Shown: piece after piece, positions 1 to 64,000 of the stretch
How positions within the stretch are numbered: position 1 is the first letter of the stretch
Layout: each line of letters opens with the position of its first letter
Program-made: the position numbers and the translations under genes
NCBI GenBank assembly: GCA_002269645.1
Contig: NIVC01000172.1
Span: 18,535-82,534, forward strand
Length of the DNA stretch: 64,000 bases
Reading direction: 5' to 3'
Origin: Macrostomum lignano
Taxonomy: Eukaryota
The notes under the pieces: model-generated
The model's input: only the letters and a program-made list of their open reading frames with translations
Databases searched by the model: none
Told to the model about the DNA's origin: nothing

Positions 1-115
1 ACTTATAAGCCTACCCAAATGCATTCTACTGTCTGTTTTATAAGGTCTGTTATGTAGAACTACATAACAAGTATTAATAACTTCATGAAAACGATGAAAA
101 GCATAACAGACATAC

Positions 116-257
116 CTTCAGTCTCTTTACCCGAAGTGATCTGCTTTAAATATCGATTGCGTAGATAAATGAACCAGCTAGTCAAGGCAGTTGCGGCGCC
201 TACACCAAACAACGCCAATGTTCGCCGACCAAGTACATGGTTTAGTGACAAAGCCAT
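116..257 (-). CDS. Probable first coding exon of a minus-strand gene leaving the window; short hydrophobic segment
   Basis: ATG at 257 reads MALSLNHVLGRRTLALFGVGAATALTSWFIYLRNRYLKQITSGKETE up to a donor GAAG|GTATGT at 116/115. Confidence 0.45.
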
Positions 258-955
258 TTGTATGAGTCAATTTCTTAGGTATGGGGTTCAAAGAACAGTT
301 TTTCAGGTTGTGATAACTTCACAGACTGAAAAGTGTAGACCTGTTTAGTGTTTATCAATCACACAATCATAATCTGATGTCGTAGAAAAGTATGTCGCGA
401 CAATTACATTAAATTTTTGACTAATTAACTTAACAAACGTAAGCCTGTATGAATTATTTTTCTATTGTTACTAGTAAATAAAAGCCTTTACCAATTTGAA
501 CAGAAATTATTCTACTTTTTACTAACATGGGAAGTAATTGACTTTTAATTTGTTCGTTAATACAATGTTAGACAATTGTAATACAGGCATACAAGCTGCT
601 TCTACGTTGCTTAGATATTGATCATGAGCATATATGCGCAATCATGCAAACCAAACTCCTCTGCAGAAGGTAGTGCTGCATCACCAAACTGTTTAGAAGT
701 GTACGCGTAGTGTGATATCGTAATCTATCACGCTTGCCAGTTACAGCTACATGTACAATAGGTGTGGTTCCTTCTAGTATAGCCGATAATATACTGCAGG
801 CGACTATTAATGAATAGATAAGGTAGTCAGTTACGTTGCACACCGCATTTTAGATTGAATTTTTGAGAAAGAATCTTATTACTTTTTTTCTTCAAAAAAA
901 CTAGCGCTACAGATGATGTCGAAAACTGCCCTGATTGTACATGTATTTTTAGTCT

Positions 956-1387
956 ATGGTGTCTTTGCTCAGCAAAGAAAAATCTAGCAGAGTCGTAAAG
1001 AAGCCCACTGAATGCTTTTTAGCTAACAATAATTTAAGTAAAAAGCTTCGCCAGCATCGTCCATTAAGTAATTATCGATCACTATATCGCTCGAGCATGC
1101 CTTCCTCGCCGTCCAAGAAGTACGATCTGGACCTCGCTTACCAGAAAGAAAAGGTTCACACCTGCGAAACTCAGGCCATTCGTTATACGGACCTATCGCG
1201 AATGATCGGCAGGAACTTCAATCAAATATTCGAACAGTCGATGACGTTTGACGATGATGACGACCAGCAGCAGCAGGGCCAGGGCGAGGGGTGCGGGGCC
1301 AGGCGGGACGCCAGTCAGGGTGACCTCATCCAAGGAGTCTCTTCGTCATCCGACCAGCTTCCGTCAAACTCTGGAGCATCAAAGTAA
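956..1387 (+). CDS. Uncharacterised 143-aa ORF or terminal exon
   Basis: Acceptor-like TTTTTAG at 946-952, 3 nt before the ATG; GC-richer coding-like 3' half (DDDDDQQQQ); AATAAA near 1607. Confidence 0.45.
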   Translation: MVSLLSKEKSSRVVKKPTECFLANNNLSKKLRQHRPLSNYRSLYRSSMPSSPSKKYDLDLAYQKEKVHTCETQAIRYTDLSRMIGRNFNQIFEQSMTFDDDDDQQQQGQGEGCGARRDASQGDLIQGVSSSSDQLPSNSGASK

Positions 1388-1951
1388 TGGCCATATCGTC
1401 CAGGCAGCAACGAAAGTCTACATAAACTTCTCTTGCTACACTTATCTATCCATTTCAATGAAAAAACCTACTTCTCTTTGTTTTGCAGTCGACTCTCTCT
1501 AGCAAGAAGCGACACTTGAATAATATTTTCATTTGTTTTTTTTAAGTGTAGCTCGTACTGCACTATTTGAAATGGTGCAGAAATGGTTTGCCTTGATAAT
1601 CATCAAATAAATAAACAAAAAATGTATCAATTTTCGAACCGGTGTTTTCAAAGAATCATAGCCGATATGCTTTACTGTATATTTGCTTGTGTCTTCGATC
1701 ATTTATTCGAGATTTATCAGGGAGAATAAAGTTTCAGGATAGAAATATGCATAAATATTCTAAGCCAGAGTACATGTATATAAAATTCCTATCTGGCTAT
1801 GCCAGTTAAAGCGAATTTCGGTCTTTTGACGTGATCTATGGGTGACCCGGTTTAACACAAGGAATTATCTATATGTATCCAACGGACATTGGGTGAGTAC
1901 TCCGAGCAGATAATTCTGTGCTGCTAGAGAAGCAAGGGGGGAAACAATGAA

Positions 1952-3037
1952 TCAATGTTCTTCGTGCAGCATCGATTGCAGCTCGGCAAAGGTCGGCTTC
2001 CGTTTCAGCAGCATCCGCTTGATCCTGTCAACCTCGGTGTTGCCGTAACTGAACGGCGACTCCATGAGGCCGCTCCGGCTGGCCGTGGTGCTGGGCCGGG
2101 AGCTCTCGATGCTGCTGGTGCCAAGCAGATCTTCCGGCTTCTCCGGATTGGCCAGCTGCCAGAGCGCTATTTCAACTCGCTGCACGTCGCTGTAATCCCG
2201 CACAGTCGCGTAGATGCCGCGCACCTTAATGCCGAACCGAATCAGCTCGAGTTTCGGCTCGTTCTTATTAAACGTGATCACCCAACGGTTCTCCATGCCT
2301 TTGACGTTGACGGTGCTAGCCAGAGGCAGAAACTGGATGCACTGGACGACGTACTGGCCGGCTAAAATCTCCAGCTTGCTGTCGATGGCCATTTTCACCT
2401 CCGAATGGGTCACCTGGGTGCCTGCAGAGTAGAAGCATATAGGATAACTATATCAGCGATCCAAGCAAGATGAAGACAAGCAAAAATTATGAATTAAGTC
2501 AAATCGTGCACTTATATATTTTACTCTCAATTTTGAGCAATGTTAAATTAAAATCAAACTACATGAACTTTAATAGAGGCAATTAATCCTGTGCTAGATG
2601 AAGTACTAATAATTGACTGCACCAATGACTGCAGCAATGCAGAGTTAAGTGTCTTGCTCAAGGACACAAATTGTTCCAGTGGGATCGGGAATCGAACTCC
2701 CAACCTTTCAGTCGTGAGTCCGACGCTTTAACCACTAGGCTACAAGTAGGCTAAGTTGACAGTGCGGAAGCTGGAATCCAGCTCGTAGATACATGTAGTT
2801 AGTTCGCAGGTCTTTTGGGGCCACGGCCGACCCCGCAGCCCCCCCCGCCACCTGAGCAACCAAGTCACCTGGAAAGTTGAAGCACACGGTGAACGGCAAA
2901 GCGATAAACTTAGGTGGATCAGTGTTCCTGCAGTAAACTGGCCTGATGATTCGCTTCATGCCTTGATCCTCTTGCACCAATTTGCCAATGTGGCCCTTCA
3001 GGTTGGGCACTAAGTGTAGAATTTTGAACGGGTCCAT
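1952..3037 (-). CDS. Uncharacterised 2-exon gene, 212 aa; middle resembles an RRM-like fold of ZCCHC3/Tx1-ORF1p type (weak, by eye)
   Basis: Exons 3037-2869 and 2421-1952. Donor CCAG|GTGACT and acceptor CTGCAG|GC are both phase 1; total 639 nt, open. Acceptor CAG 1 nt before the ATG. Confidence 0.65.
2630..2745 (-). mobile_element. tRNA-derived SINE (family A), partial copy in an intron
   Basis: Reverse complement carries A/B boxes (TAGCCTAGTGG, GTTCGATTCCC) and GTGTCCTTGAGCAAGACACTTAAC, as in the copy at 9452. Confidence 0.8.
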
Positions 3038-3396
3038 TCTGCTGAATGCTGCAAGTTTTTTTTAATATTGAACAGCCAGGAATATTGGTTAGAAAGTTAG
3101 CTGAAGACTAATCAGGACGGCAGCTTTTAAGCGTTTTATCCTCCTTTCAAAATTACATGTAATTTCCTTTTCTTTTATTAATTATTTATCGCATTCAGCT
3201 GATTGCAAACTGCACAGTGAAGGTAATAAAATAAAGTGACTTTACAAGGCGAGCCTTTGTGAGTAGCAGCGTTAGGTGATCAGTACTTAGCTATAGGGAT
3301 ACTGCTTCCAGATAGCAGATGGCAACCAAATATAGTTGTATTCATAGCTCAACTCAGCTGCATGGCGTGCTGAGAACGCTAAATACTAAGCTAAAG

Positions 3397-4776
3397 TATA
3401 GCTTTTTGCAGCCTATTTGGGCTCGAATTAGATTTAATCCAAGATATGCTTGCCAAAGTAACGGAGCTTTTGTCTATGGTAGCAAGGCTGGCACAGCAGC
3501 AGTTAATTTGGTCCAACAAGCATCAATTTGGTCCATAGCGGCTATGAAAGCCAATCACAAGTTAAAACTGTGTAATGCGATTTATTTGAGCAAATTTCAC
3601 TGTACCAACACAAGGTGACGTCAAAAATCTAATCTGCTTAACTATAGCAAAGTATAAAGTCAAAACACATGTTTGATGAAAAGAAGAAAAGCGTGTTAAA
3701 TTAACTTTTTTCCTTGCCATGCAAGTGGCCATGAAGCGCAGCATCAGCCTGTACCAACCTGAACTCTTTAAAGGTGTGATGGCAGCTGTAGCGGCATTGG
3801 CAATGCGGTGAAGCACTATGTACTCTCCATTGGCCAAGGGTGGTGTTTAGGAGGCGGCTGATCAAGCTCTAGTTGGTTGGCCGGGTCACTGAGCTCCTGT
3901 TTGATTGCAGCCTTCAGGCAAGAATAGACAGCCTTGACAGGATTTAGAAATGGGGAGTATGGTTGCAATGTGATGAGCTTGGATCCTGTCCTGATGTACT
4001 TCCGAAATGCTCCGTTATGAAACCGCGCATCATACAAAATGACGCGCATCTGTTGGGCATCCAGTCCATGAACTTTGAGTAGAGACTGCAGCAGTTGACT
4101 GATGGTCGGTAAAACCGCTTGCAGTACATTCACTTGCTGACCTCGACGACGACCACGACTTTGAGTCGAAATGCTAAATCCAGTCTCGTCCAGATAACTC
4201 GTCCGGGCTGTTGCGTACATGTACGAGCGTACTTCTGGAAGGTCAGCGTCTCTACCAAGATTTTCAGTGTTATCAGTCGCTTTTCCAGAGCTCTGCTGAT
4301 GGTCGAAATGCTGAAAAACAAATAGAACTGTTCTTTCAACTTCGGCTGCATTTTCTGCAACGTCAACAAAGGGTTTGTCTCAATTGCATCGAGTAGCAGT
4401 TGGACCTGAGGCTTCCGTAACTTGTTTTGGCGATTTCTGTCCCTCCGCAGACGATCTCTGCTTCCAGTGGTTTCAACACGCTGACAGATTCTTTAAAGCG
4501 TCTTTTCTTTGACACTCAGCAACTTTGCAATGTCCTTTAGGTGTTCACCTCCGTCCGATGCTTTGATCACAAGCTCATGGCGTTCGTTGGACAGTCTAGA
4601 GTATATGGTCTACGATTCCACTACTGATACTGCTCAGCAGTTTCAACAGTTTCAAATGAATCATTGCTTCTGTCCTCACTGCTTGTGTCAGATATGTCTA
4701 CATTAAAGTCTAGGGGTGAAAATATGGAGCTGCTATGGACAAAATTGATGCTTGTTGGATCAAATTAAATGCTGCT
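3397..4776 (-). mobile_element. Decayed IS630-Tc1-mariner transposon: left TIR plus frameshifted transposase
   Basis: Minus-strand fragments: HTH region (LKDIAKLLSVKEKTL...SISTISRAL), YLDETGF, DARFH, PYSPFLNPV. The ~140-bp left arm at 3397 matches the MITE arms at 8247 and 9103. The inner part of the right arm is at 4732-4776. Confidence 0.85.
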
Positions 4777-4789
4777 CTACAACACTTGC

Positions 4790-5525
4790 TCGTGTCTATG
4801 GTCTTGCAACACTCACTAGTGTCTATGGTCTTGCAACACTCACTAGTGTCTATGGTCTTGCAACAGTCGCTAGTGTTGCAACACTCACTAGTGTCTATGG
4901 TCTTGCAACAGTCGCTAGTGTCTATGGTCTTGCAACACTCGCAAGTGTTGCAACAGTCGCTAGTGTCTATGGTCTTGCAACACTCGCTAGTGTCTATGGT
5001 CTTGCAACAGTCGCTAGTGTCTATGGTCTTGCAACACTCGCTAGTGTTGCAACAGTCGCTAGTGTCTATGGTCTTGCAACACTCGCTAGTGTCTATGGTC
5101 TTGCAACAGTCGCTAGTGTCTATGGTCTTGCAACACTCGCTAGTGTCTATGGTCTTGCAACACTCGCTAGTGTCTATGGTCTTGCAACACTCGCTAGTGT
5201 CTATGGTCTTGCAACACTCGCTAGTGTCTATGGTCTTGCAACACTCGCTAGTGTCTATGGTCTTGCAACAGTCGCTAGTGTTGCAACAGTCGCTAGTGTC
5301 TATGGTCTTGCAACAGTCGCTAGTGTTGCAACACTCGCTAGTGTCTATGGTCTTGCAACAGTCGCTAGTGTTGCAACACTCACTAGTGTCTATGGTCTTG
5401 CAACAGTCGCTAGTATCTATGGTCTTGCAACACTCGCTAGTATCTATAGTCTTGCAACAGTCGCTAGTGTCTATGGTCTTGCAACAGTCGCTAGTGTCTA
5501 TGGTCTTGCAACACTTGCTAGTGTC
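4790..5525. repeat. 27-bp minisatellite GTGTCTATGGTCTTGCAACACTCGCTA with 18-bp short variants
   Basis: Tandem units read directly. The ORFs at 4735 and 4752 are translations of the repeat. Confidence 0.95.
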
Positions 5526-6025
5526 TGTTCACACTTTTCTTATTTGGAATTCTGTCGAATTTAATACAGTAGAAGCATGTGGTAGCACAGAAGAATAAGT
5601 GTCGCATTTGTTCAAAGTTGGTCGCCAATCAAAGCTTGAAATTTCAGTAAGTCAAATAGGTAGTAAAAATAAAAGACAATATGCCTTATATATTTTTAAC
5701 TATTGAATAATACTTAGAAGCGTGAGTTCTTGGTCTTTTTTCTGTTGTGGAACGCACAGCTTGTATTTTTGTTTAAAATGTAAAAAGCATAGCTTATTCG
5801 ATGGTACGCATTGCCGAAGTTCGAAACAGCAAGCAAAACTTTTAAGTCGATGGCTCAATGAGTTGAGTCGAGTGAGCAATGGAAGATTTATAATATTCCG
5901 GGCGAATATCGCGTGGAAGAACACTATTTTCTTAATTTATTACTTGCTAGCTTAGTAATTAAAATATTGATTAAGAATATGTTGGTTGGAAGTCACTGTC
6001 GAGAAGACTGTTACGCGACAGTCGC

Positions 6026-6368
6026 TTACAGGCCGGCCTTGTACACCAGGATGGCAAAGGGGCCGTTCTGGAAGTAGCCGAAGGTGCTCTTCTCGTGCGT
6101 CACGTAGCTGGAAAGTCAGGCGGCAATGAGTAGTTGAGTTTATTTATAGCTGATAAAATTTCAGAAGAAGCGCTGCGTGAAACTCTCACCTAGCGTAGTT
6201 GCGGCCAACGGTCACCTGCCAGGTGGGGGTGAACTTGCTGTCCAGCCTCTTCTTCAGGTTGCTGGCGATGCCATCGTCGTCCTTGTACTCGGCGCAGATC
6301 TCGTTGATCAGAGCGAGGACGTCCGGCTTCAGCTCGGGGGACATGTCACCCTTCTGGAACTGCGCCAT
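6026..6368 (-). CDS. Dynein light chain LC8-type protein, 86 aa, 2 exons
   Basis: Exons 6368-6190 and 6107-6026; intron AG|GTGAGA...TTTCCAG|C. Motifs IASNLKKRLDSKFTPTWQVTVGRNYASYVTHE and YFQNGPFAILVYK match the DLC family. Confidence 0.93.
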
Positions 6369-6457
6369 TCTGACTGAGTTGTTTGAGCTTGAGCTTGAAT
6401 GAGTTGCTTCAAAAATTCGAGTGGTGTGCGGTTCTGCACCGCGGCCCGAACGTCTTC

Positions 6458-6511
6458 ATTTTATATCGCCAGCGAGAGAAGCTTTGGGGTGCCCGCCAAG
6501 CCCGCCATTGG
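6458..6511 (-). promoter_or_regulatory. TATA box and CCAAT box of the dynein light chain gene
   Basis: Minus-strand TATAAAA near 6465-6459 and CCAAT at 6511-6507, upstream of the ATG at 6368. Confidence 0.6.
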
Positions 6512-7481
6512 TCGAGCCGCACCCACTACGCTGGGTCTTAGCTGCAGCTAAACTCCAGCTGGACTGGCCCCTCAGGCTGTTCAGCTGAGAATGCAGCCAG
6601 CTTGAAGCTAAAAACTCCTAGTCAGGAAATTTACCTCAGAGACTGGTCTGCGTTGAGCTGCATCTTTTTGTTTCTTCTTTTGTGCCGTTCTAACCCACCC
6701 TCCACCCGCAGTAGCGAGTGGTGCGAGGGCTGCGTCAACGGCGCGCGCCGCCCTGGGGCAACAGGCGAACCGGGTCACGCTGCCATTGTAGTCACTTCTG
6801 CAGGTAAAGTATGCACGCTCGCAGCCCCCGTGCTCTGGAATTCTCTTTTCTCTCTCTTTTGTGTCGCACAGCACAGTCTGAGTCTATGCTGAACTCACTT
6901 TGCTGCATTCCTGCGGCCCACAGCTGCTGTAGTAGTTGTAGCTGCTTTCCGAAAAGTGACCCAACCCTCCCTCCTCTTTCAGAGAGTTTGAATGAAGCTG
7001 AATGGGGCATATGCACTCTGCTCAATGAATATTCAATGAGTTAGAAAGGAAGCAAAGATGCAGTTTTGAAAGAGACTGGAATTTTCGGGCAAAAATTCCC
7101 CGTTATGCTCTTACGCTAGTAGTGTAGTTCAATATGTTTATAGTGGAATATCGATGACAACCCGTCATATGTACTTCTTATAAAGCCAGCAGATTTGATC
7201 ACCATCGCTGACTTCATAGTCCCTAAAAACTACAGTCCTCATCTTCCTCAGGCTGGCCGCAGACACCTCAGCTCGAAAGCGGTTTTCACGGGAGTTTGTG
7301 ATAGACGTTACGCTAGCTAATCCTGATGAAAAAAATAACGACGAAGAGTCTACCTCTACCTCTGAACCGAATATATAACTAACCATTGACACTAGTTCTG
7401 GCACATTGACACTAACTCAACAATTCCCAACTTCAGTTAACCTGAACGCGATTGAGCTGTGCTCTGAACGCGATCCTGATG

Positions 7482-7915
7482 GGTGGTGGCTGATCGTGAT
7501 GGACGGGCCACACTTTCATCGCGGGGTTGTGATTCACCAGCTGCAGCAGCGCATCTCAGTTCGCATCCTGCCAACCTACGCTCCATTTCTGAATCCGTCC
7601 GAGCTGGCCAACAGCGCTCTGAAGGCTAAAATTAAATGCCGCTTGGTCGAGACGGAATTGATGGAGAAGGAGGCTGCTCCTCCTGAAGACGTGATGCTGG
7701 AAGACTGGAGATTCATGCTAATGGAACGAGAAGCCCGCGCGGCCGTAGCTGAAACTATCACAGCAGACAAGGCGGCAGCGTGGGAGCTTCATTGCTCTCG
7801 TCTGTTCGGTTTGTGCATCGAAGGTCACCAATTTTCTCCAATTTTTGCATGCTACATAACTCAAAAGCTGGACCGTTTAAAATTAGCTTTCGATTCTGTT
7901 TGCGTTTGTATTTAG
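7482..7915 (+). pseudogene. IS630-Tc1-mariner DDE transposase C-terminal fragment
   Basis: WLIVMDGPHFH...LPTYAPFLNPSELANSALKAKIK; tail alignable by eye to the 3562-4220 fragment; no N-terminus. Confidence 0.8.
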
Positions 7916-8246
7916 TTTTTATCGTATTGTATTCAGTTCTTGACATTCTACAGTTTTATAGCTCATTGTCGTAAACTATGTCATAGACATTGTCATAGAA
8001 TATAGAAATAGGCGTGGAAAAGCACTGAATTCTAAACTTGGTTGGCTTTTTTGGCCTTTTTATGTCTATGGCCAAGAGTAGTGTCGATGCTAAATCAACG
8101 GAAAGGTTGGGAACACTCGCTGACTGCGCAAAGCGGATTCTCAAGGTTGGCTTTATTATCAACTAAACATTTAAGCACTCAAAACCAAGAATTGAATCCT
8201 ATATTATATGAATCGATCAACATCGCTTTCAGGAAGTCTATACTAA

Positions 8247-9103
8247 TATAGCTTTTTGTAGCCCATTTGTGCCTACGCACATTGAATTTAATCCAAAATG
8301 CGTTTGTCAATGTAATGGTGCTTTTGTCTATGGTAGACTGGCGAATGGCTCAGGAGCGTTTGGACCAAATTGATGCTTGTTGGACCAAATTGATGCTTGT
8401 TGGACCAAATTGATGCTTGTTGGACCAAATTGATGCTTGTTGGACCAAATTGATGCTTGTTGGACCAAATTGATGCTTGTTGGACCAAATTGATGCTTGT
8501 TGGACCAAATTGATGCTTGTTGGACCAAATTGATGCTTGTTGGACCAAATTGATGCTTGTTGGACCAAATTGATGCTTGTTGGACCAAATTGATGCTTGT
8601 TGGACCAAATTGATGCTTGTTGGACCAAATTGATGCTTGTTGGACCAAATTGATGCTTGTTGGACCAAATTGATGCTTGTTGGACCAAATTGATGCTTGT
8701 TGGACCAAATTGATGCTTGTTGGACCAAATTGATGCTTGTTGGACCAAATTGATGCTTGTTGGACCAAATTGATGCTTGTTGGACCAAATTGATGCTTGT
8801 TGGACCAAATTGATGCTTGTTGGACCAAATTGATGCTTGTTGGACCAAATTGATGCTTGTTGGACCAAATTGATGCTTGCTGGACCAAATTGATGCTTGT
8901 TGGACCAAATTGATGCTTGTTGGACCAAATTGATGCTTGTTGGACCAAATTGATGCTTGTTGGACCAAATTGATGCTTGTTGGACCAAATTAGATGCCGC
9001 TGTGCCAGCCTTGCTGCCATAGACAAAAGCTCCATTGCATTGGCAAACGTATCTTGGATTAAATTAAATGCGTGTAGGCCCAAATGGGCTGCAAAATACT
9101 ATA
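8247..9103. mobile_element. Non-autonomous Tc1-family MITE: ~100-bp inverted arms around a 20-bp tandem array
   Basis: TATAGCTTTTTGTAGCCCATTTG...TTTTGTCTATGG at left and CCATAGACAAAAG...CAAATGGGCTGCAAAATACTATA at right are inverted repeats. Confidence 0.85.
8361..8991. repeat. 20-bp tandem array TGGACCAAATTGATGCTTGT, about 31 near-identical units
   Basis: Read directly; one visible variant unit near 8880. Confidence 0.97.
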
Positions 9104-9451
9104 TTTATCTTTCTCATTTTCATAGCTCATAACTGTGGCGGTGTTTTATCATACGAGCTATCCTAGGAAATTTCAGAATCTGATGCAAACATTTGCGCCC
9201 AATTGAATGAATAAGTTTTGCAAATTTAAACTTGGCAGTTTAGCAGCTGCTGCAGCCGGGCTGTGAGGTTTTGCTGCATCCAACTCACAGCCCACACAGT
9301 TCCCATTTACGATTATCTTTTATCCCTAACCAAGTTTTTGATCAGCAAAAAATTCTCCAAAGAAGAGTTGGAAAATGAGGCCATGGAGTTTTTTGTCCAG
9401 AGTTGGCAAATTTTACAGATCTGGCTTTGTGCGACTGGCAACTCATGTTGA

Positions 9452-9725
9452 GGGGGTTGCAGCCTAGTGGTCAGAGCGTCGGACTCACGACTGAAAGGTC
9501 GGTGGTTCGACTCTCGAACCACTCGGAACAATTTGTGTCCTTGAGCAAGACACTTAACTCTGCATTGCTTCAGTTCATCCAGCTGTAAAATGGGTGCCAG
9601 CATTAGCTGGGTTTGAGGGTGTGGCGACCCAGCATTCCATGGACTGAACAGCCGTACGCAGCCTTCAGATGCGCCGCGCAACAGCTGCGGCTGAGCTGTC
9701 GGTTGCATCTGGCCATATCAGGGCA
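9452..9725 (+). mobile_element. tRNA-derived SINE (family A), near full length, CORE/V-like central domain
   Basis: A box TTGCAGCCTAGTGG, B box GGTTCGACTC, central GTGTCCTTGAGCAAGACACTTAACTC; related copies at 2630, 21491 and 63170. Confidence 0.88.
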
Positions 9726-10629
9726 GGTGTATTCAGTTAGTATTAGTTATTGTTGAGTTAATATTACATATACATATGCTTTTCGCTCTGAATAATTATA
9801 ATTCGTCAAAAAGCGCAAGAACTTTATGGATGACTGGGTATAATACTTCAAGTAGCACGAGTCTCTTTTTTCAGAACATTCTGCTGCCCGCTAAGACCAA
9901 ACTAAAACCAAACCACTCATGGAAAAGATAAATTTAGAATTCAACAATCTGCAGTCTATAGAGGTGTCAGAGTCCAATTACACAGAACAGGTACAAACCA
10001 AGCTTATAAGCAGATTAGCAATTAAAATTCACCTGCCTTCGCTATGCAAATCAACTAAACTACATGTTTTTTTTCAAATCAGTTGGAAATGAATTACAGT
10101 GAAGGGTAAAGATAAGGTAAATTGAACAAGTTAGAGAAACTCGTTAGGCAATTCATTAGATTTGCGTTGCAATCAACTTGTACAAATATTATCGTAACCA
10201 AGCTGATGACATTCACAGCACACGTGATTGCAGGCAAACCAGGTTGCTGCGAGATCAGCTCTATCTACCAGGGGCCGAACAGAGAGAATTTCGCTGCAAC
10301 TTTCACTGTGCGCTTTCCATGTCTGCGCACCGATCTGCACTCTAGAGTCTTCGGCTTGTCGGCAATACGCAATTCAAACGCGAGCTTGTTGGGCAAGTGC
10401 AGTTCACCCCTCGTCTCCAGTCACCTTGAACTAGCTGTATGCTAATAAGTGTGACGCTTTATATGCTGGTACCGCCCACCACTAGATAAGTGGAGAACAC
10501 CTAGCACATAGCAGAAAAGTCGGCTATAGTGAAGCCAAGGTTAAATCAGGCTGCTACGTAAAGCGCTCTCACCTTTTGGAAGCAGCAAAATAGACTCACC
10601 AAGCCGATACCGAACAGTATTCAGCAGCA

Positions 10630-12209
10630 ATGACTCAACGTCGCAGCTCCTCAGGCGTCACAGCCTTCCTCGCGTTCTCCTGCTTCTCCGCCTTTCTCGG
10701 CGCTGTCTGCTTCGGCTGGAGCACCGGGGTGATCAACAATCCAAAGGCGAGCATCGTCCGCCTGATCAACGAGTCCACAGCGGCTCACTACGGTGTCCAG
10801 CTGACCGCGTACACAGCCGACGTGCTGTTCTCCGTGGTCGTGTCGATGTTCGCCGTCGGCGGCATGATCGGCGCTCTGGTCAGCGGCTACTGGGCCGAGC
10901 GGCTGGGCCGCAGGAACGGCATGCTCGTCAACTCTGGCGTTGGCGTGGTGGCCGCTCTCCTGATGTCGGTGGCGAAACCGGCTGGAAGTTTTGAGATGCT
11001 GATCATCGGCCGGCTGCTGATCGGCTTCTGCAGCGCTCTGTACACGGGGCTGGTGCCGATCTACCTGGCTGAGATCGCGCCCAGACAGCTGCGTGGCGGC
11101 ATCGGCGTGCTGAACCAGCTCGGCGTGGTGACCGGCCTGCTGCTGTCGCAAGCGCTCAGCATCCAGCAGGCACTGGGCGGGCCGCAGCTCTGGCCGATTT
11201 TGTTCGCTATTGCCGGCCTGCCAAGCGTCTTGCAGCTCGCCTGCCTGCCGGCCTGCCTGGAGACGCCGCGGCACCTGCTGCTCACCAGACACGACGAAGC
11301 TGCAGCTCGCTCGGCTCTGTGCCAGCTGCGCGGCGTCGACAAAGGAGACAGCGAGGACAAGTCCATCGACGAGGAGTTGGCGGAGATTCGCTCCGAGTTG
11401 GACGGCCAAACCGGTCAGGAGCAGCGGCAGGGCTGCTCGCGCCTCGCTGCCCAGTGGCGGCCTCTAATTGTGGGGATTGTGCTGCACCTGTCCCAGCAGT
11501 GGTCAGGCATCAACGTCATCTTCTACTACTCAGCTGATCTGTTCCAGGGCGTCGGAGCATCAGAGTCGGCGGCACAGCTGGCCACTATCGCGGTCGGTGC
11601 CATCATGGTGGTGATGACGCTCGTGTCCGTGCCGCTCATGGACCGGGCTGGCCGGCGGACTCTTCACCTGGCGGGCCTGGCGGGCATCACGGTGGCCTCC
11701 GCTCTCTTCACTGTGCTGTTCAGCGTCGGCCAGCAGCAGAAAGTCAACGGCGCGGTGCCAGCCGGCCTCGCTGGGGGAGCATCGCATCCGCGCTGCTCGT
11801 CGTGGTGTTCTTCGCCATCGGTCCCGGCTCGATCCCCTGGATGATGATGTCGGAGATGTTCCCGCAGGACTCTCGCTCAGCGGCTAACGCTGTCGGCGTG
11901 CTGGTGAACTGGCTGGCGAACTTCACCGTCGGTATGTTGTTCCCCGTGCTACTGGACGGCCTCGGCTCGCTGGTGTTCGTGCCGTTCACCGTCCTGACGG
12001 CCGCGTTCCTTGCCCTCCTGTTCCTGCGCATGCCGGAGACCAAAGGTCGCAGCATCGATCAAATCGTTGCGTCGTTCAGTCGCCATGGAGACCGGGGTGG
12101 AGGCTCAGTAAGTCCCGAAATTGCGGAGCCAGCAAGCGAGGCGACCGTGATTCTCGGCAGCACAGGCCTGAACAGTGGAAGACCTGGCAGCGGCGGCAGC
12201 TACACCTAA
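10630..12209 (+). CDS. Intronless facilitated hexose transporter (SLC2A/GLUT class I-like), ~526 aa, one frameshift at G5 11773-11777
   Basis: Motifs GWSTGVIN, ERLGRRNG, IIGRLLIG, EIAP..LRG, QQWSGINVIFYYS, DRAGRR, FFAIGPGSIPW, PETKGRS. One added base in the G run joins the two ORFs (LAGGSIASALLVVVFF). Confidence 0.92.
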
Positions 12210-12431
12210 ACACAAGGACAACTAAAGCAACACAACGTATATACAGGATGCGACACTAACGTTTCATGGAATTAGTTTTGAAGGCCACTTTTCGCCGAAA
12301 ATACACTACGGAGATAGGAAGTCTTCGTTGTTTTAGCACAAAAATTGTTATTGCTTTCGATAGGAGGCAGAACCAATGTTAATCTTTTGATTTATTGTGC
12401 CTTTCTTATATCAGACAGCTCTATTGATATT

Positions 12432-13594
12432 TGATGGGTTTCGGCCTTTTCGGCTCCTTTGTGGAAGCCTTCGGGCCTCAGGTCTCAGAAATGAATCCAT
12501 TAGAGTCCTGGCCCCCCCACTCCTGTCAGATGGTCAGCCCCATGGTAGCTTGATCTGTGGCGAGCAGTCTAGGTCCTATAGCTAAGAGAGGGACAGCGAG
12601 AGACAAGCAGAGAATTTTGAAGGTAGAGATCAGCTAATCCGCAGATTAACTAACCCGCTGCCACCAGCCCGTGCGTTCTGGCTCACCAAACCGGAACTTT
12701 CGAAATCGGGCTTCCGACTAGAGGGGGCTTAGCACTTACCTGCCAACTAGTGTCTTTTTGCTGTCAATCTCGAAGTCATAGCCGATGTAGGGACACTGCA
12801 GGGACTGATCGCATTGGCCATGCAGGTACAGAGGGGACTCGTGCAGGGATTCTTGCAGTGGCGAGACTATGGGGTAGCTACATGTATTATTACATTGCTA
12901 AATACGAGGAATTGTACTTTTGGCCTTCAACGCCAACAAGCCTCTCGTAGAGCTGATGATAGCTAACTCGAACACTTCACACCTCAGATTAAATTGAGGC
13001 TTCGGACTACTAACAGTATTATTAATGATTTCTGGCTCAATAACAGCCTGTTGAACAAATGAGCAAAAGTGTGCGCCTAATTCCAGCTATTGAAATAGGG
13101 ACAGATAAGGAATCACCCAATCAAGCAAGTCTAGGTAGCCTCTCACCAACCAATCAAAAACTCAACAGCCGGAGACCAGGTAATCCACAGTGACCGAATC
13201 GGCTTAGTGCTTCGCAGCTGTAGGCCCGGATAATGCTGATGTCACAACCTTCGCAGATAGCTAGCAGGTGATGTCTTAATCTTGATGTTCGCTGCTGACG
13301 ACCGGGGGGATTCGACCTTGATGATGATGGGGGGAGTCGCGATCCGGGAATCAAGAGACGACGGTCGATCTCCGGGAGGTCTATGTTAGGCCAAAGTCCC
13401 AGGAGGCGGAGCAGGAGGTTGAGTACGAGCGGGCCAAAAACACCGGTTTAAATAGCCGCCAACTGGACCGCAATTTGTTATAATGGAATACCTCGACGCT
13501 GATTGGCTGAGCTGATTTGTTATAACGCACGTCGAATTTTCTGATTGGCTGAGCTTGTTGCCACCCAAACTCACGTGACCAGAATATCCTATCA
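12432..13594 (-). mobile_element. Possible solo-LTR-like insert with a Pol II promoter
   Basis: TGATGGG...CCTATCA imperfect inverted ends; two CTCAGCCAATCAG boxes (~13500-13555) and TATTTAAA (~13450) on the minus strand; no TSD seen. Confidence 0.35.
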
Positions 13595-13620
13595 GTTCCC
13601 TCGGGCCATTAAAATACGAC

Positions 13621-14001
13621 AGGTGCGGTCATAAATCACTCAAAATCGCTACATAATGATTTATGACCTTTCGCGTAGGAATTATAAAAATTAATGAAAA
13701 AATATACATCAGAAAGCTCTTATTAAATAGAAAGTGAAGATATTGAAGAGAAATCGCTAATCGCTAATCCCAACGTACTTTTAGGGGTAAAACGCATAGC
13801 TGTCAAAGCTGTCACACGCTTGAGTGAACACGAACAATAGGCCCTGACCTCATAAATCTTGATGGCCTGTCAAAATGATGAGAAATAAGCTACCGCCCGC
13901 ATCCTCTCAGACCATCTGGCGCCAGTCTCAGCACTGAGTGAGGCGGGGGTGGCTGTCAGACCAGCTCGAAGGCGATGATTTATGACCCAAAAGCCGCACC
14001 T
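13621..14001. mobile_element. ~380-bp MITE
   Basis: AGGTGCGG-TCATAAATCA at left, TGATTTATGACC...CCGCACCT at right. Confidence 0.6.
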
Positions 14002-15379
14002 ATGTTATTATAACTACAAGTATGGCAAAATCATATAACTACAAAAGTTCTACTAGTATGGATTCTAGGCAATTTACATAAAGAGAAAAATGCCCATAGC
14101 CTGCTGTTAGTAGGCTAGTAAGTTTGGAGCGTGAAGTTTGGAAAAAAGTGCGTCCTCATCATATTTATAAAGCATTTCGTTCAGAACTTTAGGATTAAAT
14201 GTTAATTTTTTTATTCTAGGTACATTCCCTGTGAGCAAAAATCGCATCGCACAGCTTGAATCTTTGTTTTTCTGAATCCATTTTATCATCTCTGTGACAC
14301 ATATTGTTACACAGTCAGCCAAAAAATGACGAAATAGATTCATAAAACCAATGATCGAGCCGAGCCGTGTCATTTTAATGGTTTTTAGGCACAGGAGATT
14401 TGCAATTGTATGTACATGTAGAATAAAAAGTAACATAGAATCCCAATTTTCTGAACAAAAAGCTTTATGAATATCAATAGAGCTGTAATAAAGGCACAAC
14501 ATATTAAACGATGAACGCTGGGTCCGCCTCCTATCGAAAACAGTAACAATTTTTGTGCTGAAAAAATGCTAACCTTCTATCTCCGTTGTGTATTTTTCAA
14601 TGAAAAGTGGCTTTCAGAACATTTTCCATAGATTTCGAGTGTTGCGTTCTTCTACTTTAGTAGTCCTTGTCTAAAACAAATTCCCTGACTACTGCTGTCT
14701 CAGTAGACACTATAGTTTGCAATTCTGTCAATAACAAAGTTATGTGCACACATTGATTGCGTAGTCGTATCGCTTTAACTCAATATTTAAGAAATTAATT
14801 TGAAGGTCAAAAATTGCTTGAAAGCGTACAAGAGAGACAGCAATTATCCTGCTTTCTTGCCCTATTTCGATAAGTGTATAAAAGCTTTCTACTCTTATTT
14901 TCGAGCATGCAATCGGCGGTGCAGAAGCAGGCAGTAACAAAAGGAATTGAGTTTGCCGCAGAAAAAAGGTTGGATCGGATGCGTGCACTTTGCTTTGTTA
15001 AATAGTCTTGTCGGGAATAAGAAAAATTATAAAATATCAGACGCAAAAAAATCCTTAAAATACTTTGAATACTACTGCCAGGCTTCAAAGTGAGTAGCTG
15101 GATAGCATTTATTGCGCATATGTTTACGAGCTCCTATGAAGATAAAATAGTACAAAATTGACGATAAAAATATTGAAAAAATCAACCGAACTTGCAAATC
15201 GAAAACAAAACTCAAGTAGCAGTCAAGGACAGAGAAATCACAAAGTCGCTGATTTTTTAATGTTAGCCTAATTCTGATTCTAATTTTGTACAGTCCGCGG
15301 CTGTTTCAGAAGCCTGTGCACGATAACTTTTGCCAGGACGAAGGCGTTGCGCCAGGGTAGTTCTAATTACACAGTTGCT

Positions 15380-15929
15380 CAAAGGACTACTCGTCCGTCC
15401 AGTAAAAGCTGGACGGGAAATTACGTTTCTTGGAAAATTTTAGACAGCAGATTTTACCGAAAAAATACATCTTTTGATGCGAGCGTATCTTGCCTTTCTT
15501 ATAGCTCTATTCATATTCATAAAGCTTTTCGTTCAGAAAATTAGGATTCTACGAAGGCTGTCTCAAATTAGTGTTACTTTTCATTATATCTCTCGTTCTA
15601 ATGATTCAAAAAATATCATTTTGCACAATTTTACAGCGGCAACTTTCTTCTTTATATTAACTTTAGCATTTTTTAAACCAGACAATTGAAACAAAAGTTA
15701 TAAACTAAAATGTAGCAGGAGCTCCAATCCTCGAATCTCGAGCTATAAAAAGGGCAAGACACATCAAAAGATGAGCATTGTGTCTGCCTGCTATCAAAAG
15801 CAATAAAAATTTTTGTGCTGAAAAACTTAAAATCTTGCAGCTATCTCCGTAATGTATTTTTTCGGCAAAATCTGCCTCCGAAAAGTTTCCAAGAATCGCA
15901 GTTTTTTCGTCCTACTTGAGTAGCCCTTG
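15380..15929. mobile_element. CAAGG-TIR family copy 2 (~550 bp)
   Basis: CAAAGGACTACTC...TTTCTTGGAAAATTTT...TTACCGAAAAAATAC is inverted against GTATTTTTTCGGCAAA...TTTCCAAGAA...GAGTAGCCCTTG. Confidence 0.75.
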
Positions 15930-16136
15930 GTTTGTTCCTGTCCAGTCTCGATTGCTTGTTTCCAAAAATAATCATATTTTTCTAAACTTAATCGGCAACA
16001 AACTTGTAGATCAACACCGACTATTTACACAATGAGAAATTGTAAATTTAACTTCGAAATGTCCAAAAAACTACCTTCTCTCTTATTCTTACAGCCAGGC
16101 CGTTGAACGGCCATTCGTCACAAATAAGTTTAACAC

Positions 16137-19100
16137 TCAGCCGACCAAGTCAGTCCGGTCGGCCGTCCGTAGGTACAGCGCCCGCTTCCACTGTCCTTCG
16201 TTGGCTGGCTCTGCCGCCTCGGCCAGCCGGAAGTGGTTGCCGGTCGTGACGCTCTCCGGCAGGTTCCTGTCAGCCAGCCGCCTATAGCTGTCAGCCGTGT
16301 CAGCGCTCAGCCGGTCGTCCAGGAACACCAGGATTCGCCGCGTCACTCGCGTCACCTGCTGCAGCTCGATCAGATTGTCTAGCAGGCGTCGGTTATCATG
16401 GTTGTCTTCCTGGAACCAGCGCGCCATGGAGGGTGTCAGCAGGATGACGAACTGACGCGTGCACTTGAGAAACCGAGGCTTGGCGGCTTCGGAAGCGCCG
16501 GCCAGTACGCGCTCGAAAGTGTCGGGAAAAGCGTTGACCAGCGACTGCTGGCAGGAGGCCAACAGCAGGCGGCGGCTGGAGCACTCAGCGATGATGGCGC
16601 GCAGAAGGGCGTCAGCGCTGGCTTCCTCTGGTGCTGCCGGTAGCGCCAGCAGCAGCACGTCGCAGCCGTATCCGCCCGAGTGAGGCGGCCATTCTGGAAG
16701 CGGCTGCTGCCCGGGCTGCGTCAGCTGGCCTGCGATGGGAGAAAAATTGTTTTCAGTAAATTTAAATATGGGTGAAAGGCTTGGGCAGGGCAATGGTGAG
16801 GATATTTCATCGGGAGGAAGCGCCAGCACCAGGGGCACCAGCACCAGGGGCGCCAGCACCAGGGGCGCCAGCGCCAGGGGCGCCAGCACCAGGGGCGCCA
16901 GAACCAGGGGCGCCAGTGCTGTCGTATAGGTTTTTTACAGCTCTTTGCTTCCTTGTTGTCAGGAATTTTTAGTACATTTTAAGTGTCTTGGAAGGTTGAT
17001 TGATTGGCCGTCAGCTTAAAAACGAGTCCATAGAACTAGCATATTGAATTCTAGTAGCCATTTATAAATACGTCTATTTTAGTTTTATCCACCCGTCTGC
17101 CTCACTGGCCAGGTCCATTGCGCAGACGTCACCCAATAGGGAGGCTCCCTCCCGGCTTCCGGTAGCGGTCGCGGCAGCCATCTCGTCCGTCTCCTCGTCG
17201 TTGGTCGCCTCGCCGCCCGGAGACAGGAACGCCTTCAGTGCCGGACCGGCCGCGACAGCGCGATTGAATTTGGCCCGACAGACCAGCGAAGCCACCTTGT
17301 ACTCCCAGTCGATGCTGCCGTGCTTCACGGACCGGCTGAACAGAGCGGCGACCGCGCCGGAGACCTGGCGACCGTAGGAGTGTCGCAGTTGCTCGTGCTC
17401 GCTGGACACGCCGCGGGAGAGCTTCAGTAGCACGATGTAGTCGGCAGGGTTGCGACCGCTGGCTGAAATTTCGCTGACCGCCTGCAGCAGGTCGTGGAAG
17501 CCGGAGTGAAGAAACCGCTTGGACAACAGGACTACAACGGTGCGACTGAACCGGACGCCGTCCGAAACGGACTCGAAGCGAGTCTGCTGCATGAACCCGC
17601 TGCCCCTGTGCACGGCGTAGTCCATCGAGTGCGAGCTGCTCAGTCGGTAGAATCGGAACGCCGAGTCCAGATCGCGGAGCACCCCGACCAGTGTGGACTC
17701 ATCCTGACGAATGTTCGGAGTACGAGTACGTATGAGTACGTACGGAGTACGTATGAATGCCCATATTGATACGAAATCTTACCTGTTGATCGGCCAGAAA
17801 GAAGACGTCAAACTCGAATTCGTCGCCATTACCGCAGCGAGCAAGAGCTCCGGCTTCGCTGGAGTCCATTAGCCGTTTTCTTTGCATGTACTTTAGGATG
17901 AAGAACATTTCAACCGCTCCGTACACTTTGTGCCGCTTGGTAATCAGCGCTAGAAGCAGAAGACTGCCAAGGATTGAGGCTACGGTAATCAGCATCCACT
18001 TGACCGTGGCTTGACGCATCGCTTCCTGATAGGTTTCCATGGCGGCGCAGAGCTTACGAAGTTTTCCTCCATCATCGACTGAGTAGGGCGCGCTCAAGTT
18101 TAACGGAAGTCCCTTGTTGCTCCAACCGGAATTCAAGAACTCTCTGTACGCCTTATTGAACTCTGAGTCATTGAAGCTGCAACTGATGAGACTGAAGTCG
18201 CTAACAAACTGCCCGGCTACAGATATGTTGATGAGCTGCTGCTGGAAGGTGAGCCACTCAGAGCGGCACGAGCACACCCACGCATTGCCGCGCAAAGTCA
18301 AGTTTGAAAGTCGGCTAAACGATTTGAAGATGTTCATATCGAATGGTCGGATGAGATTGCTGCTCAAATCGAGAGTCGAAAGCGTCTTCTCCAGGCCGGA
18401 GAATGTAAACTGACTAATTATTCGCAGTCGGTTTCCCCTTAGTTCCAGCACCTCGATGTTGTACTGGGTTCCGTATCTAGTCAAGTTGAAGGCGTGATCT
18501 TCGATCTCCAAGATGTGGCTATAGCACATGCTGAGGTAGCGCAGCTTCGTCGAAGGTGACTCCTTGCCCTTCGCCCATCGGAGCATGCCAACTGAGAACT
18601 TGCCAGCAATGCCAATCATTGAGATCCTGTTTAGCGACAGCTTCTTCACCGGTATTCGGATAGGAAAGTTGAACGGATCGGCGTGCATGTTGTCGCAGTT
18701 GATGTCAGCGTAGGACCAGTCGCGAGAGTGCCAGCACAGGCAGGAGCTGATGCACCTGGTACGGCATCCCGTGCTTGAGTTCTTAAAACAGTACCTTCTA
18801 GGCACTTCAACCTCAATGTAGCCATAGTAGGGACAAATAAAGTTACTTGGCCTGGATGCTCTCAAACTTTTATTTGTTTTTTGGGTAACATTCTCGTGCA
18901 TGAAAAATTCACAGTGGTAGTCCCTGGTCTCATTGTATGAGAACTGCGGATATTTGTACACTTCTGAGCACGCTTTCGTATGCTTCTGAAGCTCGATTTC
19001 TGAAACAGCATAAACGTGGTTACAGGTGCACAGCTGGGTTACTTTCTGTCCAGATATGTACAGCATAACCCTGGAGGCTTGGTTAGTCCTATTGCTCATC

Positions 19101-20921
19101 ATGAAGTAGTCGGCATTCCAAACTTTGATGCTGTTGCTTCTCAAGTCCAGGCTGCGCAGGCTGGTGAGGTTTACAAAACAGCCGCAGTCAATGTCGCTAA
19201 TCAGGTTGTCATTCAGCCCAATAAAAGTAAGAAAAGGTGACTGAGGAATGCTCCGGAGAGAAATCACTTTGAGATCATTGTTCCGAACCCAAAGTTTCTC
19301 CAAGCGGGCCAGCGACGCAAGCTCAAAGCTCTGCAACCAGTTATAATCGAGGTTTAGCTCCACGAGACTCGAAGGAAGTAGCGAATTCTTGAATGCCATC
19401 GCATTTAGAGACTTGATCCGGTTGTGCGACAGATCCAGGTATTGAAGATTTACCTAGAATAGGAATTGTAAATGCAGCACATGGCTATATCGTAAGTAGA
19501 GCACTAAAGCAACTTCTGGTTGCCAGTTGGGATTTTCTGACACGGTATTACGCGTACACGGATACATGTATGTGCAAAGAGCCCCGTGACCACCACTCTA
19601 TGCCCTGGAGGAGTCCTCCTACTCTTAGGTGATAAAACACACAAGCCCCAGGCCAGAATTCCCTGCTTGATTTCAAGGTCAGAAGGCGTGACATTATGCA
19701 AAAACTTACTTCAAACCACGGCGAAACGACCCCGATAAACGGGATTCGATTGTAGGACAGGTCCAGCTTTCTCAGGCTGTCCTTGGGCCCGCGAAACCAG
19801 TAGCACCGGGCCAATTCGTAAGAAGGCGGCCAGCACATGTCGTAGTCGTACAGGCTTGAAATCTCATTGTGGCTCAAATCTAATTCGCGAAGATTGCCAA
19901 GTAGGGAGACTAAATTGGGTATTTTAGTGAGCCGGTTGTAGGAGAAGTTCAGAGTGGCTAGCTGGCTGGGTATCAGCTCCCACTTCTCGGACTCTGCAGA
20001 TTCGTCACGAATGCGCCGCTTGGCAAAGCTGAACGTGAAGCCGCCTCCGGTGGTGCTTTCGTCGCTAGCCTTGAATAGCATCTTCTGCCAGGTGAACCGG
20101 CCGTACTGCTTCTTCAGGCGCACCAGCCAGTCCGTTTCGTTGCGTAGGGGCACCGTGCCATTGGCAATAGCGTCATCCAGGTAATGATTCAACGAGTCCA
20201 AAACTATGTCGTAGATATTCTCGGCCGCCTCGGTCAGGTTGGAATGGCTCACAGTGAATTGCTGTAGGGACATTGCTCCAACCATGTTCGACACGCTAAT
20301 CACGTTCAGGGGAGTATCGATGAGCTGCATATTGACCAGGTTGAAGCACTTCATATTGAGATAGATTGGGAAGTACACGACAATGCAGCTGCGCAGAACC
20401 AGAGACATGAGCTTGCAGCTGCTGGGCTTGAAACTGCTGGTGTTGTACTCGAGCCTCTCCGTGTACTGAGCCGCCAGTCGCGGCTTTATCGGGCCGAACA
20501 TCGCCAGCTCGACGCTCTCGTGCGTGCTGACGTTTTCGTGGATCAGCTGGCCGAAGCTGAGTAAGTCGAAGTGAATTCTACAGCCGATCAGCTCGACGTG
20601 GTAAGGCGGATAGAAGTGCTCGTGCCGGAATGTCATCTCGTGCAGGTCGATCTCGCTGCTGAGGGTGAAGTTGCCGCAGTCGATGGACAGGCTGGATATA
20701 ATCTTGAATGGCAGCTCCTTGCAGTCGAAACCAACGGCGCTGGAGTTCTTCGCTTCAAGCAGGCGGCAGCGAACATTTTTGCTGGCCAGCTCTTGCTGGC
20801 AAATGCAAGCCACTCTGGTATCGTTCAGGCGCACGTACAGCGGCGTAGGAGCGTCATCAGCGGTGTCGTCTAAAGCAGCCGAGGCTGCTATCAATACGAA
20901 AACCAAAGTCAGTGTTCTCAT
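16137..20921 (-). CDS. Toll-like receptor, multi-cysteine-cluster type, ~1357 aa, with a TIR and a second TIR-like domain
   Basis: Exons 20921-19710, 19453-17783, 17703-17106, 16729-16137; GT-AG sites with matching phases 0, 0, 1. Signal peptide, LRRs (LATLNFSYNRLTKIP, LQYLDLSHNRI), internal Cys clusters (LCTC...CPY...CISSCLC), LRRCT GNAWVCSC, TM WMLITVASILGSLLLLALIT, TIR FDVFFL...SRTVVVLLSKRFLHS. Confidence 0.88.
16820..16918. repeat. 15-bp GC-rich repeat (GGGGCGCCAGCACCA) in TLR intron 3
   Basis: About 6 tandem units read directly. Confidence 0.85.
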
Positions 20922-21490
20922 CACTGAGGGCCGGGTTTAGCAGAAGCGGTTTGCTATCGCAGAAAATATGATCTATTCATTTATATGTTTTAAGCTGGCA
21001 GCCAAAGTTTATATCTTGCAGCCTGAGGTTGATAAATAATCGAGCCACTATTGCACTGTTTATAGCAGTCGTGTAGATTCCATGCGAAGCCCCCAGTCTG
21101 AGACAGACATGCTGCCGGAAGAGCCGCAGGTTGCAGTTCGTTTCGTCAGATTTTGTCTCGCAATGTTCCATAGCGACAAGCAATATATACTTGCGACTGC
21201 ACTGGCACATTCTGCAGCCCCTTGTAAACTTTATGACGAATTTGTTAGTGTCTTGTTTCTAATTTTAAAGCTAGTTCAGCTCTGGCAGAACTAGCATGAA
21301 ATTATTTTTATCAGTTCGAATTTGCTGGCTGAAGCAGCAGCTTCCAGTGATGAGCAAATCTCGTGCGACTTATTTCACAGGCAAGTCTTAGTCTCAATGC
21401 CAAGTTTACATTACAAATGGATCCAGGCAGAGGGGTGGGCGATCACCCAACCCAAACGAGACAGAGCATACACACGCGTTGGGGGGGGGG

Positions 21491-21538
21491 GGCTTTCAGT
21501 CGTGAGTTCGACGCTCTAACCACTAGACTGCAACCCCC
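21491..21538 (-). mobile_element. SINE family A, 5' head fragment
   Basis: CTTTCAGTCGTGAGTTCGACGCTCTAACCACTAGACTGCAACCCCC is the reverse complement of the 9452 head. Confidence 0.75.
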
Positions 21539-21807
21539 TAAAAGTATAACTACAGCTAAAACACATTTTAGAAGCAATGTCGAAGCAAAACTCGGACACC
21601 TTTCCCAAATTTTTATTGAGGCTTCGCAGAAAGTACTCGGATTACATGTACATCAGAAGTACATCATTGTAGCTCGGACAATTTCAAATTTGCGATGGAC
21701 TCCGATAAACTGAACAAGTGCAATAAAAATTGACTGTCAGCCCGCACTGTACTTATATTCAGGGTGCAGCACAAATATGAATTGTCAATCCGGTGACGCA
21801 GCACCGG

Positions 21808-24804
21808 TCAGTACCACATGGGCCACCACATCAGCGGCGAGAACAGCAGGGCTCCGGTGGCGAAGCCCAGGGCCGCGTCACCGGCGCAGCAGGAGTGACA
21901 GCCGTAGCAGCTGTGCCGGTTGCAGTAGGGCGGCCTGCCGTCGTCGTACACAACGATGGTGTTGCCATCTGGATGGTAGATCACCTGCGCCGGCACCTGG
22001 CGGCCGTTCTCAACGTAGACGACTCGTTCCCGACGGTAGGGCGAGTCGCCGTTCGTGTAGGCCGGCGGCGGCGAGAACCGGCCGGGCTGGGGGCGAACCT
22101 GGCGACCGCTGGCCACGGCCTCCGTCCAGGCCACCCGATCGTCGGTGTTCTCGGCGCAGAACTCCCAGGTCTTCTCCGGCGTCTCCAGGGCGAACAGAGC
22201 GTCAACCGGGGCGCCGTCTGGCGGCGAGACGTTGCATTTGTCGCCAACTAGGACTCGCTGCACCTGGAAATGATTTCACGAAGGCTGAGGCAACTCTGCC
22301 CATTCCGCAGACTCCTGGGCACGCACTCACACACACGCTCACACAGGGTGTACATCCGCCTTAGGGGTCGGCCCTCATAAGTTTCCCCTCTTGGTATAGT
22401 TAGCACAATAATGACTATTGACTATAAATGTTAGGCCAAAAAGTTACTACCCAAGCCATATATTCTAGAAAACAACTGTGCCAAAAGCCGGGCTGACAGC
22501 ACCTCCAGCGGCAGCACTATGGTGTCCTCGGCGGTGCCGCTTCGCGGCGACTCGAAGTAGCTCAGATCGCCGTTGCAGTCGATCACCACCCAGCTGCGCT
22601 TCCAGCGGCGTAGAAAGTCACCTGGTCAAAGGAGCGCCAGCGAGACAAAGTTTTTGAGGACAACTCAACAGGCTTTGACAGATTTTTAGATCGTGTAAGT
22701 TTTGAAGGCTTATTAAATAACAAGAAAGCAATATGCAAAATTAAAATGATAGTTATCGTTTCTGCCGCAGATCAAATGCAATTATTGATTTTTGAAATAA
22801 TGATGGAATATTGATTTGCTATCTCCGCAGTGCAATTTTTATAGGAAATCGGCCTGTGGATTGCAACCAAGAGACAGGGACTCCAACCAAGAGACAGGGA
22901 CTCCAACCAAGAGACAGGGATTCCAACCAAGAGACAGGGACTCCAACCAAGAGACAGGGATTCCAACCAAGAGACAGGGATTCCAACCAAGAGACATGGA
23001 TTCCAACCAAGAGACAGGGATTCCAACCAAGAGACAGGGATTCCAACCAAGAGACAGGGACTCCAACCAAGAGACAGGGACTCCAACCAAGAGACAGGGA
23101 CTCCAACCAAGAGACAGGGACTCCAACCAAGAGACAGGGATTCCAACCAAGAGACAGGGACTCCAACCAAGAGACAGGGATTCCAACCAAGAGACAGGGA
23201 TTCCAACCAAGAGACAGGGATTCCAACCAAGAGACAGGGATTCCAACCAAGAGACAGGGATTCCAACCAAGAGACAGGGATTCCAACCAAGAGACAGGGA
23301 TTCCAACCAAGAGACAGGGATTCCAACCAAGAGACATGGATTCCAACCAAGAGACAGGGATTCCAACCAAGAGACAGGGATTCCAACCAAGAGACAGGGA
23401 TTCCAACCAAGAGACAGGGATTCCAACCAAGAGACAGGGATTCCAACCAAGAGACAGGGATTCCAACCAAGAGACAGGGACTCCAATCAAGAGACAGGGA
23501 TTCCAACCAAGAGACAGGGACTCCAACCAAGAGACAGGGACTCCAACCAAGAGACAGGGATTCCAACCAAGAGACAGGGATTCCAACCAAGAGACAGGGA
23601 CTCCAACCAAGAGACAGGGATTCCAACCAAGAGACAGGGACTCCAACCAAGAGACAGGGATTCCAACCAAGAGACAGGGATTCCAACCAAGAGACAGGGA
23701 TTCCAACCAAGAGACAGGGATTCCAACCAAGAGACAGGGATTCCAACCAAGAGACAGGGATTCCAACCAAGAGACATGGATTCCAACCAAGAGACAGGGA
23801 TTCCAACCAAGAGACAGGGATTCCAACCAAGAGACAGGGATTCCAACCAAGAGACAGGGATTCCAACCAAGAGACAGGGATTCCAACCAAGAGACAGGGA
23901 TTCCAACCAAGAGACAGGGATTCCAACCAAGAGACAGGGATTCCAACCAAGAGACAGGGATTCCAACCAAGAGACAGGGACTCCAACCAAGAGACAGGGA
24001 TTCCAACCAAGAGACAGGGACTCCAACCAAGAGACAGGGACTCCAACCAAGAGACAGGGATTCCAACCAAGAGACAGGGACTCCAACCAAGAGACAGGGA
24101 CTCCAACCAAGAGACAGGGATTCCAACCAAGAGACAGGGACTCCAACCAAGAGACAGGGATTCCAACCAAGAGACAGGGATTCCAACCAAGAGACAGGGA
24201 CTCCAACCAAGAGACAGGGATTCCAACCAAGAGACAGGGATTCCAACCAAGAGACAGGGACTCCAACCAAGAGACAGGGACTTCAACCAAGAGACAGGGA
24301 TTCCATCCAAGAGACAGGGATTCCAACCAAGAGACAAGGACCAACCAAGAGACAGGGATTCCAACCAAGAGACAAGGACCAACCAAGAGACAGGGACTCC
24401 AACCAAGAGACAGGGACTTCAACCAAGAGACAGGGATTCCATCCAAGAGACAGGGATTCCAACCAAGAGACAAGGACCAACCAAGAGACAGGGATTCCAA
24501 CCAAGAGACAGGGATTCCATCCAAGAGACAGGGACTCCAACCAAGAGACAAGGACCAACCAAGAGACAGGGACTCCAACCAAGAGACAGGGATTCCAACC
24601 AAGAGACAGGGATTCCAACCAAGAGACAGGGGGCGCCTACCAAGAGCCAAATACTGGCGCTGCTTAGGGCGCCTCTCCAATTAAAACTCTGGTCGATAAA
24701 GCACTCAAGAAAACTCAACTTTAAAATCGCAGTTCCGATAGAGTAAACTCACTTTTTCGAAACAGCCAGCCAGACTTCAGAATCCTGTCGTTACACGACG
24801 CCAT
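21808..24804 (-). CDS. PLEKHB: PH-domain protein, PLEKHB/evectin-like, 208 aa, 3 coding exons
   Basis: Exons 24804-24753, 22621-22503, 22263-21808 (phases 1, 0). ILKSGWLFRKSDFLRRWKRSW...FCAENTDDRVAW and C-terminal GDAALGFATGALLFSPLMWW match evectins. Confidence 0.88.
22860..24630. repeat. 20-bp minisatellite CCAACCAAGAGACAGGGATT (~88 units) in PLEKHB intron 1
   Basis: Read directly; the 480-620-aa ORFs here are repeat translations. Confidence 0.97.
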
Positions 24805-25199
24805 CGAACTTTCGATTTCAAGAGTATCTCTAGCTTTAAAAATAATCTTTTGACTTTACCTTGCTTGGCTGGTAAGCAACTTAATATACTTGGCAGAAGT
24901 TCCAGTTAAGGGGAAGAGAGAGTAGGGAGGTTATAGAAACTTATGGAATGCAGCACAGGCTGTGACTGGAACTGGAACGAGCGTGAGTGTAAACGCATGT
25001 CCCCTTATCCAATGTGGCACTGGCTTCGATCGCAAAGGGATACGAAGCATTGTCTTATTTCACATAATATTGTCGAAATACTTTATTGATTTTCATTTCT
25101 GCTTCTCGAGTTGAAGTGCTCCGTACACTGCGGTACCATGTGACACTTGCAAAGAATGATTGCAATACAGAAAAGATTGATAGAATGAGCGATTCTCGA

Positions 25200-26100
25200 T
25201 CCGATTTGAGTTTTATGAGATTTGACCGATTCCCTATGAGATTTGACAGATTCTCAAAGAGATTTGACAGTCACTGAGATTTGACGGATTCTCACTGAGA
25301 CTTGACCGATTCCCAATGAGATTTGACGGATTGCCACTGAGATTTGACGGATTCTCACTGAGAGTTGACCGATTCCCAATGAGATTTGACAGATTCTCAA
25401 AGAGATTTGACAGTCACTGAGATTTGACGGATTCTCACTGAGACTTGACCGATTCCCAATGAGATTTGACGGATTGCCACTGAGATTTGACGGATTCTCA
25501 CTGAGAGTTGACCGATTCCCAATGAGATTTGACAGATTCTCAAAGAGATTTGACAGTCACTGAGATTTGACGGATTCTCACTGAGACTTGACCGATTCCC
25601 AATGAGATTTGACGGATTGCCACTGAGATTTGACGGATTCTCACTGAGATTTGACCGATTCCCAATGAGATTTGACCGATTCCACTGAAATTTGACGGAT
25701 TCCCAATGAGATTTCACCGATTTCCAATGCGATTTGACCGATTCCCAATGAGATTTGACCGATTCCCACTGAGATTTGACCGATTCCCAATGAGATTTGA
25801 CCGATTCCCAATGAGATTTGACCAATTCTGAATGAGATTTGACCGATTCTCTATGAGATTTGACGGATTCTCAATGAGATTTGACCGATTCCCAATGAGA
25901 TTTGACGATTCCCAATGAGATTTCGCCGATTCTCACTGAGATTTGACCGATTCCCAATGAGATTTGACCGATTTCCACTGAGACCTGACCAATTTTCAAT
26001 GAGATTTCACCGATTCCCACTGAGATTTGACCGATTCCCACTGAGATTTGACCAATTTTCACTGAGATTTGAATGATTCCTAATGAGATTTGATCGATTA
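25200..26100. repeat. 21-bp minisatellite GAGATTTGACCGATTCCCAAT with a 143-bp higher-order unit
   Basis: Marker TTCTCAAAGA recurs at 25251, 25394 and 25537 (143 = 6x21 + 17). Confidence 0.92.
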
Positions 26101-26599
26101 CCGATAGAAAAAAATTGAAAAGCAGCAAATGCAGTAAAATATTTGAAATAAAATTTCAGAGCGCAGCGTGCGGGTGTCGAAATGGCGTGTATCAATAAAT
26201 GGATTCGTTTTTCACTAATAAACTATATATTACCAAAACAAGCAAAGCTAAAACAGAAAATGTTTAACAGCAATTGAAATATAAATATTAAAATACTACT
26301 AATTTAAGTAGTAACAGCTACTAACAGTACAGAATAGCGAAGCTGCCTGATATTGATAAAAACTCACTAAAATCAACAGACAAATTAACAACCCAATCTT
26401 TTAACTTCGGCGCACTGGCTTGGCGGAATAAATGATAAACAATCTAATGAATTAAGCTTTGGATTTCAGTCAGCATTTACTCGTAAATTCCAACAATAAG
26501 CATTGCATTTATTGAATAGTGGCACAGAAATCATCCCAGCGGCTTTGGATATCATGGGGCTTGGCCGCCTAAGCTAAATCAAGTAATATAGAAACCAGA

Positions 26600-27400
26600 G
26601 AAGAGGGGAGGGCGAAGAGGGGAGAGGGGAGAGGGGAGAGAGAAGAGGAGAGAGGAGAGTAGAGACAGGAGAGGGAAGAGAGGAGAGAGGAGACGAGAGA
26701 GGAGAGGAGAGAGGAGAGGAGAGAGGAGAGAGGAGAGACAGGAGAAGAGAGAGGGGAGAGGGGAGAGAGGAGAGGGGAGAGAGGAGAGGGGAGAAATGAG
26801 AGGAGAGAGGAGAGGGGAGAGAGAAGAGGAGAGAGAGGAGAGGAGAGAGGAGAGGAGAGACAGGAGAGGGAAGAGAGGAGAGAGGAGACGAGAGAGGAGA
26901 GGAGAGAGGAGAGGAGAGACAGGAGAGGGAAGAGAGGAGAGAGGAGACGAGAGAGGAGAGGAGAGAGGAGAGGAGAGAGGAGAGAGGAGAGACAGGAGAA
27001 GAGAGAGGGGAGAGGGGAGAGAGGAGAGGGGAGAGAGGAGAGGGGAGAAATGAGAGGAGAGAGAGGAGAGGGGAGAGAGAAGAGGAGAGAGATAAGAGGG
27101 GAGAGAGAAGGGGAGAGATAGGAGGGAGAGAGGGGAGAGGGGAGAGAGGGGAGAGGGGAGAGAGGAGAGGGGAGAGAGGAGAGGAGAGGAGAGGGAGAGA
27201 GAACAGGAGAGAGAGGAGGGAGAGAGGGGAGAGGGGAGAGGGGAGAGGGGAGAGAGGGGAGAGGGAGAGAGGGGAGAGGGGAGAAATGAGAGGAGAGGAG
27301 AGGGGAGAGAGAAGAGGAGAGAGAGGAGGGGAGAGAGGGGAGAGGGGAGAGGGGAGAGGGGATAGGGGAGAGAGAAGAGGGGGCAGAGAGGAGAGAGAGA
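26600..27400. repeat. ~800-bp polypurine (GA/GGA) low-complexity tract
   Basis: Almost exclusively G and A on the + strand; lies between the ASTE1 stop and a minus-strand AATAAA near 26510. Confidence 0.95.
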
Positions 27401-27463
27401 CAGCAGGTGGGACTGGTCAGTGATCATCAGGCAGTTGGTCTCGCACACTCAGACTCCGCAGCC

Positions 27464-30400
27464 TCAGTCAGCAGCAGCAGCAGCCGGCACCCCAGCAGCG
27501 GTGATCCAGTCGGCCAGCCGCTGCAGGCCCTGGCTGGTGGCTCCCCGAGCTCGGAGGCGGTCGGCCAGGCTGGCCAAGCAGCGGTCCCAGTCCAGCCGGC
27601 CGTCCAGCATGTCGGCGGCCACCCGATAGACGAAGCGGCCAGCCAGCAGCCGCGGCAGCCAGTCTAGCAGGCGGTCGTCCTCCCCGGCGCTGGAGTGCGC
27701 CTGCAGGAAGAGCATCAGCGAGACAATGTGAGCCTGGAAAGCGTTGAACTGATGCAGCAGCTCCAGATAGACGGACTTCGAGCGCTGATGAGCGGAGACC
27801 TGAGCGCCGTCGATGCGCGGGCTGGCGTAGCAGTCGAAATCCACGGTCGAACCGGCGCGTTTCTTCGGCGGGCCCTCGTCCTCCTCGTCATCATCATTGT
27901 CGGAGTCCTTGGAGGCGTCGTGTCGCAGCAGGCACAGCGCCAGCAGCGCTCTGGTGACGCAGCGGCTCCGCCGATTACCGCCGTTCAGCGACAGGCGCAG
28001 GAGGTGCAGCGCGAGCCGCAGCCGCTGGCTACCCGCCAACTTCTCCGGCAGCAGCGCCGTCAGCTGCTTGTCGGCATCCTCGGACGCGTCGATGTGTTCC
28101 AGCGCGCATCGCCACGAGTCCGCTGACGGGCAGCGATGACGCCGCTTCGAGAGCTTGACTGGCACCTGGAGAACTTCGGTGCCGCTGCGAACGTACTCAA
28201 TCACCTGCAGCTTGTTTGAATCCTCTTTGTTGTCCTCCTCTTTATTGTCCTCCTCTTGGCTGCTGGGATCAGAACTGTCGGTGCGAAAGTTCTCAAGCGA
28301 GTAGGCGATGGAGCGGAGAGCTCGGGTGGACTCGAACAGGCCGGGCAGGTTGGGATGCTCAATGCCGATCGGCAAGATCACCCGCTGGTACAGCAGGGCG
28401 TCGATGAAAAACACCAGCTTGCGCCGACGCCGATGCGAGTCGGTCAGGGGCGTCGGCGCGGCCTCAGGGAATTCGATTTTAGCACTGTCGGCGCCCAGAC
28501 GGAGCGCTTCGTGCTCCGGTTTGAGCTGGTAGTGGCGCAGCGAGGCGTCAAAGCGTGACATGAGCTCCGGCTGCAGGCGCCGCCTCAGCTCGGCCAGACA
28601 CTCCTCCGCCAGTTCGAACCGGTGAGTCCAGCGAATCGACTCCGTGATGGCTCCGTGACAGTCGTAGCCGCGGATGCCAAGAGTTCGGCGAGCTTCGGCC
28701 GCCTCATTCTCGGACACGTAGTCATTGCCGGCCAGGCTCGCCCACAGGGCTGTGAGCTCCGGCCGGAGGGCCAGGTTGTTCAGCGGCTTCAGGCGGCAGG
28801 CCGACTGAAGTGCGAAATTGGTTTAGCAGCTCCGAGACTCTGCTTCTGGCTGCGGAATTATCTGGCTTTTGCTGCTCCTACTAACTTGTTCACTCTCCCT
28901 CACACTACTTCCATTCTCTACCCCTCACTCTATTTCAATGCTCTACTCCTCACTCTCCTCTTCACTCTACTCCTTACTCTCCTCTTCACTCTACTCCTCA
29001 CTCTACTCCTCACTCTCCTCTTCACTCTACTCGTCACTCTCCTCTTCACTCTACTCCTCACTCAACTCCTCACTCTACTCCTCACTCTACTCCTCACTCT
29101 ACTCCTCACTCTACTCCTCACTCTACTCCTCACTCTCCTCTTCACTCTACTCCTCACTCTACTCCCTCACTCTACTTCCATACTCTACTCCCGACTCTAC
29201 TTACTCTTCTCTCTCACTGTCCCCCCTCGCTCTACTCATTCACTCTACTTCGTCTACTCCCTCACCCCACTCACTCTACGCCACCCTCTACTCCCTTATC
29301 TCTACATTCCCCTTCAAAGCGGCCGGCAGCTCGCCCACCTGCTGATAAATGCAGCAGCGCATGCAGCTCTCCCCTGACGACAGTGCCTCGTCCGAAAGGT
29401 CCAGGCTGTCGGACGGGATGACCCCGCCAGGCAGGGGGTACAGGAAGAAATCGCTGTCCCCAGTCAACAGCGGGCAGCCCAAACGGCCGGCAAGGGTTGC
29501 GGACTGAAATTTTTAAAAAAGCAAAAAATCGCATTATACTACTGATACATACAATCCATATACTCATATCGACCGGACCTGCTCGTCAGCGTCTCCAGTG
29601 AGCACGGTGGCCACGGGAAAGCCGCGATCGACGGCAGCCTGACCGAACACATCGTAGGTGAGAATCGGCAGCAGGCGATTGCGCGGATCGGGCCGGCCAG
29701 TTTCCAGCAGCTGCTTGCAGCTGGCGGCGCGATCTGCCATGCGGCGCAGCTGCTGGCGGATCTTGCCGCCTTTCCAGTCCTGCGCGTGGGGAGTGGGTGG
29801 GCGAGCGATAAGGTTGGGCAGCAGCGGGGAGTGGGGTGGGTGAGCGATAAGGCTAGCTTGGCAGCAGCGGGGAGTGGGGTGGGCGAGCGATAAGGCTGGG
29901 CAGGAGCGGGGAGTGAGGTGGGGGAGCGATAAGGCTGGACAGGAGTGGGGAGTGGGGTGGGTGAGCGATAAGGCTAGCTGGGCAGCAGCGGGGAGTGGGG
30001 TGGGTGAGCGATAAGGCTAGCTGGGCAGCAGCGGGGAGTGGGGTGGGTGAGCGATAAGACTAGCTGGGCAGCAGCGGGGAGTGGGGTGGGTGAGCGATAA
30101 GGCTAGCTGGGCAGCAGCGGGGAGTGGGGTGGGCGAGCGATAAGGCTAGGCAGGAGCGGGAGTGAGGTGGGGGAGCGATAAGGCTGGGCAGGAGTGGGGA
30201 GTGGGGTGGGCGAGCGATAAGGCTAGCTGGGCAGTAGCGGGAGAGGGGTGGGTGCCCTGGAGTAGAAACTCAGTTCGTTTTTTTGAAGAACAATGTTTTG
30301 TATTGAAAAAGAAGCTAAAAAAGTTTTCAGCACCTTGGCGCCATCGAACACAAACAGAGGCTGAATTCCGCAGCGCTGGAATTTATCAAACAGTCGCTGC

Positions 30401-30573
30401 AGTCTGTCAGCGTACAGGTCATACTCTCCGCCGTAATCGTAGGTAAAATTATACAAAAAGTGAACAAAATTTGCGGCGTCAATCACTAAGCGACAGTTGG
30501 CCAGTCTGTGCTGGGTGACGCCGCGGTTCTGGGCGTTGCGTTCGATGTATCCCTTGAGGCCGCGGACTCCCAT
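27464..30573 (-). CDS. ASTE1: Asteroid homolog (XPG/PIN-family nuclease), 648 aa, 4 exons
   Basis: Exons 30573-30334, 29779-29579, 29503-29339, 28804-27464, all phase 0. MGVRGL...LVIDAANF...VFDG, GDAD, LTGDSDFF and LAGNDY motifs. Confidence 0.88.
28885..29310. repeat. 12-bp CTCACTCTACTC repeat in ASTE1 intron 3
   Basis: Read directly. Confidence 0.9.
29785..30250. repeat. ~39-43-bp G-rich repeat (GGGGAGTGGGGTGGGTGAGCGATAAGGCTAGCTGGGCAGCAGC) in ASTE1 intron 1
   Basis: About 11 units read directly. Confidence 0.9.
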
Positions 30574-30599
30574 TACGGCTGCGGGACGGACGGTGTCGG

Positions 30600-33500
30600 G
30601 GGCGATTCAGAAGACAGTCTAACTGGGCGATTCTAAATGCAGTTTGGGGCGATTCTAAATGCAGTCTGAGGGCGATTCTAAATGCAGTCTAAGGGCGATT
30701 CTGAATGCAGTCTAAGGGCGATTCTAAATGCAGTCTAAGGGCGATTCTAAATGCAGTCTGAGGGCGATTCTAAATGCAGTCTAAGGGCGATTCTAAATGC
30801 AGTCTGAGGGCGATTCTAAATGCAGTCTAAGGGCGATTCTAAATGCAGTCCAAGGGCGATTCTAAATGCAGTCTGAGGGCGATTCTAAATGCAGTCTGAG
30901 GGCGATTCTAAATGCAGTCCAAGAGCGATTCTAAATGCAGTCCAAGGGCGATTCTGAATGCAGTCTGAGGGCGATTCTAAATTGAGGGCGATTCTAAATG
31001 CAGTCCAAGGGCGATTCTAAATGCAGTCCAAGGGCGATTCTGAATGCAGTCTGAGGGCGATTCTAAATGCAGTCTGAGGGCGATTCTAAATGCAGTCTAA
31101 GGGCGATTCTAAATGCAGTCTAAGGGCGATTCTAAATGTAGTCTGAGGGCGATTCTAAATGCAGTCTGAGGGCGATTCTAAATGCAGTCTGAGGGCGATT
31201 CTAAATTGAGGGCGATTCTAAATGCAGTCTAAGGGCGATTCTAAATGCAGTCCAAGGGCGATTCTGAATGCAGTCTGAGGGCGATTCTAAATTGAGGGCG
31301 ATTTTAAATGCAGTCCAAGGGCGATTCTGAATGCAGTCTGAGGGCGATTCTAAATGCAGTCTAAGGGCGATTCTAAATGCAGTCTGAGGGCGACTCTAAA
31401 TGCAGTCTGAGGGCGATTCTAAATGCAGTCTGAGGGCGATTCTAAATGCAGTCTAAGGGCGATTCTAAATGCAGTCTAAGGGCGATTCTAAATGCAGTCT
31501 GAGGGCGATTCTAAATGCAGTCTGAGGGCGATTCTAAATGCAGTCTAAGGGCGATTCTAAATGCAGTCTAAGGGCGATTCTAAATGCAGCCAAAGGGCGA
31601 TTCTAAATGCAGTCTGAGGGCGATTCTAAATGTAGTCAAAGGGCGATTCTAAATGCAGTCTGAGGGCGATTCTAAATGCAGTCTAAGGGCGATTCTAAAT
31701 GCAGTCTGAGGGCGATTCTAAATGCAGTCTGAGGGCGATTCTAAATGCAGTCTGAGGGCGATTCTAAATGCAGTCTAAGGGCGATTCTAAATGCAGTCTG
31801 AGGGCGATTCTAAATGCAGTCTGAGGGCGATTTTAAATGCAGTCTAAGGGCGATTTTAAATGCAGTCTGAGGGCGATTCTAAATGCAGTCTGAGGGCGAT
31901 TTTAAATGCAGTCTAAGGGCGATTCTAAATGCAGTCTAAGGGCGATTCTAAATGCAGTCTGAGGGCGATTCTAAATGCAGTCTGAGGGCGATTTTAAATG
32001 CAGTCTAAGGGCGATTCTAAATGCAGTCTGAGGGCGATTCTAAATGCAGTCTAAGGGCGATTTTAAATGCAGTCTGAGGGCGATTTTAAATGCAGTCTGA
32101 GGGCGATTCTAAATGCAGTCTAAGGGCGATTCTAAATGCAGTCTAAGGGCGATTCTAAATGTAGTCTGAGGGCGATTCTAAATGCAGTCTGAGGGCGATT
32201 CTAAATGCAGTCTGAGGGCGATTCTAAATGCAGTCTGAGGGCGATTCTGAATGCAGTCTAAGGGCGATTCTAAATGTAGTCTGAGGGCGATTCTAAATGC
32301 AGTCTGAGGGCGATTCTAAATGCAGTCTGAGGGCGATTCTAAATGCAGTCTGAGGGCGATTCTAAATGCAGTCTAAGGGCGATTCTAAATGCAGTCTAAG
32401 GGCGATTCTAAATGTAGTCTGAGGGCGATTCTAAATGCAGTCTGAGGGCGATTCTAAATGCAGTCTGAGGGCGATTCTAAATGCAGTCTGAGGGCGATTC
32501 TGAATGCAGTCTAAGGGCGATTCTAAATGTAGTCTGAGGGCGATTCTAAATTGAGGGCGATTCTAAATGCAGTCTGAGGGCGATTCTAAATGCAGTCTAA
32601 GGGCGATTCTAAATGCAGTCTGAGGGCGATTCTAAATGCAGTCTAACGGCGATTCTAAATGCAGTCTAAGGGCGATTCTAAATGCAGTCTGAAGGCGATT
32701 CTAAATGCAGTCTAAGGGCGATTCTAAATGCAATCTGAGGGCGATTCTAAATGCAGTCTGAGGGCGATTCTAAATGCAGTCTAAGGGCGATTCTAAATGC
32801 AGTCTGAGGGCGATTCTAAATGCAGTCTGAGGGCGATTCTAAATGCAGTCTGAGGGCGATTCTAAATCCAGTCTGAGGGCGATTTTAAATGCAGTCTAAG
32901 GGCGATTCTAAATGCAGTCTGAGGGCGATTCTAAATGCAGTCTGAGGGCGATTCTAAATGCAGTCTAAGGGCGATTCTAAATGCAGTCTGAGGGCGATTC
33001 TAAATGCAGTCTGAGGGCGATTCTAAATGCAGTCTGAGGGCGATTCTAAATGCAGTCTGAGGGCGATTCTAAATGCAGTGTGAGGGCGATTCTAAATGCA
33101 GTCTGAGGGCGATTCTAAATGCAGTCTGAGGGCGATTCTAAATGCAGTCTGAGGGCGATTCTAAATGCAGTCTAAGGGCGATTCTAAATCCAGTCTGAGG
33201 GCGATTTTAAATGCAGTCTAAGGGCGATTCTAAATGCAGTCTGAGGGCGATTCTAAATGCAGTCTGAGGGCGATTCTAAATGCAGTCTAAGGGCGATTCT
33301 AAATGCAGTCTGAGGGCGATTCTAAATGCAGTCTGAGGGCGATTCTAAATGCAGTCTGAGGGCGATTTTAAATGCAGTCTGAGGGCGATTCTAAATGCAG
33401 TCTAAGGGCGATTCTAAATGCAGTCTGAGGGCGATTCTAAATGCAGTCTAAGGGCGATTCTAAATGCAGTCTGAGGGCGATTCTAAATGCAGTCTGAGGG

Positions 33501-35021
33501 CGATTCTAAATGTAGTCTGAGGGCGATTCTAAATGCAGTCTAAGGGCGATTCTAAATGCAGTCTGAGGGCGATTCTAAATGCAGTCTGAGGGCGATTCTA
33601 AATGCAGTCTGAGGGCGATTCTGAATGCAGTCTAAGGGCGATTCTAAATGTAGTCTGAGGGCGATTCTAAATGCAGTCTGAGGGCGATTCTAAATGCAGT
33701 CTGAGGGCGATTCTAAATGCAGTCTGAGGGCGATTCTAAATGCAGTCTAAGGGCGATTCTAAATGCAGTCTAAGGGCGATTCTAAATGTAGTCTGAGGGC
33801 GATTCTAAATGCAGTCTGAGGGCGATTCTAAATGCAGTCTGAGGGCGATTCTAAATGCAGTCTGAGGGCGATTCTGAATGCAGTCTAAGGGCGATTCTAA
33901 ATGTAGTCTGAGGGCGATTCTAAATTGAGGGCGATTCTAAATGCAGTCTGAGGGCGATTCTAAATGCAGTCTAAGGGCGATTCTAAATGCAGTCTGAGGG
34001 CGATTCTAAATGCAGTCTAACGGCGATTCTAAATGCAGTCTAAGGGCGATTCTAAATGCAGTCTGAAGGCGATTCTAAATGCAGTCTAAGGGCGATTCTA
34101 AATGCAATCTGAGGGCGATTCTAAATGCAGTCTGAGGGCGATTCTAAATGCAGTCTAAGGGCGATTCTAAATGCAGTCTGAGGGCGATTCTAAATGCAGT
34201 CTGAGGGCGATTCTAAATGCAGTCTGAGGGCGATTCTAAATCCAGTCTGAGGGCGATTTTAAATGCAGTCTAAGGGCGATTCTAAATGCAGTCTGAGGGC
34301 GATTCTAAATGCAGTCTGAGGGCGATTCTAAATGCAGTCTAAGGGCGATTCTAAATGCAGTCTGAGGGCGATTCTAAATGCAGTCTGAGGGCGATTCTAA
34401 ATGCAGTCTGAGGGCGATTCTAAATGCAGTCTGAGGGCGATTCTAAATGCAGTGTGAGGGCGATTCTAAATGCAGTCTGAGGGCGATTCTAAATGCAGTC
34501 TGAGGGCGATTCTAAATGCAGTCTGAGGGCGATTCTAAATGCAGTCTAAGGGCGATTCTAAATCCAGTCTGAGGGCGATTTTAAATGCAGTCTAAGGGCG
34601 ATTCTAAATGCAGTCTGAGGGCGATTCTAAATGCAGTCTGAGGGCGATTCTAAATGCAGTCTAAGGGCGATTCTAAATGCAGTCTGAGGGCGATTCTAAA
34701 TGCAGTCTGAGGGCGATTCTAAATGCAGTCTGAGGGCGATTTTAAATGCAGTCTGAGGGCGATTCTAAATGCAGTCTGAGGGCGATTCTAAATGCAGTCT
34801 GAGGGCGATTCTAAATGCAGTCTAAGGGCGATTCTAAATGCAGTCTGAGGGCGATTCTAAATGCAGTCTGAGGGCGATTCTAAATGTAGTCTGAGGGCGA
34901 TTCTAAATGCAGTCTAAGGGCGATTCTAAATGCAGTCTGAGGGCGATTCTAAATGCAGTCTGAGGGCGATTCTAAATGCAGTCTAAGGGCGATTCTAAAT
35001 GCAGTCTGAGGGCGATTCTAA
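30600..35021. repeat. 23-bp satellite GAGGGCGATTCTAAATGCAGTCT, ~190 units, containing a 1374-bp internal duplication
   Basis: Read directly; no ORFs in the track; rare variants recur at a 1374-bp offset. Confidence 0.98.
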
Positions 35022-35384
35022 AGACATTGCGTGCAATAAGTACTTGTGGCTTTTAACTCAAATTATGTGAAAATACGTTTGTAGTGCCAGAAAGAATCAG
35101 CAGAAGGCGTGTCAATTTTTTATTTAAAAACTCCATAAAATCTTCTTTTAGCCATATAAAAGTGAAAAAATGAATAAATTGAGAAAAAATTTGGACAAAC
35201 AATCAGCGGAGAAAATCAAAGCTGATTTCTAAGAAATATTGGGTATTTCAAAAACTTAAGGCGCTTACTTTAGAAAGGGTAAAACACAGGTGTTTCTTTT
35301 TTCTATGTAGTAATATTTGCCACTTGCTACTTAATTCAATGAACAGTAGTTTTTAAAAATCGTTTAATCACAGGAAGAAAACGC

Positions 35385-38300
35385 TTAATTTCGAAACATC
35401 AATTTCGAATCATCGCTCGGCCGTTCGGCCAGTCCGAACGCGGCAAATCGTCCCGACTGCAGCAGAACAACCGCGGCTGACGAACCCGCCAGCAGTCGAA
35501 CCAGTTTAGCGGCACCGGCTGTTTGAAACCGGCACAAAGGTTTGGCGCCCTGCCAAACTCTGAGGGTGCCATCCCGAGAGGCTGTGACCGATATGCCAGC
35601 CTCTGCCGCTGTGTCCAAACAGACCATCTTGATATAATAAAGCAGAGATGCAATATTAGTTGGTTGAAATACTCTTCACTGATCAGCATCTCTAACCCCT
35701 AAAAATACACCAACAAACCTTTGTAATGCTTTTAGTACACCTATCAAAATGGATATCGCTAAAAGTACATCAATTAACATCTCTATGCCTAAAAGTACAT
35801 CAATAAACATCTGTAATCCCTTAAAAGTACACCAATTGATCATCTCTAATCTTGAAAAGTACACAAATCAACATATCTAATGGTTAAAAGTACATCAATA
35901 CATCTCTATCCCTAAAAGTACACAAAGCAACATCTCTAATCCCTAAAAGTACATCAGTCAACATCTCTATCGTTAAAAGTACACAATAAAATTCTTACTC
36001 TATAAAGTACATAAAAACCTTTAATCCTTAAAAGTACAACCCATCAAAGGCCTAAAAAAGCCATAGAAACGCACCGGACTCTCTTCAGCCTCCAGCCGCA
36101 TCAAGCAGTCAAACTGTGCATCCTCGGGCAGCCAACCCCAAAACCCGGCGCGACCGTCAGCGCCGCAGGTGGCAACCAGGCAATCGCGTAGGCATCGCAC
36201 ACTGGCCACGCCTCCAGCCGCTGACGAATGAGCGCCGAGTGCAACTGTCAGAAATTTTCGGCGATTGATGGTTCTAGTTTTCGAAGCTGTCGCCGCAACA
36301 GAAGAAGCTTTTAGAGCCGTGGGCAACTCGGCCGCCACTCTGTAGGCATCCAGTGGCTGTAGAAATGCAGTCATTAAGGTGGCGGATTAAGTATGAGCGA
36401 GTTCAACCAAAACAAAAAACGGCCCTTTTAAGGGTATTATTTTATTTTAACAACCTTAACTCTAACCCAGTGTAACAATGCATATCTGCAAGACAATTCT
36501 GCCCATTCCGCTGACACACGCTCACACAGGATGTACAGCGGCAATTTGACTTTCGAATAATCAGGCATGGACACTCTGTGTGCCTTGGGGGTTGGCCCTC
36601 ACGGCTGTGAATCGCACGACAACCCCCTTAACCAAAGCCTTGCCTGAAAAGCCAGCAGGTCGCCGCTCCGGAGCCCAATAACTGCAGCGGCTTCGCTGTC
36701 GGCAAAAAACTGCACGCAATCTTCGCTGGAAATTCCTCCAGCAGACGCGATGCCGGACTTCAAAGGCACCGCCGAGCCTTTGGCGGCTCGGTCGCCTCGA
36801 GCGTCGACAAGGGACCACACGGAGAAGCTGCGCAGGCTGTCCAGCGATATCGCATGCCGAGAGTCCGGTGAGAGAACCAGCTCAGGTGCGGTGACTGGAT
36901 AAATTGTAGGGATAAAACAATAAAAAACTCCCTCTGGTATAAATGCTTCAAAAGTTCTTTTATGCTCGAAATATTAACAAGATGACTAACTGAACTCAAT
37001 AGAATATGAATAGTTGAGTTACACTGGAGTGGAAATGATTAGATTGAAACATTTGGATTAGAGCGGAATTGAATTGGAATGAATTGGAACATTGGATTGG
37101 AACATTTTGGATGGATTGGATTGGATTGAATCGGATTGGAATGGGTTGGATTGGGGTGGGTTGGGATGGATTGGAATGGATTGGAATGGAATGGATTGGA
37201 ATGGATTGGAATGAAATGGATTGGAATGGAATGGATTGTATTGGAATGGATTGTATTGGAATGGATTGGAATGGATTGGAATTGTATAGATTGGAATGGA
37301 TTGTAATGGAATGGAATGGATTGGATTGGAATGGAATGGATTTTATTGGAATGGATTGGAATGGATTGGATTGGAATGGAATGGATTTTATTGGAATGGA
37401 TTGGAATAGATTGGATTGGAATGGATTGGAATGGATTGTATTGGAATGGATTGGAATGGATTGTATTGGAATGGATTGGAATGGAATGGATTAGAATGGA
37501 ATGGATTGGAATGGAATGGATTGGAATGGATTGGATTGGAATGGAATTGATTTTATTGGAATGGATTAAGATGGAATGGAATGGATTTTATTGGAATGGA
37601 TTGGAATGGAATGGATTGGAATTCAATGGAATGGAATGGAGTGGATTGGAATGGATTGGAATGGATTGGAATTGTATAGATTGGAATGGATTGGAATGGA
37701 ATGGATTGTATTGGAATGGAATGGATTGTATTGGAATGGATTAAGATGGAATGGAATAAATTGGAATGGAGTGGAGTGGACCCAACAGTATTTTATTGCT
37801 AAATGCATTGGATATTTTGACAAAGTCTATTCAGAATGACAGTGGAAATAATTTCCTGCACTGTCTCAGAAAAAAAGTACTGATCCAGAAATCAAGCTCC
37901 CAAAATTCGCACGGACTCACCCTGTTCAGCAGCCCCCAATCCAGCACCGGGGAAGTCCACAGTCTGAACCAGCTGCAACGATTGGCCACCATCGCCCGCC
38001 CCAAGCTCGTACAGGTGGCAACGCCTGGCGCCACCAGCTGCCTCAATCAACACCAAATGGCTCCCGGTCGCTCGAATCCAACGCATCCCGGCTGACAAGC
38101 GTCGTTTCGAAGCCATTCGACGCCGTTCAAGCAGGTGAAACACAACTACAGCAGCCTTGGCGCTGTCACAGTCGTCTTCCACGGCCTCCTTGACAAGCAG
38201 AGCGGCAAGCGGTTGCTGTTCAGACACGAGAATATCTACGCCAATCAACCTGAGACGACTCCGGTTGCCTACAGGCGCTCTTGAAGACGGTGAAGCTCCG

Positions 38301-41300
38301 TTCTGTTCGGCGAGCATGTCCGTGGCTGAGCTCATGCTGGCCGCCTCTCTGGACACCTGCGAGTTTGATTTATATAGCAATATAAAAGTGAGATTTCACC
38401 TCGCGACAGGCCAGGACTGACTACTGACTAGTAGCCACTTTTGACTGAACATTTCTAGTAATAGTTAGCTGGTATTATTTTAAAACTTTGTTCACGAAAT
38501 AAACTTAACTTAAGCTATGTGATCTGATTTGGGATCTGTGCTATGGGATTTGAGCTATGGGATCTGTGCTATGGGATTTGAGCTATGGGATATCAGCTAT
38601 GGGATTTGAGCTATGGGATCTGAGCTATGGGATTTGAGCTATGGGATCTGTGCTATGGGATTTGAGCTATGGGATATCAGCTATGGGATTTGAGCTATGG
38701 GATTTGAGCTATGGGATCTGAGCCAAGGGATTTTATATGGGATCTAAGCTATGAGATTTGAGCTATGGGATCTGTGCTATGGGATCTGTGCTATGGGATT
38801 TGAGCTATATGATATCAGCTATGGGATTTGAGCTATGGGATCTGTGCTATGGGATCTGTGCTATGGGATCTGTGCTATGGGATCTGAGCTATGGGATCTG
38901 TGCTATGGGATCTGTGCTATGGGATTTGAGCTATATGATATCAGCTATGGGATTTTAGCTATTGGATCTGTGCTATGGGATCTGTGCTATGGGATCTGAG
39001 CTATGGGATCTGTGCTATGGGATCTGTGCTATGGGATCTGAGCTATATGATATCAGCTATGGGATTTTAGCTATTGGATCTGTGCTATGGGATCTGTGCT
39101 ATGGGATCTGAGCTATGGGATCTGTGCTATGGGATCTGTGCTATGGGATCTGAGCTATGGGATTTGAGCTATGGGATCTGTGCTATGGGATCTGTGCTAT
39201 GGGATTTGAGCTATGGGATCTGTGCTATGGGATCTGTGCTATGGGATTTGAGCTTTGGGATCTGTGCTATGGGATCTGTGCTATGGGATCTGTGCTATGG
39301 GATCTGAGCTATGGGATTTGAGCTATGGGATGGGATTTAAGCTATGGGATTTGAGCTATGGAATTTGAGCTATGGGATTTGAGCTATGGGATTTGAGCTA
39401 GGGGATTTGAGCTATGGGATTTGAGCTATGGGATTTGAGCTATAAGACCTGATATGGGATCTGAGCTATGAGATTTGAACTATGAGATTTGAGCTATGGG
39501 ATTTAACCTCTTCCGAACTGAAGAGGATTTTATTCATCTCCGTTCCGGTCGGATGGTAAGCAGCGCTTACCATAGACTATTCCTTTCAGCAGAATAGTTT
39601 GCTAAGTCTGTGGTCATTCCAGTCTGATAAAAAGACATTGACTATGAATAAGGCCCAAAACTAAGTCTCCATAAACTAACATAGAAAGTTTTACAGCTGA
39701 AGATTATGGCTGCACTCATGGAAGAATTTGAAAGTTTTTCCGATTCGGACTTAATGACGTCCGATGAAGAAGAATACATCATGTCAGAGGACGATTATGG
39801 TGAGTCGGACGGCCAGAGCACTGCCGAAGAGACGGAAGAGCTGTCTTGGCATTCTGTAGTTGCTGGGCATGACGTGCAAGCGAATGTGCACGAGTTTCTA
39901 GGGACACCTGGACTGAATCCAGGAATTTGCGTACCTGGTGATGTTGAGCAGGCAACGTCCTTTTTTCTCGGTCTTTTTTTGTCCAATAGCCTTTTCGAAG
40001 ACCTGGCAAAATGGACTAATCGAAGAGCCTGGGCGGCGATCCACTCTGTCAATGTCAACGACCTGCCTCGGAGTTTTGCGCAATGGAGAGATTGCAGTGC
40101 GAATGAAGTAAAGAAAATGTTAGGAATGTGCCTTTACATGGGTTCCAATAAAAAGGCCGAAATGAACGAGTACTGGAGCACAGACAGTTACTACAGTACG
40201 CCGTACTTTTAAGCACCTCAAGCTCTCTCTAGGGACCGCTTCAAGCAGCTACTTGGTCTGCTCCGTTTCTACGATTGCGCTGAGGATCCGATTGTCAACG
40301 ATCCTCTCTTTAAGATCCGTCCGTTGCTGCAGGCTTTGAAAGAGGCTTGTATTAATGTGTACAGGCCCGAGGAGGATGTGAGCGTGGATGAGTCTTTGGT
40401 GCTGTACAAAGGTCGCCTGCGCTTTAAGCAATATATTCCAACGAAGCGGGCTAAGTACGGAATAAAGCTATATTGTGCATGTGAGGCCAAATCAGGCTAC
40501 CTGTACAACTTCCGCGTTCACTCGACCCCAGAGGAGAACCGCCGGTTCGATGAACAGTTGCAGGGAGACAATCTGTCCTTCAGCGAGAAGATTGTTGTTG
40601 AGCTCTGCTACAACTTGTTGCACCAAGGCTACCGCATCTTTGTCGATAAATGGTTCGGTTCCTATCGGCTGTCAGAGTACCTGCTGACTCAAGGAACGCA
40701 CCTGACTTGTACCGTCCGGGCCGACCGAGGTGTGCCGATTGAGCTCAGACAGCTGCACGTTCCACCTAACGACGTCGCCTTCATGCGCAAAGACGGGGTG
40801 CTGGCTGTCAAGATCGTTGAACGAAAGGAGAGTGGCCTGAAGACTCTGTATTTGCTGGACACGAAAGAGGCGGCTGAGAGGGTTCAAACCAGACGCGTGG
40901 TTCGTGGAGGAGCAGAAACAGTTGTGCAGAAGAGCAGGTCAGTTCTCACCTACAATCGGTGCATGGGTGGTGTTGACAGAATGGACAGTCATCTACAGCC
41001 TCATCTGCCAGGGAGGAAAACTACAAAGTGGTTTTTGAAGCTCGGCTTGCATCTTTTTCTTTAAATGATTCGCAACGCTTGGATTGTGTACAGCCGGTGC
41101 GGTGGAGAGAAGACGTTCGCCAAGTTTCTTGAGGCCAGCATTCGGGAGCTGGTGGAGCGTACCGGAACGAGCAGGAAGCGCCCGGCCGCTGGCATCCAGG
41201 CCGCTCCAGGTGGCCCAGTCAGTCCGCATTTTCCAACGAAGATTGTGGCGCGGGACAGTCAGCCAAGACCAACAAAGCGCTGTCGTGTCTGCTACAGAGC

Positions 41301-41822
41301 TGGAAGCAGCAAGCGCACGATCTACTGCTGCCCTGAGTGTCCAGGGGAACCGGGGCTCTGCTTGGAAGCCTGCTTTCAGCAGTGGCATGCCTGATCTTCG
41401 ACTGCGATTTGGACCAAGTCTGCCTTAATGAATCTATTTGAAGGCAACTGTTCACTCGAACTTAGTCAAAATATAATGCAAGTCAGTATATTTTAATGTA
41501 GTTTGTAAGTTTACTGAGTTATTATGTTTATTTAAAGTTTAAAGTTGTCTAACACATATCACAATGTTCTTTTTTGCGTTTTGGAGTACTTTTGCATCTA
41601 AATGTACGATCTGTACGACCTGCTTACTTTTGTTTTACTTTGTTAAAATATTTTTCGTATGATTTTTTCTTCAGTCGAGTTGTTTCCAGACCGTGAATAA
41701 TCTGTAGCAGATTTCAACCAACTGCGGTATAAAAGGCAAATGACAAATTTTTTATTTGGAAGGATAAAAGTAAAGCTAGTTCCTTTTTGAATAAATATTT
41801 GTCCATGACCCCTAATGGCTGA

Positions 41823-41854
<32 letters not shown>

Positions 41855-44800
41855 TTTTGAAGAGCTGCTCAATCTGATTTTCCTAACTTCAATTCTATGG
41901 CAAGCTCTGCTTACCATAGCCGACCGGAACGGCCTGTGGCCAGCCATAGACTTATAGAGACTTTCCTCACTCGCGAAAGTTTAGGTTTGGATTGGAGTGT
42001 CAGCGTGGTAAGCACTGCTTACCATCAGACTGCTGGCGGTTAAGCTATGGGATTTAAGCTATGGGATTTAAGCTATGGGATTTAAACTATGAGATTTTAC
42101 CTATGGGATTTTAGCTATGGGATTTGAGCTATGGGATCTGAGCTATGGGATTTTATATGGGATCTAAGCTATGAGATTTGAGCTATCGGATCTGAGGCTT
42201 TTTAATCTGAGCTATGGGGCATGAGCCCAACAAGCATGGCAAACACTGCCCACCTGCCAATAGGCAGCCACACCAGCAGGCTGATGAATGACCACAACAA
42301 CAGACTCGCTCGATTGTCCTCCTTGAACGCCAGCATCCAGCGGATGCGCTGCAACTGCCGGGTCCGCACTCCACCAATTCGATGGATTTTCATCGCCCAA
42401 GTCTCCGATCAGGCCACCGACGCCCCAGGAGGTCAGCACGCGCCCGCAGTCGCGGCTGACAACGCCGAACAAGACAGCCGAACGTGTCAAAGGCAGCGCA
42501 AGGCTGAGCACTTCTCCAACCGTAGGAAACGTCCGCAGCAGAGTGCGCTGACCAACCGACCAAGCCTGAACTTCGCTTAGAAATCCGACAAACAGAATTC
42601 GATCCTGACGGTCCACCTGACCGCACCTGGCAGGCTCTGCACTGCCGAAATTAATCTTCTCCGCCCTGGCTCGCCGACCACCTGTCAGTTTGCCAATCGA
42701 CTCGAATCGAATCGATTTCTCGCAAACAAAGTAGATCCGGTTTTCGGTGACCAGCGTCTCCATGGCAACGGTGGCACTGCTTGCGTCGGTCCAGTCAAAC
42801 AAGCGGCCGTTGCCGGCGAAACGCAACGGTCGGATTCGATCGATCAGGTAAAACGCCGGCCGACAATCCGGACAAACTATCACGGATTTGACAATTGCGT
42901 CATTGCCTTGTCCGGTTGTCATGGGAACCAGTTTGAGCAAGCCTTGAAAACAATCGCTATCAGGCTGTTCCAGAAAGATTCGATCAACTACAAAGGCTTT
43001 CAGTTCGCTAGCAGAGGAAGTCAGCGATACCAATTCGAAGCAGAGACTGGCGGAGTCCGAGGCTGCGGTCCAAGCGATCAGGCAAGTCCGCGAGTCCACA
43101 AAGCAGGCGCCAGCCGGAACTGGGAAGTCTCGGTTTCTCAACGCGCAGCTCTGACTCGGATTTGCTGACTCAGCATCGACAACAAGCAGCTCAGCGTTGG
43201 AGAGTCTGTCGTGAGAAGAATCCTGTTCCACTGGCAGACAAAGCAGAATGCTCAAACGACCAGCAAAGTCGCTTGCAATCAAGCCAAACTGCTGCTTTGC
43301 TGGCAGACTTTCTTCGGAAGGAAATTTCCTACAGCTGTCAGCTCGATCGGTTTCCAAGTCTTCGTCGATCTCATCGATTTCTCGTCTATTATCGAGCTCG
43401 AGAAGCCGTCTCAGCAGCGGCCTTGCAGACTTGACATCCCAGACCGTCAGCAGGCCGCAGTCTCCACTAAGCGTCACAATTGAATCAGAGTTGGGACAAA
43501 CAAAGAAGCAGCCATTGTCCATCTCGGTGGATAATGTTTCAGCACGCGTTGTCAAGCGGCCTAGCAACCGATCAACGTCTGGCTCCCAGATCTCTAGGGC
43601 GTCGGTGGCGGTGAAGCTGCTTGCCGACGGCGTCGAGGTGAGCACCACTACTGAGCGACCGTCGGAGCTTGCGCAGATGACGCGGCTGACGACGCGGTAG
43701 CCATCGAGTGCACTGCGGGTTAGCGAGTGTGCCTTGCAGCGATAAAATGACAATGGTAGCTAAAGTTTTGTCATGGTAGCCAATAGTTGTCATGAAGGCT
43801 ATGGTTACTATGGTATCTAAAATTTCCACAGTAAATATGGGTTGCTACGGTAGCTAAGGGTTGCTACGGTAGCTAAGGGTTGCTACGGTAGCTAAGGGTT
43901 GCTACGGTAGCTAAGGGTTGCTACGGTAGTTAAGGTTTTATATGGTAGCTAAGGGTTGCTACGGTAGCTAAGGGTTGCTATGGTAGCTAAGGGTTGCTAT
44001 GGCAACTAAGGGTTGCTACGGTAGCTAAGGTTTGCTATGGTAACTAAGGGTTGCTATAGTAGCTAAGGTTTGCTACGGTAGCTAAGGGTTACTACGGTAG
44101 CTAAGGGTTGCTACGGTAGCTAAGGTTTGCTACGGTAGCTAAGGGTTGCTATGGTAGCTAACGGTTGCTATGGTAGCTAACGGTTGCTATGGTAGCTAAC
44201 GGTTAATACGGTAGCTAAGAATTTCCACAGTTACTAAGGGTTGCTACGGCAGCTAAGGGTTGCTATGGTAGCTAACGGTTGCTATGGTAGCTAACGGTTG
44301 CTATGGTAGCTAACGGTTAATACGGTAGCTAAGAATTTCCACAGTTACTAAGGGTTGCTACGGCAGCTAAGAGTTTCTATGGTAGCTAACGGTTGCCAAG
44401 GCAGCTAAGGTTTGCGATGTTAGCTAAGGGTTTCTATGTAAAAATATTGCTTCCAGATTACAATGCAATGGCAACTTCTTAATTTTGTTGCTATGGAAAC
44501 CTAGGTGTAGCAACTAATGAATAAAACACTAGCGCAAACCCACCTCATCAGCTGCAGACCATCCTGTACCGAGGCCACCGGCACGCACGCATTCAGAGGT
44601 ACCATCGCCGCCTCATCACCTTCAACGAAGTGGCCTTCAGATGCGGCAGCCATGCGAGCATCTTGAACGAATCGCATTGTCCAAGGACCTTCCACCGCCA
44701 CAGCGTCACAGCGAGCCAAAAGCTCCGCCGGCAGAGACCGCCGCTGAGCATCGCCAGGAGTCACAGCTGCCAGAATCGAAGCCAGGACTTCAAACAGCCG

Positions 44801-47800
44801 TTCAGATTCGAAGTCCCTACGAGCCGCGATCCGGCAGTCTTCTAGGAGAGCGCGCAGGCCAAGCGCTCTCTGCTTAGAGACCAGCCAGTCCAGATTAAAG
44901 CACACTTTGGATTTGTAAGCCTGCAGAAGCAGCTCGGACTGATGCAGATTTGCTGCCTTGTCGGCCAGGTTTGACTTGGCAGAGCTGATCGGTGCGGACA
45001 CACAACTGTAGGGTTTATTTCGAAAATTTAATCAGCTGTGTTAATACTCCATAAAATTTGATATTCATTGCTGAAGTTAAATGATCAGATAGACACAGAC
45101 AGACACACTTTGTGTCCTAGCTCACAAGAGACAGATAGACACACTTTGTGTCCTAGCTCACAAGACACAGACAGAAACACTTTGTGTCCTAGCTCACAAG
45201 ACACAGACAGACACACTTTGTGTCCTAGCTCATAAGGCACAGACACAGTTTGTGTCCTAGCTCACAAGACACAGATAGACACACTTTGTGTCCTAGCTCA
45301 TAAGACACAGACAGACATACTTTGTGTCCTAGCTCATAAGACACAGACAGACACACTTTGTGTCATAGTTCATAAGACACAGACAGACACACTTTGTGTC
45401 CTAGCTCATAAGACACAGACAGACATACTTTGTGTCCTAGCTCACAAGACACAGATAGACACACTTTGTGTCCTAGCTCATAAGACACAGACAGACATAC
45501 TTTGTGTCCTAGCTCATAAGACACAGACAGACACACTTTGTGTCCTAGCTCATAAGACACAGACAGACACACTTTGTGTCCTAGCTCATAAGACACAGAC
45601 AGACACACTTTGTGTCCTAGCTCATAAGACACAGACAGACACTTTGTGTCCTAGCTCATAAGACACAGAAAGACATACTTTGTGTCCTAGCTCATAAGAC
45701 ACAGACAGACATACTTTGTGTCCTAGCTCATAAGACACAGACAGACATACTTTGTGTCCAAGCTCATAAGACACAGACAGACACACTTTGTGTCCTAGCT
45801 CTTAAGGCACAGACACACTTTGTGTCCTAGCTCATAAGGCACAGACACACTTTGTGTCCTAGCTCATAAGGCACAGACACACTTTGTGTCCTAGCTCATA
45901 AGACACAGACACACTTTGTGTCCTAGCTCATAAGACAGACACACTGTATCCCAGTAGGCAGCTGCCGTACCCCGAGCCGCATTTCATCGGTTCCTCAGCA
46001 GACCAAAGCCACGGCCGCAGTCTCTCGCTAAGCAGCATGGGAATGAGTCGATAGCAACGGTTGCTAGGGGAGCAGGAGCTCACAGCTTCGCAGAGCCGCT
46101 CGATCAGTCTGTCAGTCTCCTGAATGCAAAGGTAGCGATCCGCGGCGACCGCCGTCAGTGCTGGGTGACACCAAGCGATCAGCGGCACCCCGGCGTCCTC
46201 TCCCAGAGTGACAAGGTAGCCGCGTGCGTCCCGCCGGAGCCTGGCCCACCACAGCTGGACATTGGAGCATGAAGACTGGACATCGGCCAGGAACGCCATC
46301 AGCTCGGACTCCGAGATGCCGCCGCCGATCTGGGGCAGACGGAGAAGTCGAAAGATATTCTAAGAATTCAAAAAGCCAGTCTGGCTCAACGCTTTCGGCA
46401 ATTCTACTCATTAAGCCGACTCCTGAGCACAATACAAGCGCGCCAATACTGTACACAGGCACTCATTCATACAACGCTCACGCAGGGTGCACAGCAGCTC
46501 TTCAGGCGTTGGAACTTTTCAAAAAGTGGGGGGCAGGTTCAGTGGCGGATTTAGGGGGGGGGGCACAGGGAGCACACCCCCGTCGAGTTAGATTTTTTCT
46601 ATGGAAAATGCACATTATCATGTACCGATAATTTTCAGAATGCATCTTGTCAGCACTTGATTTATAAAGCGCCGCAGGCACTCATTTTAGCGCCGCAGGC
46701 ACTCATTTTAGCACCGCAGCCACTCATTTTAGCACCGCAGGCACTCATTTTAGCACCGCAGGCACTCATTTTAGCACCGCAGGCACTCATTTTAGCACCG
46801 CAGGCACTCATTTTAGCACCGCAGGCACTCATTTTAGCACCGCAGGCACTCATTTTAGCACCGCAGCCACTCATTTTAGCACCGCAGGCACTCATTTTAG
46901 CACCGCAGCCACTCATTTTAGCACCGCAGGCACTCATTTTAGCACCGCAGCCACTCATTTTAGCACCGCAGGCACTCATTTTAGCACCGCAGCCACTCAT
47001 TTTAGCACCGCAGCCACTCATTTTAGCACCGCAGGCACTCATTTTAGCACCGCAGCCACTCATTTTAGCACCGCAGGCACTCATTCTGGCGCCGCAGGCA
47101 CTCATTTTGGCGCTGCAGGCACTCATTCTGGCGCCGCAGGCACACAATTTGGCGCTGCAGGCACTCATTCTGGCGCCGCAGGCACTTATTTTGGCGCCGC
47201 AGGCACTCATTTTGGCGCCGCAGGCACTCATTTTGGCACCGCAGGCACTCATTTTAGCGCCGTAGGCACTCATTATAGCGCCACAGGCACTCATTCTAGC
47301 GCCGCAGGCACTTATTTTGGCGCTGCAGGCACTCATTTTGGCGCTGCAGGCACTCATTTTGGCACCGCAGGCACTCATTTTAGCGCCGTAGGCACTCATT
47401 ATAGCGCCGTAGGCACTCATTTTAGCGCCGCAGGCACTCATTTTGGCGCTGCAGGCACTCATTTTGGCGCCGCAGCCACTCATTTTAGCGCCGCAGACAC
47501 TCATTTTGGCGCCGCAGGCGCTTATTTTAGCACCGCAGCCACCCTTTTTTAGCACCGCAGGCACTCATTTTAGCACCGCAGGCACTCATTTTGGCGCCGT
47601 AGGTACTCATTTTAGCGCCGCAGGCACTCATTTTAGCACCGCAGGCACTCATTTTAGCACCGCAGCTACTCATTTTGGCGCAGCAGGCACTCATTTTGGC
47701 GCTGCAGGCACTCATTTTGGCACCGCAGGCACTCATTTTAGCGCCGTAGGCACTCATTATAGCGCCGTAGGCACTCATTTTAGCGCCGCAGGCACTCATT

Positions 47801-50800
47801 TTGGCGCTGCAGGCACTCATTCTGGCGCCGCAGGCACTCAATTTGGCGCTGCAGGCACTCATTCTGGCGCCGCAGGCACTCATTTTAGCGCCGCAGGCAC
47901 TCATTCTGGCGCCGCAGGCACTCATTTTGGCGCTGCAGGCACTCATTTTGGCGCTGCAGGCACTCATTTTGGCGCCGCAGCCACTCATTTTGGCGCTGCA
48001 GGCACTCATTTTAGCGCCACAGGCACTCATTCTAGCGCCGCAGGCACTTATTTTGGCGCCGCAGGCACTCATTTTAGCGCCGCAGGCACTCATATTGGCG
48101 CCGCAGGCACTCATTTTGGCACCGCAGGCACTCATTCTAGCGCCGCAGGCACTCATATTGGCGCCGCAGGCACTCATTTTGGCACCGCAGGCACTCATTC
48201 TAGCGCCGCAGGCACTCATTTTAGCGCCGCAGGCACTCATTTTGGCGCTGCAGGCACTCATTTTGGCGCTGCAGGCACTCATTTTAGCGCCGCAGGCACT
48301 CATTTTGGCGCCGCAGGCACTCATTTTGGCGCTGCAGGCACTCATTTTGGCGCCGCAGCCACTCATTTTAGCGCCGTAGGCACTCATTTTAGCGCCGCAG
48401 GCACTCATTTTGGCGCTGCAGGCACTCATTTTAGCGCCGCAGGCACTCATTTTGGCGCCGCAGGCACTCATTTTGGCGCCGCAGGCACTCATTCTAGCGC
48501 CGAAGGCACTCATTTTGGCGCCGCAGGCACTCATTTTGGCGCTGCAGGCACTCATTTTAGCGCCACAGGCACTCATTTTTGCGCCGCAGACACTCATTTT
48601 GGCGCCGCAGGCGCTATGTTTTGTCGCTTTGCAGCAAAATGCATTCATGCAAAGCAGCAAAAACTAAAAAAAAGCAAAAAGTCTACATTTTACATTTAAA
48701 ATGTGGAGGGGCCAGATACCATTACTGCCCCCCTCCAAATTTAAAAAGTTGGGGGGCCATGGACCCACTGTCCCCTCCGTTCCTACGCCTATGCGGCCCT
48801 TTGACTTTCTGTGTACACCCTCAGTGCCTTAGGGACTGGCCTCATGTGTGTGAAGCTCACGACAACCTCCCCAGCAAATTTTCACTTCCTGTCTTCCTGA
48901 CTTCCACAACAAAGAAACTCTTAACAATTTCTGCTCAAAATTGAACGCCCCGCACCCACCCCCGTCAAGTAGGTGACGGCCGCCAGCGCCTCGCCAACAG
49001 GCCGGCTGCCGAACCGCCTCTCCAGCCTCTCCAACGCCCGCTCCATCAGTCGGCGAACCGGACAGCTCCCGTCTTCCAGCTCGCTTCCTCCGACTTCGAA
49101 ATCCGAGCGCCAGACCGACGCCTCAGCCATCGCCAGCCGCAGTCTCAGGGCCACTCCGCATCTGCAAGAGGACTTAATCTCGTTGCCAAGGACGCTACTC
49201 AGAGCCACGGCAAGCTGCCCAGCTCGCAGCCGGCGCCCGCGCCATCCCGACGCCAGAAGTCGAACAGCCATCCTCTCGATCTCCAATTTCGAAGTCGGAT
49301 CGGTCAGGCGCAGAACCGACTGGCAGCTGCAGCCCCAGTCCGATGCGGTTTCAGCTGAGCAGCTCGAAACGATTCGAACATTCGACGGCAGCTGCGCGGG
49401 CAGCCAGGCTAGACTGGACAAAGAGCCTTCTAGACGATCGAGTCCGGCGACAAAGATCCCCAGCCGGTGGCCGTGAGGTAGCAGGTGTAGACTGCTCAGG
49501 CGGCCCAGACAGGCCGCAAGGTGAGAGAACAGCTGAGAGTCCGACAGTTCTTTGATTCTGCGGGGGTCAAGTTGGTCTGAATTACTCCTGGGACAAGAGA
49601 TAGAAACCCTAGGATCTGATCCTCGAAAATTGGGAGCCGATCCTGATTGGAGATTGGAATTTAATTATTGAGGATCAGAATTCAAAATAGGGATTGAATT
49701 CTATGATTTATGACCAGGATCCCATGATTGAGGATTAAAATCTCATGATTGGGGACCAGAATCTTATGATTGGCGATCAGAATCCATGATTGAGGATTAA
49801 AAAGAATCCCATGATTGTGAATCAGAATCCCATGATTAGCGATCAGAATCCCATGATTGGGGATCAGGATCCCACGATTGGGGATCAGGATCCTACGATT
49901 GGGGATCAGGATCCCACGATTGGGGATCAGGATCCCATGATTGGGGATCAGGATCCCACGATTGGGGATCAGGATCCCACGATTGGGGATCAGGATCCCA
50001 CGATTGGGGATCAGGATCCCATGATTGGGGATCGGGATCCCACGATTGGGGATTTGAAATCCCATGATTTGGGATTAAATCCAATTATTAGGGATCAGAA
50101 TCCCATGATTCAGGATCAGAATCACATGATTGAGGATCAGAATCACAAGATTGGGGATTAAATCTTATGATTGAGGATCAGAATCACAAGATTGGGGATT
50201 AAATCCTATGATTGAGGATCAGAATCACATGATTGAGGATCAGAATCACAAGATTGGGGATTAAACCCTATGATTGAGGATCAGAATCACATGATTGAGG
50301 ATCAGAATCACAAGATTGGGGATTAAATCCTATGATTGAGGATCAGAATCCCATGATTGGGGATCAGAATCCCATGATTGGGTATCAGAATCCCATGATT
50401 GGGGATCAGAACCCCATGATTGAGGATCAGAATCCCATCATTGAGGATCAGAATCCCATGATTGAGGTTCAGAATCCCATGATCGAGGATCAGAATCCCA
50501 TGATTGAGGATCAGAATCCTATGATTGGGGATCAGAACCCCAGGGATTTGGGATCAGAGTACATGAAGGCATTTGGATCCCAGTCAGGGAGTGACTCACT
50601 CGTCCTCCCCCGCAAAGCCCTCATCGCCGTAGATGCCTCGCAGCTGCCTCAGGAGGCTCCTCACGATGCCGCCGCAGCAGCCGAGCTCGGAGTCGCTGCC
50701 AGCCAGTCGAAACAGCACCACCGTCGAGTCCTTCGCTACCATGGTCAGCCGAGTGGATGCGTCAGCTAGTAGCGTCGATTTACCGGCGCCAGGCGGACCG

Positions 50801-51349
50801 ACAACCAGCAGCGGCGTAGTGGAGGCGCCAGAAGACGCGGCATATTCCATCACGGCGCGGCGCGCTTGGCGCCAGGCGCTAAAATCTTCGTCAAAATCGG
50901 CGCCATCCTGATCGGCATCCTCGCAGCTGATTGCCGCCATCCGCAGCAGACGTCGACGAACCCGAAGATGACCGGCAGCGGCTTCAATCAGCAGCGGCAG
51001 CACTGCCGGCTGAAACGCTTGCTGCTGGGCAAATTCAATGCGGCTGCGAGCCGAGAACAGAAACTCCTCGGCTGTGGAGCACCGGAGCAGGGCGGAGTCG
51101 TCAAAGGATTCCAGAGCATCACTGTCGGCGTCTTCAAAGGCCGCCCCGGTGGCCCAGGCGGTTGGCAGGCCGCCCAGACCGGCGATGGCGGCAGCGGCGG
51201 CTCGCATTGAAGTCAGCAGGGCGGCCGCCTCGGAGCGCCAGGCAGCTGCGGCTGCGGCGGCTGCGCGTTCGTCAGCGCTGAGATATTCTGGGTGGCGACT
51301 GCTCACCTGGGAGGAATGAAATGGTGACAGTTGGACAGGTAGTCTAGTC

Positions 51350-51405
<56 letters not shown>

Positions 51406-51693
51406 CAGTTAGTTAGTAGATAGCGAGAAAGAGCGAGCGAAGCGAGCTCTTTCGAGCTTGCTTGCCGCAGCCAATCAAGCTGAAAGCACGCACACAAGAT
51501 CACCGGAAACGATTAAGGCAGCTGGAAAGCCAATGGGCGCGGTAAGCGCTTTTATCCAGAGGAACTACCTGCTGGAACCAGCCATGCCGAACGAAAATCA
51601 GACTACTCAAGTAGTGCAAAAGAGTACGTGCAACTACCGAGAAATCTAATTTTCGTAACCGCTCCGGTGCAGGTCCTGGCTATAGATAGTAGA

Positions 51694-51742
<49 letters not shown>

Positions 51743-51759
51743 CAGTCAGTCAGTCAGTC

Positions 51760-51814
<55 letters not shown>

Positions 51815-51815
51815 C

Positions 51816-51886
<71 letters not shown>

Positions 51887-51907
51887 CAGTCAGTTAGTTA
51901 GTTAGTC

Positions 51908-51941
<34 letters not shown>

Positions 51942-51942
51942 C

Positions 51943-52031
<89 letters not shown>

Positions 52032-52809
52032 GATGTAGGCAGCTAATTATAACAGCTCCTAATCTCACTCACGGGCAGCAGGCAATACTGGGCAGGCTGT
52101 GCATTCTCATCCAGCTGGTACCAGCGCCTCAGGCGGTCCTCATCTCCGGCATTCATAACCCGGGCCAGCTGGTCCAGCACAGACTGGGGCACGGACTCTG
52201 GCGGCGCTCTGAACGCTTCAGCCTCTTCATTTCCAGGTCCACCGACGGTCGCCCAGCAAATTGCCGGCCCTCGCGACTGTCGAAGGCATCGACGAAGTTC
52301 GTCGCGACGAACGCTTGCCAGACTGTGATCGTCCAGTTCTGAACAACCGACTCCAGAGCTGAGGTCAATCAATGTCAAATTGAGAGCAGGACCAAAGCTT
52401 TGTCGACGGCAATATTCGGCGAGCTCTGATTGGCAGGAGGTGATCATTTGGCTGACGAGCTCCGAGTCTGAGAGGCAGTGTGTACAAGAATGGAAGCTAT
52501 TGACAATTGCTTTCAAATAAACATACTGCAGAGTGAATCGTAGAGGATTAGCGGCACATCAAACGGATCGGAAGGATTGGGATTAGCGGAATATCAAAGG
52601 AATTAGATGGGAATTATCGGCACATCAAAGGAATTAGATGGGGATTAGCAGCAAATCAAAGGGATTAGGTGGGGATTAGCGGCATATCAAAGGGATTAGA
52701 TGGGGATTAGCGATCTATCAAACTGCAATGGAAACCAGGGCATTACCTTGACCATCGGCACTGACAAAGCAGATTCTGACAATACAGGGTTTCGGCAGCA
52801 ACTCTCCAT
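35385..52809 (-). CDS. NACHT and WD40 repeat protein (NWD1/NWD2-like STAND NTPase), ~1815 aa, 12 exons
   Basis: Exons 52809-52747, 52525-52073, 51679-51569 (tentative), 51306-50600, 49557-48960, 46329-45971, 45005-44544, 43712-42254, 38356-37921, 36894-36603, 36339-36075, 35627-35385; phases match. WYQLDENAQP, Walker A GPPGAGKST, Walker B-like IFVAGLD, GISESEL, WARLRRD, WD motifs (TASRDGTLRVW). Confidence 0.82.
35690..36020. repeat. ~30-35-bp imperfect repeat (AAAAGTACATCAAT...CATCTCTAATCCCT) in NWD intron 11
   Basis: Recurrent AAAGTACA cores read directly. Confidence 0.8.
37040..37780. repeat. Pentameric (TGGAA/TTGGA)n satellite in NWD intron 9
   Basis: Read directly. Confidence 0.95.
39507..42039 (+). 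mobile_element. Full-length piggyBac transposon with TTAA target-site duplications
   Basis: TTAA at 39503-39506 and 42040-42043; ends CC...GG; subterminal inverted motifs CCGTTCCGGTCGG and GATGGTAAGCAG.GCTTACCA. Confidence 0.92.
39706..41394 (+). pseudogene. piggyBac transposase (~562 codons) with two in-frame TAA stops
   Basis: Three track ORFs share one frame; TAA at 40210 and 41062. VDES, VDKWF, GGVDRMD triad and C-terminal CRVC...CPEC...C..H domain. Confidence 0.93.
43840..44430. repeat. 19-bp repeat GGTAGCTAAGGGTTGCTAC in NWD intron 7
   Basis: Read directly. Confidence 0.93.
45090..45945. repeat. 36-bp repeat GACACAGACAGACACACTTTGTGTCCTAGCTCATAA in NWD intron 6
   Basis: Read directly. 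Confidence 0.94.
46503..48793. mobile_element. hAT-like non-autonomous element carrying a ~2-kb 21-bp array (GCAGGCACTCATTTTAGCGCC, 46670-48610) in NWD intron 5
   Basis: CAGGCGTTGGAAC at left and GTTCCTACGCCTATG at right; flanks CAGCTCTT / CGGCCCTT match 6 of 8; G/C-run subtermini. The array is certain, the boundaries less so. Confidence 0.65.
49730..50545. repeat. 21-bp repeat GGGATCAGGATCCCACGATTG in NWD intron 4
   Basis: Read directly. Confidence 0.93.
51345..52032. repeat. (TTAG)n microsatellites at 51345-51417 and 51690-52032 (NWD introns 3 and 2)
   Basis: Read directly; they flank the tentative 111-bp exon. Confidence 0.95.
52545..52712. repeat. Imperfect ~33-bp GGGATTAG...ATCAAA repeat in NWD intron 1
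   Basis: Recurrent GGGATTAG and CATCAAAGG motifs. Confidence 0.7.
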
Positions 52810-53652
52810 GCTTCAGGACACCGCGCAGCAAATGTTGCGGATTGCTGAACTTCTTCTTTTGCTTTCTACAATACCAGTTGCAAAGTTAAGAGACTAAGGG
52901 TACTAGATATGAATGAACTCCATTAGCTTAAAAGGCTAGTGTTAGAGCTGCTTCTACATGCGAAAGTCTAAAGCATTTCTATTTTGAAATCTATGTCAAT
53001 GTTTATTGTCAATTCAAAACAATTCAAATAAATGTGTTCAATTAGATCAAATCTACACAAATTTAAGTTTAGTTGTTTGTAATACAAAAACACACAGTTG
53101 TTATTTTGCCAAGTTCAAGTCACAGAGTTAAATTAAAGCTCTGAAAAGGGCATTTTTATCATACTGGCTTTTTGCTTCTTTCACCAACAAAATTTGTCCT
53201 CTGCTACCAATAGTATAGTTGTGATCCTTTAAAATTAATAATAGCAAAAATTAGAGCAATAGATAATGCTTAGAACTTAATTTTTATGTGATACTCATTA
53301 CATAAAAACCAGACGATATAGAATAGTAAAATACTTACATAAGCAGTTAGTGTCAAAAGATGTAGATTATTACTCATTTTAACAAACAAATGAAAGCTCT
53401 GAAATAGTAAAAAATAAAACCATTATTAAATATTTTTAATAAAAAACAACTTTTAGGAGTTTCTATGTTATTATCTAAATTATATAAGATTATCAATGTA
53501 TTATAATTAGAATTATAATAAAAAATCTATAACATACACACTTTACAACACTTTTTCTTCATATAATGAAAAAAGTTATTCATTTTGTTTTAAGAGTACC
53601 TTTAAATTTTAGAAAATTTTGTTCACATAAGTTGCATTAAGCTTAGCTATAT

Positions 53653-53654
<2 letters not shown>

Positions 53655-53687
<33 letters not shown>

Positions 53688-54200
53688 ACAGATGCTTGTG
53701 CAGGGGTCAGTGAAGTACCCATTGGTAGAAAACAGCGAAGTCCAGCCTAGCTGCAGACTGAGAGGTAAGGCCTAGAGCCTGCAAATCAGTGAGAAAAGTG
53801 TTAGTCAGAGAGGTGAGGTGTGATTGGCCCTGCCAGAGTCTCCCACAAGGTGGGCTAAGCAGCAAGTCAGCAAGCGAAGGCCTGGTGCCCTGTGTGTTGG
53901 CCCATAGGCAGTGGCCGATCAATATCTGGCATTGCCTTTGCAAAGTGCAACCCAGGGGCAGCACGCAGGTCCAGGCTACCAGCTCAGCATTGCTCATATG
54001 CTCTGGGAACTGGATGCCTATGGCATTGTGCAGGAGATGACAATGACAGGCCTCTAAGCTTACCTCACGAGTGCTAGTCATAGGGACAGCTTCTAGCCCA
54101 TAGGTCAACACTATCTCAACTGCCAAGTGGAAGAGGGTGACCTTTAGGCTGTCAGAGGCAAGTTGGCATTTGAAGATGTTTTATTGTGCAGAGCCAGCTG
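53655..54200 (-). mobile_element. 5'-truncated, decayed RTE-like LINE 3' end with a (TAA)n tail
   Basis: KVTLFHLAVEIVLTYG...LIGHC...LLLSPPCG resembles the post-RT region of RTE LINEs; (ATT)n at 53655-53687 marks the 3' end. Confidence 0.75.
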
Positions 54201-55404
54201 CACGATATAGTGAATCAGGATAACAAATAGAAATGGTGATAGGGTGTCATTTTGCAGGACCCTAGAGATAGATTTGCATTACCATTAGGCCTTTGTATTA
54301 AGAGGTGGAAGTTGCATTAGGCCTAGCTATATACAATCAGCTATATAAAGCATATATGCTAAGAAGGTTTAGTTAGATAAATCTGAAATCTATCAATGAT
54401 ATTATATAATATATATATAGTTTTGATCATAACATAATTACAACCAAAATTATGAAAAAAAGATATTTTGTCTTTAACATTGATTTTCTATTGACCTATA
54501 GCATTAATTCTAGTCCTATGGCATAAATAACCACTATAAAGATTAAATATAAAAACATATACCAATTCAACTTTTATAGTATAATATAATTATTAAGCAA
54601 TTAAAATTAAAATTTATATCAATTTGCTCTCTTTAAAAACTTAAGGTTATCACAATTAGCTTACAATTACAATAACAATTGTCTATTTTGACTCTATTAC
54701 AATTAGAAAATAAAGTCAAATATATTATACTATAGCTAAGAGAAATAATTATATAATCTACATATTATAAAATATGTTAATAAAAAATAAATAACTTTTG
54801 TACACTGGAGTTTCTTTAAATGAAAGGAGAGACTTTACAAAACTAAAAAAGCATATCAACTTAAAAAATGAATGATACTTAGTTATTTAAAGTAAAAGCA
54901 TTATTATTTTCCCTTTTTGGCATATAATTCTAATATAATTACAAAATAAAGAGGGTATTATTTTATAGGGTGCAATATAGTAATAAGTAGAATATTTGGT
55001 AGAAAAAAATACAAAATTTAATTAAAAGTATTCAATTCATTGTTATATTGTCAAGTATCATGTCGTCTAGTTTGCAAAAACGGAGGAATGATTTTTTTAA
55101 TTTTCGCTTTCTCTGCTGCTTAACTGGGCCATGCAAATTTAAGATCGCCTAATCTGAAATTGAAATATTGCAATTAGGCCTATCGCAGTGGAGAAATTCA
55201 AGGCTCTAGTATATATGCAGTGTCTGCTTATGATTCTTCTGTTAATAATAGCAAATTACTAAATGAGCTATCACATGCTAAGAAAATAAGAGTAAACTTT
55301 TGTTTAAGCAATCATAATTTTTGTTTAATATACATGTGCGTGTACATCTTTGATCCAAAGTGCCGGTACGTCTGCGCATTATGTTCCCCTTAGATTACAG
55401 CTAC

Positions 55405-55847
55405 CAGGGGCGTAGGGAGGGGGGATAGGGGGGATGTATACCCCCCGAAGAGCCTAACCAAAACTTTTGTGTTGCCCTTTGTTGCTATACATGCTACCAC
55501 GTGACTCTGTCATGGCACTTTTACCTTTTATTTTTTTATTAGAGGCAGGGAGGTTGTGTGCACCCTGGCGCACTTTAAGCGACATAGGCACACAACCGGC
55601 GAGAGGCATTATGGGGGGTTGGCTCTCAAGGCCGTTAATTGCACGAGCAGAGCCAAGCCGAGATTCCAATTCAGCCCCAAATTAATGTGACTGCACTTGG
55701 AATCGAGCCTGGGTCGCTGGCTCACCAGAGCAGCTGCGCTACCGCTGGGCTACGGCCCCCCTGCACTTTTATTTTGGTGTATCCCCCTGTAGAAAATTCA
55801 CCTTGGTGTATCCCCCCCCCCGTAGGAAATTCCTGGCTACGCCCCTA
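55405..55847. mobile_element. hAT MITE with a perfect 8-bp TSD ACAGCTAC
   Basis: TIRs CAGGGGCGTAG / CTACGCCCCTA; ACAGCTAC at 55397-55404 and 55848-55855. Confidence 0.92.
55524..55762 (-). mobile_element. tRNA-derived SINE (family B) nested in the hAT MITE, 9-bp TSD GCACTTTTA
   Basis: Minus-strand head GGGGCCGTAGCCCAGCGG...GGCTCGATTCC; A-rich tail; TSD at 55515-55523 and 55763-55771. Confidence 0.8.
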
Positions 55848-55936
55848 ACAGCTACTCAAATACTATTGTAACCTAAAAACTGGGCGTCTGAAATAAAAAA
55901 AATCGCTTATTCCATTCGAGAAAAACCACAAGATTT

Positions 55937-56939
55937 CCAAGGACTATAGGCCTACTCAAGTATAGAGGGACGGGATCACAGGGGCGTCGCCATGGATTTT
56001 ATGGTGGGGGGATAATGCCAAGAATTCAACATGTACTCATTTTGGCACCGCAGGCACTCATTTTGGCGCCGCAGGCACTCATTTTAGCGTCGCAGGCACT
56101 CATTTTAGCGTCGCAGGCACTCATTTTGGGCTGGGGGGTACAAAGCATGGCATGTCCCCCCCATAGCTTTTACTGTCTGTCCCCCCGCTCCCGGTGGCGA
56201 CGCGCCTGGACGAGAAACTACGTTTCTTGAAAAATTTTAGGAGGTGCAGGTTTACCGAAAAAAAACTTCACGGAGATAGAAGGCTTCATTTATTCAGCAC
56301 TAAAACTATATAGCTTTTGATAGGAGACAGACCCAATCTTTTATCTTTTGATAGCAGCAGACAGCACTTGGCTCATTTTTTGATGCCGCAGCAGGCGCTG
56401 TGCATGTTTTGGCGCCCGAAGCAAATTTATTGATTTCCAGTACAACGGGTCATAATCGGTTTGGTGGTGGCGGGAAACAAAGCACTGTCATGCCCCCCCC
56501 CCCATAGCTTTTACTGGGTAGGATTCTAGCTAGGATTCTATTTCAGTTTTATATCCTATGATGTACGTCCTATCGAAATTTGATGTACGAGTACGAAATC
56601 ATAAAATTGGCACAACTTGATTCATTGGTTTGATGAATCTATTTTATCATATAATAACACACTGAAACGAGGATCAGAGATACGAGGAGCTAAGCGAAAT
56701 TACACAGAATCCTACTTTTATAAACGATCGAAAAACTTTATGATTATTAATAGAGCTATAAGAAAGGCAAAAACATCAAAAAATGAACAATGGGTCTGCC
56801 TCAATCCTATCAAAAGCAATAGCTTGTTTGTGCTGAAAAAATGAAAACCTCCTATCTCCGTAATGTATTTTTTCGGTAAAACCTGCCTCCTAAAATTTTC
56901 CAAGAAACGTGGTTTCTCGTCCTACTTGAGTTGTCCTTG
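55937..56939. mobile_element. CAAGG-TIR family copy 3
   Basis: CAAGGACTA...CTACTCAAGTA at left and TACTTGAGTTGTCCTTG at right; arms match 15380-15929. Confidence 0.78.
55979..56208. mobile_element. 230-bp hAT-like MITE containing ~4-5 units of the 21-bp GCAGGCACTCATTTT repeat
   Basis: TIRs CAGGGGCGTCGCCA / TGGCGACGCGCCTG; inserted into the left arm of CAAGG copy 3. Confidence 0.75.
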
Positions 56940-58418
56940 ACTAACACACTGTACATACTGACATACAGAATTCCACCAGGAGTCAAGCACACGACTTTCA
57001 GGAGAAAAGCTTAATTCCTATCTAGGAAAACATTTGTTCATCATGGATCATGCAAGGACGTCCTTGAGTTGATGAACCCTGGCTCATCTCGAAGGTCATC
57101 TGTTTAAATATCTTTCGAATAGCTATACATGTATACTTTGAATTAGTACATGAAACCGACAACCAAGACATGACGTACAAATTTGCACATGCATACACTT
57201 TTTACACGTGTACAAGTGTCAAATTCCTTAATTCCGAAAAGTCCCATGAAATGAAATGGAAAACGAAAGCCAAACAAGAGAAGGTCTAAAATTAGTAAAA
57301 AGCCTTATCTTCCTGTCTGGACTTCAGGTGATCGAGTTCGCGAAAAAAAATCAATTTTCTTCAACTCTGCATACACTTGCTACGTTAAAAATGGCTACAG
57401 AGAGGCGACAAAGCTTTGAAAAGAAACCGACCATCTAATCGGACAATGTGTCCTTTAATATACATGCACAGGTCTAAGTAAAACTAGACAAATATCCCTG
57501 TGTAATCTTCACTGCTTCCTTTGTATGTATTCTACCAGTGGAATGTTCCCCATGAAACGAAAAATGGATAAGGCCCTTCATGGCCTTGGGTTTGCCACCA
57601 TCTATAAGACCCAAATCCATGCGGAGCGTCTAAAAATATTCGAAATTATTTATGAGCCAGACAGGCCATAATTATGATGTAGTTTTGGCTAATATTTTAG
57701 TAAATAGATTAGGAAGCTCACAGGTCGGTGTCTGGAGCAGTCTGGAAATAAATCAGGCGGCTGAAACCGAAATGCGGACTAAATGTAGGGATCACCTAAA
57801 TAACGCCTGTCGCACTCTCCCTCTCTCCCCTCTCCCTCTACTCTCCCCCGCATCCAGATATTGATCTACGCTGTCCCTTCTCTACTCTCTGGCCTGGATT
57901 GCGACGACCTGAAACGCGCGCGTACAATGCCTTCTTCATTCTTCCCTCGCCCTCTTCTAAGTACTTCTAGTCTACTTTTCTCTCTTCCCTCTACGAATGA
58001 ATCTTCCCGGGAGGGGTTCTTGCAAAATGAGTAGGCAGAGTTTTAGGGGGGTTGGCTGAGAAGGGGTGCAGAAAGGGAAGGATGGGGAGTGGGAGTTGGG
58101 AGTGAGGACTGTTGTTGGCTTGGATGAGGGGACAGCGGAGTACGGGATTTGCAGTGCGTGAAAGGCAGTCACGGAGTCCGACAAATTCCTAGCCCACCGC
58201 TCTCCTCTGCGTGCACAGTTTGAAGCACTGACCACGCCACCCTCTCTCCCCGGGCTTTCTCCCCTTTTCTGATTCCGCTCAGCAAAACTCAGTTGTACAT
58301 GGGTGAAAAATATAAGCGCTGAGTCGGAGAGCAGCAGCTTTTTTTGCTTCCCACCACGGTTCCTAGAATCAAAAAATTCTAAAAGAGTTCAAAGGGATTA
58401 GCAGCCCCATCAAGGAAC

Positions 58419-61400
58419 ATGGCGACCGCGGTTGACATTTTGGGACTCTCGGACGACAGCGCCCAGCACCAACAGCAGCCGGCCTCGGCGGAAAATGAAG
58501 ACGACGATGAGGAGCCATTTCAACTGGCCGGCCTGTTCCTCGCCGCTAAGGACGGCGACGCCGACCGGGTCAAGCAGGAGCTGCTCATCCTGCCGCCAAC
58601 CGTGGAGCTCAACGGTCGCAATCGTAGCGGCGAGACCGTCGTCCATGTCGCCGTGCCGACAGGCTCGCTGCCAATCCTAGAGGCGCTTCACCAGCGCGGC
58701 GTCGATATGCACCAGCTTAACAAGGCCTGCGAGAACGGCTTGCACCTGGCCTGCCGTTTAGGCGACCTCAACGTCGCTCGATTCTTTGTTGAACGAGCCG
58801 CTGTCTGCCTGGACGGCCAGACGCGAGACGGTGATTCGTCAGTCCATCTGGCCGCCAAGAAGGGCCACGCCAGCGTGGTAGAGTACCTCGGCTCCCGCGG
58901 TGCCAATCTGAATGCGCAGGACCGATGCGCGGAGACTCCGCTGCACGCGGCAGCAGCTGTCGGTAGTGTCGACTGCGTCCGCGCCCTGGTGCAGGCCGGC
59001 GCCCGCATCTACGTTGAGGATCGAGTCGGTTGGACGCCACTTGAGCACGCTATCAAGCGCCACCAGACGACCATCGCGCTCATGCTAATCAACGCCGGAG
59101 CACCTATTGACCACGTCGATCATCAGAAGCGAGAGTGCCCGCTCCATCTGGCCTGCCGGGAAGGCCTCTTACCCGTGGTTCAGGCCCTCTGTGCCTACGG
59201 CTGCCGGGTGGACGTATACAATGCAATGGGCGTCACGCCGTTGCACATCGCCTCACGAGCCGGCCACCTGGAGCTTGTCCGTTGCCTCTTGCTGGCCGGA
59301 GCGAGTCCCCAGTTGGCCAGCCGTGACGGCGTCCTGCCCGATGTGATGGCTCTGGCCCAGGGCCACACACTGACTGCAAGCTTGCTCGGCAAGATGCGTC
59401 CAGAACGACGAGCGATCTGCGTGGAGCAGTTGGTACCAACACAGCGCCCGCTGCCCCGCATCAAGCTCAAGGTATTCGGCGACAGCGCGTCCGGCAAGAC
59501 GTCGCTGATAAGCAGTCTTCGGTCCAATGCCATCACCGGTTTCTTTAGGAAAAAGTTTAAAAGCCAGGACGAGGCGAACAGCCTTGACGAGGAAAGCCAG
59601 ACGTTCTCTATGCGGTCTAGAACTATGCCTGTGGAGATGAACTTCGAAGCGGCTCACGAGGCTTATACAAAAGGAATCTATGTCCAGAATGTTGGAATCA
59701 CAGGAGCTGGAGAGTTTTCCGTTTGGGAGTTCTCAGGCTATCAGCCGTACTACCTTTTCTATGATCACTTCATCGGTGACACGTCTTGCGTGCACTTAAT
59801 ATTATTAAACCTGATGGACAGTTTTGAGTTGATGCGCCAGAAAGTCATGTTCTGGGTGCACTTCGTCATGGGTCGCATTCCAGCCAGGGAACCGCTGGGG
59901 TTCTGTGGCAAGCCGAAGAGCATGGCTCGAATTGTCCTGGTGGGCACGCACAGCGACCGCGCCGCGGGACTGCGAAACCCCGAGGGTCTGCTGGAGAATC
60001 GCGACGCCGATCGCATCCTAGAGGAGGTGCTTGCGCTGACGCGCTACCGACTGGAAGTTTGCGATCGAGTATTCGTTGTAAACACTAGCGAAGCGATGTC
60101 ACCGGAAATGAAAGCCCTGCGCAGCCAGCTCGGAGACTGGCGCACCGAAATTCTGCGGCATTTGCCGTTTTCTAATGGTTTCTTAGACGTCGTCATTAGC
60201 CGCATCTCCGAGTGGGTTTGCAGCACCCAGTTTCCCGTATATACTTGGCAGCAGTTCGTGGAAACTGTCCGTAATAAGGTCAACCCATTGTGCAGCGAGG
60301 ACCACCTAAAGGACCTGATCCAGGAGCTGCAGTACACAGGGGAGGTCATCTATCTCGAGTCCGACGCAGGTCACGATATGATCGTGCTCAGCCCGCAGTG
60401 GCTGTGCTCCAGTGTTCTCGGCTTTCTTCTTTCGCAGGACAACATCTCTCAGGCGCGAGTCACTGGCAGCTTCACGGCGGACGACATTCAGTTCATGATT
60501 GCTGGCACCGAGGCCAATCAACTGCTGCGAATTCTGATTGCCCTTGATCTTTGCACACAGGTCGAAGTCGAAGATGAGGTCCAGTACGAGTTCCCCTGCC
60601 TAAACTTTCTTGACAGTGTCCGCGGCCTCTGGGAGAAGGAGCCACGCCACGACGCGTCAGTCTACGCTGGCATGCAGATGCGGGCGACCAAGTCGCAGCT
60701 GGTGCACATTTTCCCTCGCCTGCAGTGCAGCCTGAGACGCAGCCTCAAAGTGGACAAAGAGGACGAGCAACATTCGCCGGTGCTTAGCGAAGCTGATCTG
60801 TTCCAGTGGCACCACGGCTCCAAGCTGTCACTGGCCGGTGTTGAGTGCATGCTGCGAATGGAGGAATGCGATCAGGTTAGTTTTGTCTTAAGGCATTGAT
60901 ACGCTGTATGAGCGTATAATTTATGCTCCTATGAGCACTTCAAGTTTTTCATGTACATTTCGAACTATCTGACCTGAAGCCTTTACCGTTCAAACAGGTT
61001 ATCCGCCTTCGAGCTCGAGGACCTCGTCAACAGCTGCCGCTGCTGTTCGGCATCTACCAGGATATGGTCAATCTGATCGAGCAGACAATTGAGGACACCT
61101 GCCCCAGCATGGAGTACGAGGTGTCCGTCCTGAGCCCTAAGGAGCTTCGTAATCATTCCAAGGTGGCGATTGCAGTGCCCCAAGGAGTGATTTTTCGTGC
61201 CATTGAGGACCAGCGGAACAGCGCGCCCTCCTCATCCGAGGTGATGGTGAACTTCGAGAACGGCCTCGTCCTGGAGAGCCTGGAGAGCCTTCTGTGCTTC
61301 GGCAACCGACAGCTGCTGACCCAGCTCACCCTGGGCCCGGATTTGCACCTGTCGTGTCTGAGGACGCCGTCCTTCCAGCGTCTGTGCAGCATGTTCGATC

Positions 61401-61777
61401 CGGTTGACCCTCTGGGCAAGGACTGGTGCCTGCTAGCCGTCAGGCTGGGCATGACGCACAGCGTCCCAAATATCGACAGCGGCAACGAGTGGCTGCGGAG
61501 TCGCACAGCTAAAATCCTAGACGAATGGGGCAAAGAGCCCGGCGGCACCATCGGGGCGCTGATCGGGATCTTCAAAGAGCTCGGACGAGCCGACGCGGCG
61601 GACTTGTTGATGGACTCGGCGCCGCTGTACCAGTACTCGCCAAACAAAGCCGACGACGCGGCTGGCGGAACCGGCACAGTCGGTGCATCCGCTGATAGTG
61701 CAGTCGGAGCAGGCGCCGGGGCGGTTGAGTTGGATCAGGCCACGTGCGGCGGCTCGGGTTCAACTCTAAGCCGTTAA
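58419..61777 (+). CDS. DAPK1-like ROCO protein (ankyrin repeats-ROC-COR-death domain), 1078 aa, no kinase domain visible
   Basis: Exons 58419-60875 and 60998-61777 (CAG|GTTAGT...AAACAG|GTT, phase 0). About 8 ankyrin repeats, P-loop VFGDSASGKTS, WEFSG, LVGTH, COR (VLSPQWLC), death domain (LGKDWCLLAVRLG...LGRADAAD). Confidence 0.9.
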
Positions 61778-63169
61778 CAAATCGAGAGGCGACTTAACAA
61801 AGTCATCTTAACTCAATCTGAATTTAATTCTTATTTAAAGACGAATGCAGTTGATGGTTAACTTGTCTGTGCGTAAGAGCAAATCAAATTGAGCGTGTTT
61901 GTTTGCATGTACATGTACTTCTATCCACCTGAGGTTTTCCTACATTCGCTCCAGTAGACTGGCTCTTAGTCATCTATCGCTTTCTCCTGTAGATTCTAGA
62001 GTATTCATCATCAATCTACTATTATTCCGCTAGTGTATTCTCGATACCTACCATAAATCATTTGTGATTCAGTAAAGCAAACATTGTGATTCATCATTCG
62101 TCCTTTTCAAGAAGCAGACTGACTATTTTGCCGATCTGTGCAATTTCATGTCGTTAGTTTTTTCGGTATCAAAACTCTGCTACACCAACGACCTATCGCT
62201 AACTGTAATGACGCTAACGCGTATTTGTTACTTGCCTAAAACGGAATTTTTCGACAGCATTAACAACATAAAAAAACTTATGTTGAATGTATTACTCGCA
62301 ATCCTCCACTATGAGTAGTATTTGTCGCATAATATCTGTAAAGTATTTTTTCTGTCTAAACGCGAAAAACCTTCTGCATTCAGTGGAACAACATTCTCAA
62401 CTATGATAACTATGAAGTGAATTAATTATTCGAATATCGAATGTACTTTTTGTCGTCCACAAGTTTACACTTTTCTATTTCGTATTGCTTCACTTATAAT
62501 ACTGTAGCTGTGTGCGGCCTGTGTTAAGCCCGACGCGTTTTATCACTAGATATTATAACAAAAATCATGAAAAAGCACGGCTTTTGCTGAACGGAGTTTG
62601 TAAGGAGCTTGAAAAAACAAACTAAATAAATACGAGTAAATAAACTGTAGTATGAATATCATCATTTAAACAAAGTGAGTTTCAACACGCTTTTTCGGAG
62701 CACACTTTTCATACCAATGGTTCGAAAATGCTCTTAAATTACAATTAAATTTAACAGTTGTGACGAATTGCTTTTTTCGAAAAGAAACGAAATAAGAACC
62801 ATTGTGTGTATCAGCTTCTAAACTGCCTGGTTCGTCCAAGTGACCCGTTAAGTCCTTAGCGACTCAGCAGCTGGCCGACGAGATCATCCGCGCCGAGTTG
62901 TACTGCCCACGCTACAGGCAACCCTACGGCTCGTAAAAGAGAGCAGAGGCGCTCACTTGGCGTTTTATCAACTGCCTGCTGGCTTGTGCCGGCTCCCCTG
63001 ATTCGGTCACGCCGAAGACAGACAGCTGTGTCTACCAAAGTACATCGGCACCCCGAATTTCTCGTTCCTTGATCAGGATTTTCAATGAGTATTCTTTTAA
63101 AAAAACATTGGATTTTACTGTCTTGCTTCATAGAAAAACGTTTATAAGAAGTTCCTATCCATTATATAT

Positions 63170-63457
63170 GATTGCAACTGCCTCGATTGGGCGAGATGTA
63201 CAACCGACAGCTCAGCCGCAGCCATTGCGCGGCGCATCTGAAGGCTGAGTACGGCTGTTCAGTTTAAGGACTGGGGGGGTCGCCACACACCCTCAATTAC
63301 CCCAGCTAATGCTGGGACCCACTTTACAGCTCGGTGAAGTGAAGCAATGCAGAGTTAAGTGTCTTGCTCAAGGATTCAAATTGTTCCAGTGGGATCGAGA
63401 ATCGAACCCCCGACCTTCAAGTCGCAAGTCCGACGCTCTAACCACTAGGCTGCAACC
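63170..63457 (-). mobile_element. tRNA-derived SINE (family A), full-length copy
   Basis: Reverse complement aligns along its length with 9452-9725. Confidence 0.88.
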
Positions 63458-63487
63458 TTTCTCTTCCTATCCATGGAATAGCCATCT

Positions 63488-63705
63488 ACTTAGTCCTATC
63501 CTTAGTCCTATCCTTAGTCCTATCCTTAGTCCTATCCTTAGTCCTATCCTTAGTCCTATCCTTAGTCCTATCCTTAGTCCTATCCTTAGTCCTATCCTTA
63601 GTCCTATCCTTAGTCCTATCCTTAGTCCTATCCTTAGTCCTATCCTTAGTCCTATCCTTAGTCCTATCCTTAGTCCTATCCTTAGTCCTATCCTTAGTCC
63701 TATCC
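63488..63705. repeat. 12-bp perfect repeat TTAGTCCTATCC, ~18 units
   Basis: Read directly. Confidence 0.97.
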
Positions 63706-64000
63706 GACAGCTTTGGGTAGAGCAGCTCAGTGAAAAACGCGTCTGACCCCTGGAATTCCGTGTAAGGCCACACATTCATTTGGAGCTTGTGCACAAAAAA
63801 TTGACCGGGGATTGTCGTAATATTTTTTAGTGTTCACCCTGGGTGAGCAGGTGAATGAGTAAGTACCTGAGTACAGTAACTGCCGCGCTCTTGTATGTGC
63901 TCAGGACTCAGGAGTCAAGCGGAAAGGTCAGAGTTGCCTCACCGCAATTCTCAGTTTAGCATTGAGCCCATCAACTGTGCGTCGGTTTTAAGTGCTGTTT

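Follow-up and report, generated by a model that had tools for sequence, protein, structure and literature searches.

A Toll-like receptor candidate with a divergent TIR-type domain and an orphan C-terminal domain in the flatworm Macrostomum lignano

Toll-type receptors and the flatworm record

P-type, or multiple-cysteine-cluster (mcc), Toll/TLRs, such as Drosophila Toll and the spiralian mccTLRs, combine a signal peptide, two LRR blocks with an LRRCT and an LRRNT between them, a membrane-proximal LRRCT, a single transmembrane (TM) helix and a TIR-type domain about 40 aa past the membrane. In bivalves, P-type Tolls with two TIRs have been described (Hyriopsis HcToll-2 and two Crassostrea gigas loci; Gerdol et al. 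2017, as cited in PMC5845394 and PMC8181103), so that, going by these citing papers, a receptor with two TIRs in tandem, as a sequence-only reading of the present locus had proposed, would have precedents. For flatworms, comparative studies assume that TLRs were lost from the phylum. The largest TLR survey, which detected candidates by TIR HMM and defined a TLR as a single protein that has one or more LRRs together with a TM helix and a TIR, gives zero TLRs for Macrostomum lignano (PMC8609888), in agreement with the premise of that reading that canonical TLRs are reported missing from flatworms. The flatworm proteins called "TLR-like" are LRR-only or TIR-only (PMC8609888, PMC7958881), and planarian surveys and reviews list TIR proteins, none of them joined to LRRs (PMC7958881).

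Here we describe an M. lignano gene that differs from these proteins, each with LRRs or a TIR only, in having one chain that joins LRRs to a TM helix and a TIR-type domain. We consider it probable that the gene encodes a type-I membrane receptor of Toll/TLR architecture, with an mcc LRR ectodomain, a TM helix, a divergent TIR and an orphan C-terminal domain. On this reading it would share with P-type Tolls the whole series of features listed above, and their box 1 ([FY]D[AV]F) and strand-C motif (SR..[IV][IV]VLS..F[LI].S) are recognisable in it.

An expressed four-exon gene in two copies

From the minus strand of the window (the whole 64,000-nt stretch of DNA analysed) we reconstructed a CDS of 4074 nt, in frame over four exons with intron phases 0, 0 and 1, that encodes 1357 aa (Table 1), reproducing the phase-matched exons proposed from sequence. 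All of its residues (1357/1357) are identical to M. lignano PAA88883.1 (UniRef A0A267GS98, BOX15_Mlig015932g2), which comes from assembly Mlig_3_7 (GCA_002269645.1), whose annotation was built solely from StringTie, TACO and de novo RNA-seq transcripts with TransDecoder CDSs (PMC5730564). This complete identity to an RNA-seq-derived protein confirms that the host is a macrostomid, as had been suspected, and indirectly confirms the 17106/16729 splice, which is part of the deposited transcript-based CDS. By its match to the transcript-derived annotation, the locus is confirmed as a real, expressed M. lignano gene. The motifs on which the sequence-only reading drew are likewise all present: FDVFFL (aa 952-957), SRTVVVLLSKRFLHS (1014-1028), CDVLLLA (1183-1189), RQFVILLTPS (1252-1261) and RRILVFLD (1291-1298). 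Across the window, tblastn returned no further paralogue of the gene, and tRNA and Rfam scans gave zero matches.

Table 1. Features of the gene in window coordinates
Feature	Position	Strand	Residues	Content and basis
Gene	20921-19710, 19453-17783, 17703-17106, 16729-16137	-		four exons; all introns GT..AG
Exon 1	19710-20921	-	1-404	ATG at 20921; donor GTAAGT; signal peptide, Cys-rich N-terminal cap, LRRs irregular first and regular after (Pfam and sequence reading)
Signal peptide (predicted)	20871-20921	-	1-17	hydrophobic N-terminus MRTLTLVFVLIAASAAL
Intron 1	19454-19709	-		256 nt, GTAAGT...TCTAG, phase 0
Exon 2	17783-19453	-	405-961	acceptor TCTAG, donor GTAAGA; LRR block 1, Cys clusters, LRR block 2, membrane-proximal LRRCT, TM helix, juxtamembrane segment, first TIR strand (FDVFFLADQQ)
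LRRCT-like Cys cluster 1	18911-19030	-	546-585	C546-x-C548...C566...C585; closes LRR block 1; sequence pattern
LRRNT-like Cys cluster	18695-18790	-	626-657	C626, C634, C638-x3-C642-x-C644-x12-C657; CISSCLCWHSRDWSYADINC; opens LRR block 2
Membrane-proximal LRRCT	18047-18274	-	798-873	GNAWVC798SC800...C829...C873
Single TM helix	17936-17998	-	890-910	WMLITVASILGSLLLLALITK, then basic RHK; hydropathy
Divergent TIR	17299-17818	-	950-1096	intron 2 falls inside it; box 1 is FDVFFL, then degenerate BB loop, SRTVVVLLSKRFLHS (strand C), YIVLLKL (strand D), DWEY
Intron 2	17704-17782	-		79 nt, phase 0; interrupts TIR after strand A
Exon 3	17106-17703	-	962-1160 + 1 nt	acceptor GTCAG, donor CA/GTGAGG; rest of divergent TIR, ending near aa 1096 (SIDWEY), then low-complexity Ala/Glu/Thr-rich linker
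Intron 3	16730-17105	-		376 nt, phase 1, GTGAGG...TCGCAG
Minisatellite	16820-16916			15 bp x 6.5, inside intron 3
Exon 4	16137-16729	-	1161-1357	acceptor TCGCAG; stop TGA 16137-16139
Exon-4 domain core	16221-16664	-	1183-1330	alpha/beta-patterned

Two near-identical copies of the gene exist, Mlig015932 g2 (the locus described here) and g1 on contig NIVC01001489.1, and the protein differs at 4 aa from PAA67356.1 of the same assembly (GCA_002269645.1). Over the whole gene the copies show 14 synonymous vs. 4 non-synonymous differences (binomial p = 1.3e-6), with indel-free exons and no change in intron 1, while intron 3 is 240 nt longer in g1 and carries 7 substitutions, with its GT and AG retained. 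Exon 4 taken by itself shows 5 synonymous vs. 2 non-synonymous differences (pN/pS about 0.14, p = 0.016) and a GC3 of 0.79, vs. 0.81 in exon 3; it is coding and under constraint.

These comparisons bear on whether exon 4 might have been appended by polycistronic or chimeric transcript assembly, the real product being a single-TIR protein that ends at 17074. Read-through of the 17106 donor reaches a stop there (17074-17076, in intron 3), giving 1170 aa that end in ...DLASEADGWIKLK. M. lignano trans-splices, and its transcription units are often polycistronic and split computationally; a repeat lies inside intron 3; and the gene model of a paralogue (described below) ends near the end of exon 3 with no second domain. 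However, the in-phase GT..AG junction is retained in both copies despite the intron substitutions and 240-nt indel, exon 4 has its synonymous excess and an exon-3-like GC3, and the paralogue model, a prediction from an older assembly, may itself be a read-through truncation. We thus regard such an artefact as very improbable. We also considered, and rejected, the idea that exon 4 is a trans-spliced gene of its own: the first ATG in its frame is M1262, in mid-domain, with no in-frame ATG upstream, so exon 4 cannot be a stand-alone gene.

Ectodomain, membrane helix and probable divergent TIR

Pfam matched the ectodomain with LRR_8 (4e-29), LRR_4 (1.6e-23) and LRR_1 (3.5e-11). A regex for LxxLxLxxNxL-type repeats gave 17 matches in aa 1-900; the signal peptide accounts for one of these and overlap with a neighbouring repeat for another, leaving 15 in the mature ectodomain. 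The LRR character is loose over the N-terminal 300 aa, a difference from P-type Tolls. Kyte-Doolittle hydropathy has a sole strong peak (19-residue maximum 2.44 at aa 891), which puts a single predicted TM helix after the LRRs and ahead of the TIR region. The proposed layout of signal peptide, LRRs, Cys clusters, TM helix and TIR-type domain is recovered from Pfam, hydropathy and Cys patterns together.

More than one LRRCT, whether or not an internal LRRNT is present, marks the P-type/mcc class, and LRRCT-like patterns occur at aa 546-585 and 798-873, with C-x3-C-x-C-x12-C at 638-657; neither Pfam LRRNT nor Pfam LRRCT matched in the ectodomain, so the mcc assignment rests on these Cys patterns. 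They recur in a paralogue (P0002; A0A1I8HBV3, M. lignano, 1068 aa) with 30% identity over 840 aa, in which the positions of Cys cluster 1 are conserved, the LRRNT-like cluster has the counterpart CIYGCRCYHDDGWDISDLDC and the membrane-proximal LRRCT keeps GNPWHCSC. A PDB sequence search with the Cys-cluster region returned chance CdtA matches alone. The best PDB matches of the ectodomain are generic LRR proteins (IGFALS, LGR4, LRRC32) with TLRs merely among them, and a Toll-specific kinship could not be picked out from this search.

The paralogue is the sole homologue of the cytoplasmic region beyond the gene's own cluster among 1.84e9 representative proteins (phmmer). Every Cys cluster has a counterpart in it, as have the TM helix and the TIR motifs FS..VVV.LS.RFL, GRNP..IV.L.LS and DWEY, and about 100 aa of the N-terminal LRR region are absent from it. 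The P0002 model, a gene prediction from an older assembly present as a UniRef record only, stops soon after the linker with no exon-4 counterpart, which could reflect either a real difference between the proteins or a shortened prediction.

For the cytoplasmic domain encoded by exons 2 and 3, every score falls below family thresholds, yet the tests lean towards a relationship with Toll TIRs. The Pfam TIR match, placed on strand C, scores 11.8 bits (E = 0.21 over 24,736 models) against a gathering score of 21.3 bits. A custom Toll-TIR HMM gives 13.5 bits, which 0/2000 shuffles reach (best shuffle 6.0), and hhalign against insect Toll TIRs gives a probability of 74% (E = 2.8e-5) with register held from box 1 to strand C, both matches spanning just the N-terminal 60% of the TIR. 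On the same HMM the TIR of the paralogue scores 2.5 bits, a value reached by 11/2000 shuffles. In Foldseek, ranks 1-8 are all TIR structures (Cat1, TRIF, L7, MAL, MyD88, L6), a ranking that is only suggestive since the AF2 query model has a pLDDT of 40; as phmmer yielded nothing beyond the gene's cluster and a single paralogue, there is no deep alignment, and the AF2 models of both cytoplasmic domains (pLDDT 40 and 46) are accordingly of low confidence.

One could instead suppose an LRR-only "TLR-like" protein whose cytoplasmic resemblance to TIRs arose by chance or by convergence towards an alpha/beta pattern. The shortfall in the Pfam score would fit, as would the low pLDDT and the behaviour of the paralogue, whose cytoplasmic domain has no Pfam TIR match at E <= 1. 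No canonical TIR was matched by phmmer among the 1.84e9 representatives or by a PDB sequence search with the TIR domain alone, a PDB search with the TIR profile gave only chance YpkA matches, and NCBIfam and PADLOC scans of the domain gave none. Nevertheless, the Pfam E-value corresponds to a nominal p of about 1e-5 for one pre-specified family, the independent Toll-TIR HMM score stands 7.5 bits above all 2000 shuffles, hhalign (E = 2.8e-5) keeps the register at box 1 and at strand C, all of the top eight Foldseek matches are TIR structures of animal, plant or bacterial origin, and the domain sits at the exact TIR position, about 40 aa past the TM helix. We judge chance resemblance to be distinctly unlikely, and continue with a divergent TIR.

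This TIR differs from those of P-type Tolls in more than its scores. Its BB loop, HSMDYAVHRGSG / SHSMDYAVHRGSG aligned to Toll H-ERDW-vGE, retains only D and a G, bearing out the earlier observation that RDxxPG is absent; the canonical MyD88-recruiting motif (RDxxPG / RDWxxGE) is not found. Leu1034 occupies the position of the invariant Glu in the Toll TIR alignment (E of "lEF", after strand C), and DWEY stands for the box-3 FW. The paralogue has PESFLYSD at the BB-loop position and Cys at the aligned Glu. With Leu1034 at the position checked for a catalytic Glu, the suggestion of an enzymatic first TIR looks unlikely, and the domain is unlikely to be an NADase.

In the receptor reading that we favour, the protein would work in a Toll-like manner, with ligand-driven dimerisation of the ectodomain bringing the TIRs together; the paired TIRs would serve as an assembly scaffold and not as an NADase, and the C-terminal domain may be a regulatory or partner-docking extension.

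The C-terminal domain and the question of flatworm TLRs

The sequence-only reading had placed a second TIR in exon 4. A receptor of this kind, with a cryptic second TIR-fold as built-in adaptor or NADase, would have its precedent in the bivalve Tolls, which resemble the gene in pairing a P-type ectodomain with an extra domain C-terminal to the first TIR. The order of elements in exon 4, with amphipathic helices between hydrophobic strands, is TIR-like (CDVLLLA, helix, RRLLLA, helix, RQFVILLT, helix, RRILVFLD, helix, then a W-containing C-terminal helix), DSSP of the AF2 model repeats the same strand/helix pattern, and the best, non-significant, hhalign alignment with the first TIR matches strands C-C and D-D. 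Such beta-alpha alternation, however, suits any Rossmann- or flavodoxin-like fold, and whereas both TIRs of the bivalve proteins are recognisable, the exon-4 domain gave no TIR signal in the tests run. Pfam (including TIR, TIR_2 and SEFIR), NCBIfam and PADLOC gave no match at E <= 10; hhalign gives the domain a probability of 0.25% with the Toll TIR profile and of 0.07% with the first TIR, the latter leading us to reject an internal duplication; and the Toll-TIR HMM scores -1.7 bits, with 333/2000 shuffles scoring at least as high. A PDB sequence search gave chance CTF3 matches only. Foldseek of the AF2 model ranks methyltransferases and GNATs at the top (TM <= 0.33), a fold comparison that at pLDDT 46 is not decisive. 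A second TIR is thus unsupported, and we consider a twin-TIR receptor quite unlikely.

As judged by these searches, and by phmmer against 1.84e9 representatives, which found no homologue beyond its own cluster, the exon-4 domain appears to be an orphan, lineage-specific tail of about 150 aa on a separate terminal exon. A domain without homologues beyond M. lignano is a difference from P-type Tolls. Several insect Tolls (Drosophila Toll family) carry a C-terminal extension after the TIR, in a comparable position.

The gene would represent a TLR-like receptor missed by the published zero-count survey of M. lignano. "Overlooked", as it had been called, holds insofar as that survey did not count it; GenBank has had the sequence since 2017, and both it and the paralogue bear the automatic UniProt name "TIR domain-containing protein". 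Our claim is limited in the same way, the sequence being public and machine-labelled already and two TIRs being unsupported. Because its TIR lies under curated HMM thresholds, HMM-based surveys would have scored M. lignano as lacking TLRs, and for the same reason the "loss" of TLRs in flatworms may partly be extreme divergence; methods that score presence or absence by threshold need another look.

Together, the gene and its paralogue suggest that one or more LRR + TM + TIR-type proteins, expressed and under selective constraint, are retained in an early-branching flatworm. A bolder reading, which we put forward tentatively and hold to be possible though unlikely, is that the exon-4 domain is an unrecognised signalling module, either a TIR-fold whose sequence has diverged beyond recognition or a novel alpha/beta domain with an effector or adaptor role, and that the Toll lineage was kept at the base of Platyhelminthes. 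If so, that lineage would have been retained in Macrostomorpha and not lost in the platyhelminth ancestor; with a TIR-fold, the protein would be a twin-TIR receptor that evolved independently outside molluscs, and an effector or adaptor would substitute for the missing BB-loop-dependent adaptor recruitment. Since M. lignano is tractable to transgenesis, the receptor, its BB loop and its C-terminal domain are testable in immunity, development and regeneration.

Gene structure and genomic copies of the receptor

Reading 20921-16137 on the minus strand, we recovered four open segments separated by canonical introns (phases 0, 0 and 1), which join into a coding sequence of 4074 nt encoding 1357 aa. 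All motifs quoted in the sequence-only reading, which had proposed a Toll-like receptor with two tandem TIR-type domains, were located in this translation at the places it gave. When the third donor is skipped, the frame ends at 17074 and the product is 1170 aa long. A tblastn search of the whole window returned no second copy of the receptor. Intron 3 holds a 15-bp minisatellite (GCGCCAGCACCAGGG x 6.5; 16820-16916), and an 'ORF' crossing it (16137-16889) is a mere artefact of a frame open upstream of the exon-4 acceptor. At the start codon the sequence reads ...CCCTCAG|TGATG (20922-20935), and its AG, two bases ahead of the ATG, might serve as an acceptor for spliced-leader trans-splicing, a common process in M. 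lignano (PMC5730564).

An exhaustive phmmer search of 1.84 billion representative proteins with the cytoplasmic 448 aa matched two proteins, one being the receptor's own representative (P0001; 1357 aa, 100% identity across the query). Its 90% cluster includes M. lignano PAA67356.1 (BOX15_Mlig015932g1) and PAA88883.1 (BOX15_Mlig015932g2), both named 'TIR domain-containing protein' in UniProt, as well as older-assembly fragments named 'Protein toll'; the gene is therefore already in the databases (GenBank 2017, automatic UniProt name). The four-exon translation is identical to PAA88883.1 (g2) at 1357/1357 positions and differs from PAA67356.1 (g1) at four, which establishes the host as a macrostomid, Macrostomum lignano, as the sequence-only reading had supposed. 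The g1 copy lies at locus L001 on NIVC01001489.1 (assembly GCA_002269645.1) with the same neighbours, a PH-domain gene upstream (6191-9116) and a sugar transporter downstream (18970-20550). These matching neighbours indicate that the two copies are duplicated segments of the partly duplicated M. lignano genome, and that what was duplicated was a segment or an entire chromosome, not a retrocopied gene. M. lignano thus has two copies of the gene and one distant paralogue.

The 17106/16729 junction, on which a second cytoplasmic domain depends, lies within the deposited CDS. The Mlig_3_7 GenBank annotation is not an ab initio prediction; it comprises the 'coregenes' subset of a transcriptome assembled with genome guidance (STAR, StringTie and TACO) and de novo, in which TransDecoder called the CDS (PMC5730564). 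Some assembled transcript must therefore have contained this junction. Independent support came from comparing g1 with g2. Their exons show no indels, and of the 18 substitutions between them 14 are synonymous and 4 change the amino acid (binomial p = 1.3e-6 vs. neutral expectation). Exon 4 by itself carries 5 synonymous and 2 non-synonymous changes (pS 0.032, pN 0.0046, p = 0.016), with both replacements in the C-terminal tail, and its GC3 (0.79) is close to that of exon 3 (0.81). Intron 3 differs by 7 substitutions, with GT and AG kept, and its minisatellite-array region is 240 nt longer in g1. From the transcript-based CDS and the copy comparison, we conclude that exon 4 is, as judged from sequence, a translated and constrained part of the receptor protein. 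A separate trans-spliced gene was ruled out for exon 4, which has no in-frame ATG upstream of M1262.

Surroundings of the receptor gene

Features of the receptor and of the window (window positions unless marked aa)
Feature	Position	Strand	Details
Exon 1	20921-19710	-	donor GTAAGT
Exon 2	19453-17783	-	acceptor ...TCTAG, donor GTAAGA
Exon 3	17703-17106	-	acceptor ...GTCAG, donor CA|GTGAGG
Exon 4	16729-16137	-	acceptor ...TCGCAG, stop TGA
Cys cluster C-x-C...C...C	aa 546-585		closes first LRR block
Cys cluster C-x3-C-x-C-x12-C (CISSCLCWHSRDWSYADINC)	aa 638-657		starts second LRR block
Cys cluster GNAWVCSC...C...C	aa 798-873		ahead of TM helix
Single TM helix	aa 890-910
GLUT-type sugar transporter	10630-12209	+	Sugar_tr 7e-82; flanks receptor in both copies
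PH-domain gene	21808-22263	-	flanks receptor in both copies
P-loop STAND/NACHT-like NTPase ORF	50596-51306	-	Pfam NPHP3_N 2.9e-5, AAA_22, nSTAND_NTPase5
Ankyrin-repeat protein with COR-A, then Death domain	58419-60899, 61064-61777	+	Ank_2 1.2e-41; Death 1.5e-14
piggyBac-type transposase remnant	39706-41064	+	DDE_Tnp_1_7, 3e-42; two ORFs
DDE_3 (Tc1/pogo-like) transposase fragments	3816-4220, 7406-7915	-, +
Interspersed repeat, four copies	2628-2745, 9448-9735, 21493-21542, 63169-63457		up to ~290 bp, 85-92% identity
Minisatellite arrays (examples)	4780-5526, 8360-8997, 22858-24631, 30625-35022, 46668-48612

The sugar transporter is encoded in two ORFs that overlap at 11802-11844. Farther along, the STAND NTPase ORF has long same-strand neighbours (42212-43753, 44501-45001, 48921-49421 and 52043-52516, all minus) with no Pfam match, separated from it by minisatellites, and together these may form one large multi-exon STAND (NLR-like) gene. 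Judged by its predicted domains, the ankyrin/COR-A/Death gene resembles one of the DAPK/ROCO-like death-domain type. From the TLR-like gene through the STAND NTPase to this gene, the distance is ~45.6 kb (16137-61777).

Across the window there are very many minisatellite arrays (periods of 12-43 bp), often longer than 1 kb; that at 30625-35022 has 193 copies of a 23-bp period. On both strands, these arrays produce numerous long ORFs that are spurious. One fragment of the interspersed repeat lies ~570 bp upstream of the receptor start codon; the repeat includes a tRNA-T-arm-like GGTTCGAA-type segment and had no match by ARAGORN or Rfam.

Two dissimilar cytoplasmic domains

The first cytoplasmic domain (domain 1, aa 950-1096) scores 11.8 bits against Pfam TIR (E 0.21 over 24,736 models), a match limited to the strand-C motif and under the 21.3-bit cut-off, and phmmer from this domain reached no canonical TIR among the 1.84 billion representatives or in PDB. 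We compared it with a profile built from 20 TIR sequences of insect Toll type, each of them positive for Pfam PF01582. Using hhalign, the two-paralogue alignment matched this profile with 74% probability (E 2.8e-5), placing in register box 1 (FDVFF vs. YDAFISY), the B-strand His and strand C (SRTVVVLLSKRFL vs. SRRTIIVLSxNFL). An HMM of the same insect TIRs gave 13.5 bits, compared with 6.0 for the best of 2000 composition-matched shuffles; the paralogue's domain scored 2.5 bits, a value reached by 11/2000 shuffles. The AF2 model built on the two aligned sequences was poor (pLDDT 40), and its best eight Foldseek matches in PDB were all TIR domains, including Cat1, TRIF, L7, MAL, two MyD88 entries and L6 (top match: probability 0.96, TM 0.46-0.48). 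Since these three tests agree, we regard domain 1 with moderate confidence as a very divergent TIR homologue. The RDxxPG BB loop is absent, as had been noted, with SHSMDYAVHRGSG as the aligned segment. Where the Toll alignment has its invariant Glu, the receptor has Leu1034 and the paralogue Cys, which makes NADase chemistry unlikely in this domain.

Exon 4 encodes a domain (domain 2) for which we found no match in Pfam (E<=10), NCBIfam or PADLOC, only chance matches in PDB, and no relatives beyond its own 90% cluster among the 1.84 billion representatives. Its hhalign probability was 0.25% vs. the Toll TIR profile and 0.07% vs. domain 1, and its Toll-TIR HMM score of -1.7 bits was equalled or exceeded by 333/2000 shuffles. 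A single-sequence AF2 model (pLDDT 46) alternates strands and helices; the proposed alpha/beta alternation is real, but suits any flavodoxin- or Rossmann-like fold. Foldseek returned Rossmann-type methyltransferases and GNATs (TM <= 0.33), an uninformative result. The second TIR is accordingly without sequence support, and domain 2 is, by these searches, an orphan C-terminal domain. Unless stronger structural data become available, the twin-TIR and enzymatic-TIR interpretations are best abandoned. Two tandem TIRs are an established subtype among bivalve Tolls, so even the twin-TIR reading would not have described a new architecture.

A probable Toll-type receptor in a flatworm

In the ectodomain, Pfam detects LRR families only (LRR_8 4e-29), and the best PDB-sequence matches are generic LRR proteins (IGFALS, LGR4, LRRC32). 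Mosquito Toll5A, TLR3, TLR8 and TLR4 appear among these, so the ectodomain sequence does not by itself point to Toll. All cysteines of the Cys clusters are kept in A0A1I8HBV3, the sole paralogue, at 30% overall identity. The Cys-cluster pattern suggests the multiple-cysteine-cluster type, in line with the proposed protostome-type layout, but at the level of pattern, because the Pfam LRRNT and LRRCT models had no match in the receptor.

If the TIR call is accepted, the predicted protein combines LRR, TM and TIR in one chain, which is how TLRs are defined in the most complete survey (PMC8609888). The first filter of that survey was a TIR HMM, and its count for M. lignano is 0 TLRs. Planarian reviews state that TIR is never linked to LRRs (PMC7958881), and we found no report of a Macrostomum TLR in the literature searched. 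The gene is real, expressed and selectively constrained, and it probably encodes a Toll-type receptor in which a highly divergent TIR is followed by an orphan C-terminal domain. Its main value is as a counter-example to the view that "flatworms have no TLRs", and it presents extreme TIR divergence in an experimentally tractable case.
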